Source: Nemertoderma westbladi
Taxonomy: Eukaryota; Animalia; Xenacoelomorpha
DNA length: 64,000 nt
Assembly (NCBI GenBank): GCA_032718475.1
Contig: JAUCBJ010008077.1
Coordinates: 84,189 to 148,188 of the forward strand
Direction of reading: 5' to 3'
Under the pieces are notes generated by a model. That model searched no databases and was not told the DNA's origin. It saw nothing but the letters and a program-made list of their open reading frames with translations. Positions 1 through 64,000 of this stretch are shown in pieces. The stretch's first letter is position 1. Each line of letters starts with the position of its first letter. The position numbers and the translations under genes were made by a program.

Positions 1-982
1 CCATCAGGAATAATTGAAAACGATCCCACTAATAAAAAACGGTTCGTAGTAAATATACAAGAACCTCTTTTTAGATGTTGAATGTCAGTATTCGATTTAA
101 CAACTGTCAGTATGCTATTTGTGTTAGGTGTGCTATAAAAGTGTTTGCCATTTGCAGATTAAATCTTGAGAGAACAATTTACAGCAGAGTTGATGTTGAG
201 TACAGTGGGTTGAGAAGAATTTAGATGGAAAGATGAGGCAATATTCTACTGAATTAACTGATGACAATAATTCAATTGCAAGTGGGTGCAGTAATACAAA
301 TAGAACAGGTGTCATGGATTCAGTCGACTGTGGGCTTATTTTATTAGCCCATGCTCGATAGTCATGGAAGATCGATGTGATTCTACTGCTTCTCTAAATT
401 CAGCAAAAAGGACTCTTTTTGCAAATTCTCCGAATCCAAATTGGCTACGAAATTGTGCCATATTGGAATCGGACAGTGAGCCTAAAGAAGATGCAATAAT
501 TGTGGATAATATTGTAGAACCATCTTATTGCTTTAAAGAAGGTACAACAAGGGGGAATCTACAGAGGGAGAGGTACTATCAAAGGTTCAGTGTGGATAGT
601 TCCACTGAACTCTTACGATGGAAATCATCTTTAGAGCAGCAGCAGAAGACATCAAAAAAATGTATAGTAGATCAGTTGTATAAGGTCTCAAGAATGGCCT
701 ATTAAATACAAAAAGGCCCAAAACAACGTTGAAATGGGTTTTCAGTGATTCCATTCAAATTCTACAAATTTTGCTGGCATTAATTTCATACTTCGAGTTT
801 CGGCTTATGGGACAGAATCCAATCGGACATCTTTACTGCAGTCTGATAGTTTTAATCACACCCTGAAGGCCATCAGGAGATACCGCTCCAAGGTAGTCCG
901 TGTATGGGAAGCTATAGAATCCCAAGCGAGGGAGATAGACTCCCTTCAGAAATTTCATGATATAAAACCTGCGGATGCCTTA

Positions 983-2692
983 TTTATTTAATTTATGCCA
1001 GGCAAAGAACACCCATATCACATTGATTTAAACAATAGACATAATGATTAACAAATTATAATAATATAGCTAGGTATGGTGGGGTGGGGCCCCGAGCAGG
1101 GAAGCACAAACTGCAATGAATAAAGAAAATCAATACAAAACAAAATAAACAAAATAACAAAACAAAACAAAATAAACGATTTGGACCTCCTAATGGCTGT
1201 CCAAGGAACACCGACCAATCAGACGGCTCGTCTGGAACGTCACCATGGCCAAACTCTGCACAATACTATTCTGAGACGAGTTCACGCGATGCAACAGTGA
1301 TACCCGCGCATTGTGAAGGACATGAATGAGTTTCGGCAGATTTAATGCACCACACATGTATGATACACTAGAGTCATACCGAAATCCAAACAATTTTCTA
1401 ATTATATTGTTGTAGGCCACCCTAAACTTGTTGTACGTTGCAATGGAGTAGTTACTTCGAGCCCACAACGAGCTGCAATAAACTTGCGTACAAAATGAGC
1501 GAAAAAGTTTCACTTTAACGTCCCGAGAACTGTAGCTGAATTTACGAATGAGGAAATTACCCCTACGATATAAACTCGATAGCTGATTTAGAATGTCATA
1601 ATTGTCATCGGTGGTAGAGTGAAATATATGACCTAAGTACTTAAATTTTGTAACTGTCTCAATAGCCTTACCATTTATCGATATATATTTAACTAAATCG
1701 TTGTTACTAGATTTCGGTATGTATCGCATAAACTTAGATTTCTTCATATTAATCACAATAGAGTGCCTGTCGGCATAACTGGTGAAAGTGTCAATCAACT
1801 TATTTAAACCAGCTATCGAGTTTGATGCTAAAGATAAGTCATCAGCATACAAAAGATGATTTGATCTCTTATTATTTAATTTACAACCTACGTTTGTATT
1901 AGTTAACTCTACACTTAAGTCGTCCATATATATAGCATAGAAGTAGGCCGATAAAATACCCCCTTGTTTCGTGCCGTTAGTGACTGCAAACGAGTTAGAT
2001 ATACAACCCCCCCATCGTATACTAAGAACTTGAAACCGGTACCAATATCGAACTATCCTAATGTAAAACAGAGGAATGTTACGTTTAATTAATTTATCAA
2101 ATAACTTGTAATGGTTAACCAGATTGAAAGCCTTTGAGGAATCTATGAAACATATGTACACCGCACTGTCATTTTCTAAATAGTATTGTATGGTTTCTTT
2201 TAAAGCGAAAACGCATAATTCAGTACCTAAATTACTTTTAAATCCAAACTGAGAGTCTGTAGTATTCAGTTTAGAACTGAAACGTTCAAGCATAACTAGC
2301 TCCAAAACTTTGCTACTTATAGTTGCAAGGGCTATGCCTCTATAATTATCAAAATGTGTGATATCATCATTTTTGTCCTTCACGATGGGCAAAATATTGC
2401 ATAGCATGAACTCGTCATTCATATGACCATGAACATTGAAAGTACTGTACAGAGCCGCCAGGTGGCGGAACAGACGCGCGGTGCCATGGATATAGTGTTC
2501 GCTGGACAGACCATCAGGTCCAATTTTTCCGGGAGACAACCTACCTACAGCAACAGCTACCTCAACATCAGAAACCAACATATCATTGCTAAACTCAATA
2601 TTACTGAAAATAGATTCAATGTCGTGCTTGCCAGAGTCATCATTTACTTTATTGTATAAGTTTTTGAATCTTTCCTTAAAGGCGTCACATCA
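983..2692 (-). mobile_element. 5'-truncated non-LTR retrotransposon (RTE-X/L2-like; clade not firmly assigned)
   Basis: RT ORF on the minus strand, a short 3' UTR and a (TAAA)n-like tail at ~981-995; CTTA occurs at both junctions (979-982 and 2693-2696). Confidence 0.85.
1190..2581 (-). CDS. LINE reverse transcriptase (frame stays open upstream to ~2686; endonuclease lost)
   Basis: GPDG, NYRGIAL, QFGFK, FIDSSKAF, GTKQGGILS, LYADD and KYLG motifs. Confidence 0.92.
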   Translation of the reverse strand: MLVSDVEVAVAVGRLSPGKIGPDGLSSEHYIHGTARLFRHLAALYSTFNVHGHMNDEFMLCNILPIVKDKNDDITHFDNYRGIALATISSKVLELVMLERFSSKLNTTDSQFGFKSNLGTELCVFALKETIQYYLENDSAVYICFIDSSKAFNLVNHYKLFDKLIKRNIPLFYIRIVRYWYRFQVLSIRWGGCISNSFAVTNGTKQGGILSAYFYAIYMDDLSVELTNTNVGCKLNNKRSNHLLYADDLSLASNSIAGLNKLIDTFTSYADRHSIVINMKKSKFMRYIPKSSNNDLVKYISINGKAIETVTKFKYLGHIFHSTTDDNYDILNQLSSLYRRGNFLIRKFSYSSRDVKVKLFRSFCTQVYCSSLWARSNYSIATYNKFRVAYNNIIRKLFGFRYDSSVSYMCGALNLPKLIHVLHNARVSLLHRVNSSQNSIVQSLAMVTFQTSRLIGRCSLDSH

Positions 2693-3789
2693 CTTAGAAG
2701 TGATAAATAACAAAGACATTCGAGATGCAGTACTTAAGGCACATAAGCATTGCTTGAGTGCCGGTTATATGCAGGAATGTAAGAATTTCCTCGTTGTAAG
2801 ATACATGATGTGTCTTATATGTATTGGTGAGCAGCAGAGGCCAAGTGTGGCTGGCTGCATGAAACTCTGAGTTTCAACGATCAACACATAAATAAAGCCT
2901 TTGATTCGCCATCAAACCAGCATCTATTACTTGTGGCAAATCACAAAACAAAGACATCATCGCATGCAGGTGTTGTAATTGATGCAGATACGTTTAGTAT
3001 GATTGAATCATATATTAAAACTGTCAAGCAACTGCCGGGGTCACCAAATTGTGAATATGTATTCGTGAATTCCTGTGGCAATATATATGGGTCTTCAGTA
3101 ACACAGGAAATAGCAAGGCTCCATAATCATTTTCAATTATCATATTGTCCATCGGTAACCAATGTGAGAAAGGTAATGGAAACGGCAGCCTCAGTAATTC
3201 CTTGTGATTCCACAACGAATAGTCTAGCGAGTTATCTCTGCCATAGTACAATAACCCGCGATAGGAACTACATATTTTCCACTGTGAAAAAAATTTAATG
3301 CCCATGGACTTACTTAAGTCAATGGCCAAGACAGGGGAGCAACAAATGCAGGATGCTCAGGATATGTTCGAGGGCCACTCTGCCCTTCACAAGGTCCTTA
3401 ATCATAATAGCAGAGCTGGGCTGGGGAGTGCTACATCCCTTGCTAACACTACAGCTGCATCTACCTCTGCTGCCGTATCCGATAGTGCCACATCTAGTAT
3501 GATTTCCAACGAAGGAATGGATTCTGTATCAATCCAGAAATCACCACGTTCCCCACTTAAATCGCCATCACTGACAAAAAGCAACGAAGTTATATGTCAT
3601 GGAAGCATATAGACCCCTCCCCAACCCAACTCTTCCAATCTATTACACGTGTTTTTCTATGTAAAGTGAATACCCCCCCCCCCCCCCCCCATGCGACCCT
3701 GTTACCACTGTCGAACAATGCCCACTGTGTATTGTACACCCCTTTACAGGTCCACATTGTTTGGTACGTAAGAACAGGCTACGTCACCT

Positions 3790-4240
3790 ATTCAGGGATG
3801 CCCTACATGCCACCAACCTACGTATTATTTTTAGATCTGTGAATAGGTTGTCTTCATTTTTCAGAACTAAAGATCTAGTTACCAAGCATATTGTTTATCT
3901 TTTTTCCTGTAGTAGCTGTAATGCTACGTATATTGGTAAATCTATCCATCATATTGGCGTATGTGTAGGAGAGCATAGTGGAAAATGACTTTCCACTCTG
4001 TTCTCCTACACGTACGCCAAGATGACCTTACAAACTACTTTTCTGTCCCCAGAAATTCAGCGGTTTTCGACCACTGGATTGGTACGGACCACTCATTCTC
4101 CCTACAGAACTTTGAAGTACTTTGTACAGTGCGTGATTCTTTTAGTTTATCCAATTTTATTAGAATTTTATTTAATTTATTTGAGAGACAGACACCCGAC
4201 GTTGAATACACTTAATAGCTCCATTCCTCTTCAATTATAC
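3790..4240 (+). pseudogene. Penelope-like element fragment, GIY-YIG endonuclease
   Basis: RLSSFFRTKD...IVYLFSCSSCNATYIGKS...EH, then SAVFDHW...HSFSLQNFEVL and PTLN: the typical C-terminal GIY-YIG region of Penelope elements; frame broken near 3985. Confidence 0.75.
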
Positions 4241-4904
4241 ATGATGCAGTATAATACCACATATCTTTTAGCCATAGTTTTTCTGCAGATTGGGATACGT
4301 CACTGCTATGGACATCTTTCACTCTCAACATTTTTCTATATTTATTATCGGTACTAATAACTAATCTACTGTAATAACTAAATAAACAGGTGTTTTGTTT
4401 CATCACTAGCTTAATAACCCCTAATCATCACTCACTGCTCCTGTAGCGCTGTAGTTGTGTTTGCATGATCGATTATAACAGTAAGCTATAGATAGATTAT
4501 AGACCCTAGACATATAAACAAATCAACTATATATTATTATTACGGTATCACAATCACCATGGCATATTGTGTGATTATATTCACAACTGATCCGGATCAT
4601 CATATTAATGTCGAATATACTGGGGTTGTTTGCACTACGTGGCTGCAGCCAGGTCATATAACTGTGGCTTACCCAGATTCAACCAGTGAAGTAATAGGAG
4701 TCCCCATTATTTTAAAATCTACTCTAGATGCATTAAAATACAAATTTCTTAAATTTTTAGCGAGGGGGGTTATCCCCTCCCACCACCCCCCCCCCCCCTT
4801 AATATACAACAAATAAGAGAATTCATTTTTTAAACAAAAAATATGATCACTTCAATCAGTCATATGTACTATACATTAGGGTAGATCGAAAAAAATGTAA
4901 CTGT

Positions 4905-5230
4905 GAATGTAACTTTTCCCTATGTTAGAAATGTGTGAAATTGCCTAAAACCACATAAAAACATCACTTTCCAAGTTTTTGACAATGCATGACCCCCGCA
5001 CAATTAGTTCAAACAAACAACATTTTTTACCAAACTATGTAATATTAATTCAATTAGAAAGAAATTTTTTTTTTAATATGACTTTTCCCAGTGCTAGAAG
5101 TGTCTGAAATGGCCTAAAACCATAAAAAACACAACTTTTCCTTCAAATTTTTGACAATGCAAGACCCCCACACAAATAGTGTAAACAAACATCATTTTGC
5201 TAACCTACAAAACTATGTAATAATTATTAA
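4905..5230. repeat. Diverged tandem duplication, two copies of ~165-170 bp
   Basis: acttttccc..gcctaaaacca..tttttgacaatgca.gacccc..aaactatgtaata occurs at ~4912-5045 and ~5081-5225. Confidence 0.75.
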
Positions 5231-5231
5231 C

Positions 5232-5525
5232 TGTTAGACTGTGGGTAGCAGTTTTTTATTTACCAACCCAAATCCACCATGGCGGGAAATATGTACCTTT
5301 ATACAGTAAATTACAACTTTTTAACCTCCAGAGACTAGGCCAACCAGAATGTTGACGGACACTGCAAACGGAGCTGTACCTGCTAACACTTGAGAGCCGG
5401 CAACAGTACACATTACATACTATATATATACTTATCCATATCCACTCTGCGTCCACTTAATTTCTGTCTTAATTATAATTACACGTTATTCGAACTAAAG
5501 ACAAGATGCTTCTTACAGTCTAATA
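5232..5525 (+). repeat. Probable LTR (294 bp), possibly the displaced 5' LTR of element C
   Basis: Starts TGTTAGACTGT and ends ACAGTCTAATA (11-bp inverted termini, one mismatch); TATA-like run at ~5420. No target-site duplication seen and no second copy in the window. Confidence 0.5.
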
Positions 5526-6124
5526 AAAGCCTAACCCACCTACTAGACTACCACTACTAAATCACCTACTAGACTGAACTGCTAGATATACTTTCTAATC
5601 ATATTTAGACCTACTTCCATCCCCTGCATCACTGCATACTGTCCTATAGATATATAATGTCCTATATTGAATTAAATATATTTTGTAGTGTTTTGGTTAT
5701 TAATACTCATGACACTATTGTTCGCGCTTTTGAAGACCTTTAGCAGTTTAACCTGCCAAAATTTATATGTCTTTTATGTTAATTAAAACCACTTTAGCAT
5801 ACGACAATATTTTATGCTAATACGCAAAACATTAGCCGAAGACAGCCCATGCGCGATCATTCACCCGATGGATCTACACCCGGGAGGCTGAATTCGGATG
5901 CTTAAATTTTATTATTGCAGTGTAAGGTTGCAGTGTATACCTACTGTATTATTCGATAGATCGTTAATAATTAATCTCTGACAGATATTATTGGCTTTCG
6001 GGAAATATTAACAGTTCCTTTAGGACGTGGCGCTTTATCTATTTAAACAGAACTAAGACTTATACTAAAACGCAACGATACTGCTTATGATTGAAGTATA
6101 AAGCGTATTCTTTAGGAAATACTT

Positions 6125-6960
6125 TGTTACCAATCACAATCATACACACTATTCTGCCGACAGTCAGTATATTTGATCACACATAAAGAGAGCAACAATT
6201 GACTCACGTAGGGTCTGCTAAATAACATTGGATTCAATACACCACATTAATATAAATCGCAATTGTTATGTATAGCCGGTCTCTCTAACCTGTAGTGTAT
6301 CAAGAAAATTGGGAATTTGGGTGATTTATCCGTATTATCCAAAGAGCAATATTTCCATCAACAAATAGGTACAATTAATAACTGACGGTAAAATAACAGT
6401 ACAAACAATATGATTAATGCAATTAAATTAAGTGAGCTAGTGAGTTCGTTCGATTGATTAATTAGGTAACAGTTTATACTTTCGATAATTTAAGCAGTTT
6501 TACTAGAGTTCTTCCCAAAAAGCCGGTGTTTCTGGCTTAGACAGCAATAACAACAAAGTATCAAGTAAAAACAGTAAGACTGAACACTCTCCTTATGATC
6601 GGCTGAAAAGCTACACGTCGACAGGAAAAATCGCTCTGATTGGCTCAAGCCAAACAAAGAACCATGCGTCCAATGGCTGTTTCCATGTCAGCAACCAGCT
6701 GTTAGATGTCGTAATATGAATCATCACGGCTAAGCTGTGAAAGGTAGTTGGTGCATTACAGGTTTTTTGCCTTACCATGTCCGCCAAAACACGTATATAG
6801 CAGAATGACTTTTATGTCCGTTAAAACACCTGTAACGGTACCTTGCGGGCGAGGGGAATATATATACAGTTAGAGAACCTTTTTAGAGTATTCCAGCGCC
6901 TGGGGGGAAACTGGATTGCGAAGCAAAAGGGGCCAGTTATATCCCACAGAAGCTTTTACA
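6125..6960 (-). repeat. Putative 3' LTR of element A
   Basis: Minus strand reads TGGGAGCGG (PPT-like, 6961-6969) then TGTAAAAG at 6960; a candidate end ...GGTAACA lies at 6125. No second copy to confirm the far boundary. Confidence 0.5.
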
Positions 6961-7038
6961 CCGCTCCCAGAAAATGGGATTTGAGTCTATAAATATACAA
7001 AAATCACAGTTTCTAATATACGTAAATACTCTAAACAG

Positions 7039-8043
7039 TTAGTCTTTCTTGCGCGGACGGCGTTTACGCAGTTTTTTAAAGCTAGCAAGAGTCCTTTTCT
7101 CTTTGGGGCGAGCCACTTTACGAGGAGGGCTATAACTCCTGGGTGAAGGGTGCAATATGATTGCATCAGAAGGTATGGGATTGCGATCGGTATATCCGCC
7201 GGTCGAAGTACCGGATTGATTGACATCCACGTCCGGGGAGAGGGGTCTAACGGCTTTGAGAGCTCGTTTCAAGACAGCCGCTCTTACGGGTCCTTTACGA
7301 GTGGTCTGAACGAGGGCCGTGGGTGGACCATAGGCAGTTAGAAACTTCCTTGGTTTAATGGTTCTTTCCAACTCGCGTTCGCGGGCTCTGTACTCGTAAG
7401 GCCGTCGATATACTTCCTGTAACTCAGGGTGTGAGTTGACAAATAAGTCTCCATAGGCCGGATCTTGACGGATAAAGTTTATTAAGTTATACGAATTGAT
7501 GTCACTCGGATTAATGCTCCTGAGGAATTTGCGTACATATTTGGTTGAAATACATTCTCCAATGCGCTTCAATAGTTCATAACTTGATAGGCGCGATTTC
7601 TGCTCGACGGAGGCAAACAAATATGGATGGAACGCATAAACTCCTTCGTAAGCGCGTCCAGGATAATAGCGATGGCGTGAATCACAATGTAAATCAGCGT
7701 TCGCTTCCCAAGCTCTGATATAACGTAGTACAATCATTTCATCTACGCTCTCTAAATCATGATTAAAGGGACAATCAAAGCTGGCGTGTCCATTTAATTG
7801 ACAATGATGGCATTGAGTCATAAATTGGGGGCAGACAGCAAAAATGTGCAAATTATTAAGCCGACAATATGCACAATAGATTTCCATCGACGGTTGTTCA
7901 TGGAAATAGGAACAAAGATCGTTGGTGTCCATAGACGTAATATGGTCTCTCGATGCGCATAGCCGACAACGTTGTCTAGAAACATAATTGGCATGGCGAT
8001 AATCATACGCCGTAAGACACTGGGAACCTTGATACCATTCCAA
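7039..8043 (-). CDS. Accessory ORF of element A, C-terminal part: three CCHC-type knuckles and a basic tail
   Basis: CRLC..H..C, CAYC....H....CP, CHHCQLNGHASFDC, then WEANAD; same layout as the C-terminus of the element C accessory ORF. Ends in KKLRKRRPRKK (NLS-like). Confidence 0.7.
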   Translation of the reverse strand: MEWYQGSQCLTAYDYRHANYVSRQRCRLCASRDHITSMDTNDLCSYFHEQPSMEIYCAYCRLNNLHIFAVCPQFMTQCHHCQLNGHASFDCPFNHDLESVDEMIVLRYIRAWEANADLHCDSRHRYYPGRAYEGVYAFHPYLFASVEQKSRLSSYELLKRIGECISTKYVRKFLRSINPSDINSYNLINFIRQDPAYGDLFVNSHPELQEVYRRPYEYRARERELERTIKPRKFLTAYGPPTALVQTTRKGPVRAAVLKRALKAVRPLSPDVDVNQSGTSTGGYTDRNPIPSDAIILHPSPRSYSPPRKVARPKEKRTLASFKKLRKRRPRKKD

Positions 8044-8089
8044 TATGTAGTCGCTATCGCTACTCCGAGACGTGGGGGGCTGAATCTCT

Positions 8090-8488
8090 TCAGATTCTAA
8101 ACATATTGGTTCGTCTTCCCAGTCTGTTACGAATATAATTTTCGTGATCTATTCTCGGTTTATCGTTACGACTCCGCTGGGTATGATATTTAAATAGAAC
8201 CATTTCCCTTTCGGTGTATACATCGTCCGTATCATGTAAATAGATAGGATGGCCGGTAGTTAGGAAGTCCATATACGTACCATTACGATGCGTATAGCGA
8301 GCGGTTAATTTTCGATAGTCCAATTCATGCGTAAGTTGCTCTTGGGACATCGGCGGTTCGATATAACGACCATCGTCCTCCGTAATAGTCGGATCGGCTT
8401 CACTGCGTATCAAGCTATCCACAAACGCTTGTAAAGGTAGAGTATATCGCTCCCTGATACCAAGGTCATCTTCTATCAATTCCGTCAT
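8090..8488 (-). CDS. Accessory ORF of element A, N-terminal part (probably continuous with 7039-8043 across a frameshift); function unknown
   Basis: Same strand; the 7039-8043 frame stays open into the end of this ORF. Confidence 0.5.
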   Translation of the reverse strand: MTELIEDDLGIRERYTLPLQAFVDSLIRSEADPTITEDDGRYIEPPMSQEQLTHELDYRKLTARYTHRNGTYMDFLTTGHPIYLHDTDDVYTEREMVLFKYHTQRSRNDKPRIDHENYIRNRLGRRTNMFRI

Positions 8489-9297
8489 ATCTGCTATCTG
8501 AGTTTATTAATATCAATATGAGTTAATATTTTAGGCAAGCGGGCGTCGCTGCCTACTAGGCTTTTGCCCCGGACAGTGGGTTTCTCAGCGCCGATGTACC
8601 GTTGTCACGGTGTTTACGCCAACATGTAGCAACAGCACGACAACGATAACCGGCACAAGTCCCACCACTGTCCGTCCCAAAGGCTTGAATCCACTTGAGG
8701 TTATCTCGGTAGAGTTAGGGCTATTTTACAATTGCGATTAGCTACTGTAAACACACTTTAGTAGTAACATTCACCTATAAATGCACAAATTCCATACAAT
8801 CATTACTTATTGCACACATGCATGCCATTTGTCCGTTAGTCAGTGTCTTCCAGAATGTCACGTTATTACTATGTATCCTTGGATACTAATAGTGCGTTAT
8901 GTATACTCTTATGCTACGCAATGGGGTAAGCTTTTTATTGTTCCTCTAACTTGCTTCTAATTCTAGCGTGGGTGTTGCCATGGTGACATTATGGAAAACT
9001 AGCGGTAGAATTAGGGCAATCCTCATGCATACAGATCTGGGATGTTATTTAATAGTAATTCTTTAATTGTCAATATCCCCTTTATGCATGATTTTATAAA
9101 TTTTATCGGCTATTGACTATATGTTGGAGATTCTCGCACTCTAGTACACTCAATATGAATCTCCGCTCCCATGATCTATTAATTACTGGAATTTTGGGAA
9201 TGTTATAAATTGCACAAAATGACAATTTATGAAATTCATTTGAATATGAATTTAAATTTATTCCCGTGAATTTTATTATTTGATGTTAAATTGATAC

Positions 9298-9592
9298 AAA
9301 TTTTATTCCAGAGCATATCTGGGGACTTAGGATCCTTAATTCTATAAAATAGTCCTTCTAAGAGTATCGGTAAATACTGCGATATCTTAATTGACTAGAA
9401 ATTTTAAAGGATCGGGATTTTACAGATTTTAATAAATATTAAATTAAGATTTAGGATGGGCACCGATTTATTCCAGAACTTGTCTGGGGACGTTAACCAC
9501 TGATTCTAGAATTTGTCTTTCAAGTATATCGGTGGGTGCCACGATATCTTAATCGACTAGAATTACAGATGGTCAAAAATTTAACAGATTTA
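9298..9592. repeat. Diverged ~167-bp tandem duplication in the element A spacer
   Basis: tttattccaga..tctggggac..tatcggt..cgatatcttaat.gactagaa..acagattt at ~9302 and ~9467. Confidence 0.7.
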
Positions 9593-10107
9593 TTTGCGAT
9601 TTACGCTACTGTTGGAGGGACATCACGCTACTATATGTATTATTTGTTATAAGGTAGAAGAGCAATATCGCACGAAGCAATGTCAGTGTGAAGAGGCAAG
9701 TCGTTTCCAAGGTCTACCCAGAGCTTGGTTTAGCCGAGACACGAGGATCTGAACTTTGCATTCCTAATACTCTGCCTACCAATAATACTTAAATATAGTA
9801 GTGGCTTTATTGTACTTTAAGAAGTACGGACATTTCATCTTACTGTAGTCACGTATTTATAATATGATACGGACAGTAAGGGAAGAGAAAAATAATTACT
9901 TCTTGCCGTCGCACTAAATATATATTATAAGTAATTATGTACGTAATAAACACTAATATATTGCACTAATCTACTAAACATTCTAAAATAGCATTTTACT
10001 AAATAAAATTAAATAAAAACGATTATAATAAAGTACATAATAAAGTTCGCATATAAAATGTAATAAAATAGATAAAATAATATAGTCATACACCCACTCC
10101 AGACGTA

Positions 10108-12261
10108 TCACGTTATGGAGTCCCTAGATATTTGTCGGATTAGGGAAGTGGTCGTAGGAAGAGTATCTTGCCTTCCATAGTTTCCGGACAGTTTTCGGTC
10201 TCTTTCCAGTAAACATAAACGACTAGCTGGGCGATTGAGTTGTTGTGTTACTTTCTCCGCTCCCTTGGCCTGTCTAATCTCCGTCATGGTAAGATGAGGA
10301 GGCCATTCTTCTTCTTCTTTACTTAAGGAGTCGGATCCACCTAACCAGCCTGGAGTATCTATCAGTTCTTGAGGAGTTGCTCCTCTGGAAGCGATGTCGG
10401 CTGGATTAATCGTCCCAAGGCAATGTCTCCATTGATCTACATTGGAGTTAATATCGTCATTATCTGAGGAGTATGGTGTTCCCTCAGTTGGATCGTCCAC
10501 ATCACTGCTCTCCACTTCCCATTCCTTTACTTGGTATACCTGTTGTTGAGGTAATCTCTCTTTGAGAGTTCTACGGGAAGGGCCAGTGAAGTACCAACCT
10601 ACTCTAGTTCTTACCGCATAGGTTTGCAGTGGCTGCGGTTGAGCAGGCCGTTTCTCCAATGTCTCGAGCGCCTCATGCGCGTTTTGGCCGATGAGGATTT
10701 GCACTCCAGGATAATCGGTTTGGAATCGAGGTATCTCAAGATGTTGGATGCACTCGTCCTCGTCCCAATTATAAGGTTCTGCTTGAGTAGTAGCAAAGTT
10801 CTTTATAGCCACCATTTTTACTGACCTTATACCTTGTGTTCCTAACTTATCCTGGGGGGTGGACAACACACCTACATAGTAATCTGCCGTTAGGTTAGAT
10901 TTCCAAACCTGCATAATTCCTGACATATTCAATTTAGTCCGGAACTTGGGTTGTCCAGCAAAGATATCTTCGGCTAGTTCTTGATCGATGAATGTTCCTG
11001 TGCTGCCGGAGTCAAGTAGGGCGTTCACTATGTAACTCTTGTTGGGACCATGAACTCGAACTTGCACTACAGGAAATTCTCTTATTCCTATGTTGGAAGT
11101 TGGAACTTTCCAAGATGGTTGTTTGTCAAAAGGAGTTGGAGTAAACTCGTCAGTGTCCTTTTCATCCGTAAGTGCTCGATACACTGTGGTATTTATTAGA
11201 TAACAGGATTCGTTGGCATCGGAGAATTCGTCTGTATAGAATCCTTCCCACTCAGAACCTTGGTCAGTGTCGTTCACATCACTGAATTGGACATGTAGTT
11301 CGGGCTCACTTACCTGACTCGGGTTGTCTCGTTCGAACTCACTGTGTAACAAGATGTGATGTTTCGCGCCACACTTTGCACACTTTACGTCGGAGTAACA
11401 GGTTCGCCGTTGGTGTCCTGATCTGAGGCAATTATAGCATAACCGCTTATTCCACAGGACTGTACGTCTGTCTACAGGGGATTTCTTTAGAAATTCAGCA
11501 CACGCACTCAAACGGTGGGGCCCGTCGCACAGCGCACATTTTGGTTTGATGTTACTCACCTTAACTTGGTTAACGTTCTGCACTCTCGTTCTTTCTTCGG
11601 GCTTTCTTCCGTGAATTATCTTAGGAGACGTAGGAGGAGTTGTTGTTACCTGTTCTCTCCTGTCACTGGTTCGAGACTTGTATTTACTTACGTCTTTATA
11701 GGTCTTGTTGTCATAGTAAGATTTTGCTGTGTCTTTCCCGCTGTCCTCTTCTTGAGAAGCTTGGCTTTCGCCGTCGTCAGTATAACACACTGGTATTATC
11801 CTTCTCCTAGAAACGGGTTTCTCACTTACCTTATTTTCCGATGTTTTCTCTCTGGACTGCCTTATGAGTTGTAATTTTACTTCACTATCTAAGAAAGACA
11901 TGAGATCAGCCATGGTAGGACTTCGTCGTTGTTGTTCATTCATGTACAACACTTTCTTGTCCCAGCGTGTACATACTCCACCCTTTGGTAAAGTAGAGAC
12001 TACGGCTCCAATAACCATGGAACTCTGATATTCATGCGACTTACCTAACCAGTCCAGTTGTCTACAGATCTCTTGAATTTCATCGGAAAACTCTATAATC
12101 TCGCTACTAAGGAAGTGTCGGGGGGCTACTAATTTTGCATACAAATACTTAGCTATGTTATCCTTGTTACCATACCTGATGTTTAGTGTATCCCAAACTT
12201 GTCTTAATCCATCTGGATGTCCAATAAACTTTAACGCCATTAACTTGGGAGGTCCTTCCAA
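10108..12261 (-). pseudogene. BEL/Pao Gag-protease fused by internal deletion to the end of RNase H
   Basis: Three BEL Gag knuckles (CALCDGPH..C, CYNCLRSGH..C, CAKCGAKHHILLH), protease LLDSGST, RTRVGW, then WRHC..INPADIASRG; no YVDD and no integrase. Confidence 0.85.
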
Positions 12262-12299
12262 ACATTTGAAACACCATGAATTTAACTATCCGTTTTATC

Positions 12300-13864
12300 A
12301 TCGCGTGTCTTTGCGTCGTTCCTTCCGGCATAGGCATCTTCCTATCACTCCTCTGTCGGCTGAAGACATGTAACACGCCATCTGGTGCTCTAATCTGTAT
12401 AGTCTTTTAAGTGAGGCTTTGCTGATGGCTTCCTCCTTCATTATCGAAAAACATATAACCATTCTCTTTTAGAGATCGGCTAGTCACGTCCCAATCGTCG
12501 AGTAAATCGTCGGTAGGGTTCCAAATTCTCCCGATCGACTTTTCATCATCGAAACTAATAGGTTTACCGGTCCAATTGGTCGCGATATCGGTGTCGGTCT
12601 CAAACGTCCCAACTCCGATCCATAATCGAATCGTTTTCGTCAGATATCCTCGCAAGATACAAGGTGCGATATCCGTCCCTGCGCGATCCACTTCCTTAAA
12701 GTCCGTGATATGTGGAGGCACGTTGCGTACGATTTTTTGAACTATTACTTTACGCAACTCGGTTGATTCTAACACATCACCGAAGGTGACCGATGGGAGG
12801 AAATCCAGGTTCGAGATGATCTCCGGGTGTTCAACTATAGGGATCTCGTAAGTTGTCTCCTTCCGGGTCGGTATACTAATAGGAAAACTAGTTGGTCTCG
12901 CAACCGGTACTATCGCTCCAGTAGAATGGGGCTGAGGTTCTCGCGTCATCTCGACATGAGGTATCTGTAGTCTCTGCGACAAACGCTGAGCAAAGGTGAT
13001 ACTATCGAAGAGCTCGGGTGTCATCTCCTTGGGTTCGGTTTGATCGTGGGATATCCAATAGAATGGTAGGCTCGCGAGCCTTCCGCCGAACTCCTCGATC
13101 TCGCCTTTCTCGTACGCCTTGTACGCCCTGTAGAGGCTCAAAGCTTCCCGTTTCTCTTGTGTCGACTTATTAGACTCGTCCACTACCATGCTGTAGACGT
13201 CTGGTTCGACTAATTTAGGTTCGTAAATAACGATCTCACCCGCGTTCGGTCCACTCATTTTAAATGAATGATACGGATTTGTCAAAGGGTATCCGCCTTC
13301 TTGGTAACGTAGACTTTGGTTGTGTGAACATCGCGCTAATATCGGCTCGGGGTTCTCCGAGTTCAACCGCATAGGAATCGCGTTGTTTGCTTGCTCTTGC
13401 TCGCGCATACACGCTCCACATTTATAAAACAGTTTGTATACGGAAAACGCGTCCTTGGTCTCTGGATCCGCTCCTCGAGCGCGTCTATAAAGATGCATTC
13501 CTTAAAATTCGTCTCTAGCTGCAGGTAAGGGTTCGTTTACCGTCAAATATTGCAGCGTATGATACAATCGGCGTATTTCGGTGTCTGGATCCTCGCAAAT
13601 GTCGCTAGCGTCGCATAACGCATCGTAGGGATATAACGCATTGTATTCCGCGCGTAATTCCTCCGTTCTTTTATTGTATGCGTCCAACCGCTGTCGCGTA
13701 ACATTCGGGTCCGCCTTGGATTTTGCGAGCTTGGCTGTACTCCTAGCCATACTCTCCACTCCAAACACACTAAAGTTTTTAGCTCCATAACGATTGAATG
13801 GCGCCTGGTGCTCTTGTTCTTGCGTAAACCCTTGACGTAACTCTTTATACATCTTCTCCGCCAT
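12300..13864 (-). pseudogene. Accessory ORF of element B: unknown N-terminal region plus the start of a DEDD exonuclease
   Basis: ORFs 13502-13864, 12407-13498 and 12167-12376 share one frame, separated by single TAA stops. Ends DW...GYMFFDNEG...TIQIRAPDGVLHVF, matching element C DW...GYMILDDEG...LLHLAAPNGDIFLF. Confidence 0.7.
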
Positions 13865-14598
13865 CGTATACGAATATATGCGGTTACATATCGTTACGTT
13901 TCTACTAGATGAAGCACAAAATAGAGGTTAGATGTGAGGTGACTTAGAGTTTGTCGGCCTTTGGCTCAACTCTGCTCTAAACCCCAACCCATTTTGCCTA
14001 ATGATTTCGGGTTCGCGTGATTTCGCACTGGCTCCTAATCCAAAAAATGTGCCGATAAAAAACGAATTCCGGGTAAACTAGCCGCGAGTCTAAAATACTC
14101 ACCTTTTAATTTCCCAAACTACGTTTCCCAAGAAAATAGTGCAGTCGAGAATTAATTGGTCTAAATAATAGTAGACACGACTACGTAGAACAAGGCCGAT
14201 TTTCTTTTCCAAAAAAAAAATTTATCGGTAGGCTCGCAAGCCTTCCATCTGCTCTTGTCCTCCCCAATTTTAATTTTTATCTAGTTGTATTCTAGAATTT
14301 GCTTTCACTGGAGAATCGTTTTTCTTAAATTTAAATCCAAATAAATGGATTTGTCTAATAATTTTTGAAAAATGTCTCACTTGTGGGTTCCAAGTGGAAT
14401 TCCATTCCTACTGTACACACAATCCCGCTCCTATGTGATACATAAGGGTACTACCAACCATGTTCACGTATAAAGACAATGGAATTCCACCGCTGTCTCT
14501 ATCTACAGTGAAGAGGATTACAAATGCACGTACAGTAATACAAATACAAATAACTAAAATACAGTAGGTCTATGTGGCGGCCAACAAAGGTCCCACAT

Positions 14599-15939
14599 CT
14601 ATTTACTAATATTGGGTGGAGATTTGTAGTCTCCCGTCTCGTTTCTAGTCTCCTCAAGGAGCACGAGACGTTGTACAGGCCTATCTACGGTACGTCCGTC
14701 GATAGTCCTTACAGTAACTGTCCTCACTACACCAGATGTAGGGTGTGTGGTCAAAATGACTCCAGTCAGCCAAAACCGTCTTTTCAGATTAGCTTCAGCC
14801 AATAAAACATGGTCACCACGTCTTAAACATCGGGTATTTAGATACCAAGAGGTTCTGGTCGAAATAGAGGGCAAATAATATTTCTGCCATATTTCCCAGA
14901 ATTTATTTGCAAGTAATTGAGTGATTTTCCAAGCCTTGTTGCCGTATCCGTCACTATCAACGGGTACCGAAATGGGCAACAGTGTCGTCGGCGCCTGCAT
15001 AAGCAGGTGCGCTGGTGTCAAGGCAAACTGTACGTCGTTATTGTCTGGGATCAAAGTGATCGGTCTGGTATTTAAGAGTGCTTCGATTTCTATTAGTAAC
15101 GTCGTCAGTTGGTCGTCTGTCAAGATGTGTTGCGTCGGTACGACTTTAGCCATAGCTGTCTTTATTGAGCCAATCAGCCTTTCCCAAACGCCGCCTCTCC
15201 ACGGACTGTCTGGAGTATTGAAATACCAAACAATACGGTGAGCACGTAGTTCCTCGGAAATCTGGTTTTGGTCCAATTTTCTCAAAGCTCTGGTTATTTC
15301 GTTCCGTGCACCCACAAAGTATGTCCCTTGGTCGCAGTATATGGATTTGACCAATCCACGTCTAGCGATAAATCGCCGTAAGGCTAGGATAAAGGCATTG
15401 GTGGTCAAGTCTGTCACTCGCTCTATATGGACAGCTCTGCCGGCCATGCAAGTGAAGATCAATCCCCAACGTTTTACCTGTACCCTTCCGCGTTTCGCGA
15501 TTATGGGTCCAAAACAGTCTATCCCTGTCTCAGTGAAAGGGGGTCTAAACGCCTGTAATCTAGCTAGTGGTAGTTCATTCATTTCTTGGTGTCCTATCCT
15601 CGCGTGCACCTTCTTACAAATAATACAGTTCCGTGTTACCGAACTCAGTGCCTTACTAGGTCTAATCAGTACAAACCTCGAGCGTAAGTGTGATAGACAG
15701 TGGTGTCTACCTACGTGTTTGAGTTGTACATGTGCGTCCAGTATCATAGCGCGCTGTAACTCATGGTGTTGCGGTATGATGATAGGATACCTAAAGTCAA
15801 GTGCAAAGTCGATGTTTTGGAGTCTGGACTTGTGACAAAGTAAGCCCCGGTAAATAATCGGACTCCAACTCAAAATCGGTGAAGACTTAATCTGTTTACC
15901 TTGTTTGATTGCTGTGAACTCTCGTGCGAAATATCGCAA
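14599..15939 (-). CDS. BEL/Pao integrase of element B (same frame as 16030-23496, one TGA between them)
   Basis: HVQLKH..CIICKK zinc finger, GIDCFGP, YCDQGTYF, GVWERLIG, C-terminal GVVRTVTVRT..RPVQRLVLL. Confidence 0.95.
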   Translation of the reverse strand: MRYFAREFTAIKQGKQIKSSPILSWSPIIYRGLLCHKSRLQNIDFALDFRYPIIIPQHHELQRAMILDAHVQLKHVGRHHCLSHLRSRFVLIRPSKALSSVTRNCIICKKVHARIGHQEMNELPLARLQAFRPPFTETGIDCFGPIIAKRGRVQVKRWGLIFTCMAGRAVHIERVTDLTTNAFILALRRFIARRGLVKSIYCDQGTYFVGARNEITRALRKLDQNQISEELRAHRIVWYFNTPDSPWRGGVWERLIGSIKTAMAKVVPTQHILTDDQLTTLLIEIEALLNTRPITLIPDNNDVQFALTPAHLLMQAPTTLLPISVPVDSDGYGNKAWKITQLLANKFWEIWQKYYLPSISTRTSWYLNTRCLRRGDHVLLAEANLKRRFWLTGVILTTHPTSGVVRTVTVRTIDGRTVDRPVQRLVLLEETRNETGDYKSPPNISK

Positions 15940-16029
15940 TTGATAATGTCTAATGATATCAACTTCACAGTGGTCAATTTCCTTTAAGGTAAGTCTTCTA
16001 GGAAAGTCGCGTTTGCCTCTGGCATATTG

Positions 16030-19000
16030 TCACAATCGTTTGAGCCATGCTAACTTGCGGCACGCGTCAGTCCATGATCTAGTTAGGTTCACTATCCTGT
16101 CAACGTAAGTGTTGGTGACGTCATCGGGTAAGGTGTAGTCGTAGTGTGGATACTTGTCTGGACTTGGTAGGCCCACGGGCCTTCCGGTAGGTTTGTCTGA
16201 GTCCCCAAGTACGTCAATCTCTACGGTCTTACCTTTGCCGTCCGCACCTAATGTGTCGACTGGCAGTAATGGTTTCAACTCTACAGTGTCAGTGTGTTCC
16301 TGTGAGCCTGTAAGCTTCCTAACCTTAGTCACACGTTTACCTGTAGGTAAGTCAAGTACCTTCTTCGAGCGGAGTGTAATCCCTGTGGCCACACCTCTGT
16401 CGTCCAAAGAAGTCAAATTCGGTGAGTCTCTAAAGGTCCGCTCCAATGGGTCTTCTAATGGAGTGTTTAGTAGACAGTCTGGTGAAGCGTCTGGTGAACA
16501 GTCTGGTGAGACGTCTGGTGAGACATAGCGCGGAACATCCAGCGAAATGTCCTGTCGTCGGTCCCAAAGTCTGTCTAGCGTAACTTCTGTCAGAAAGTCT
16601 GGTTCAAAGTCTGGTCTAAAGTCTGGTGGACAGTCTGTCGAGATGTCTGGCGGAAAGTCTGGTGAGACATCCGGTAGACATTCTGTCGAGAGTTCCATCA
16701 AACAACCTGGCGAACAATCCGGAGAACAATCTGGTGTCTCTTCTGGTGAATAGTCTGGCGAGTAATCTGGTGAACAATCCGGCGAAACGTCTGGTGAAAT
16801 CTCCCGCGGAACATCCGGCGAAGGATTCGTACAAGCGTCTGGTCGAATGTCTGGTGAGACGTCTGGCGTAATGTCAGGTCTAGCATCCAGGTCATCAGAT
16901 TTCGTCCGTCCTTTTTTCCTCTTGACCTTGGCGTTGGCTTTCGCTTTAGACTTGACAACCTTGTCGAGTTTTATCTCGGCACCCTCTGGTATGGTGTTGG
17001 TTGTCGCGTCGAATAACGGTGGCCATTCGTCTGATGGTTGCTGTAGGAAATCGGGTCCTCTAAACCAAAAGGATTTATTGTCCAGTTTACAAAAGTCAAG
17101 TGGTTGCATCCCCCGTGACGCGATGTCAGCTGGGTTCAGCTTCCCTGGACAGTGACGCCAATCTTGTTTGAGCGACCGGTCTAATATTTCAGCCCGTCTG
17201 TTGGATACGAAAGTCTTGAACTCAAATGTTTCGTTGTTTATGTACCAAAGTACCAACGTCGCATCCGTCCAATATGTGACCTTCAAGTTAGCCTCCAGCT
17301 CGCGTTGAACTAGACTGACAATATCGGTGGATATCGTCCCGGCTTGCAGCTCCCCACGAGGTACAGTCATATACTTCAATGGCATCGTTCTAGCCCTTGA
17401 AGTAACGAGAGATACATCGTAGCTGTCCGATGTCACTTGTCGTCTAAGGTATAAAGTAACCCCCAATCCATCCTTGCTAGCGTCACTAAAGCTGTGAAGC
17501 TCTAAATCGGCAGGAAAGGTGGTTTGCAAAGGAAAGTATACCCTTGGTATGGTATAGTCTCGTAGGAACATCAGTTGGGCTTCCCAGTCCCTCCATCGCT
17601 CAGCTAACTTTTCTGGGATGGGATCGTCCCATTCCAGTCCGGCTTGCCAAATGCTGCGGAGTATGATCCTAGCATGTAGGATCACTGGACTAATGAAACA
17701 CAATGGGTCATACAATCGACTCATGGTCGATAAGCAAGTCCTCTTAGTGAGAGGTCTAGTCTGGTCGTTGGACCTTACACATACCCTAAAAATGTCGGTG
17801 TTGGGGTCCCAACTAAGTCCTAATACTTTGGTCGTCGGCAGAGGTTCTAAGTCTAAGTCCAAGTCACCTCCGCTGCGATCCATTGGGTCAAATGAGTTCA
17901 CCAGCTCGGGTTCGTTGGAAGCGAACTTCGTCAGGTGAAATCCGCCCTCAGCGAGACAATCCTGGAGTTGGTGTGCTACGGTTGTAGCGCGCTCGAAGGT
18001 GTCACAACTCTTGAGGCCGTCATCCACGTAGAAGTCTCGTTCCACGGTCCGAACTACTTCTGGGTCAAATTGGTCTCGTCTGTCCAATGCTGTCTGCTTT
18101 AAGGCGTACATGGTGCAGTTGGGGCTGTCCCTGGCTCCGAAAACTCTTACCTGCATTTGGTAAGTTTCTGGCAGAAGTTGTAAGTTTCCGTCCGGATACC
18201 AAAGAAACCTCAAACTGTCCCTGTCCCGCTCCAAAGCCTTAACCTGGTGAAACATGGCCTCTACGTCACAGGTGAAAGCCACTTTGCGTTGTCTAAAACG
18301 CATTAGGACTCCCATGAGGTAATTATTCATATTCGGCCCATCCATCAGTTCGCTGTTCATAGACATCCCTTGGTAAAGCGCAGCGCAGTCGTTGACTACA
18401 CGCACCTTGCCAGGTTTGTCCGGGTGTCGAACAAAATGATGTGGCAGGTAATATGTCTGGTCTGTGGTTACCTCGGGATTTAACATCCTAATGGCGTATC
18501 CCTTTTGGAGATACGTCTGAAGTTGTGCATTGTATTGCATATGGGCCGTCTCGTCTCGCAACAATCGCTGCCTGATTGATCTGAGTCGCCTCAAAGCAAG
18601 CGGGTAATTGTTAACGAGCTTTGGTTGTCCATTGCGCCACAACATACCAACCTCATAGTGGCCATTCGCGGTCTGGCGAATGGTATCTCTCATAATATTT
18701 TTTGACCGTTTTTCCTGTTCTGACATAGCAGTCTCGTAACTACCGGGTTCTGCTGAGTCCTGTTCCAACCATTGTATGGTCCGTTCAGTCAGCAGTCGTT
18801 CAAGCGCTGCTTGCACTGCGCCATGGTCCTCGTCCACGTCTTCGTCCGCTGCGGTGGCTAGTGTCAAGGTGTCTGGTAGGCTCGCAAGCCTTCCGGTGTC
18901 ACTAGTCGGCGTCGAATCGTCGTGCGGCGGTTTGACAACTTCTTGATCTGTCGGTAGGCTCGCAAGCCTTCCAAGATCAACGACCGGTGTCGAAGCCTGG

Positions 19001-22000
19001 TGGGTGGGGTCAATGACCTTCGGATTTTTCGGTAGGCTCGCAAGCCTTCCAAAATCCTCGTTCATCGAGTCATCCACGGCAACAAACCTTTGGTCTTCAG
19101 TAGTCAATACAACCTGGTCTACTGCAAGTAGTTGTAAGTCAGAGGTCCGTATGGTCGTGTCCAGATCGGTTACGTCAGTATCGGTGGCGTCTGCGTTAGC
19201 GACGCAAGTCTGTCGTAGTGCCGTCCGTACAATTGGACCACGGGAGTGTGAAGGAGAATTATCTATCGTGTTAGTCAATAAAGTACACGTACTCAAAACG
19301 TCGTCCTCCTGGTCACTTACCTCTAGTGAACGTATTGGTGCTCTAGTATACCAACCTATGGGAGTTCTACATGCGTAGGGGTTGCCCGCTGTAATAACAG
19401 ATGGGCGTGTCTCCCATACCTGATGTAAGTTAAACTGGTCTGTCCCAATTAACATCGCAATGGAACGATAATTAACAGAACATTCCGGTATTCCAAGGTG
19501 TCGGAAATACTTACGATCTTCCGGTGATTGCTCTGGCACAGGGCCGAGCAAGTTACTAAAGTCCTTCGTAGCTGCAAAGGTCAAATTTCTTACCGGAAGT
19601 AATGAGCGCTCCTCCTTGCTGTGTTCCTCTTTGGAAAGAAGAGTGTCTAAGGTTAATTTTACTCTTGTCATAGGGATCGCTCTCTTACCATGCATGCTGC
19701 TTACAGTATACTGAGCAGTCTTACCTTGACTCATGTCCGTAACTACGTCGGCTACTTGTTCGTCGACATAACTATGCGATGACGCAGAGTCTAAGATGGC
19801 GTATATACGCTTGCTCCCTCGGGTTCCGGTAATCTTTATAGGAATCACGCTAAACCCTTTCAATTGGTTCTGTGTGAGGAGCGTTATCGATGGCTGTTCC
19901 TCACCTGCATGCACGTAGAAAGTGTCGTCTTCCTCCTCGTCCTCGTCCGATGATCCTGACTGATCCATACAGTCGGTATAAAAGGTACGGATCTCGCGCG
20001 GCGCACGCTCCTTATAAAGCGCGTCGCATCTAGCCGCTTTATCTGGATGCTCTCGTCGAAAGCGTCTGGTCGGAGTATGACTGGTTGTGTGAAGCAACGC
20101 GTCATGGTTACGTCCACACAGAGAACATGTATCGTCGCTCGGGCAATCCTTCCGGACGTGTCCTGGCTTCATACATCTCCAACAGGAATCTAGAGATCGG
20201 ATTTGGAGTCTCCTCTCCTCGATCCCTAACTCTTTAAAAGCGCGACATCCACATAGTTTATGTTCGCTATGGTTTCTGCCGTTCCGCTCGCAGTATGAGC
20301 ATCCCACAAAGTCCGCCGGCAACTGTTGTCGTGGCTGCGTGGTGCCGATAGGCGTCAGAACTTTAGAAGTCTCAGTAGGGGTGGCGTAAGTAACGGCTTT
20401 CGCGTTCGTCGGAAATGGTTTAGTCCGATTCGGCGCAGAAACAGCTATCCCTTCCGCCGCGATATGGTGATCGGTATAGTTCGATCGAGTCTCGATCACG
20501 GCCTCCCGTGAAATAAGTTGATAGACATCGGTGAGTTTTAATAACCCTCCGGCCTCTTCGCGCTGGTACTCGATGCGTCGCCATTCTCGTCGTAGTCGAT
20601 GGTGAAGTCGACCGATTATTCGAATGAGAACCGTCGGTGCGTTAGCGTACTCGAGTTGTCCAATGGACCGTAAAGTCCCTATAGCGTTCTTTATTTCGTC
20701 CGCGAGTCGTAAAAGGTCGATCGGTCTCGAAATGTTGCCTCCTCTGCAGAGGTCTTCATTGATGGATTTAGCCATGGCGACATTACCGCCGTAAATCGAA
20801 TACAAACGGTCGTACGCCAATTCAAAGGCATCGGGAACTCCAATAAAGGTTTCCACTAATCGTTTCGGCTCACCAGACAGGACTTGGAGCAAGTAATTAA
20901 ACTTCTCCGTCGAGGTGAAAGCACACTTAGCGATCTGGGACTCTACGTAGTCTACCAGTGTGCGCCAGTGTTTCGCGTTGCCAGAGAACTTCGGCGGTTG
21001 CTGTGCCGGTAATCCGTGTCTAGCCGCGAATTTCGCAATCTCGCTAACCAAATCCAACTGTCCGCGTCCCTGTTCGGTGGCGTCGTCCAGTCGCTCCCTT
21101 CCGCGCGTTGTTCGTCGGTAGGAATTATTAACGGGATCTTCTTCTCGATGTGTCGGAGTCCATCTAGTCTCCTGTTCTCTCCTCGGTGGTCGATGTTGTC
21201 TAGGTTGTTCCAACTCCACGCTGGTTCGTGATCGATCCGACGGTTGCGCTTCGAGTCGCTCTTCTATCTGAGCTAGTCGGTCCGCTACAGGTTGCATTAT
21301 TTCGGCGAGTCTGTTGGTGCTGATCGCTTCCGCTGGTTGCAACGTGGGTTTCTGTTGGGGTGTTTCTCGAGGTGGATTGTCGATGTAGGGATTCGTCGAC
21401 CTCTCCTCTCGTTTGTAATCTTCCGCCGCTCCAGTACGGAATATTTCCCGTTCCGTCGACTCCGAGTCGCTAGATGAGTCGCTGTCGTCCGGATAAGGTG
21501 GCTGGCGGGTTCGTGTCCGGCGTATTATTCTCGGTTTCGTCCGTTGTGGTCTGGAATCTACGGCTCTCCGTTGTTCGGTAGGCTCGCAAGCCTTCCACGA
21601 AGTCGTAGGTCTCGCTATACGTTGTCCGATCCCGTGGGTACTACCCACATCCATCCTCCTCCGTAGTTCGGTAGGCTCGCAAGCCTTCCACGAAGTCGTA
21701 GGTTGCGTCGAACATTGTGTCAACGGTCGAGTGAAATAGTCGGGTTTCGTAGTCGGTCTGTAAATAACTGGATTTGCACAGCACGTCACAGGTTTAACTT
21801 GTAATGGTTTACTCACCTGTTTAATGGTCATAAACGCAGGTTCCTCTCTTCCTACAAGTAGACTACGACTTACTGTAGGTGGACTAGTTATGTTACCTGC
21901 TAAAATTGGCGATGAAGTCGCCCTAGGTTGCGGTATTTCCGTCACAACAAACCTGTTGCCTTGCGTCGAACGCATAGGCGTTATTTCCTTAGGTTTCGTA

Positions 22001-23496
22001 ACGAAGACCGGTTTTATCGGAGTCGTGGGTTTGAGCACAGGAATAACTTGGGGAAAACGTTTACAGTAATCCTCGACGAACTCCTCTCCTCGATCTATCG
22101 CTCCCACACTTCCTTCCTCGATCCGCTTCTGTATTCCGCGATATCGAGCTTCCATACGATCCAGGGCAGACAAGTCGTGTCCAGTTCGCGATCTTATAGA
22201 TCTATCTCTCGCGTCGAGTTCGAGGTCCGCTTGCGCGTTCGCTGTCTCGCGCGATCTACGATTCAATTCGAACTGTAGTTGCATCTCCCTTTCGCGTCGA
22301 TCCGCTACTTGTTGTTGTGCCGCTAACTCCGCTTCCTGTATAGCTAATCGTGCGTTTATTTGTCGTGCCTCCAACTTAGCACGAGCGTCGGACGCTGCCT
22401 TCTTCCGTGCTAACTCAGCTGCGTTTACCGCCGCAACTCGTACTAGCTCGTCGGCTGCCGCCGCCGCGGCTGCTTCTTGCGCCAAGTTTTCCTCCAATCT
22501 GCGCATTTCCGAAGCTTCGAATTCGGCTTGCGCCTTGAGTTGCGCAATTCTTGCCTCGTCCTCTCTATGTTGTTTCTCTCCTTCGATGGCGATCTGTGCC
22601 ATCTGGTGTTGCGCTTCTTCCTCGGTGACTTGTTGTCGGCGTGCAACCTCCTGTTGTTGTCGAGTAATTCCAGACGCTGTTCTACTAACGTCGCCAACGT
22701 TGCCAACGTCGCTCCGTACGCTAACGAACGATCTATCCAGTGGTGGATGTTGGTAGGCTCGCGAGCCTTCCGTAGTGAGAATTTCCGTCGTCCCTCGCGG
22801 TTCGACTTCCGGTTCGTCGATCGGTACGCCGCATCTACGAAGAAAATTGGTCAGCGTTTCCAACCTTCCGTCCAGGCAGTAGAGTTCTTCTTCCTCTTCG
22901 GGTTGTAACAACGCGTCCGAAACTGACTCACCTAACAGTTGGTCAAACTGCTCCTGTTGAGCCAATCTTATTACTGACTTAAACTGGATAATGCTTTCTT
23001 TCGCACTTACTAATTTATCTACTATCTTTACCTGAGTAAAGTTGTCGCCACGCAACTCTGCAAGTTCGTGTAAACCTTTAAGTTTATCTACGGAGGCATG
23101 TACCCTACTTTCTATCCTTACCTGTAAGGTGTAGAACTCGTATCTCGACATCGGGGCGGTTAACTCGCGTAAAACGCGAAAACCTTCTCCGAGGTTCCGA
23201 GTAATCTGGGCCATGTGTCCTCCTATACTCCTAATAACGTTCTCCTGGCTTCCAGTCGAACTTACCATGTCCGGTTCCCGCGATCTAGTCTGCGGGACGG
23301 TAAGGAAATCTTCGATTCTGCCGTCGCCACGCGTTGCGGCTTCCGGTATTTCCGTTCGGGGTACCGGCGACGCAAGCGGTGTGACATCGGTGGAATCTCG
23401 GGTTCTCCTTCTCGGTTCGTCTACTGTCGATCTGTCCGGGTCGCACGAGTCATAGTCGGTAGGTGGGTATCTCGTCGAATGGGGTGTGTCACTCAT
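16030..23496 (-). CDS. BEL/Pao Gag-protease-RT-RNase H polyprotein of element B (2488 aa)
   Basis: PPKFSG..W, three Gag knuckles, ILDSASS protease, YYLPHH, KVRVVND, FYVDD, HSFSDASK, NPADIASRG. Confidence 0.96.
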   Translation of the reverse strand: MSDTPHSTRYPPTDYDSCDPDRSTVDEPRRRTRDSTDVTPLASPVPRTEIPEAATRGDGRIEDFLTVPQTRSREPDMVSSTGSQENVIRSIGGHMAQITRNLGEGFRVLRELTAPMSRYEFYTLQVRIESRVHASVDKLKGLHELAELRGDNFTQVKIVDKLVSAKESIIQFKSVIRLAQQEQFDQLLGESVSDALLQPEEEEELYCLDGRLETLTNFLRRCGVPIDEPEVEPRGTTEILTTEGSRAYQHPPLDRSFVSVRSDVGNVGDVSRTASGITRQQQEVARRQQVTEEEAQHQMAQIAIEGEKQHREDEARIAQLKAQAEFEASEMRRLEENLAQEAAAAAAADELVRVAAVNAAELARKKAASDARAKLEARQINARLAIQEAELAAQQQVADRREREMQLQFELNRRSRETANAQADLELDARDRSIRSRTGHDLSALDRMEARYRGIQKRIEEGSVGAIDRGEEFVEDYCKRFPQVIPVLKPTTPIKPVFVTKPKEITPMRSTQGNRFVVTEIPQPRATSSPILAGNITSPPTVSRSLLVGREEPAFMTIKQVSKPLQVKPVTCCANPVIYRPTTKPDYFTRPLTQCSTQPTTSWKACEPTELRRRMDVGSTHGIGQRIARPTTSWKACEPTEQRRAVDSRPQRTKPRIIRRTRTRQPPYPDDSDSSSDSESTEREIFRTGAAEDYKREERSTNPYIDNPPRETPQQKPTLQPAEAISTNRLAEIMQPVADRLAQIEERLEAQPSDRSRTSVELEQPRQHRPPRREQETRWTPTHREEDPVNNSYRRTTRGRERLDDATEQGRGQLDLVSEIAKFAARHGLPAQQPPKFSGNAKHWRTLVDYVESQIAKCAFTSTEKFNYLLQVLSGEPKRLVETFIGVPDAFELAYDRLYSIYGGNVAMAKSINEDLCRGGNISRPIDLLRLADEIKNAIGTLRSIGQLEYANAPTVLIRIIGRLHHRLRREWRRIEYQREEAGGLLKLTDVYQLISREAVIETRSNYTDHHIAAEGIAVSAPNRTKPFPTNAKAVTYATPTETSKVLTPIGTTQPRQQLPADFVGCSYCERNGRNHSEHKLCGCRAFKELGIEERRLQIRSLDSCWRCMKPGHVRKDCPSDDTCSLCGRNHDALLHTTSHTPTRRFRREHPDKAARCDALYKERAPREIRTFYTDCMDQSGSSDEDEEEDDTFYVHAGEEQPSITLLTQNQLKGFSVIPIKITGTRGSKRIYAILDSASSHSYVDEQVADVVTDMSQGKTAQYTVSSMHGKRAIPMTRVKLTLDTLLSKEEHSKEERSLLPVRNLTFAATKDFSNLLGPVPEQSPEDRKYFRHLGIPECSVNYRSIAMLIGTDQFNLHQVWETRPSVITAGNPYACRTPIGWYTRAPIRSLEVSDQEDDVLSTCTLLTNTIDNSPSHSRGPIVRTALRQTCVANADATDTDVTDLDTTIRTSDLQLLAVDQVVLTTEDQRFVAVDDSMNEDFGRLASLPKNPKVIDPTHQASTPVVDLGRLASLPTDQEVVKPPHDDSTPTSDTGRLASLPDTLTLATAADEDVDEDHGAVQAALERLLTERTIQWLEQDSAEPGSYETAMSEQEKRSKNIMRDTIRQTANGHYEVGMLWRNGQPKLVNNYPLALRRLRSIRQRLLRDETAHMQYNAQLQTYLQKGYAIRMLNPEVTTDQTYYLPHHFVRHPDKPGKVRVVNDCAALYQGMSMNSELMDGPNMNNYLMGVLMRFRQRKVAFTCDVEAMFHQVKALERDRDSLRFLWYPDGNLQLLPETYQMQVRVFGARDSPNCTMYALKQTALDRRDQFDPEVVRTVERDFYVDDGLKSCDTFERATTVAHQLQDCLAEGGFHLTKFASNEPELVNSFDPMDRSGGDLDLDLEPLPTTKVLGLSWDPNTDIFRVCVRSNDQTRPLTKRTCLSTMSRLYDPLCFISPVILHARIILRSIWQAGLEWDDPIPEKLAERWRDWEAQLMFLRDYTIPRVYFPLQTTFPADLELHSFSDASKDGLGVTLYLRRQVTSDSYDVSLVTSRARTMPLKYMTVPRGELQAGTISTDIVSLVQRELEANLKVTYWTDATLVLWYINNETFEFKTFVSNRRAEILDRSLKQDWRHCPGKLNPADIASRGMQPLDFCKLDNKSFWFRGPDFLQQPSDEWPPLFDATTNTIPEGAEIKLDKVVKSKAKANAKVKRKKGRTKSDDLDARPDITPDVSPDIRPDACTNPSPDVPREISPDVSPDCSPDYSPDYSPEETPDCSPDCSPGCLMELSTECLPDVSPDFPPDISTDCPPDFRPDFEPDFLTEVTLDRLWDRRQDISLDVPRYVSPDVSPDCSPDASPDCLLNTPLEDPLERTFRDSPNLTSLDDRGVATGITLRSKKVLDLPTGKRVTKVRKLTGSQEHTDTVELKPLLPVDTLGADGKGKTVEIDVLGDSDKPTGRPVGLPSPDKYPHYDYTLPDDVTNTYVDRIVNLTRSWTDACRKLAWLKRL
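16475..16885 (-). repeat. In-frame 12-bp tandem repeat encoding (S-P-D-x)n in the RNase H-integrase linker
   Basis: PDVSPDCSPDYSPDYSPEETPDCSPDCSP; DNA units resemble gtctggtgaaca. Confidence 0.8.
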
Positions 23497-26046
23497 GTCT
23501 TATTATATACGTCAAGTACGGGTAATAAAATGTCAAAGTGTCTGAATGTTGAAGTGTCAAACTTACCTTGGTATATATAGTATCTATATACCCTAACCGG
23601 TACAAATAAATCAACAAGTCAGAATGTCGAAATGTCAAAATGTCGAAATGTACAAATGTCAAACTTACCTTGATATATATATATATCATATATATACCCT
23701 AACCGGTACAAATAAAACTAACAAGGTATATAATAAAATAAGTAGTAATCTAGCCTACCGGCTAAATTTGTACGAATAAGTGAGATAACGATATACGTTA
23801 ACAAAATATAGATCAACAAGTACAAACAATAGGCTAAACAGCAACGTCTAACGGGAAAATAAGTACCAACAACACTACTAATAGACAGTGAAACCCACAA
23901 ATTTTGAGTACTACTGTGCTTTCTTAAGTTTGAATGACGCGAGTCGTAAAACTTACGTTCCTTTGATCTTCCAGTCGTACAAATTCCCAAATACAAACCG
24001 GACGTGGGTCTTTCCGTTTTTCGGCGGCGCGGATGAATTTATTGTCTCCCAAACTTTGCGAAAAGCGGTCTAATCCTCGAAGCGGTCCAGAAATGAGTCC
24101 TTGAGTCCTGAAAAGGTCGAAGGTGAGAGTTTTACTTCTACGCTTACGAAAAATCTTCCTAGGTACCGATACAAATTGGTCTTTAAACCTTATGTACCTT
24201 TTCAAGTACCGAAAAGTAACACCGCACACACACGGCATAAAACAAAGTGCTACAAACTAACTGTTAGCTAGTCAAATATTAAATACGAAAGTACTAGCTA
24301 CCCTAAAAGCCTACTGAAGCAGGGGACGTTCTAAATTACTAAATTTACTAACCTTAAATTTTAAATATCTCCTACTTACAATAGCTAACAGATCTAAACT
24401 ATACTATACACTAATTTATATAGTACTTCCTACTGTAAGGGTCCAGTAGTATACCGCTTACCAGATCCTAGTAACGATGTATCTTACTATGAGACTCTAG
24501 TAATGTATACGGGCTCGTACAGTATCTGACAACAAATCCCAGTCCAGGATATCTAAACAAACAGATACAATACACAAACGACTACTGGCGAGGAACAGAG
24601 CCTAGTATCTATTCTATGTACGTGAGCGGGTCTAATGCCTACGTACTAGACAAAAGGATACCTGTCCTCTAACCGGTGAGGCAGATGTACAGTTACAGTA
24701 ACAGACCAAACTCACGGGAAAACAATCCCCGCGCAGCGAATCCTAACTATCACTGACAGTCCTAAATACAGTAACTTGCCGCGGTGTGATTTATATGGTT
24801 TATATACGAACTAGGTGGTTAACAGACCTAGTGTAACAATGCTGATTACCCCTGTCTAAATCAGCCTAAAAGTCGTGCCTAAATGTAACGATAACTGATC
24901 CCCCTGTACGAAATCAGTCTAAAGGGTCAAGCCTAAATGTAACAATACTGCTGGACAGAAAACAACAGTTTAATAATGAAGGTGAAATACTCCTTATTGC
25001 CGCAACTAAATCAGATCCTAATTTTACAAATACAGATAATTTCTGCCTAAAATAATGTATAGTGCGCTATAGCTAGTAGAACTCTAAGGGCAATATATTT
25101 TAGGGCGTGTGTGTGTGGGTGTGTTACAAATAAAACAATTTCGTGTATTTCTTTTTACTAGGTTTTAGTGATTTTCTGACCGAAATAATACCGTGCGCTA
25201 GCTACTAAAATAAACTAGTCGCGTTTTGTAGAACTTTATACTCACAAGTGACGTCAAAGCTCTCTCCTTCCTATCCACAACCCAATGGGCAACCACAGTG
25301 TTAGTAACTACACCCGTGATCGGCACTAATACCAGATTCTGGTTGTAAGATAAGGAATAGGGGTTAATTGCTACCGTACGTTAGCTGATCTGGTATACTA
25401 ATTTAATTCTAGAACTTTGTTGCTGCGGTAGTTAGCAGCAATACCTATCAGTACGTGGCAAGGCGCGGTAGGATATTAATAAACCTCCCTAGGCCAAGCA
25501 GTGTGCCGGTAGCAGAAATGCTCCTTTCCTGATCAAATAGCTAACTCCAGACAGGGGGGGGGGGGGGTACTAATGTACGTTCTACAAAGCGAACCGGTAC
25601 CAAACAGTCAGTGCTACGAATCACTAAATTATGGAACATATGCTGTCCGTACCTAATATGTACTCGCGTACTGACGAATGGCAATAGTTCGCACCTGTAG
25701 GAAGTACAGGTTAACCCAGGGGTTCGTAGGACTGACAAAGGGGGGGGTGTTTCTGTCTGAATATAATTATTTGATCCTAAATTTGCGGCGTCCAGTACGG
25801 CATCACGCTTACCCTGATCTATAGGTCTTACGGCGGGCAAGGGCGTCGAACAAAGTCTTACCTTCTCACAAAGCGGGCGCTGCATGGCAAGTGGAGCATT
25901 TCGAAGGGCAAAGGGGGTGCGCGGTCGATCCAATGTGGGCGCTAGCGTGTTGTGGACATCTTTTCCCTGCGTTGCTTACGGCCTAACGGTCTAGGCTGCC
26001 TTCTCCCTGATGTTTGGCTGTCCCAAAGTTGGACCAAAAGAAAACA

Positions 26047-26603
26047 TGTTCAGGAATTTGCAGTATATTTACAGTTTTACAAAGGATTTATCAAATAAAG
26101 TTTCAACAAGAAACCGAAATAAACTAATAACAATTTAGAATAACGTTATAAGGAGAATTTACAAGCGAGATAACCGAAGGCAAACCGGCCTTTTTATACT
26201 AAATATCGCACATGGAAACTAAACAGAATTTTCCACAGCTTCACATTTGAGCAATAAAGTGCTTCGTGCCCTATGATTGGCCCAGCTCATCGTTCAACGC
26301 AGTCCGGCCCTTACACTAATCTGGGACATGGAATCCTAACAGAATTTTCCACTGCCTCACATTTGAGCAATAAGATAATTTATGCCCTATGATTGGCCTG
26401 GCTCATCATTCGCTACGTTGTACGCTTCTCATTGGCCTACCAATTAGCACCAAACGAAAATAAATGGCCCCAAAATACAAATTTCCCGACTGGGATTCGA
26501 ACTCGTAACCTATGTAATGTAACCAACGCCTTAACCATCTGACCACTACGCCACGAGAGTACCTAAGGGTTTTATGTGTACAAATATGAATAGGCATATT
26601 ACA
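26047..26603 (-). repeat. Putative 5' LTR of element B
   Basis: Minus strand ends ...TTCCTGAACA at 26047, followed by TTTTGGTCC (BEL-like PBS start). TATAAAA at ~26192-26198; two ~116-bp direct repeats carrying CCAAT boxes (26210-26407). Right boundary uncertain. Confidence 0.6.
26483..26554 (-). ncRNA. tRNA-derived (Leu/Ser-like) Pol III cassette or pseudo-tRNA inside the putative LTR
   Basis: GTGGTCAGATGGTTAAGGCGTTGG (A box/D arm) and GAGTTCGAATCCC (B box); anticodon arm degenerate. Confidence 0.6.
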
Positions 26604-26932
26604 TTACTAGCTAGGGAAGTACCGGGACTTTAATCACCATCTTCGATACCCGCCTTCCGCTTACCATCAATATTCTGTTGTCAATTCCGTGTATCATTTA
26701 TTCATTTATACTATTATACCCGAAGGACTATATACAACGATCAACAAACTCTTTCACCTTTCACACACGGCGGGGACGCGTAGATTAAAAACCGGATAAA
26801 CCGGGATCCTCCCTGGATCCCGTGACAGTGATTAAATCGGAGCTGCTACCCTAGTTAACTACCAGAGTGATTAAAACCAACTGCTGCCCTAAGCTAGATA
26901 CCAACAACACAAACTGACTGCCAGATATAAAG

Positions 26933-29900
26933 ATGAGTCGAACAGGAGAGACGACACCGCCGCGGACCCCGGACGGCGATCTAACGATCCGCGAGGCCGC
27001 GACTAGACGGTATAGACCCGCGACGCCGGACCCATCAGTAACGGGCGATCCGGCAATTCAGGATGAGGGGGGCCGTCTACAACCGGAGAGCGAGTTGGGA
27101 GAAAGGAGAGACAAGTCGGGAGAAGATAAAGACGAGTCGACGCGGAGCGGGGGTCGACGCACCGATGTCGCCGGCCAGCCACAGGCCGAGGGCGACGGAC
27201 GGTCCACCGGAACGGCGACGGTGGAGCCGACGGTACGACGCCGGACCCGGAGAGACGGAGGAGATGTCGGCGAGGAGAACGTCGGGGTCAGCGATCGACT
27301 TTGACGGGCCTACAACGCGGCCCGGAAGATACTTAAAGAGGTCAAAGGAGGGGCGAAGATAGATGAGGTAAAGCTAAGAAAGAGAGTAGGTGAGTCGAAC
27401 GAACATTTCAACTATTTAATGCGCTTTGGGCAGAAAGAACTAGCCGAGGACAGAGCGAGGGGGGTTGCCAGCCAACTGTCTGATCTATGGAAGTGTATGG
27501 GTATGTGGGCTAGTGTAGTGTACATAGGGCCATACTCAGTCAATGCCCGGGGAGTAAAATTAGTGGGTTGGAGGAGACCGCAGGAGGGCGAATCCGAGGT
27601 TAACCCCGAGGATTTGGTCTCGTTGGTCGGAGAAAGTTCAGGGAAAAGGGGGAAGGTCAGTAGGATGGGAAGGCGGAGGGAATCCGTCGTAACCGAAAAG
27701 TCTGCTACATCCTCCGCAAAAGGAAGACGTGTGGCGGAAATAAATCTGGCGTGCGAACTCTATCTAGCAGCACAAAGTCAGAGGGAATACGAGAGACGGT
27801 TAGAGGAAGAGAGCGCGCTGTTAGAAAAGGAGAAAGAACTAATTATAGAAAATAGAGAGAAAGCTGAGAAGGTCGCGAGAAGCTTTAGGGAGCGCGAGGC
27901 GAGAGAGCAAAGTGAGCGTAAGGAGTGTGAAGCGAGAGAGACAGAGTTAATGAAACAGAATTTGCAAGAGGATACAGAGAGAGAGAGAACGGGAAAGCGT
28001 GTGCGGGATGGTATACAGGCCCAGATAAGCGGACTTATTGAGTATCAAACCAGAAAGAAGCGCATATTGGAACTGGCGCAGATGGGGTTGTCAGAGAGTG
28101 ACGCTGGCTCGAGTGCTCTTGAGGGGCCAAGGGTCGTGGAAACATTTATTAGTAACCCACTTACAAGGACCGCACGACAGACCCGAGGACGAGTCGGGAG
28201 TCAAGATGGAAAGATACGAGTTGGGAGGAGAGAGAGACGAGTCGACATACAGCGGCGGTCGATGTGCCGATGTCGCCGGCCAGCCACAGGCTGAGGGCGA
28301 CGAGCGGCCCACCGGAACGGCGACGGTGGGGCCGCCGGTACAGCGCCGGACCTGGAGAGATAGAGGAGATGTGGGCGATGAGGACATCGGGGTAAGCGAT
28401 CGACTTCGACGGGCCTACAACGCGACCTGGAAACAACTGAAGGAGGCCAAAGGAGGGGCAAAGATAGATGAGGTAAAGTTGAAGAAACGACTAAGTCGAC
28501 TAAGTGAGTCGAACAGACATTTTGATTACCTAATGCATTTTGGACAGGGAGAACTAGCCAGCGAGAGAGCGAGAGAGGTTGGCAGAGAACTGTTTGAACT
28601 ATGGGAATCTAGGGGTATGCAGCCTAGTGTAGTGTACATAGGGCCATACTTAGTCGATGCCCGGGGAATAAAATTAGTGGGTTGGAGGAAACCGGAGGAG
28701 GGCGAATCCGAGGTTAACCCCGAGGATTCGGTCTCGTCGGTTGGAGGAAGCTCTAGGAGGCAGGGGAAAGTTAGTAGGACGGGAGGGCGAAGGGAGTCCG
28801 TCGTAACCGATAACTCTGCTACATCCTCCGCAAAAGGAAGAAGGGTGCAAAATATAGATCTGGCGTGCCAACTTGATCTGGCGGCGCAAGACCAGAGAGA
28901 ATTAGAGAGACAGTTGGAGGAAGAGAGTGCGTTAATAGTGAGGGAGAAAGAACTGGTAAGAGAGAACAAAGAGAGGGCCGAGAAGGCCGCGAGAAGCTTT
29001 AGGGAGTGCGAGGAAATAGGAAGGATGGAAAGGAAGGAGCAAGAAGTGCACGAGGCAGAGCGTGAGGCGGAACGTAAAGAGCGTGAAGTGAGGGCGGAGA
29101 GTGAACGTAAAGAGCATGAGGCGGAACGTAAAGAGCGTGAAGTGAAGGCGGAGAATGAACGTAAGGAGCGTGAGGCGGAACGTAAAGAGTGTGAGGTAAG
29201 GGCGGATAATGAGCGGAGAGAACGTGAGGAGAGGCGACTTAAGAGAATCGAGAGAGAGACAGAGTTGGCCGATCAAAGTTCACGGGAGGGTACAGAGAGA
29301 GAGAATGAGAGAAAGCGTGTGCATACCAAAGATGGTATGCACACGCGGATAAGGGAGCTTATACAATATCAGACGAAACAGAAGCGCCGACTGGCACTAG
29401 CACAGATGGGGCTATCAGGGAGCGAGAGTGGCTTGAGTGTTTGCGAGGGGCCAGGAATTGGGGAAACATTTATTAATACTCCACTTACAGGGACCACACG
29501 ACAGACCCAAGACTGGTGTGACCGTGCGGGCGGGGGGGGGGGGTAATAATAATATAATAATAATACAGTAGATAGCGTTAATATTAATAGTACCGTATTA
29601 GATAATCCTAACCAAACCTTTATTCCAAGAAATATTTTACCTAGTAGTAGTAATTTAAACTTAAATGCAATTAACCCAAATAATTTAAATAATAATCCGA
29701 ATTCGAATTTACAAATTAATCCAAATAATTTAAATAATGATCCAAGCCCGAATTTGCAAAATAATTAAAATAATCCTATCTCGAACGAACAAAATAATTA
29801 TGTTTCTAATTTTGGTGCACAAAATAATTCAGGTGAACTAGAGGGCCAAATTGGCGACAAATACAGTGGTCTATTAACGTGAATGTGTCGGACATACACA

Positions 29901-32900
29901 ACCCAGCAAACGGGGGCCTGGTAGGCAGGAAGTGGCGGGGTTAAGCCAACCCGTCGGGGGCCTGGTAGGCCACGTAGTTGGTAGGCAGGAGGTAGCGGGG
30001 TTGAACCAACCCGAGGTGGGCCTGGTAGGCCACGCAATAGTAGAGAGAGAGGCGGGGGTGAACGGACCCAGCCGTAGTAGAGACAGTGCGTCGACTAGAG
30101 AGGGGTGTAGAGGTGAAGTGAGAGATAGTGAAGTGAAATGTGGCGAGTGGGGGGGGTGGGCTAGGGGCGCCCCACCACGACAAATTAGTGGCGAGAGAGG
30201 GGGGGGCAGAGAGTGTCCCACAGGCGTCGGCAGATAATGCGCGGGCCGAGACAGGTAAACCGCAACACCCGGCGACGGAGAGTAATAGGGGGATTGCGAG
30301 TATCCCCAGCGGCGTGCGATCGGGCAGAGAGAGGCAGGTTGACGTCGCGAGAGGGCGGACGAAGCGTCGAGCCCAGTCAGAAGAGGGAAGAAGAACAGTG
30401 GAGTTTAACCGGGAGATGGAGGAGAGATCTCACGAGCGGGAATACTGCACTGGAGAGAGAAGAAGAGAAGAAAGTAGAAGAAGTATCGCTGCGGGCGATA
30501 GGAGAGCGAGGACGGATACCGAGCCGTCGATAGTCGAGATGAGAACGGAAAGTCGGTGGGGTCGAACTTCGGGAGATTGCCGTCGCCCCGGAGAGGCGCG
30601 ACCTGACGAGGCGCACTACGCGCCGATAGAGGGGTACGCGATGTACCGACACGAGAACGAGAATAGTGGAGGGGGTCGAAGAGAAACTTTCCGGCGGGAT
30701 ATAACTACCGATCGAGAATACGGTAGCCGCAGGGAGGATTACTCGAGAAGATTAAACTTCGATCCCGAGCGACACATACAGACTGTAGGACATACTGTAG
30801 GCCTTACTGCACATACCATAGGCCATGCTGACAGGAATAATGTAGGTGATAGGATAGCGCGGACGACGGAATTAAACCCGGAAGTCGCGGAGTACATACC
30901 GGCGGGTAGGCCAGGAGCTGGTAGGCCTATACCGGTACCAGCACAGCAATATGACTACAGCATGCAGGGACATAACATATACCCAGGGGAGGGGGGGAAT
31001 TATTGCGGATAGGTGCATGGGCCCCAATATATTAACATCAACCCCAGTACCAAGCATACCGGTGGGGGGGGGGGGGACAGGGTGACATTCCCCCATCACA
31101 ATATCAACAATATACCCCGATAGGAGTAAGAACAACGAGACCCTTGGATGAAAACAGATCATGCGACACAGAAATATGGAGGGGGCCGCTACCCCCAATG
31201 ATATACCCTAGCCAAAGGAAGGTAGGAAATAGGACGGACGGACCACACCCAACAGGAGAAACTATACAACATCCATCGAACCCATTGGAAGCGCAGGCGA
31301 TGGGGATGGCCACGTTGATCGATGCGTTAAAAACTAGGATCGAGTTACCACCCATGGAACCGTTTAAATTCGATGGGAGTAGGCCGGAAGAATACCTACA
31401 GTTTCGGCGCATGTATAGTAATGAAATACTGACAAAGAACTTGACGCAGGCGGAGTGCCTAAAATATCTGCAAGTATATACAGGAGGCCCAGCATACGAC
31501 ATCGTGAGGCAATACCAGGGCATAGAGGGTGGCTTCACGACGGCATGGCGGGCACTGGACAGGGAATACGGGCACCCGGCCAAGATCATCTGGCAAACCC
31601 TGAGGGGCATAACATAGGGTGGCCTACAGGATAATCCCGTTAGCATAAAGATAATCGCTAACAAAGTCGAGAAGGCGCTAATCGTGCTAAAGACGCTAGA
31701 CGCGCCATACGAACTCAACGCGTCCAACAACATCACCACGATAGCGCAGGCGCTACCGATGTGGCTGCGCAACAAGTGGAGGAAGATCGCTTTCTCCACT
31801 CGAGATAGGAAGGGTGCAGAACCAGGTTTAGAAGAAATGTCGAGCTTCTTGAACTACGAAGCCGAATTAATAACCGACCCAGTCTATAGCGAGGGAATTC
31901 CCTGGGAAAGGGACCAAGAACCGACTACCATAGACCGAAACCAGAACACAACACGTCAAACGCATTACCAAAGCTCAGGCAATCATTGCCATACGCAGCG
32001 ACACAGGGGACTGCGAGTCCACAGGTAGCCGGGGGTAAGACCACATCATGGAGCGGACAGGGGAGGGATAACAACACAAATAAATATAACCCCAGTACGC
32101 CCAATAGGCCGAACCCAAACAATAAGAATAGTAGGGACTTGGTACAAATGCAGCTGCGATACGCGATGCACTGTACAAGGATGGCTACGACCCAAAGAGC
32201 AAATGCCAACTACATACAAATGCGCATCATCGAACCATGAACTGTAGCTACTGGCAAGCACTACCCAGGGAAGATCAGATAGAGTACGCGGCTAAAAACG
32301 AGATCTGCTCGCGATGTGTCATGAGTGGACATAGAGCTAGGCAATGCAAGGAGACTCCAATTAAGTTCGGTGAAGGGAAAGGCCAAACGATGGCAACGAG
32401 CACAGTAGGGGCGAAGAAGAGAGGAATGGTGCTGCTTGGGGTGGTACCAGTGCGAGTGATTGGAGAAGGCAATCGATCAGTGACCACGCTGATGCTGGTC
32501 GATAGTGGAGCTGCCTTCACATTAGTTGAAAATTAGGTGGCCGAAGAGCTAGGATTGAGAACGAGGCCAAGTAGAATGGTGGTGACAACGATATCTAGCA
32601 AAGATGAGGTCCTGGAGATGAGGACCGGACGGTGCGCAATTGCAGCAGTGGCAACGGGATGCTGTGATGCAACGGGATGCTGTGATAGAGTCAATAAATA
32701 TCAATGCCAGGCGACCAACCAACATCGAGGTCGAGCAATATAAATTCCTGGACGATATCGACTTCTCAATCCCAGAGGTGGACGTCAGGAAGGTATCCAT
32801 CATAGTAGGAATGGACTGCCCGACGGCCCATGAAAGAATGCAAACGGTCTTCGGTGAAGACAAGCAGTGTGATCCGGTGGCGATATTGACGCCGTTCGGG

Positions 32901-35900
32901 TGGACACTGAGTGGCCCAATTAAGAGTAAGATACCATTTAGGATGTCGGAGACATCGGGATGCATGTTCGCGGGAACTATGCAAGAAATAGGGGATGAGA
33001 GAGCGGAGGAACAGCTCAAAAGACTGCTCAGGCAAGATTTTGAGGGACTAAAGGAAACCGGGGTCGGAACCTCGGTAGAAGACAAACAGGCTCAGCAGAG
33101 CGTAGAGGAATCTATGAGATGCGATGAGGGGCGGTATACCATAGGAATGGTATGGAAGCTACCAAAGCTACCACTGCCCGATAATAAAGCGGTGGTACTC
33201 ACGAGGCTTCGTAAGTTGAAACAGACATTAAAACGGAGCCCCGAAAAGAATGAGTACATTCATAAAACAATCAGAAAGTACGTCGAGAAGGGATCGGCCG
33301 TGGAGTTACCGGTCGACGAACCAAACACGGACAGGACATATTACCTACCACTCCACGTGGCTTTAGATCCGAAGAAAGGTAAATTGCGGATGGTAGTGGA
33401 CGCATCGGCAAAGACCGCCGGGAAATGCCTAAACGACTATCTGCTAGAAGGTCCCAACATATACAACTCAGGGATAGAGGCCCTACTCAGGTTTAGGAAT
33501 GGAAAACACGCCTTCACCTGTGACATATAGGCATGTTCAACCAAGTCCATGTGACGGAAGAAGATAGCGACAGTCAATGCTTCCTATGGTACGACGGCGA
33601 CGTGGAACCGTCGACAATACCGATGTACAAGATGATAGTACAGAATATGGGAGCCAAGTCGTCTTCTTTCACGACGACTATGGCCGTAAGAGACACAGTA
33701 AAGGGAAAGGAAGATAAGTACAGCACTAGAGCCGTCGATGTGATTCGACGCGGCTTCTACGTAGACGACGGGATGGAGTCTGGAAATACGGTTAAGGAGC
33801 TACTGGACACGGGCGCGAGGTTCGCGACATCCAAAAGGGATCCGGCTTCAACCTAACCAAATTCCAATCCAGTTCGAAGGAATTTATCGAGGCGATAAAA
33901 GATGAGAGACCAGGATCGACCATGGATAATCCCACAACAGCCAAGGGGCAGGACATGGCGAACAAGAGAATAGAGTCTCAACAGAAGGCACTGGGAATTG
34001 TGTGGGACAGAGAGACGGACGAACTGAAGTACCAGTTGAGTCAGGAGGGCGCAGATATCCATACAAAGAGGGGCTATGTGTCGTACATATCAAGGATATA
34101 TGATCCCCTAGGCCTAGCATCCCTACTACTAGTCACGGGGAAACAGATACTCAAGAAAGTGTACAAGCTAAAGGACGAGTGGGACGCAGAGGTCCCGGAA
34201 GAGATTAGAAAGCAGTGGTATAAGTGGACAGAGAGCCTGGAGCAGATGGGAACATACAGCATGTCACGAGTGTATTTCCCGGATGGGGACATGACGAATC
34301 TGGACCTACACATGTTCTCCGATGCGTCGTTAGAGGCATACGGAGCGGCACTCTATTTAGTACAACGAGAGGGGGCTCGCAAACCCAGACTCGCCTTCAG
34401 CAAAGCGAAGTCAACGCCACCAGATTCAGCATCAGTTCCCAAACTAGAAATGACAGCTGCGAGACTAGGAGTTAGGGCTACAGCCTACCTAATGGATGCT
34501 ATTCCCAACATAGTGGAGACGCACTACTGGACGGATTCCATGGTAGTGCTTGGTTGGCTACATAACGAAAGGACAAGATACCCTATATTCGTCGCGAATA
34601 GGGTGGATGAAATAAGGGCGATCACAGAACTGGGAAGGTGGCACTATTGCCCAACGGACGAGAACCCTGCGGACTTGTTATCAAGGGGCATGGTACGCCA
34701 CACTTTCTTGAAGAAGGAAGTATTGTGGCAACACGGGCCACAGTTTCTGATCGATAGGGAGGCCTGGCCACCGATGAGAAAGGTGGACCCGGGCTCAGGA
34801 GAAGTTGTGTTAGAAGGAGAAGAGGGAGATTCAGAGGGAGAAGAGATATACTCCCAGATGGTGAGGGAGATTAGGGACGTGCAACCAAAACCAGGAGAAC
34901 TGTGCGATAACCCGATGGATAAACTCCTTAGCTACAGTTCTAGTTGGTACAAGACCAAGAAATTAGTGGCGTACTGGAGAGCCTTCGGTAATTTCCTCAG
35001 GGGAGTTGGCAAAGACGTGAAGGTTAGAATGGCAATAGATCCGGAAGGAGCGGCTAAAGCAGTCATCCGCTACGAGCAAAAGAAGAACTACGGCGACGAG
35101 GTGGAGCGCGTCGATAAACAACAGCATCTCCGACGGGACAGCGAGCTGATCACGCTGTCGCCACAACTTAATGATGACGGGATCCTAGTAATGAATTCTA
35201 GGGTGGGATACAACAACAGTATCGTTGTTCCACCGAAGCCCATCATCATCCCCACAGGATCGCCGATAGTCCACCAGATTATTTGGGACTCCCACAAGTC
35301 GATATTGCACGAGGGCACCAACCGAACCCTCACGGAGAAAAGGAGGACCTTTTGGGTCAAACAGTTGAGGAAGAAGGTAAAGGCGGTAGTGGGGCAGTGC
35401 CAGACCTGCCGACGAGCGAAGAAGGAGCGAGCCATACAGGAGATGGCACCACTACCAGCGAGTAGGGTAAGACAGCACGACCCGCCATTTACACATTGCG
35501 GTGTGGACATATTCGGGCCGATAAAGATCAAAGTGATGCGGCACACGGAGAAACGCTACGGTATTATCTTCGTATGTAATAACACGCGGGCGGTAGGGAT
35601 AGAACTCGCCCAGGACGCAACCGCATCGGCATTCATTAATGCCTTAGAGAGGTTTAGAGACCGCAAAGGTGGGACAATCGCAGTAATATACTCCGACAAC
35701 GGGACCAACTTTGTGGGGGCGGAGAACGAAATGGCAGAGGCCTTGGATATCTTGGAAGGAGAGGAAGTCAGGGCAGCCATGAGGCGACGACAAATAAAAT
35801 GGGAGAGGAGGACGCCGTATGCACCGCATACCCTAGGATGCGTCGAGAGACTCGTGGGTAGTTCAAAGCGTCTGATGACGAAGTTGATGAACACCCATAT

Positions 35901-36402
35901 GGTTACGGAGGACGTGCTAAGGACAGTACTTGCGAAGTGTGAGGGTATCATTAATAGCAGACCGCTATATCCAGAGAATGATGACCCTGAATCACTAGAC
36001 GTGCTGACGCCAAGCCATTTCCTAATGGAAAGGCCAGTGACCATCGACATGCGGGGTGTAGACCCAGATGACATACACTCACGCCAGAGTTGGAAAGTCG
36101 CTAAGACGATAAGCGCAGAATATTGGAGAAGATGGGTTGAGGAATACCTACCCATGCTTCACAGAAGAAGTAAGTGGAGGAAGACGAACAGAGAGCTGAA
36201 AGTGGGTGATCTCGTGATCGTCACGGATGATACCATCATCAACAACCAGTGGCGGTTGGCGAGAGTTGTAGGCACTTACTCCGACGAGGACGGAAGAGTC
36301 CGATCGGTAGAAGTGCGGATAGGTGGCAAGATAGGTGCAAAAGACAGGAAAACCTACAGAAGGGCTGTAGGGAAGTGTTGTCTTCTAGAGGGAGCACCTT
36401 AG
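26933..36402 (+). pseudogene. BEL/Pao gag-pol of element C with several stops and frameshifts; RH-IN stays open at 33922-36402
   Basis: PFKFDG (Gag), CSRCVMSGHRARQC, LVDSGA, YYLPLH, FYVDD, HMFSDAS, NPADLLSRG, GVDIFGP, YSDNGTNF, CVERLVG. Confidence 0.92.
27050..29515 (+). repeat. Diverged tandem duplication of the Gag N-terminus (~1.1 kb and ~1.3 kb copies)
   Basis: DVAGQPQAEGD, SVVYIGPY, SEVNPED, SATSSAKGRRV and ETFI..PLT each occur twice. Confidence 0.9.
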
Positions 36403-36559
36403 TGTAGAGTATGAGAGGAGTTTAGTCGCCCAAATTTTGGACTGAGGGGGGTGGGATTGAGGGCGAGACGCCCTTCCCACACAAAATAAAATAAAAAAAA
36501 AAAATAATAACAAATATAAATAATAGGTACGCAGTAAGTAGGCAGATAGAAGTTAGTTA

Positions 36560-37110
36560 GTTGAGTTAGATAGAGGTTAGTAAGAGGGTACGTAGTATCG
36601 TCAGTTAGTTAAGTGGAGTTAGAGGTTAGTAAGAGGGTACGTAGTACCATTAGTTAGAGAGTTAGTAAGAGTTAGAGGGTACGTAGTACCGTTAGTTAGA
36701 GAGTTAGTAAGAGTTAGAGGGTACGTAGTACCATTAGTTAGAGAGTTAGAGGGTACGTAGTACCGTTAGTTAGAGAGTTAGTAAGAGTTAGAGGGTACGT
36801 AGTACCGTTAGTTAGAGAGTTAGTAAGAGTTAGAGGGTACGTAGTACCGTTAGTTAGAGAGTTAGTAAGAGTTAGAGGGTACGTAGTACCGTTAGTTAGA
36901 GAGAGTAAGAGTTAGAGGGTACGTAGTACCGTTAGTTAGAGAGTTAGTACGAGTTAGAGGGTACGTAGTACCGTTAGTTAGAGAGTTAGTAAGAGTTAGA
37001 GGGTACGTAGTACCGTTAGTTAGAGAGAGTAAGAGTTAGAGGGTATGTAGTACCGTTAGTTAGTTAGAGAGAGTTAGAAGTTAGTAAGAAAGTACGTAGT
37101 ACTAGTTAGT
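36560..37110. repeat. 42-bp minisatellite between integrase and the accessory ORF
   Basis: Unit gttagagggtacgtagtaccgttagttagagagttagtaaga, about ten copies with degenerate flanks. Confidence 0.92.
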
Positions 37111-37572
37111 AAGAGATAGAGGTAGAAGGGTATATATAGTATAGATATTAGTCAGTAGTTAGTAGCGAGAGGGGGGCATATGAGTACAGCTGGATAAATC
37201 GTGTAGGCCGCGCGACATATACTGTTGAACTGCACAAGCCCACAGAGTAGGCCAGAATGTGGATTAGGAAATAGAACAATCCATAGGCAATAGTAAGTAG
37301 TAGGACAGTAGAATTAAAAATTAAGTTAAAATAAAATAAGAATAGGGCTGAAAATTAGCAAATGATGGTAACAGTAGGAAAGAAATTCTGGAACATAATA
37401 AAAGTAACTGACAAAATTCGCAATTTAGGTACAATTTGGTAGCTACAGAAATAAAGCAGTGTAAAATAGGCAATAACTCAGAAATTCAGAGAGAGATAGG
37501 CCATCAAACTGAAATAAACCATCTAAACCTGTCACTCATCCTATAGCGCCTTGGTAAGGCACCACCCAAAGG

Positions 37573-39771
37573 GTGAGCGATCGGGCAGAGTTCGAGATGG
37601 CAAGCAAACTTGTGCGAAAGAGAAAGGCGGAGCAAGGAGGAAAGGAGATACTGGTGGATTTCACCAAGAGGCATCCGGAAGAGAGGACGAGGGGATACTA
37701 TGACCAGTTAGAAAAGGGTCACGCAGCACGAGCGCTACAGGACCACTTCAGGGAGATGCATGAACAGCGACTGGTAGGGACCTACGGGACGCCGTCGCTG
37801 GACAACGTGATCTTCGAGCATTTCCACTACGTGGTGAAAGGAGACGAGGCGAAGTTCGGGATTCCGAAGTACACGAGAGAGTCACCGAGGAAAGATTGGA
37901 AGAGGTTCATAGAGTCCGTCAACAGGGGAGGATACATGATCCTAGACGACGAAGGGACTGTGGAAGATGAGGAGGGTTCAAGGAGAGGATCGGTGGGATC
38001 GGCTAGAACCATACTCCTACATTTGGCCGCGCCAAATGGGGACATTTTCCTGTTTGACCTGGGAACGTATGGGAAGAAGGATGGGCCGAAGTTGGACCGG
38101 CTGCCGAGGGCGGTGCAGGTCCTAATGAGGGAGAAGTCGACGACGAAAGTGGGATCGGCCATTCGCAACGACGCGGAGAGAATCATCGGTCCGGACGCCA
38201 CCAACCTCCTGGATATGCAGAAGGTCTTCATGGCTATGACAGCACCAGACGGGTTGGGACTAGTCGAGAACACAGGCCAATGCGGAGTGGTGGCAATGGG
38301 TCAGCTATTGGGGCTTGTATGTCACAAACCGATGGACTGGGGGAAGTTCAGGGAAGAATACGGAGCAGAACTAGCGAACTCGCTGAAGTGGGGAGCGAGA
38401 CCGGGAAAGTAAGAGGTGTATCAATTCCGAAGAGGAGCAATAAAGGTATATCAGAAGCGATATATCCTGCAGGAAGATTGGATAATGATAAGTTTGCTTA
38501 ATTTATTCATAACCGTGGTTATCGAGAGGGAACCAGCGGCATTTCTGTTATCGGGATCACCCCTAAGCTACAGAAGAGCCTTTAAGACGGCTTTCGATGG
38601 TCTGGTAGACCACCCGTAGCTGAAGGGCGAGTCGGTGTACTACAACAGCCGACATCTGATAGACGGGGGGATAGATACGCCGTATCAGAGATGGGAGGAG
38701 CTAGAGACGGATAGACGAGAGGCGAAGCGACTGGAAGAAGTTGCTAGACGGGAGAGGAGAGAAGCAGAGGAAAGGGAAGAGGAAGCTAGGACGCAGAGCT
38801 ACTGCTTCGAGGAACAGGCGGGCCTAGACGAACTTCGTTGGACTTCGTCAGAGAGTTCGGGGGAGTCTCTAGGGCGAGAACTGGGATGGACGGTGGGATC
38901 ACCGAGACAGTCGACGTTGGGGTTGCAAGCGATGCCCATACCAGCGGGCGCCGAGGGCGACCAACCGCTGAGGAAGTTAGGGGAGCTAGAGGGATGGAGA
39001 GCTACGGGCGAGAGCCAAGGCGGGAAGGCACATAGTGGATCCACCGGGATACCGGGGTTGGAGCCGCTGCCAGAGGAGGACGAAGACGACGACGAGTTCG
39101 GAGAGATGCCACCCATCGGGAGGATCGGCCACTCGGACACGGGCTGGGTTGGCGGGAGGGTGGTGACGGCCAGTGGGGCGAGGGCCTTCTGGGATAGACC
39201 CAGCAAGCGGGCCTGGGTGCACGAGGAGCCGGCGATGGATTTCGCGGGGAGCACTATCAGGTTGGGCAAGCAACCGGGGACGGCACCACGAGTAGTATTC
39301 GGGGAGACGATGCCCGAGAGGGGCGAGGAAATCGACGTAGACAGGGACACTAACGTCCGGAAGTTCGCTTACCAGCGACTCCACAGACCGCGGAGATCGC
39401 TTGGGACGAGGGACGAGGTGGGGCGGGAGACATTGGTACTCGGTTGTGATTACTGTGGGAGACAGACCCACCAGGAAAGGAGCTGTTTGTACCGGTTCCA
39501 GAAAGGGACCTTTTGTCTCTATTGCCGCGAGTCGAGCCACAGGATGGGGGCGTGTCCAAGGTTGCATAACTGATGTTCGAAATGTAACTTTCGGGGACAT
39601 TACGGACGCCAGTGCGACTGGATGGACGACGAAGAGAAGTTTAGGGTCTTCGAGGAATGGGCCGATGTCGGGGCGATGACTCGGCAACGTATGAAGGCCC
39701 AGGAGTTCCGGTGGGGCTTTTTTAACATCAATCAGGAGGCTCACATGGAGATTATCAAACGGAGGCTTCCG
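37573..39771 (+). pseudogene. Accessory ORF of element C: DEDDy-type 3'-5' exonuclease plus triple CCHC knuckle
   Basis: ORFs at 37573, 38416, 38635 and 39622 share one frame with three single stops. Motifs ILDDEG (ExoI), LLHLA..IFLFDL, LP..V..LM....TKVGSAIRND (ExoII), LLDMQ, YQKRYILQED (ExoIII-like); knuckles at 39445-39616. Confidence 0.75.
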
Positions 39772-40280
39772 TTTTTTTTTTTTTTTTTTTTTTTTTACAT
39801 TAATATTTCTTTAATTACGGGCAAACAGGGCAAAGCCCTATATCCTGCCCTCACGGGTTTGTTACATGATACACCACCAACAAATTCATGATAAACATAC
39901 TATTATTAAATATAGATATATTATTTCTGTACAGACAGATATTTGCAGCGCATACCCAACACGAGCGCCGGTGAAAACCTCACAGTTACAATCCTAGTCA
40001 TAGCTATGGCTAGTCTAGGCTATTGTATATTCCACAATTACCCTACATACATAGTTAACAAGAAGTGTAGAAGAGCAAAGTTAAATTAGATATATTACAT
40101 ACAACAAATAATTGTGCGTTGTTATACTGTACGTACATATAAATAGTTCCAACACGAAAGTGAATGCTCTCAATTTATTCACAGTATATTTAGGTCCAAA
40201 AATACATTTGATTAGAAGTGCTAATTTATTTATTAATTTGGAATTTTTTGTAGTTCTCTACACACTAGAGCCTTTATAGT

Positions 40281-41768
40281 TTATATTTCAACTGAGCTAA
40301 ATCGTTTAGAGTCCAATATATATTTTGATACCGCATTAATAAGTTTGTTCAGATCCTTACATTTCTGGCCGTATAGGATTGATTTTAATGTGATTGGTAA
40401 GTTTAGTGAGTTTAATTTGTCAACTAGGTTATGGCGGTGACTGGTGAATTCGGTGCATGAAAAGAAAAAGTGGTCTGGTGTTTCTCTGGTATCTAATCGG
40501 CAGAACGCACACGTAGGGTTATCACTCAGGTGTCTATTAACCATATGGTCTGCAAGACAACTACGTTCCAGGCGTAGCTGGGCCAGAATAATCTGCACCG
40601 TTCGCGTGCCGGCATTAAAATAAGGATTGTCCTTTATAGTATTGGACAAACTGGATTTAAGTAAATGTGGCAACTTTGCCTGCATAGTAGATGAAAGTGA
40701 GTTCCAGGCACTGGTTGTTGAAGGGAAAAACGAGTTAAGATACAGTGATTTATGTGCCGAGAATGAGGTAAAATTTGTTTCGTTTCGAAGTTGGTATCTG
40801 TGTCCGTCACCTACCTGGGGTGGCAGGAGGTCAGTCAGGTATGCTGGGGCATGGCCGTGCACTATTTTACTCAGTGTTACCAAACAGTTGTTATTCCGGC
40901 GAGTAGATAAAGGTTGTATATTACACTCGTCGTACAACTTGACGTGTGATGTTCCCCGTGGTGCCCCAGTTGCCACACGTAAAACTTGCAACTCGAAGTC
41001 ATCGAGTGCATCTGACTGTTCTTTTGTAATGTTACACCAGACAACATTACTATATTCTATGACCGGTCTAATATATGTTTTGTATATGGTCAGTATGGTC
41101 TGCCGTGGTAGCTTGTACTTAAGGCATTTTAAGGTTGCTAACTGTGGTGCTACCTTATCTAAGATATGTGAAACATGATCGGCCCAGGTAAGTGTAGAAT
41201 TAAGTACTTCCCCTAGATGCTTGTGTGTATCTACATTATCGAGCTGTTCGCCCATGAGATATAGGCTATGCTGTAGATGTGATTTGTTGGCTGGGATGGT
41301 CATAGTATGAGTTTTATCTGGATTAAATTTAACAAACCAATTGCAGGCCCACCTGTGGAGACTATTAAGTTCTGAATTCATAAAATGAGCAGAAACTGCA
41401 GGATGGGCAATTATACTGTAGATAGTAGTGTCATCTGCAAAAAGTGATACATTAGCTAACAGGACAGAGACTAGATCGTTGATATAAACTAGAAACAGCA
41501 AAGGTCCGAGGATACTTCCTTGGGGGACCCCCGCTTCGATCAGCCTTAGCACTGATTCTTTTCCATCAAGTACAACCCTAAGAAATCTATTGTTCAAATA
41601 ATCATAAAACCAGTTAAGGAGGTTCCCACGAATCCCCGCTCGATGTAGTTTGTATACCAGACCCCGGTGCCAGACTCGGTCGAAGGCTTTCGAAATATCA
41701 CAGAAAATTATACGAACGCCATCGCCCTCGTCCCAGGTCTGGCACCAGGAATGGTATAAATGGAGCAA
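40281..41768 (-). CDS. LINE ORF2 RT core and C-terminus (out of frame with the upstream part after a small deletion at ~41790)
   Basis: FCDISKAFDRVWH, GVPQGSILGP, LFADD, HKHLG, C-terminal CAFC..ETPDHFFFSC. The usual segment between CLSK and GDS (with QxGF) is missing. Confidence 0.93.
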   Translation of the reverse strand: MLHLYHSWCQTWDEGDGVRIIFCDISKAFDRVWHRGLVYKLHRAGIRGNLLNWFYDYLNNRFLRVVLDGKESVLRLIEAGVPQGSILGPLLFLVYINDLVSVLLANVSLFADDTTIYSIIAHPAVSAHFMNSELNSLHRWACNWFVKFNPDKTHTMTIPANKSHLQHSLYLMGEQLDNVDTHKHLGEVLNSTLTWADHVSHILDKVAPQLATLKCLKYKLPRQTILTIYKTYIRPVIEYSNVVWCNITKEQSDALDDFELQVLRVATGAPRGTSHVKLYDECNIQPLSTRRNNNCLVTLSKIVHGHAPAYLTDLLPPQVGDGHRYQLRNETNFTSFSAHKSLYLNSFFPSTTSAWNSLSSTMQAKLPHLLKSSLSNTIKDNPYFNAGTRTVQIILAQLRLERSCLADHMVNRHLSDNPTCAFCRLDTRETPDHFFFSCTEFTSHRHNLVDKLNSLNLPITLKSILYGQKCKDLNKLINAVSKYILDSKRFSSVEI

Positions 41769-41790
41769 CTGAAAGACACAGCTGTCGCCC

Positions 41791-44700
41791 CTATTTCGAT
41801 AAGCAACATAAAAGTGAAATCGGTCTGTAATTTGAGCTTAAATGAGGTTCGTTTTTTTTATAGACTGGTATAACGTTACTGGTCTTCCAGCAGTCCGGGA
41901 AAATTCCTAAACGTAGAGACAAATTTAAAAGTGTGAGCAGAATAGGAATCAATACCGGAGCTAGGAATTTAATTGTTCTATTGCCTATACCATCTGGACC
42001 TATAGCTTTATTAGGATTAAGGTCATTAATTGCCTCAGCTATATCCTCATGGGTTAGTTCAATATCTTCTAATAACGCTTCAGATTCTTCCTGGTGATTG
42101 GTATTATTGGTATTGATACCGAAAGTTCCAAAATGCTGACTATCTGGAGTACCAAGAGTACCAATAGGATGACTAGTACCTGGAGTACCGAAGGTTCCAA
42201 TAGGCTGACTTCCTGGAGTACTAATAGGATGACTAGTACCTGGAGTACCGAAGGTTCCAATAGGCTGACTTCCTGGAGTACCAATAGGATGACTAGTACC
42301 TGGAGTACCGAGGGTTCCAATAGGCTGACTACATGGAGTACCAATAGGATGACTAGTACCTGGAGTACCGAAGGTTCCAATAGGCTGACTTCCTGGAGTA
42401 CCAATAGGATCACTAGTACCTGGAGTACCGAAGGTTCCAATACGCTGACTACCTGGAGTACCAAGAGTACCAATAGGATGACTAGTACCTGGAGTACCGA
42501 ATGTTCCAATAGGCTGGCTACCTGGAGTACCGAAGGTTCTATTAGGCTGACTACCTGGAGTACCAAGAGTACCAATAGGATGACTAGTACCTGGAGTACC
42601 GAATGTTCCAATAGGCTGACTACATGGAGTGCCAAAAGTACCAATAGTCTGACTACCTGGAGTACCAAGAGTACCAATAGGATGACTAGTACCTGGAGTA
42701 CCGAATGTTCCAATAGGCTGGCTACCTGGAGTACCGAAGGTTCTATTAGGCTGACTACCTGGAGTACCAAGAGTACCAATAGGATGACTAGTACCTGGAG
42801 TACCGAATGTTCCAATAGGCTGACTACATGGAGTGCCAAAAGTACCAATAGTCTGACTACCTGGAGTACCAAGAGTACCAATAGGATGACTAGTACCTGG
42901 AGTACCGAATGTTCCAATAGGCTGGCTACCTGGAGTACCGAGGGTTCTATTAGGCTGACTACCTGGAGTACCAAGAGTACCAATAGGATGACTAGTACCT
43001 GGAGTACCGAATGTTCCAATAGGCTGACTACATGGAGTGCCAAAAGTACCAATAGTCTGACTACCTGGAGTACCAAGAGTACCAATAGGATGACTAGTAC
43101 CTGGAGTACCGAATGTTCCAATAGGCTGGCTACCTGGAGTACCGAAGGTTCTATTAGGCTGACTACCTGGAGTACCAAGAGTACCAATAGGATGACTAGT
43201 ACCTGGAGTACCGAATGTTCCAATAGGCTGACTACATGGAGTGCCAAAAGTACCAATAGTCTGACTACCTGGAGTACCAAGAGTACCAATAGGATGACTA
43301 GTACCTGGAGTACCGAATGTTCCAATAGGCTGACTACATGGAGTGCCAAAAGTACCAATAGTCTGACTACCTGGAGTACCAAGAGTACCAATAGGATGAC
43401 TAGTACCTGGAGTACCGAATGTTCCAATAGGCTGGCTACCTGGAGTACCGAAGGTTCTATTAGGCTGACTACCTGGAGTACCAAGAGTACCAATAGGATG
43501 ACTAGTACCTGGAGTACCGAATGTTCCAATAGGCTGACTACATGGAGTGCCAAAAGTACCAATAGTCTGACTACCTGGAGTACCAAGAGTACCAATAGGA
43601 TGACTAGTACCTGGAGTACCGAATGTTCCAATAGGCTGGCTACCTGGAGTACCGAGGGTTCTATTAGGCTGACTACCTGGAGTACCAAGAGTACCAATAG
43701 GATGACTAGTACCTGGAGTACCGAATGTTCCAATAGGCTGACTACATGGAGTGCCAAAAGTACCAATAGTCTGACTACCTGGAGTACCAAGAGTACCAAT
43801 AGGATGACTAGTACCTGGAGTACCGAATGTTCCAATAGGCTGGCTACCTGGAGTACCGAAGGTTCTATTAGGCTGACTACCTGGAGTACCAATAGGATGA
43901 CTAGTACCTGGAGTACCGAATGTTCCAATAGGCTGACTACATGGAGTGCCAAAAGTACCAATAGTCTGACTACCTGGAGTACCAATAGGATGACTAGTAC
44001 CTGGAGTACCGAAAGTTCCAATAGGTAAACGCACAGATGGAATGTGCTTAACTAAATTAGTTATATGTGACTGCTCGGCAAAAAATGTACTTAAGCATTC
44101 AGCCTTGTCTTGGGCCTCTGTATGGACCTTATCGCCGTCAATTAAGAATGGTATGCGTAGTGTTTTAACACGACCGAGGGTAGCATTAACGACACTGTAC
44201 CACTTCTTTGGGTTAGACCTTGTACCATCCTGCAGCTGACTATATAAGATTTTATCATGTTCTCTTTTTGAAACTTTAACTTGTTCTTGCACATAATTAC
44301 GAAAATGTCTAAATTGTTTCCAGGACTTCGAATTGTCTACCGTACCTTTTGCCCTACTATGAAGCTTTTCCCTACGGCGGAACAACGCCCGTAGGTTAGC
44401 ATTAATCCAAGGTGGGTCTGACTGACGTGTTTTAACTACTTTATTTTTAATAAATTGAGTTCTACCTTCGATAAGTACCCGAGTAAGTTGTTTTGCTAGC
44501 ATATTTGGGTCGTTCTTTATAACATCATTGAAACATGTATTTGAATCCACATAGTTACTGTAACCATGCCAATCAGCAGTTTTATATAACCAATGCGTGC
44601 GTGAATGTAACGGGGGTTTTTTTATGTTAAAATTAAATATAGCTAAGGTTGGGCAGTGATCAGAAACCTCCCGAACAGGATCACCGAAAAACAACTTATT

Positions 44701-45483
44701 TGGTACTTGAGAGGAAGATAAAAATGGATGAAGGTCAGAAAAAATTAGATCAATACAGGATCCAGACGCCGGTCTAGTAATTTTGTTAATAAATTGTTTG
44801 GCATTTAAGGAGCAGCAGAATTGTTGTATAATTAGTGGAGCGGAATTTAGACAATCGGTGTTAAAGTCTCCCAAAAGTATAAAACCACTATATTTCTGTG
44901 ATTGAAGTACAGTAGTGATTTTATCTTGTAGGTCAAGCCAGAACGCCTGAGAGGGGCACGTTGGAGTGTACCCGCACACAAATAATATTTTGAGTTTATT
45001 AACCCAGACATCAATAAATATTAATTCACAATTTGATGTGGAGACATTATATTTGGGTCGGTTAATATGTGGGAGGTCTTCCCTTATGAGAAATCCTACT
45101 CCACCATATCCTGAATTATCACTCCGTGGATTAACATACAAACGATATCCCGGGAACTTTTCCTCCAGTTGCTCACTTTTACATGTATTCTTTTTAAGCC
45201 AAATTTCAGAGAGTGCAATAATATCACATTCCTTTTCATTGAAGAAATTGTTCAAGGAATCGATTTTAAAATTTGGATTTTCTGTTGGAAATAAACTACG
45301 TACATTGAGGTGAGCAATATTAAAAGGCCCGGGATTTTGTTCAATATCACCGGAAAGCAATAACCTTTGTGTTGGGACTAACGATGAATATATATTTTGC
45401 ACACATCCACAAATATACGACCTACGCTGGTTAAATGGTGTGGAAAAACAATTCAGTGTGCTGCCGGTCAGCGACTCCACCAC
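41791..45483 (-). CDS. LINE ORF2 N-terminal part: 2A-like peptide, APE endonuclease, repeat insert, start of RT
   Basis: SGDIEQNPGP, HLNVRSL, IALSEIWL, GGVG, LLGDFN, IDLIF, SDHCP, KAIGPDGI, NYRPISLL. Confidence 0.92.
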   Translation of the reverse strand: MVESLTGSTLNCFSTPFNQRRSYICGCVQNIYSSLVPTQRLLLSGDIEQNPGPFNIAHLNVRSLFPTENPNFKIDSLNNFFNEKECDIIALSEIWLKKNTCKSEQLEEKFPGYRLYVNPRSDNSGYGGVGFLIREDLPHINRPKYNVSTSNCELIFIDVWVNKLKILFVCGYTPTCPSQAFWLDLQDKITTVLQSQKYSGFILLGDFNTDCLNSAPLIIQQFCCSLNAKQFINKITRPASGSCIDLIFSDLHPFLSSSQVPNKLFFGDPVREVSDHCPTLAIFNFNIKKPPLHSRTHWLYKTADWHGYSNYVDSNTCFNDVIKNDPNMLAKQLTRVLIEGRTQFIKNKVVKTRQSDPPWINANLRALFRRREKLHSRAKGTVDNSKSWKQFRHFRNYVQEQVKVSKREHDKILYSQLQDGTRSNPKKWYSVVNATLGRVKTLRIPFLIDGDKVHTEAQDKAECLSTFFAEQSHITNLVKHIPSVRLPIGTFGTPGTSHPIGTPGSQTIGTFGTPCSQPIGTFGTPGTSHPIGTPGSQPNRTFGTPGSQPIGTFGTPGTSHPIGTLGTPGSQTIGTFGTPCSQPIGTFGTPGTSHPIGTLGTPGSQPNRTLGTPGSQPIGTFGTPGTSHPIGTLGTPGSQTIGTFGTPCSQPIGTFGTPGTSHPIGTLGTPGSQPNRTFGTPGSQPIGTFGTPGTSHPIGTLGTPGSQTIGTFGTPCSQPIGTFGTPGTSHPIGTLGTPGSQTIGTFGTPCSQPIGTFGTPGTSHPIGTLGTPGSQPNRTFGTPGSQPIGTFGTPGTSHPIGTLGTPGSQTIGTFGTPCSQPIGTFGTPGTSHPIGTLGTPGSQPNRTLGTPGSQPIGTFGTPGTSHPIGTLGTPGSQTIGTFGTPCSQPIGTFGTPGTSHPIGTLGTPGSQPNRTFGTPGSQPIGTFGTPGTSHPIGTLGTPGSQTIGTFGTPCSQPIGTFGTPGTSHPIGTLGTPGSQPNRTFGTPGSQPIGTFGTPGTSHPIGTLGTPGSQRIGTFGTPGTSDPIGTPGSQPIGTFGTPGTSHPIGTPCSQPIGTLGTPGTSHPIGTPGSQPIGTFGTPGTSHPISTPGSQPIGTFGTPGTSHPIGTLGTPDSQHFGTFGINTNNTNHQEESEALLEDIELTHEDIAEAINDLNPNKAIGPDGIGNRTIKFLAPVLIPILLTLLNLSLRLGIFPDCWKTSNVIPVYKKNEPHLSSNYRPISLLCCLSK
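42117..44025. repeat. In-frame minisatellite (33/36-bp units; 102/204-bp higher order) inside LINE ORF2
   Basis: Encodes repeats of PIGTLGTPGSQ and PIGTFGTPGTSH with no stop over ~1.9 kb. Confidence 0.97.
45325..45363 (-). other. 2A-like (StopGo) ribosome-skipping motif
   Basis: LLLSGDIEQNPGP matches D(V/I)ExNPGP directly upstream of the APE domain. Confidence 0.85.
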
Positions 45484-46028
45484 CGCCCAGGAGTTGTCAA
45501 AAACTAAGAATTTTAATTTTCAGAGTATTAAAACGTGAGAGAACTGGTCGATGGAGGTGCCAATCGGCAGCACACAATACAATTATGAAAAGACTGCGGA
45601 GAGGAAGCCACCAAGGCGCCCAGGGTAATACGCAAATGTCCGTCAATAGGTTTAAGATACAGTACATAACATTTTGTTCAAATGGTGGTGTTTTTAGATA
45701 ACAAAACCCTATTTTATATAAAGTTAATAAGCTGTTGCTGGGCTGGAAATTCAGGCCACAAGCAAACAAGGTACTTAGAAGTAAAGTTTCTAAAAGTTTC
45801 TTTGGACCTACACCTAATATAAAACTTCGTAATCCTACATTGGATAGTTCCATTCCAAACACAGGCTCGAGTACCAGTCAGTAGTCCTTTTCCCACCATT
45901 GTTTAACTTTCTCCCTTACATTCATATGTATAATGCGATAGTATATATTACTTACTAATTTAGGGTATAGGGATGATTATTGCAAGTCGCTGAACCTATA
46001 CTGTATACGGGGACCGATCTAGGATCAA

Positions 46029-47063
46029 TCATTCTCCTTCAGAAACACTGTTGTAGTACGATGAGCCCGACGATCTACCGGTTAAGGTCCCGTCGGTTTC
46101 TTCCTCCTCAAGGTTAACCGTGCTGCTCCTCGACCTCGTTGAAATCATGTGAGAGTTAGGAGTTCCCGATGCAGCCTTTCTCCCTTTTCCTGTAGGGGCG
46201 GCTGTTCCACGGCTGGTACTCCTGGCGTTGCTGGATGATTTGTTGTTCCGGGGAATCCTCGTGTTCCTCCTCGCGCGATTGAATCCGACTCGTATTCGTG
46301 GTCTTTGCTTCCTGGCTTGCCCAAGAAGCTCTTGTAGAATCATGTAAGTCGACGGTATCGGGATGGGTGGTGGAGAACCCTCCGGGAAGATGGATCTGAG
46401 ATCCTCAAATGTTCCAACAGTTAAACCGTCGTCATCATCCTCGTAATGGGTGATTATAATGTCGCCGTTGATCACATGAGCACTGTAGATGGCTCCTTTC
46501 TTCTTTAGCTCCTTCGCGAATTTAAGCAGCTTCATCCGATACGGAGTTAGTTGATCTGACAGATAAACGCCTTTCGGTAGGTTCCTTAAGTTGCGGAAAG
46601 CCTCCGATCTGGCACTGTGGCCGATAAAGCGCACGATAATTGGTCGCGATAAGCTCGCGTCAGCGGAAGATTTGGGGAATTGACCTAGGCGATGGCAAAC
46701 GTCGATTTTATCGGTATTAACATTCAGATCGGTAAGGATGTCCTTCACCAATTTCAGACAGGAATCACGCGACTCGTTGGCGGACTCACTAACACCATGT
46801 ATAAGCACACAGTTACGACGGTAATATTGATTCTGTTGATCACCGGACAAGAACATTTCTAGGAGAAGTTCTCTTTGGCTATAGACTTCATCTTTAACCT
46901 CGTCGACTCTTGCATTTATGAGATCGAGTTTGTGAGTAATATCCTTATGAAATTTCTTGTTTTCCTCGCTTAGATCCCTGAATTGGTTAGACAAGTCTTT
47001 AATAGCAGCGCTGATTTGATCGTTTGAGGTAGTTTTCCCTTCGGATTGTTTCGTAGGAGGCAT
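46029..47063 (-). CDS. LINE ORF1 (coiled coil plus L1-type RRM/CTD RNA-binding protein)
   Basis: QYYRRNCVLIHGVSE, IDVCHRLG, RPIIVRF, VYLSDQLT. Confidence 0.9.
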   Translation of the reverse strand: MPPTKQSEGKTTSNDQISAAIKDLSNQFRDLSEENKKFHKDITHKLDLINARVDEVKDEVYSQRELLLEMFLSGDQQNQYYRRNCVLIHGVSESANESRDSCLKLVKDILTDLNVNTDKIDVCHRLGQFPKSSADASLSRPIIVRFIGHSARSEAFRNLRNLPKGVYLSDQLTPYRMKLLKFAKELKKKGAIYSAHVINGDIIITHYEDDDDGLTVGTFEDLRSIFPEGSPPPIPIPSTYMILQELLGQARKQRPRIRVGFNRARRNTRIPRNNKSSSNARSTSRGTAAPTGKGRKAASGTPNSHMISTRSRSSTVNLEEEETDGTLTGRSSGSSYYNSVSEGE

Positions 47064-47205
47064 GTTCTGTATTGTGATTGGTTTTTGGTCAGCTTACTGC
47101 ATACTGATTTAGGGGGGTATTTAGGCTACCGGTACTGGTGTTTATCTACAGTTCATACCTACCGGTATCAAGCCTATATATATACGGTTTTCTACTTTTA
47201 TGTTG

Positions 47206-50200
47206 TACAGCAGTTAGAACCAGTACTCCTATATGGAGTCCATCAATCAGCAGTTAGAACCAGTGCTCCTATATGGAGTCCATCATACAGCAGTTAGAAC
47301 CAGTACTCCTATATGGAGTCCATCATACAGCAGTTAGAACCAGTACTCCTATATGGAGTCCATCATACAGAGAACCAGTACTCCTATATGGAGTCCATCA
47401 TACAGCAGTTAGAATCAGTACTCCTATATGGAGTCCATCATACAGCAGTTAGAAGCAGTACTCCTATATGGAGTCCATCATACAGCAGTTAGAATCAGTA
47501 CTCCTATATGGAGTCCATCATACGGCAGTTAGAACCAGTACTCCTATATGGAGTCCATCATACAGCAGTTAGAATCAGTACTCCTATATGGAGTCCATCA
47601 ATCAGCAGTTAGAACCAGTACTCCTATATGGAGTCCATCAATCAGCAGTTAGAACCAGTACTCCTATATGGAGTCCATCATACAGCAGTTAGAACCAGTA
47701 CTCCTATATGGAGTCCATCATACGGCAGTTAGAACCAGTACTCCTATATGGAGTCCATCAATCAGAAGTTAGAACCAGTACTCCTATATGGACCCCATAA
47801 ATAAGAAGTTAGAACCAGTACTCCTATATGGAGTCCATCATACAGAGAACCAGTACTCCTATATGGAGTCCATCAATCAGCAGTTAGAACCAGTACTCCT
47901 ATATGGAGTCCATCATACAGCAGTTAGAACCAGTACTCCTATATGGAGTCCATCATACAGCAGTTAGAACCAGTACTCCTATATGGAGTCCATCATACAG
48001 AGAATCAGTACTCCTATATGGAGTCCATCATACAGCAGTTAGAATCAGTACTCCTATATGGAGTCCATCATACAGCAGTTAGAACCAGTACTCCTATATG
48101 GAGTCCATCATACAGCAGTTAGAATCAGTACTCCTATATGGAGTCCATCATACGGCAGTTAGAACCAGTACTCCTATATGGAGTCCATCATACAGCAGTT
48201 AGAACCAGTACTCCTATATGGAGTCCATCATACAGCAGTTAGAATCAGTACTCCTATATGGAGTCCATCATACAGCAGTTAGAACCAGTACTCCTATATG
48301 GAGTCCATCATACAGCAGTTAGAACCAGTACTCCTATATGGAGTCCATCAATCAGCAGTTAGAACCAGTACTCCTATATGGAGTCCATCAATCAGCAGTT
48401 AGAACCAGTACTCCTATATGGAGTCCATCATACAGCAGTTAGAACCAGTACTCCTATATGGAGTCCATCATACGGCAGTTAGAACCAGTACTCCTATATG
48501 GAGTCCATCATACAGCAGTTAGAATCAGTACTCCTATATGGAGTCCATCAATCAGAAGTTAGAACCAGTACTCCTATATGGAGCCCATCAATAAGAAGTT
48601 AGAACCAGTACTCCTATATGGAGTCCATCATACAGAGAACCAGTACTCCTATATGGAGTCCATCATACAGCAGTTAGAACCAGTACTCCTATATGGAGTC
48701 CATCATACTGCAGTTAGAACCAGTACTCCTATATGGAGTCCATCATACAGCAGTTAGAACCAGTACTCCTATATGGAGTCCATCAATCAGCAGTTAGAAC
48801 CAGTACTCCTATATGGAGTCCATCAATCAGCAGTTAGAACCAGTACTCCTATATGGAGTCCATCATACAGCAGTTAGAACCAGTACTCCTATATGGAGTC
48901 CATCATACGGCAGTTAGAACCAGTACTCCTATATGGAGTCCATCATACAGCAGTTAGAATCAGTACTCCTATATGGAGTCCATCAATCAGAAGTTAGAAC
49001 CAGTACTCCTATATGGAGCCCATCAATAAGAAGTTAGAACCAGTACTCCTATATGGAGTCCATCATACAGAGAACCAGTACTCCTATATGGAGTCCATCA
49101 ATCAGCAGTTAGAACCAGTACTCCTATATGGAGTCCATCATACAGCAGTTAGAACCAGTACTCCTATATGGAGTCCATCAATCGGAAGTTAGAATCAGTA
49201 CTCCTATATGGAGTCCATCAATCAGAAGTTAGAACCAGTACTCCTATATGGAGTCCATCATACAGAGAACCAGTACTCCTATATGGAGTCCGTCAATCAG
49301 CAGTTAGAACCAGTACTCCTATATGGAGTCCATCAATCAGCAGTTAGAACCAGTACTCCTATATGGAGTCCATCATACAGAGAACCAGTACTCCTATATG
49401 GAGTCCATCATACAGCAGTTAGAACCAGTACTCCTATATGGAGTCCATCAATAAGAAGTTAGAACCAGTACTCCTATATGGAGTCCATCATACAGAGAAC
49501 CAGTACTCCTATATGGAGTCCATCAATCAGCAGTTAGAACCAGTACTCCTATATGGAGTCCATCATACAGCAGTTAGAACCAGTACTCCTATATGGAGTC
49601 CATCAATAAGAAGTTAGAACCAGTACTCCTATATGGAGTCCATCATACAGAGAACCAGTACTCCTATATGGAGTCCGTCAATCAGCAGTTAGAACCAGTA
49701 CTCCTATATGGAGTCCATCAATCAGCAGTTAGAACCAGTACTCCTATATGGAGTCCATCATACAGAGAACCAGTACTCCTATATGGAGTCCATCATACAG
49801 CAGTTAGAACCAGTACTCCTATATGGAGTCCATCATACAGAGAACCAGTACTCCTATATGGAGTCCATCAATCAGCAGTTAGAACCAGTACTCCTATATG
49901 GAGTCCATCATACAGCAGTTAGAACCAGTACTCCTATATGGAGTCCATCAATAAGAAGTTAGAACCAGTACTCCTATATGGAGTCCATCATACAGAGAAC
50001 CAGTACTCCTATATGGAGTCCATCAATCAGCAGTTAGAACCAGTACTCCTATATGGCCATCATACAGCAGTTAGAACCAGTACTCCTATATGGAGTCCAT
50101 CAATAAGAAGTTAGAACCAGTACTCCTATATGGAGTCCATCATACAGAGAACCAGTACTCCTATATGGAGTCCGTCAATCAGCAGTTAGAACCAGTACTC

Positions 50201-53200
50201 CTATATGGAGTCCATCAATCAGCAGTTAGAACCAGTACTCCTATATGGAGTCCATCATACAGAGAACCAGTACTCCTATATGGAGTCCATCATACAGCAG
50301 TTAGAATCAGTACTCCTATATGGAGCATCAATCAGCAGTTAGAACCAGTACTCCTATATGGAGTCCATCAATAAGAAGTTAGAACCAGTACTCCTATATG
50401 GAGTCCATCATACAGAGAACCAGTACTCCTATATGGAGTCCATCAATCAGCAGTTAGAACCAGTACTCCTATATGGAGTCCATCATACAGCAGTTAGAAC
50501 CAGTACTCCTATATGGAGTCCATCAATAAGAAGTTAGAACCAGTACTCCTATATGGAGTCCATCATACAGAGAACCAGTACTCCTATATGGAGTCCATCA
50601 ATCAGCAGTTAGAACCAGTACTCCTATATGGAGTCCATCATACAGCAGTTAGAACCAGTACTCCTATATGGAGTCCATCAATCAGAAGTTAGAACCAGTA
50701 CTCCTATATGGAGTCCATCAATCAGAAGTTAGAACCAGTACTCCTATATGGAGTCCATCATACAGAGAACCAGTACTCCTATATGGAGTCCGTCAATCAG
50801 CAGTTAGAACCAGTACTCCTATATGGAGTCCATCAATCAGCAGTTAGAACCAGTACTCCTATATGGAGTCCATCATACAGAGAACCAGTACTCCTATATG
50901 GAGTCCATCATACAGCAGTTAGAACCAGTACTCCTATATGGAGTCCATCAATAAGAAGTTAGAACCAGTACTCCTATATGGAGTCCATCAATCAGCAGTT
51001 AGAACCAGTACTCCTATATGGAGTCCATCATACAGCAGTTAGAACCAGTACTCCTATATGGAGTCCATCAATCAGCAGTTAGAACCAGTGCTCCTATATG
51101 GAGTCCATCATACAGCAGTTAGAACCAGTACTCCTATATGGAGTCCATCATACAGCAGTTAGAACCAGTACTCCTATATGGAGTCCATCATACAGAGAAC
51201 CAGTACTCCTATATGGAGTCCATCATACAGCAGTTAGAATCAGTACTCCTATATGGAGTCCATCATACAGCAGTTAGAAGCAGTACTCCTATATGGAGTC
51301 CATCATACAGCAGTTAGAATCAGTACTCCTATATGGAGTCCATCATACGGCAGTTAGAACCAGTACTCCTATATGGAGTCCATCATACAGCAGTTAGAAT
51401 CAGTACTCCTATATGGAGTCCATCAATCAGCAGTTAGAACCAGTACTCCTATATGGAGTCCATCAATCAGCAGTTAGAACCAGTACTCCTATATGGAGTC
51501 CATACAGCAGTTAGAACCAGTACTCCTATATGGAGTCCATCATACGGCAGTTAGAACCAGTACTCCTATATGGAGTCCATCAATCAGAAGTTAGAACCAG
51601 TACTCCTATATGGAGCCCATCAATAAGAAGTTAGAACCAGTACTCCTATATGGAGTCCATCATACAGAGAACCAGTACTCCTATATGGAGTCCATCAATC
51701 AGCAGTTAGAACCAGTACTCCTATATGGAGTCCATCATACAGCAGTTAGAACCAGTACTCCTATATGGAGTCCATCATACAGCAGTTAGAACCAGTACTC
51801 CTATATGGAGTCCATCATACAGAGAACCAGTACTCCTATATGGAGTCCATCAATCAGCAGTTAGAACCAGTACTCCTATATGGAGTCCATCATACAGCAG
51901 TTAGAACCAGTACTCCTATATGGAGTCCATCAATAAGAAGTTAGAACCAGTACTCCTATGTGGAGTCCATCATACAGAGAACCAGTACTCCTATATGGAG
52001 TCCATCAATCAGAAGTTAGAACCAGTACTCCTATATGGAGTCCATCAATCAGAAGTTAGAACCAGTACTCCTATATGGAGTCCATCATACAGAGAACCAG
52101 TACTCCTATATGGAGTCCGTCAATCAGCAGTTAGAACCAGTACTCCTATATGGAGTCCATCAATCAGCAGTTAGAACCAGTACTCCTATATGGAGTCCAT
52201 CATACAGAGAACCAGTACTCCTATATGGAGTCCATCATACAGCAGTTAGAACCAGTACTCCTATATGGAGTCCATCAATAAGAAGTTAGAACCAGTACTC
52301 CTATATGGAGTCCATCAATCAGCAGTTAGAACCAGTACTCCTATATGGAGTCCATCATACAGCAGTTAGAACCAGTACTCCTATATGGAGTCCATCAATC
52401 AGCAGTTAGAACCAGTGCTCCTATATGGAGTCCATCATACAGCAGTTAGAACCAGTACTCCTATATGGAGTCCATCATACAGCAGTTAGAACCAGTACTC
52501 CTATATGGAGTCCATCATACAGAGAACCAGTACTCCTATATGGAGTCCATCATACAGCAGTTAGAATCAGTACTCCTATATGGAGTCCATCATACAGCAG
52601 TTAGAAGCAGTACTCCTATATGGAGTCCATCATACAGCAGTTAGAATCAGTACTCCTATATGGAGTCCATCATACGGCAGTTAGAACCAGTACTCCTATA
52701 TGGAGTCCATCTTACAGCAGTTAGAATCAGTACTCCTATATGGAGTCCATCAATCAGCAGTTAGAACCAGTACTCCTATATGGAGTCCATCAATCAGCAG
52801 TTAGAACCAGTACTCCTATATGGAGTCCATCATACAGCAGTTAGAACCAGTACTCCTATATGGAGTCCATCATACGGCAGTTAGAACCAGTACTCCTATA
52901 TGGAGTCCATCAATCAGAAGTTAGAACCAGTACTCCTATATGGAGCCCATCAATAAGAAGTTAGAACCAGTACTCCTATATGGAGTCCATCATACAGAGA
53001 ACCAGTACTCCTATATGGAGTCCATCAATCAGCAGTTAGAACCAGTACTCCTATATGGAGTCCATCATACAGCAGTTAGAACCAGTACTCCTATCTGGAG
53101 TCCATCATACAGCAGTTAGAACCAGTACTCCTATATGGAGTCCATCATACAGAGAACCAGTACTCCTATATGGAGTCCATCATACAGCAGTTAGAATCAG

Positions 53201-53761
53201 TACTCCTATATGGAGTCCATCATACAGCAGTTAGAACCAGTACTCCTATATGGAGTCCATCATACAGCAGTTAGAATCAGTACTCCTATATGGAGTCCAT
53301 CATACGGCAGTTAGAACCAGTACTCCTATATGGAGTCCATCATACAGCAGTTAGAACCAGTACTCCTATATGGAGTCCATCATACAGCAGTTAGAATCAG
53401 TACTCCTATATGGAGTCCATCATACAGCAGTTAGAACCAGTACTCCTATATGGAGTCCATCAATCAGCAGTTAGAACCAGTACTCCTATATGGATTCCAT
53501 CAATCAGCAGTTAGAACCAGTACTCCTATATGGAGTCCATCATACAGCAGTTAGAACCAGTACTCCTATATGGAGTCCATCATACGGCAGTTAGAACCAG
53601 TACTCCTATATGGAGTCCATCATACAGCAGTTAGAATCAGTACTCCTATATGGAGTCCATCAATCAGAAGTTAGAACCAGTACTCCTATATGGAACCCAT
53701 CAATAAGAAGTTAGAACCAGTACTCCTATATGGAGTCCATCATACAGAGAACCAGTGCTCC
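47206..53761. repeat. Satellite array of 40-bp units with a 35-bp variant, ~6.5 kb
   Basis: Unit cagcagttagaaccagtactcctatatggagtccatcata; each unit contains the dyad ACTCC-tatat-GGAGT. Confidence 0.98.
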
Positions 53762-54303
53762 TGTTAAACTCTGTACGTACTGCAGTAGCAATACAGGAAA
53801 AAACTCATTTATTTTGTGCCAATACATTTCTACCTAAACGGGTGGCCCTTCTAAATTGATTTAGATACTGTTCAGTTATGCGCATGCGCCAGGCCCATTC
53901 CATGTAGGTGATAAGAAGGGCGCTGTGATTGGCCATTTATCTGTTTGCTGGACGAATAAGAAAGCTAGTAGCTACTCATATCCAAGTAAAACCGGTTTAC
54001 TGAATTTTATGCAATGTCAACGAGAACTTACTGGAACCGGTAAAAACCAGTTTTGTTATTATATGGTTGCAAAACAGACCTATATTCTTACAGTATTACT
54101 CTTCAAGATTTTATATTGAATTTTGTTTCAGATTGTATTGAATTTATCTTATATCCAAGTTCTGATTTTGTACCGTTAAATGTATTCGTACCTATAGATA
54201 TGTATTAACCCAATTATTTTGTTTGTGTTGGTAATTTTGCAAATCAGTATGCGATAAAGACATCCAGTGATCGGTTCGGAATTAAAACCCCATTGTTTTA
54301 ACA
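53762..54303 (+). repeat. 5' LTR of element D (minimal extent, TGTTAAA...TTTAACA)
   Basis: Inverted termini; near-identical copy starts at 62518. Identity continues to 55250, so the LTR may be longer. Confidence 0.7.
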
Positions 54304-56057
54304 TGAGAGGCGCATTCTCCGTCTAATATAATTATGGAGTGAGGAGGTCGAGCCGTACCGGCCGACTGCAGGAGCCCAAAATGGATGGATGATGTTACAC
54401 AACACGAGTGAAACATAAGGGCAGTAAGTTGGACTGGGCAAGCCACAAGGGGAGGGGGGTCTCATTAGGTTGATGTACACAATTCCATTAGGTTAACTGG
54501 TGCTTTAACTATTTCCTGTACTTGGGTTTGGGCCAAATTGAACCGGGATACCCCATCATAATAACCACACAGGCATCACGGAAGTGCAAGGGGGGGAGAG
54601 TGTTGATATATATTTGGTATCAGCGCTCATCGTTTTGGCTTAGGTTTGGGTCTCATTGGGATACTAATATTCATTTCACTTCATCTTAAATATTTTGACT
54701 TTGTTGGGGGTGAGTAAGCTTATATACCAAGTTTCAGCTACAGCATTATTCACAGTCCAGAAATAAATGTATTTGGGTATTTAGATAGCTAATCATCTCT
54801 CTCACAATCATTAGTATGACACTCTTACAGTTACTTTACAGAGTAGAAGTGAAAATTAGAGATTTAGTATTGGTATTAGTATTTAGTATTAGTATTTAGG
54901 TTTAGTATTGCGTATAGTTTCCTTCCTTTTACTACCGTTGACAGCGGTGCGGTGTATAGAAATATACAGAATTTGTTTTAGTGGGAAAATTTAAGATAAA
55001 TTGTTATTTATATTTGTTTGTTTACAAATTGTACTCGATACAACCCTTAACTATCGGCAGTTTAGCTTGCAGTATACGTGGTGGATAAGGGGCCATCACG
55101 CTAGTAAATTGTATTAAAGGTTGATAATATTAGCAGGCAGGCAGGGATTCCTCACCAACTGGAGTTTCCTTGTTGAGCTTTATATAGACCCGTTTATTGT
55201 TTTGTTTTCTTTCGAAACTGATACGTATTGCGATAATTTGATACGTATTCTACAGTGGTTATTATGTTAATAAATCTGCAATGTGCTTTAGCGAAATCTT
55301 TTTAACAAATTCTTAGCTGATTTGCGTTGTAAAAAATTATAAATAAATCACAGAGTTGCTATAGCGCCGCCGTTAAGTAAAGTTTGTATCGAGTTTGAAA
55401 GTTTGTAGAGCCAAAAGGGCTGCATTATAAGATTTACAAGAAATTAAAAAATTTATATTTCGCTCGAAATTGTTAGGATAAAATTAGGGTAAATCTACCA
55501 GACAGCCATCAAATTCTCTAATACAACTTACAGGAACATCACTTTCGTCACCGCAACCAATCCGGGATCTGGGGACGTTTGACTTGGTACGCAAGTGAAC
55601 TGATCATTCACGAGGTTGGGACGTGGGACGGCGTCGTTTAGCAGCAATCACAGGTTGGTCGTAGTGTCGATAGGATTGTGCTTGTGGGATCTATAGTTCA
55701 TTTGTGGCTGTTTGAAGGTTTGTTAAAATACTTATGCACAGTATTTGTGGCATACTTGTGCATACAAAATAAATTTGGTGTTGTAATTTTTAAGTAAAAT
55801 TTAAATTACTTCCTTTTGTTGTGTCTTATTGTCCCACCATCCAGGGTCTCCTAAAGTCGAGCCAAGGCTATATTTATGAAATAAATAAAATATAAGATAA
55901 TTGGAAATTAATTGAGTTGTAAAAGTTGTTTTATTTGAATTCACATTTGAATTGGTGTAATAATTTGTAAACTATTACAAGCAAAGAATTTCATTAAATT
56001 AAATTAAAATTAAAATTAAAAAATTTTAATCCATATAAAATATAAAAATCACAAAAA

Positions 56058-59000
56058 ATGAGTCAAACAACAAATACCGACGTTCCGGTAACAGAACAAT
56101 ATGAGACTGCTGACGAGTCCAGTCAGCAATTAAACGTCACCACACCTGACGTAATTGAGACTATTAGTGCCCCTACCACACAGACAGTAGGTATCGTCCC
56201 TGCTTCTGGGTTTATAGTTCAGGGTGCTGCTCGACACCCTGATGATGAAATCCCTGATGCTGACAGCAGTGACGATAGTAACACATCCTTGAGGCATCCT
56301 ACAATTAATAAAAGTGCAGGTGGTTACATGGGTAAGGTAACCAAGGCGACAAATAAATTAACCTTATGCCTAGACAGTGGATCCTATGACCCGGCAGATT
56401 TAGCCAGAATGCTAGATGAATATGATCAGCTGTTACACGTGCAAACAATCAATTTACAGAAGTTGGTGAGTATAGCGACCAAAGAGAGACAGTTTAGAAC
56501 TCTGACATCCCTATATGATAAGTTGCAGGTAATTCGTAACCATTTCATAGATATGAATAAGCGTATAAATGTGCTTAGAGTAAATTACCGCGCTAGTTTG
56601 GAGGAGGGACCCGAAACCGAAACATTTGACTCTGAAGATTTTGAGCTAAATGAATGGTTTCAGGGTTTCAAGGGTAAGTTGGAGATATATCTTCATAAGA
56701 AGGGAGTGGTAGTACCTGGACTACCATTACCAACAAAGGAGAACGAAAAAACAGGTAAGATAACTGCTCATGTAGATGATAGTGTACCATCTCAGGTAAG
56801 TGGAAGGTGGTATCGACATAGCGAGTCAGTAAGTTCGCAGTCAATAACTGCATCGCAGCTGGACACAGTTAGAAGGTTAAGCGAAGATGGTCGCCGAGCC
56901 GAGATGGAGAAGTTACATTTTGAACAGAGCGAAGTGATACGAATAAGCACCGAGCTCGCGGAAGCTGAGTTGCAGACGATCACCCAAGATATTTCGCGCT
57001 TAAGTTTAGCAGGAGGCAGTAATATTGTGGACACCACAACTCGAGATGAAGCCACCAGGCGGGAGAGGGAAGCAAATGATCGTTTGCTAGAAATCGAGTG
57101 CGAAAGTGCTGAACGCGAGGCTCAACGCGCCCGAGCGGAAGCCGAAATTGAACACGCCAGGGCAGAGGCAGAACGTACCAAGGCGGATAAACTTGCAGCC
57201 ATCGAACGGAGACGAATTGAGCGTGACACCAATGCTCAATTACAGCGTATTGCTGATGAGAATAAACGTCACGCACATGAACGGAAGATTGCCCGCCAAA
57301 GATTAGAGTTGAAGGAAAAACAAGAGGCATTGATCATCGATCAACGTCGAAAATTAGGGGAGCAGGAGCGCCACCGCAAAGCGAATGAGTTAGAGGATAA
57401 TCGCCGTCGCATAGCCATGCAGTTAGAAGAAGCCAAGACAGCTCTTCGATGTCAGCGCGCCGAGTCATTGTTAAGTGGGATAGACCATGTTGCATCTTCC
57501 ATAGAACGATACAATCAAACTCACGATAAGAAGGGAATGGAATCTAAAGTCCATTTTATTGAATCTTTTCATCGCCAGTTTGCAGGGAAGGGCTGGGTTA
57601 ACCCAGAAGACGATTCTCCACCCAGCGTAATTTTGGAGCAACGACAGACCAGTGGGTCTGCGAGGATATTGAACTCCACCAATAGTAAGTGGCCTGACTA
57701 CCCGCAACACCCTCGTGACCCCAAACACATGGACCAGTTATCTCCACACCATTTGTTAGGTTGTAAGTGCATAGAATGCCAGCAAATTTCACCCATTATA
57801 AGGGGCATTATAAATCCGGCAGATAATGGTGAGTCACGCGAGAATTTTAGGATGAAGGAGGATGAACAACTGGTGGATTGGGACTGTTCACATGATAACC
57901 GTAACTTTAGACTGAACGAAACAACAGAACAACGTCAAGTTGAAATGTATCAATTACAACAAGCCATCCAAGAAGGCAACCAGAGGATGATGCAAGAGGT
58001 AAGAGGCATTAAGGATCAGGTTCAACATATTGAAGGTAAAGTAAATCAAGAGTTTGAGTCTGTAAAGTGGTCGGTTCAGGAAGTGCAGGATAAAGTAGAT
58101 AGTACTCAAAGAGAGCGTGAAAGGGTAGATATTCACACTCGAAAATTATCCGAGAATCTCCCTGAAGTAAACCCAATCACACTACCAAAATCCAAGGTTC
58201 AATCTCAAGCGATGGAATGTAACACAGATTCGGAGGAAGTATATGATCCTTCATCGACTGCAAAAGGAATGTATCCGGGATCGAGACCGCACTTTCAATC
58301 TAGAATATTTAAACCCGGCATGAAGTTGAACCAACAACCAAGAAATATTCGAGGTTCTTCAAATGTTGAAGGGAGTGGCTCAACGCCAGTATCAGTGATC
58401 GCATCAGAGTTATCTAAATTTGGTGCGAGACAGAGTCTCCCTCCACAGCAACCACCTTGTTTCACTGGATTACCGAAACACTGGAGAAGTTTCATTCATT
58501 ATATAGATTCCTGTGTAGCGTCACAGGATTTTACATCACATGAGAAATTTTGTTATCTATACCAATTCTTAAAAGGGGAACCCAAGGAACTAGTAAGTAC
58601 ATTTGTGGGAGACGATAATGCCTTTGAATCTGCCTATGAGCGGTTAGTAACCACCTATGGTGGTAATGTTAGAATGGCTCGCTCAGTAGTTGAAGAATTG
58701 ACAAAGGGAAATCCAGCCGTAACACCCATAGAAGTAGTGAAACTAGCCGATGCTATAAAATCAGCAATCAAGATTTTGCCAATATATGGGTGTGAGCATT
58801 ACGGATCCAGACCGGATATTCTACGAGACATTATGAAACGACTTACACTGCGCCATAGGCGAAAGGTAAGGGGCCTAGAAAGCCGAGTAGAAGCTAGGGG
58901 GGAATCACTATCTATTAAACATATTTACGATGTAATATCAGCAGAAGGTGAGGCCGAGTTGAGGTCAAATTACCCTGAAGAGTATTTAGGAGTAGAAAGA

Positions 59001-60239
59001 CGTCAGCAACTCAAATTTAAGAGCACAATGGTAAGTGCTGGTAACCCAGCATCATCATACACTTCCTTATCTGACCAAGAAATGACAAAGGTGAATTCGG
59101 CTGCGGGATATAGCGCCAAAATTAAAGTAGCGCCACCCATTGGACCCAAGGTAACTACAGTGCAACAATTGCCACCAGATTTTCGTGGATGTCAATATTG
59201 TCATCAATTGACTCAGAAATCAAATGACCACAAGCTGGTAGGGTGCAACCTGTTTTCCAAACTCGATGTAGAGAAACGGCGTTTAGCCATTCGGTCGCTA
59301 GACGCTTTCTGGAAGTGTTTAGGCACTGGGCATAAGCGGCGGGACTGTACCACCTCTAGCGTAAGTAAGGGATGCGTTGACTGTGGTCGATTGCACCACA
59401 GATTATTGCACACATCTCAACACACGCCTACTAAAAGATATCTACAGGACCATCCTAGAGTATTGACTAGACCTGCAAATACCACCAAGCGCAACGTAAC
59501 ATTTGCCCAAACAACCGATTTTGAGACTAATTACCAATCAGGTTCATCAAGTGAAGGTGAATACGAGTACAGAGAAACTTCAGAACCAGAAACTTATGCA
59601 ACTGATTCGGAACCCAGCACCACCCTGCTAACTCGAACGCAGTCCGCTGCTTTCAGCATAATTCAAGTCAAAATTCAAGGTGAGTTTGGTTCTAAGCGCA
59701 TATATTGTCTATTAGATCATGCATCTAACCAAAGTTACGTTGACGAGGAAGTGGCAAGTGTGGTCGCAGACATGGAAAAAACCAAGTCGACACTAATGGA
59801 AGTTGGATCATTACATGGACAAAAGGAAATTCCCATCAAGTATGTGAGATTGACAGTAGATTCGTTGCTACCAAGAACCAAACAGACTACCACAGAACAA
59901 CGTATGTTACCAATGAAACATTTAAAATTTGCGGCTATACGTGATTTCACCCAACTATTGGGATCTGTGCCCATACCTGATAAGAAACAAAGGGAGTACT
60001 TTAAAGACTATAATATTCCCGAGTATCGCATAGATTATCGTAATATATCAATGATCATTGGAACGGATCATTTCGATGCTCACAGAGTCCTAGAGAGTAA
60101 GCCAACAAAGTGGAAGCCAGGTGAGCCATATTCTTGTAGAACATTGTTAGGATGGTACACTAGATTTCCTTTAGAATGGTTAGGAGTTATGGATCAAATA
60201 CTACCTACCGACTCTTTCACAAAGATCAAAATGGTATAA
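56058..60239 (+). CDS. BEL/Pao Gag-protease of element D (1393 aa), ending at an internal deletion
   Basis: QQPPCFTG..HW, CQYC..H..C, WKCLGTGH..C, CVDCGRLHHRLLH, LLDHASN, CRTLLGW. Confidence 0.92.
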   Translation: MSQTTNTDVPVTEQYETADESSQQLNVTTPDVIETISAPTTQTVGIVPASGFIVQGAARHPDDEIPDADSSDDSNTSLRHPTINKSAGGYMGKVTKATNKLTLCLDSGSYDPADLARMLDEYDQLLHVQTINLQKLVSIATKERQFRTLTSLYDKLQVIRNHFIDMNKRINVLRVNYRASLEEGPETETFDSEDFELNEWFQGFKGKLEIYLHKKGVVVPGLPLPTKENEKTGKITAHVDDSVPSQVSGRWYRHSESVSSQSITASQLDTVRRLSEDGRRAEMEKLHFEQSEVIRISTELAEAELQTITQDISRLSLAGGSNIVDTTTRDEATRREREANDRLLEIECESAEREAQRARAEAEIEHARAEAERTKADKLAAIERRRIERDTNAQLQRIADENKRHAHERKIARQRLELKEKQEALIIDQRRKLGEQERHRKANELEDNRRRIAMQLEEAKTALRCQRAESLLSGIDHVASSIERYNQTHDKKGMESKVHFIESFHRQFAGKGWVNPEDDSPPSVILEQRQTSGSARILNSTNSKWPDYPQHPRDPKHMDQLSPHHLLGCKCIECQQISPIIRGIINPADNGESRENFRMKEDEQLVDWDCSHDNRNFRLNETTEQRQVEMYQLQQAIQEGNQRMMQEVRGIKDQVQHIEGKVNQEFESVKWSVQEVQDKVDSTQRERERVDIHTRKLSENLPEVNPITLPKSKVQSQAMECNTDSEEVYDPSSTAKGMYPGSRPHFQSRIFKPGMKLNQQPRNIRGSSNVEGSGSTPVSVIASELSKFGARQSLPPQQPPCFTGLPKHWRSFIHYIDSCVASQDFTSHEKFCYLYQFLKGEPKELVSTFVGDDNAFESAYERLVTTYGGNVRMARSVVEELTKGNPAVTPIEVVKLADAIKSAIKILPIYGCEHYGSRPDILRDIMKRLTLRHRRKVRGLESRVEARGESLSIKHIYDVISAEGEAELRSNYPEEYLGVERRQQLKFKSTMVSAGNPASSYTSLSDQEMTKVNSAAGYSAKIKVAPPIGPKVTTVQQLPPDFRGCQYCHQLTQKSNDHKLVGCNLFSKLDVEKRRLAIRSLDAFWKCLGTGHKRRDCTTSSVSKGCVDCGRLHHRLLHTSQHTPTKRYLQDHPRVLTRPANTTKRNVTFAQTTDFETNYQSGSSSEGEYEYRETSEPETYATDSEPSTTLLTRTQSAAFSIIQVKIQGEFGSKRIYCLLDHASNQSYVDEEVASVVADMEKTKSTLMEVGSLHGQKEIPIKYVRLTVDSLLPRTKQTTTEQRMLPMKHLKFAAIRDFTQLLGSVPIPDKKQREYFKDYNIPEYRIDYRNISMIIGTDHFDAHRVLESKPTKWKPGEPYSCRTLLGWYTRFPLEWLGVMDQILPTDSFTKIKMV

Positions 60240-60513
60240 ACAAACTCGAAATCTGAAGCGTGGTGACATGGTCCTCATCGCAGATGAGGACATGAAACGG
60301 CGCGAGTGGTTAACAGGGGTCGTTGTGAAAACACATCCATCCCAAAATGGGATAATAAGAACTGTTTCAGTTAAAAGTATCAAAAATGACCTTCTACTGC
60401 GGCCAATCCAACAATTAGTATTGTTGGAAGAAGCACGCTACGAACACGGGGACTATATCATCCCTAACAAAAAGAAAGTTAAAAATGAAGCGGGCAAAGC
60501 GCCCACAAATTAA
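60185..60513 (+). pseudogene. C-terminal remnant of the element D integrase
   Basis: ELWIKYYLPTLSQRSKW..LKRGDMVLIAD..W..GVVVKTHP..GIIRTVSVK..RPIQQLVLLEE, close to the end of the B integrase. Confidence 0.88.
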
Positions 60514-61195
60514 TCACAAAATAATAACAAATTACATAATTGTGTATATGTAATTCCATGTAAGTTTAAAAAATACGAGTTTAACGTATATTGGGGCGGT
60601 GTATTCTGGAACCTGTAATTCCACTGCCTCATGTGTTATATTTGAAAAAATAAGTATGTTTTTTTTTGTTTGAATTATTAAAAATTATTATTTTTTTTTT
60701 TGAGAATTCGTAAGCATTTAATTTTTTGAAAATTTTAATTTATATTTAATTTATATAAAGTTTTCCGAAAATTAAAGTCTCTCCCTGAAATTAAGAAATA
60801 ACAAACCTTGAACAAACAACACCAAAGTTATGTAGCGGTATTGCAAAAATTCAAACCAGCCATTAGATTCCCATATGTACAATTGGTCGATAATGCGACT
60901 GTCCAGAGTAGTGCGTGCTGTCGCGGCGTTGTTGAAACGGACCATGGGGCGGACCAACATGCGCACAGATCTTATATTGGTTGTTTCATTCATAAAGTTG
61001 TGAAACATAATAATATCATATTCATCCATTCTGGCGTTTATTTTAATTGGGAGGGAAATTAGGTGTTCCCAAATTTAATTTGACGTTAAAGGCTGACCTA
61101 CCGAAAAAATTGTATCGACCGAGGTTGGGAAGGGAAATAAATTAACTTTGGGATTGATGATTCACAGTTAAATTGTAATAAACCTATATCTCTAC

Positions 61196-61615
61196 TTGGA
61201 ATGTTATATACTACGTAATGATATGGCTGGCTACTATGTCTCCATCGTTAGCGACCATTATAATGAAATCGAACCGCTATTTGGTTGGAATTACCATAAT
61301 TGTGTAAAGAAACCCTTCAATAGATCGGGATGTAGGAATGAAATTCTATATAAACATAAACAACTCGTTGATTCTTGCGTCGAAGAAGTCATTGAGAAAT
61401 GCGCGGCGACGGTTAAACCGGGAGCTGAATCCTATCCGAAGAAGGTTATTCGAAATGTACGGTCAGGACGGTGGTTGGCGCAACACAGAGGCTTCCGGGG
61501 CCAAGTCTTGGGGCGTGGTAAAGCACAAAGGGATAGAACGCCATCTGCGGCGGCAGGTATAGCGATTGGTCTTTGCCGATGTCGTAAACCTGCACGGGAA
61601 AATTTCCATATCTAA
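61196..61615 (+). CDS. Short accessory ORF of element D, possibly homologous to the N-terminus of the B accessory ORF
   Basis: Located after integrase; YNEI...F...KPFNRSGCRN versus B YKEL...F...APFNRYGAKN. Confidence 0.4.
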   Translation: MECYILRNDMAGYYVSIVSDHYNEIEPLFGWNYHNCVKKPFNRSGCRNEILYKHKQLVDSCVEEVIEKCAATVKPGAESYPKKVIRNVRSGRWLAQHRGFRGQVLGRGKAQRDRTPSAAAGIAIGLCRCRKPARENFHI

Positions 61616-62132
61616 GAATCAAGTAAACTCTGAGACTCAAAGACATGTTTGCCCGATGCCCACCCAAGACCTGAAGGTGATACGATTTGCTCTATAATCA
61701 GAAAAAAAAGGGGGGGGGGGGATATGTAAAGGGGATCCTGTTATTACATAATTATTGTGCATTCAGTAAATTTGCTTTATTTTAAATGATAGTATATATT
61801 TTGTAAACTTGATTGCACTGTACAACAAATATGTGTTATTTCTTTGAATCATTTTCCTCCAACATATCATTATAGTGTTATTGTTTATAGCGTTACTAAG
61901 GAATATGTTTATTACCATATTTATTTTAAAAATTATACACCATTATAATAATGTTTGAAGGCTTTATTGCAATGTAAAACAATTTGTGTTATTTCTTGAT
62001 TGTGTAGTGTTATTGTTTATAGTGTTACTAAGCAACCAGGCAATATGTTTGTCACCCGAAAGAAGATAAAATTATTATATTGAAAGAAAGGCTTTATTAT
62101 CTTCATACTATATTTAACACTTTATCTTGCGT

Positions 62133-62220
62133 AGCATGATAGCTCATTCGGTAGAGCGCCGGACTTTGAAAGTAATATGTCCAGGTTCGATTCTGTAAGA
62201 AAGATAATATTTTTTTTTTT
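62133..62220 (+). ncRNA. tRNA-Lys-like Pol III cassette or pseudo-tRNA followed by a T run
   Basis: GATAGCTCATTCGGTAGAGC (A box), GACTTT, GTCCAGGTTCGATTC (B box), T11 at 62210-62220; acceptor and anticodon stems do not pair well. Confidence 0.6.
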
Positions 62221-62517
62221 GCAAATTCAGCAGAAACTTTATTTTTTGATTTTTTATGATAGTCATTATGAATGAAGTATTTAAGTATATTTTAGAATTA
62301 TTTTGTGTTCATACGTCAAGACCCACCCGTCATGTTATGATAGTTTAATTTGGAATAAGTATTTTTAGTTAATTGAATTGTGCTTAATATAGGTCAGTTT
62401 AATTTGGAATAAGTATTTTAGAATTGAATTGTGCATAATATAGGTTATATGAAGGTTATATTTGGGGAAAACATCTTGCGACAATCATAATATCGCTGTT
62501 GATGTTTTCCGGGGCGG

Positions 62518-64000
62518 TGTTAAACTCTGTACGTACTGCAGTAGCAATACAGGAAAAAACTCATTTATTTTGTGCCAATACATTTCTACCTAAACGGGTG
62601 GCCCTTCTAAATTGATTTAGATACTGTTCAGTTATGCGCATGCGCCAGGCCCATTCCATGTAGGTGATAAGAAGGGCGCTGTGATTGGCCATTTATCTGT
62701 TTGCTGGACGAATAAGAAAGCTAGTAGCTACTCATATCCAAGTAAAACCGGTTTACTGAATTTTATGCAATGTCAACGAGAACTTACTGGAACCGGTAAA
62801 AACCAGTTTTGTTATTATATGGTTGCAAAACAGACCTATATTCTTACAGTATTACTCTTCAAGATTTTATATTGAATTTTGTTTCAGATTGTATTGAATT
62901 TATCTTATATCCAAGTTCTGATTTTGTACCGTTAAATGTATTCGTACCTATAGATATGTATTAACCCAATTATTTTGTTTGTGTTGGTAATTTTGCAAAT
63001 CAGTATGCGATAAAGACATCCAGCGATCGGTTCGGAATTAAAACCCCATTGTTTTAACATGAGAGGCGCATTCTCCGTCTAATATAATTATGGAGTGAGG
63101 AGGTCGAGCCGTACCGGCCGACTGCAGGAGCCCAAAATGGATGGATGATGTTACACAACACGAGTGAAACATAAGGGCAGTAAGTTGGACTGGGCAAGCC
63201 ACAAGGGGAGGGGGGTCTCATTAGGTTGATGTACACAATTCCATTAGGTTAACTGGTGCTTTAACTATTTCCTGTACTTGGGTTTGGGCCAAATTGAACC
63301 GGGATACCCCATCATAATAACCACACAGGCATCACGGAAGTGCAAGGGGGGGAGAGTGTTGATATATATTTGGTATCAGCGCTCATCGTTTTGGCTTAGG
63401 TTTGGGTCTCATTGGGATACTAATATTCATTTCACTTCATCTTAAATATTTTGACTTTGTTGGGGGTGAGTAAGCTTATATACCAAGTTTCAGCTACAGC
63501 ATTATTCACAGTCCAGAAATAAATGTATTTGGGTATTTAGATAGCTAATCATCTCTCTCACAATCATTAGTTTGACACTCTTACAGTTACTTTACAGAGT
63601 AGAAGTGAAAATTAGAGAATATCGGCAAATTCATCCACGAGATAACCAGGTTTAGTATTGCGTATAGTTTCCTTCCTTTTACTACCGTCGACAGCGGTGC
63701 GGTGTATAGAAATATACAGAATTTGTTTTAGTGGGAAAATTTAAGATAAATTGTTATTTATATTTGTTTGTTTACAAATTGTACTCGATACAACCCTTAC
63801 CTATCGGCAGTTTAGCTTGCAGTATACGTGGTGGATAAGGGGCCATCACGCTAGTAAATTGTATTAAAGGTTGATAATATTAGCAGGCAGGCAGGGATTC
63901 CTCACCAACTGGAGTTTCCTTGTTGAGCTTTATATAGACCCGTTTATTGTTTTGTTTTCTTTCGAAACTGATACGTATTGCGATAATTTGATACGTATTC
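62518..64000 (+). repeat. Second LTR of element D plus continuing copy (long LTR or start of a tandem unit)
   Basis: Preceded by PPT-like GGGGCGG (62511-62517); matches 53762-55250 apart from a few substitutions and one block replacement. Confidence 0.9.

Follow-up and report, generated by a model that had tools for sequence, protein, structure and literature searches.

A predicted DEDDy exonuclease joined to three zinc knuckles in the third open reading frame of a Bel/Pao retrotransposon from Nemertoderma westbladi

The stretch of Nemertoderma westbladi DNA analysed here (64,000 nucleotides of contig JAUCBJ010008077.1, assembly GCA_032718475.1; hereafter the window) contains a Bel/Pao retrotransposon, element A, followed by a third open reading frame, ORF3a, whose 3' end is interrupted by a LINE. 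The locus is organised as follows:

26918..29546, + strand: coding region upstream in element A, ~0.8-1.1 kb of which is tandemly duplicated (27107-27899 versus 28212-29013, 82% identical)
30137..36402, + strand: frameshifted gag-pol of element A, comprising gag (DUF1759), protease, reverse transcriptase, RNase H (Peptidase_A17) and integrase (rve, DUF5641)
36403..37596, + strand: non-coding spacer between pol and ORF3a; it contains a 42-bp tandem array (~36553-37086), and an AG at 37545-37546 is a candidate splice acceptor (by eye)
37597..39772, + strand: ORF3a, the third ORF of element A, with at least 724 codons, three stops and a 3' end cut by the LINE
39772..47093, - strand: LINE, foreign to element A, that interrupts ORF3a at its 3' end; it has a poly(A) tail, an RVT_1 ORF and ORF1

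Pfam searches of element A identified the Bel/Pao marker domains Peptidase_A17 (E 1e-38) and DUF5641 (E 3e-24) together with Integrase_H2C2 and rve, with DUF1759 lying upstream, and its ORFs contain the protease motif DSG and the reverse transcriptase motif YVDD. Both the PR-RT-RH-IN order and the Bel/Pao-type domains are present, and judged from its sequence element A is a member of Bel/Pao (Belpaoviridae). The preliminary description of this DNA had named a Bel/Pao host, and Peptidase_A17, DUF5641 and DUF1759 bear this out. As in other Belpaoviridae, gag, the PR-RT-RH-IN order and the marker domains are accompanied by a third ORF after pol (PMC8742986 and PMC3118150, accessible text). The duplicated upstream unit is a coiled-coil-rich coding region, present in two tandem copies ahead of the gag core, which brings element A to at least 12.8 kb, as against 4.2-10 kb in the Belpaoviridae profile (PMC8742986). 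The 42-bp array in the spacer between pol and ORF3a (36553-37086) differs in length among copies of the element. No LTR of element A was found within the window: none was among the 20 of 31 repeat families listed, and 23401-27000 shares no repeat with the remaining sequence.

The reading frame of ORF3a and its place after the integrase are directly visible. Open from 37558 and with a first ATG at 37597, the frame continues on the + strand for 724 codons up to 39768, with three in-frame stops (38410, 38617 and 39571) versus 35, 18, 21, 18 and 24 over the same span in the other five frames. The integrase ORF of element A ends at 36402, leaving a gap of 1,195 nt to the ATG. These values match the frame of about 730 codons with three stops, some 1.2 kb after the integrase, that had been noticed earlier. 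ORF3a has no introns and is without its own 3' end here, as it enters a 25-nt poly(T) (39772-39796) that is the tail of the minus-strand LINE.

The gene content of the Belpaoviridae is given as gag, pol and env only (ICTV profile, PMC8742986), and ORF3a had been described as occupying the env position. The place after the integrase stands; because no LTR of element A was found to frame ORF3a, this place is all that defines the position as that of env. The protein itself is not env-like: in the part that is seen, which lacks the 3' end, hydropathy and family searches found no signal peptide, transmembrane anchor or fusogen homology, in agreement with the preliminary description. Its N-terminus is basic, not hydrophobic, and contains the sequence KLVRKRK, which is possibly a nuclear signal. 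The peak 19-residue Kyte-Doolittle mean is 1.57, in the helix after YILQED, and nine of the 12 cysteines lie within zinc knuckles. The following segments were recognised, with residues numbered from Met:

37882..38556, + strand: predicted DEDDy 3'-5' exonuclease domain, ~residues 96-320, from the ESM Atlas, profile alignment and guided model
37945..37953, + strand: Exo I, D117-x-E119 (ILDDEG), with the D and E columns invariant in alignment A5
38170..38172, + strand: Exo II Asp, D192 (KVGSAIRND), with the K and D columns invariant
38461..38478, + strand: Exo III, Y289-x3-E293, then D294, with Glu in place of the Asp of bacterial relatives
38620..39444, + strand: charged helix and acidic Gly/Glu-rich linker, from the sequence, with a helix at 360-396 in the single-sequence model
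39445..39615, + strand: three CX2CX4HX4C zinc knuckles (39445-39486, 39514-39555 and 39574-39615), exact pattern
39649..39723, + strand: Trp/Phe segment 3' of the knuckles (FEEWAD...WGFF), which aligns with the same region of ORF3c

All of the motifs quoted in the preliminary description are present in ORF3a, and the three CCHC knuckles reported there follow the exact pattern from their starts at 39445, 39514 and 39574. The knuckles and the order of the motifs are read from the ORF directly.

Standard searches with ORF3a returned no exonuclease family match in Pfam (PF01612 was not hit), PHROGs or NCBIfam, and phmmer found no true sequence relative among 1.84 billion representative proteins. 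Its sole match, the repeat protein P0002, was rejected as only 18 residues were matched. Word-index sequence searches gave no matches among 7988, 2736 and 104 scored candidates, and no relatives turned up among 98 candidate stretches of metagenome contigs, among 16 stretches of viral contigs searched with a C-terminal query, or in phages. A sequence search of the PDB with the core of ORF3a gave a single match, attributed to chance. Such ORFs are probably under-counted, since they are invisible to Pfam and phmmer.

Set against these blank ordinary searches are three weaker lines of evidence that all point to a DEDDy domain, namely the ESM Atlas, profile alignment and the invariant columns of an alignment. 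In the ESM Atlas, the top match of the first 271 residues is a cluster named 'Werner syndrome-like exonuclease', with 180 of 256 features in common and a score of 0.94, where shuffled proteins reach 0.9 in 4-10 per 100. Of the 30 ORF3a matches, 25 bear the same family set as this cluster, and PF01612 is found on 38% of the cluster's members. Using hhalign, Exo I and Exo II were aligned with a six-sequence Pol I exonuclease profile over 90 columns at a score of 25.4, which none of 90 shuffles reached (maximum 20.8; reversed sequence 10.6), at an hhalign probability of just 7.6%. The middle of ORF3a and its W-x-x-R-P segment align to RNase D (E 0.06). Against a set labelled '59', which still included low-scoring NrnC-like rows, the score was 16.6 (0 of 60 shuffles, maximum 16.4), and the NrnC-like profile gave E 0.46. 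With bacterial RNase D and NrnC-like HMMs, ORF3a did not rise above shuffles, 195 of 1000 of which reached the RNase D score. The bacterial 'WRN-like' set of 40 sequences is apparently mostly NrnC-like; eight of its rows matched their own profile poorly, and a row of RNase D was discarded; all of these still formed part of the HMM and hhalign comparisons.

Alignment A5 comprises 49 rows (bacterial RNase D, NrnC-like and Pol I domains plus the query; 48 of the 60 fetched loci were used). D117, E119, K184, D192 and Y289 of ORF3a all fall in its invariant columns. At the final catalytic column ORF3a has Glu293 at +4 and Asp294 at +5, with Y289 kept, in a register taken from a low-identity alignment. 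The DEDDy motif order claimed at the outset is thus upheld by the Exo I D-x-E and the following Exo II D in invariant columns, by the shuffle control and by the Atlas.

Modelled without an alignment, ORF3a reached a pLDDT of 35 and matched no exonuclease; the LOV domains and helical bundles that were matched are meaningless at this pLDDT and were set aside. Guided by A5, the model reached a pLDDT of 70.7 and a pTM of 0.70, and its top fold matches are trypanosome RNase D and then, in third place, EXD2 (E ~1e-4, TM 0.32-0.54), a partly circular result as the RNase D and NrnC families were supplied to the model in the alignment. The eukaryotic enzymes nonetheless outrank both E. coli RNase D and NrnC, which stand for two of the families that fed the alignment, and EXD1 and Egalitarian are among the matches from rank 19 down.

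On this evidence the domain very probably adopts the DEDDy exonuclease fold. Its predicted fold group and its motif order are those of the animal proteins WRN, EXD2, Mut-7 (Nibbler), EXD1 and Egalitarian; these are host genes, with 12-18% identity to ORF3a, and no subfamily is assignable. A DNA-acting enzyme in the manner of WRN, EXD2 or Pol I proofreading would trim or proofread cDNA ends, or degrade single-stranded by-products of reverse transcription. Such a role seems improbable to us: ORF3a is separate from pol, its W-x-x-R-P segment aligns with RNase D, and the top fold match, which is also the matching architecture, is an RNase (TbRND). These points are set against the Pol I exonucleases as the best profile match of ORF3a, the WRN-like name in the Atlas and the place of EXD2 in the fold search.

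In Trypanosoma brucei RNase D (TbRND; PDB 7C42 series), as predicted for ORF3a, tandem CCHC knuckles come after a DEDDy exonuclease (PMC7797062, accessible text). TbRND heads the PDB matches of ORF3a in the sequence search (E 0.17, to the knuckles alone) as well as in the fold search (E 1e-4). As far as the accessible text goes, TbRND is a cellular enzyme that trims guide RNAs and has four knuckles, a canonical DEDD and a linker of 28 residues, whereas ORF3a has three knuckles, a Glu in the last catalytic position and a linker of ~270 residues (PMC7797062). As identity is 15-18%, the two have a common architecture and not a demonstrated descent. RNA binding by TbRND comes from its knuckle domain, which also greatly enhances cleavage by the two-metal DEDD site, and an Asp is required at the Exo III position where ORF3a has Glu (PMC7797062, accessible text). 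The solved trypanosome enzyme, with its RNA-binding knuckles, provides a structural template for ORF3a.

The Glu at Exo III appears to be a trait of the family, because the majority of other copies carry a silent change in this Glu codon, and with Glu for Asp at the last catalytic position the ORF3a exonuclease may not be fully active. This residue also bears on whether the DEDDy fold could serve mainly as an RNA-binding adaptor, like EXD1 and Egalitarian, with little or no cutting, and hold, protect or route element RNA, for example to the germ line. EXD1 is a nuclease-dead RNA adaptor (PMC4712191, accessible text), and Egalitarian keeps DEDDy, but mutating it affects neither RNA binding nor function in vivo (bioRxiv 2025.08.03.668247, accessible text). 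Both are among the lower-ranked fold matches mentioned above, and ORF3c, described below, retains the knuckle module only. Unlike EXD1, which has SDLN/AELE (PMC4712191, accessible text), ORF3a keeps D, E, D and Y; the distant ORF3b also keeps D-x-E, and the DEED variant of bdelloid rotifers is counted as intact by its authors (PMC5408684, accessible text). We consider the adaptor role rather unlikely, and prefer that of a cutting enzyme.

Contigs of other copies, from four runs (three samples), cover every bin from gag through 39770. In run X2 the summed depth, which is not a copy number, is 29,000-55,000 across pol, 25,000-50,000 across ORF3 and just 190-360 in the LINE tail, so that pol and ORF3 are of the same order and ~100x the LINE tail. 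No contig among those of the other copies bridges the integrase and ORF3. Copies of the ORF3a region range from more than 99% alike down to less than 90%.

Forty of the 687 differences among copies were listed, 29 of them in ORF3a. At these tool-picked, partly linked ORF3a sites a third-position bias is seen directly: the sites segregating among copies lie at the third codon position in 14 of 15 cases (binomial p 2e-6), versus 5 of 14 for the sites near-private to the local copy (4/5/5 over the codon positions; Fisher p 0.002), with the 0.9 cut-off that splits the two classes chosen after the sites were seen. This is the pattern of a selected gene whose local copy has decayed neutrally, and it suggests that ORF3a is likely under selection in related copies. 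Among the differences listed, two of the three ORF3a stops are not common to most other copies.

Two side observations concern particular classes of contig. One class of copies, present at low depth in three runs, has lost 37615-38751 and with it the entire nuclease domain; its knuckle region is retained. Contigs of run X5, a run whose labelling as DNA is a guess, have loose 5' ends at 37385 and 39182 that we take to resemble a template-switch cDNA adapter; if X5 is cDNA, a transcript may start ~210 nt before the ORF3a ATG, which is a weak hint.

Two other Bel/Pao elements in the window, B and C, also have an ORF after the integrase:

12284..13864, - strand: ORF3b, the third ORF of Bel/Pao element B, with ~500 codons of no family and then an Exo I region; two stops; cut at the junction with a gag fragment
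7039..8490, - strand: ORF3c, after the integrase tail of the internally deleted Bel/Pao element C, with a frameshift near 8150, three knuckles and the Trp segment

The pol of element B is 31-34% identical to that of element A, and ORF3b starts ~0.7 kb after the integrase. The segment GYMFFDNEG...IQIRAPDG of ORF3b aligns with GYMILDDEG...LHLAAPNG of ORF3a at 27% identity (score 61, 2 of 2000 shuffles); because this match was picked from a permissive tblastn list, the position of ORF3b carries part of the weight. None of the bacterial exonuclease HMMs gave ORF3b a score. Some 450 codons precede its Exo I, far more than in the N-terminus of ORF3a, and this region had no meaningful match in PHROGs or NCBIfam.

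The knuckle module of ORF3c aligns with that of ORF3a at a score of 84 (0 of 2000 shuffles). No exonuclease was seen in ORF3c, and in the ESM Atlas it matched zinc-knuckle clusters only, all below 0.9. Its C-terminal tail is basic. ORF3c may be a version of the ORF3a accessory gene that lacks the nuclease. As no nuclease is visible beside its knuckles, and 37615-38751 is absent from a minority of ORF3a copies, the nuclease is not universal; the third genes of elements A, B and C look modular.

These comparisons bear on whether ORF3a could be a piece of a host gene or some unrelated insertion that lies behind the integrase by chance, or its exonuclease likeness a coincidence. That no LTR was found around element A, that no contig joins integrase to ORF3 and that standard profile searches came back empty would fit such an origin, which we nevertheless regard as very improbable. 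Contigs of other copies together cover gag to 39770, with pol and ORF3 at like depth, ORF3a is intronless, the same motif stands behind a second Bel/Pao integrase, and the third-position bias points to selection. Selection in the copies and the recurrence of the motif behind a second Bel/Pao integrase make a one-off capture unlikely. The proposal that this is a recurring accessory gene and not a one-off host fragment thus gains support from the other copies that cover the ORF, the ORF3b motif and the third-position bias.

Related third genes have been described in bdelloid rotifers, in which the LTR elements Juno and Vesta, and Athena/Terminons, carry an RNase D-like DEDDy ORF3 (Rodriguez, Kenefick and Arkhipova 2017, PMC5408684, accessible text), an account that is repeated in reviews (PMC5718144, PMC6431247, PMC6338049, accessible text). 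Like ORF3a, the bdelloid ORF3 is a separate ORF after pol that replaces env, has a predicted RNase D-like DEDDy domain and no transmembrane segment, shows Glu for one catalytic Asp, and has been assigned the same possible roles in 3' processing and silencing (PMC5408684, accessible text). The two differ in that the bdelloid motif is DEED while ORF3a has Glu at the fourth position, and in that the accessible text does not describe CCHC knuckles on the bdelloid ORF3, of which ORF3a has three (PMC5408684). The bdelloid LTR clades named in that text are Juno, Vesta, TelKA and Mag, none of which is Bel/Pao (PMC5408684). Sequence searches with ORF3a did not return the bdelloid Juno, Vesta or Athena sequences. 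Juno and Vesta are Ty3/gypsy-like.

The preliminary description knew of no earlier account of this architecture. That the kind is undescribed is not supported, as DEDDy ORF3s of bdelloids are published (PMC5408684, accessible text) and an exonuclease with CCHC knuckles is the layout of TbRND (PMC7797062, accessible text). The novelty lies in the Bel/Pao host, in the fusion to three knuckles, in Glu at the Exo III position and in an occurrence in two families that are distant from each other. There is no exonuclease in the accessible parts of the ICTV profile (PMC8742986), and the word 'exonuclease' has 0 occurrences in those of a metazoan survey of Bel/Pao (PMC3118150). No report of an exonuclease ORF in Bel/Pao was found in the full-text literature; Repbase entries, subscription journals and supplements could hold one. 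The bdelloid DEDDy ORF3s have been a rotifer oddity since 2017, and the Bel/Pao case, in two distant families of one genome, indicates that such capture recurs across LTR superfamilies.

Weighing these lines, we think it probable that ORF3a is the decayed third gene of a Bel/Pao element, and that its predicted DEDDy exonuclease and knuckles grip single-stranded RNA and trim its 3' end to the benefit of the element. As copies likely keep ORF3a under selection, it is likely an accessory gene of the element's own. ORF3a would be expressed from its own message, probably a spliced one because it is a separate ORF, and spliced messages are typical of ORF3s (PMC5408684, accessible text); candidate splice acceptors lie 40-50 nt 5' of the ATG in both ORF3a and ORF3b (by eye). 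By analogy with TbRND, the knuckles would bind single-stranded RNA and the exonuclease domain would then trim the 3' ends. Catalysis would presumably be of the two-metal type and use D117, E119, D192 and E293 (or D294) together with Y289.

If ORF3a is a nuclease, its target may be host silencing RNAs, their precursors or slicing products, and it would then act in counter-silencing. We put this forward tentatively, and favour silencing small RNAs because a dispensable, selected and separately expressed gene fits a counter-defence. Trimming of the element's own RNA by the same nuclease is only slightly less likely, and other targets account for what is left. Mature piRNAs are methylated at the 3' end and may resist trimming. 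Few animal retrotransposons are known to encode tools of their own against small-RNA silencing. In a wider and more speculative scenario, which we regard as unlikely, an old unrecognised Bel/Pao lineage would have swapped env for a modular knuckle-tethered RNase that suppresses piRNA/siRNA silencing by chewing guides or precursors. This gene would have persisted in families whose pol sequences are identical at only about one-third of positions, and the same nuclease-plus-knuckle design would have been gained independently by Gypsy elements.

Other repeats in the window have features of their own. The LINE that cuts ORF3a contains, in its ORF2 (42050-44050, - strand), an in-frame tandem expansion of ~2 kb, made of GTPG-rich units with periods of 33-102 nt and lying between the N-terminal region and the RT. 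A fourth Bel/Pao element (53762-64000) has 1.49-kb LTRs that are 98% identical and an intact gag-protease ORF of 1397 codons, with pol deleted to the integrase tail. It is adjoined by a 40-bp satellite of ~168 copies (47208-53762).
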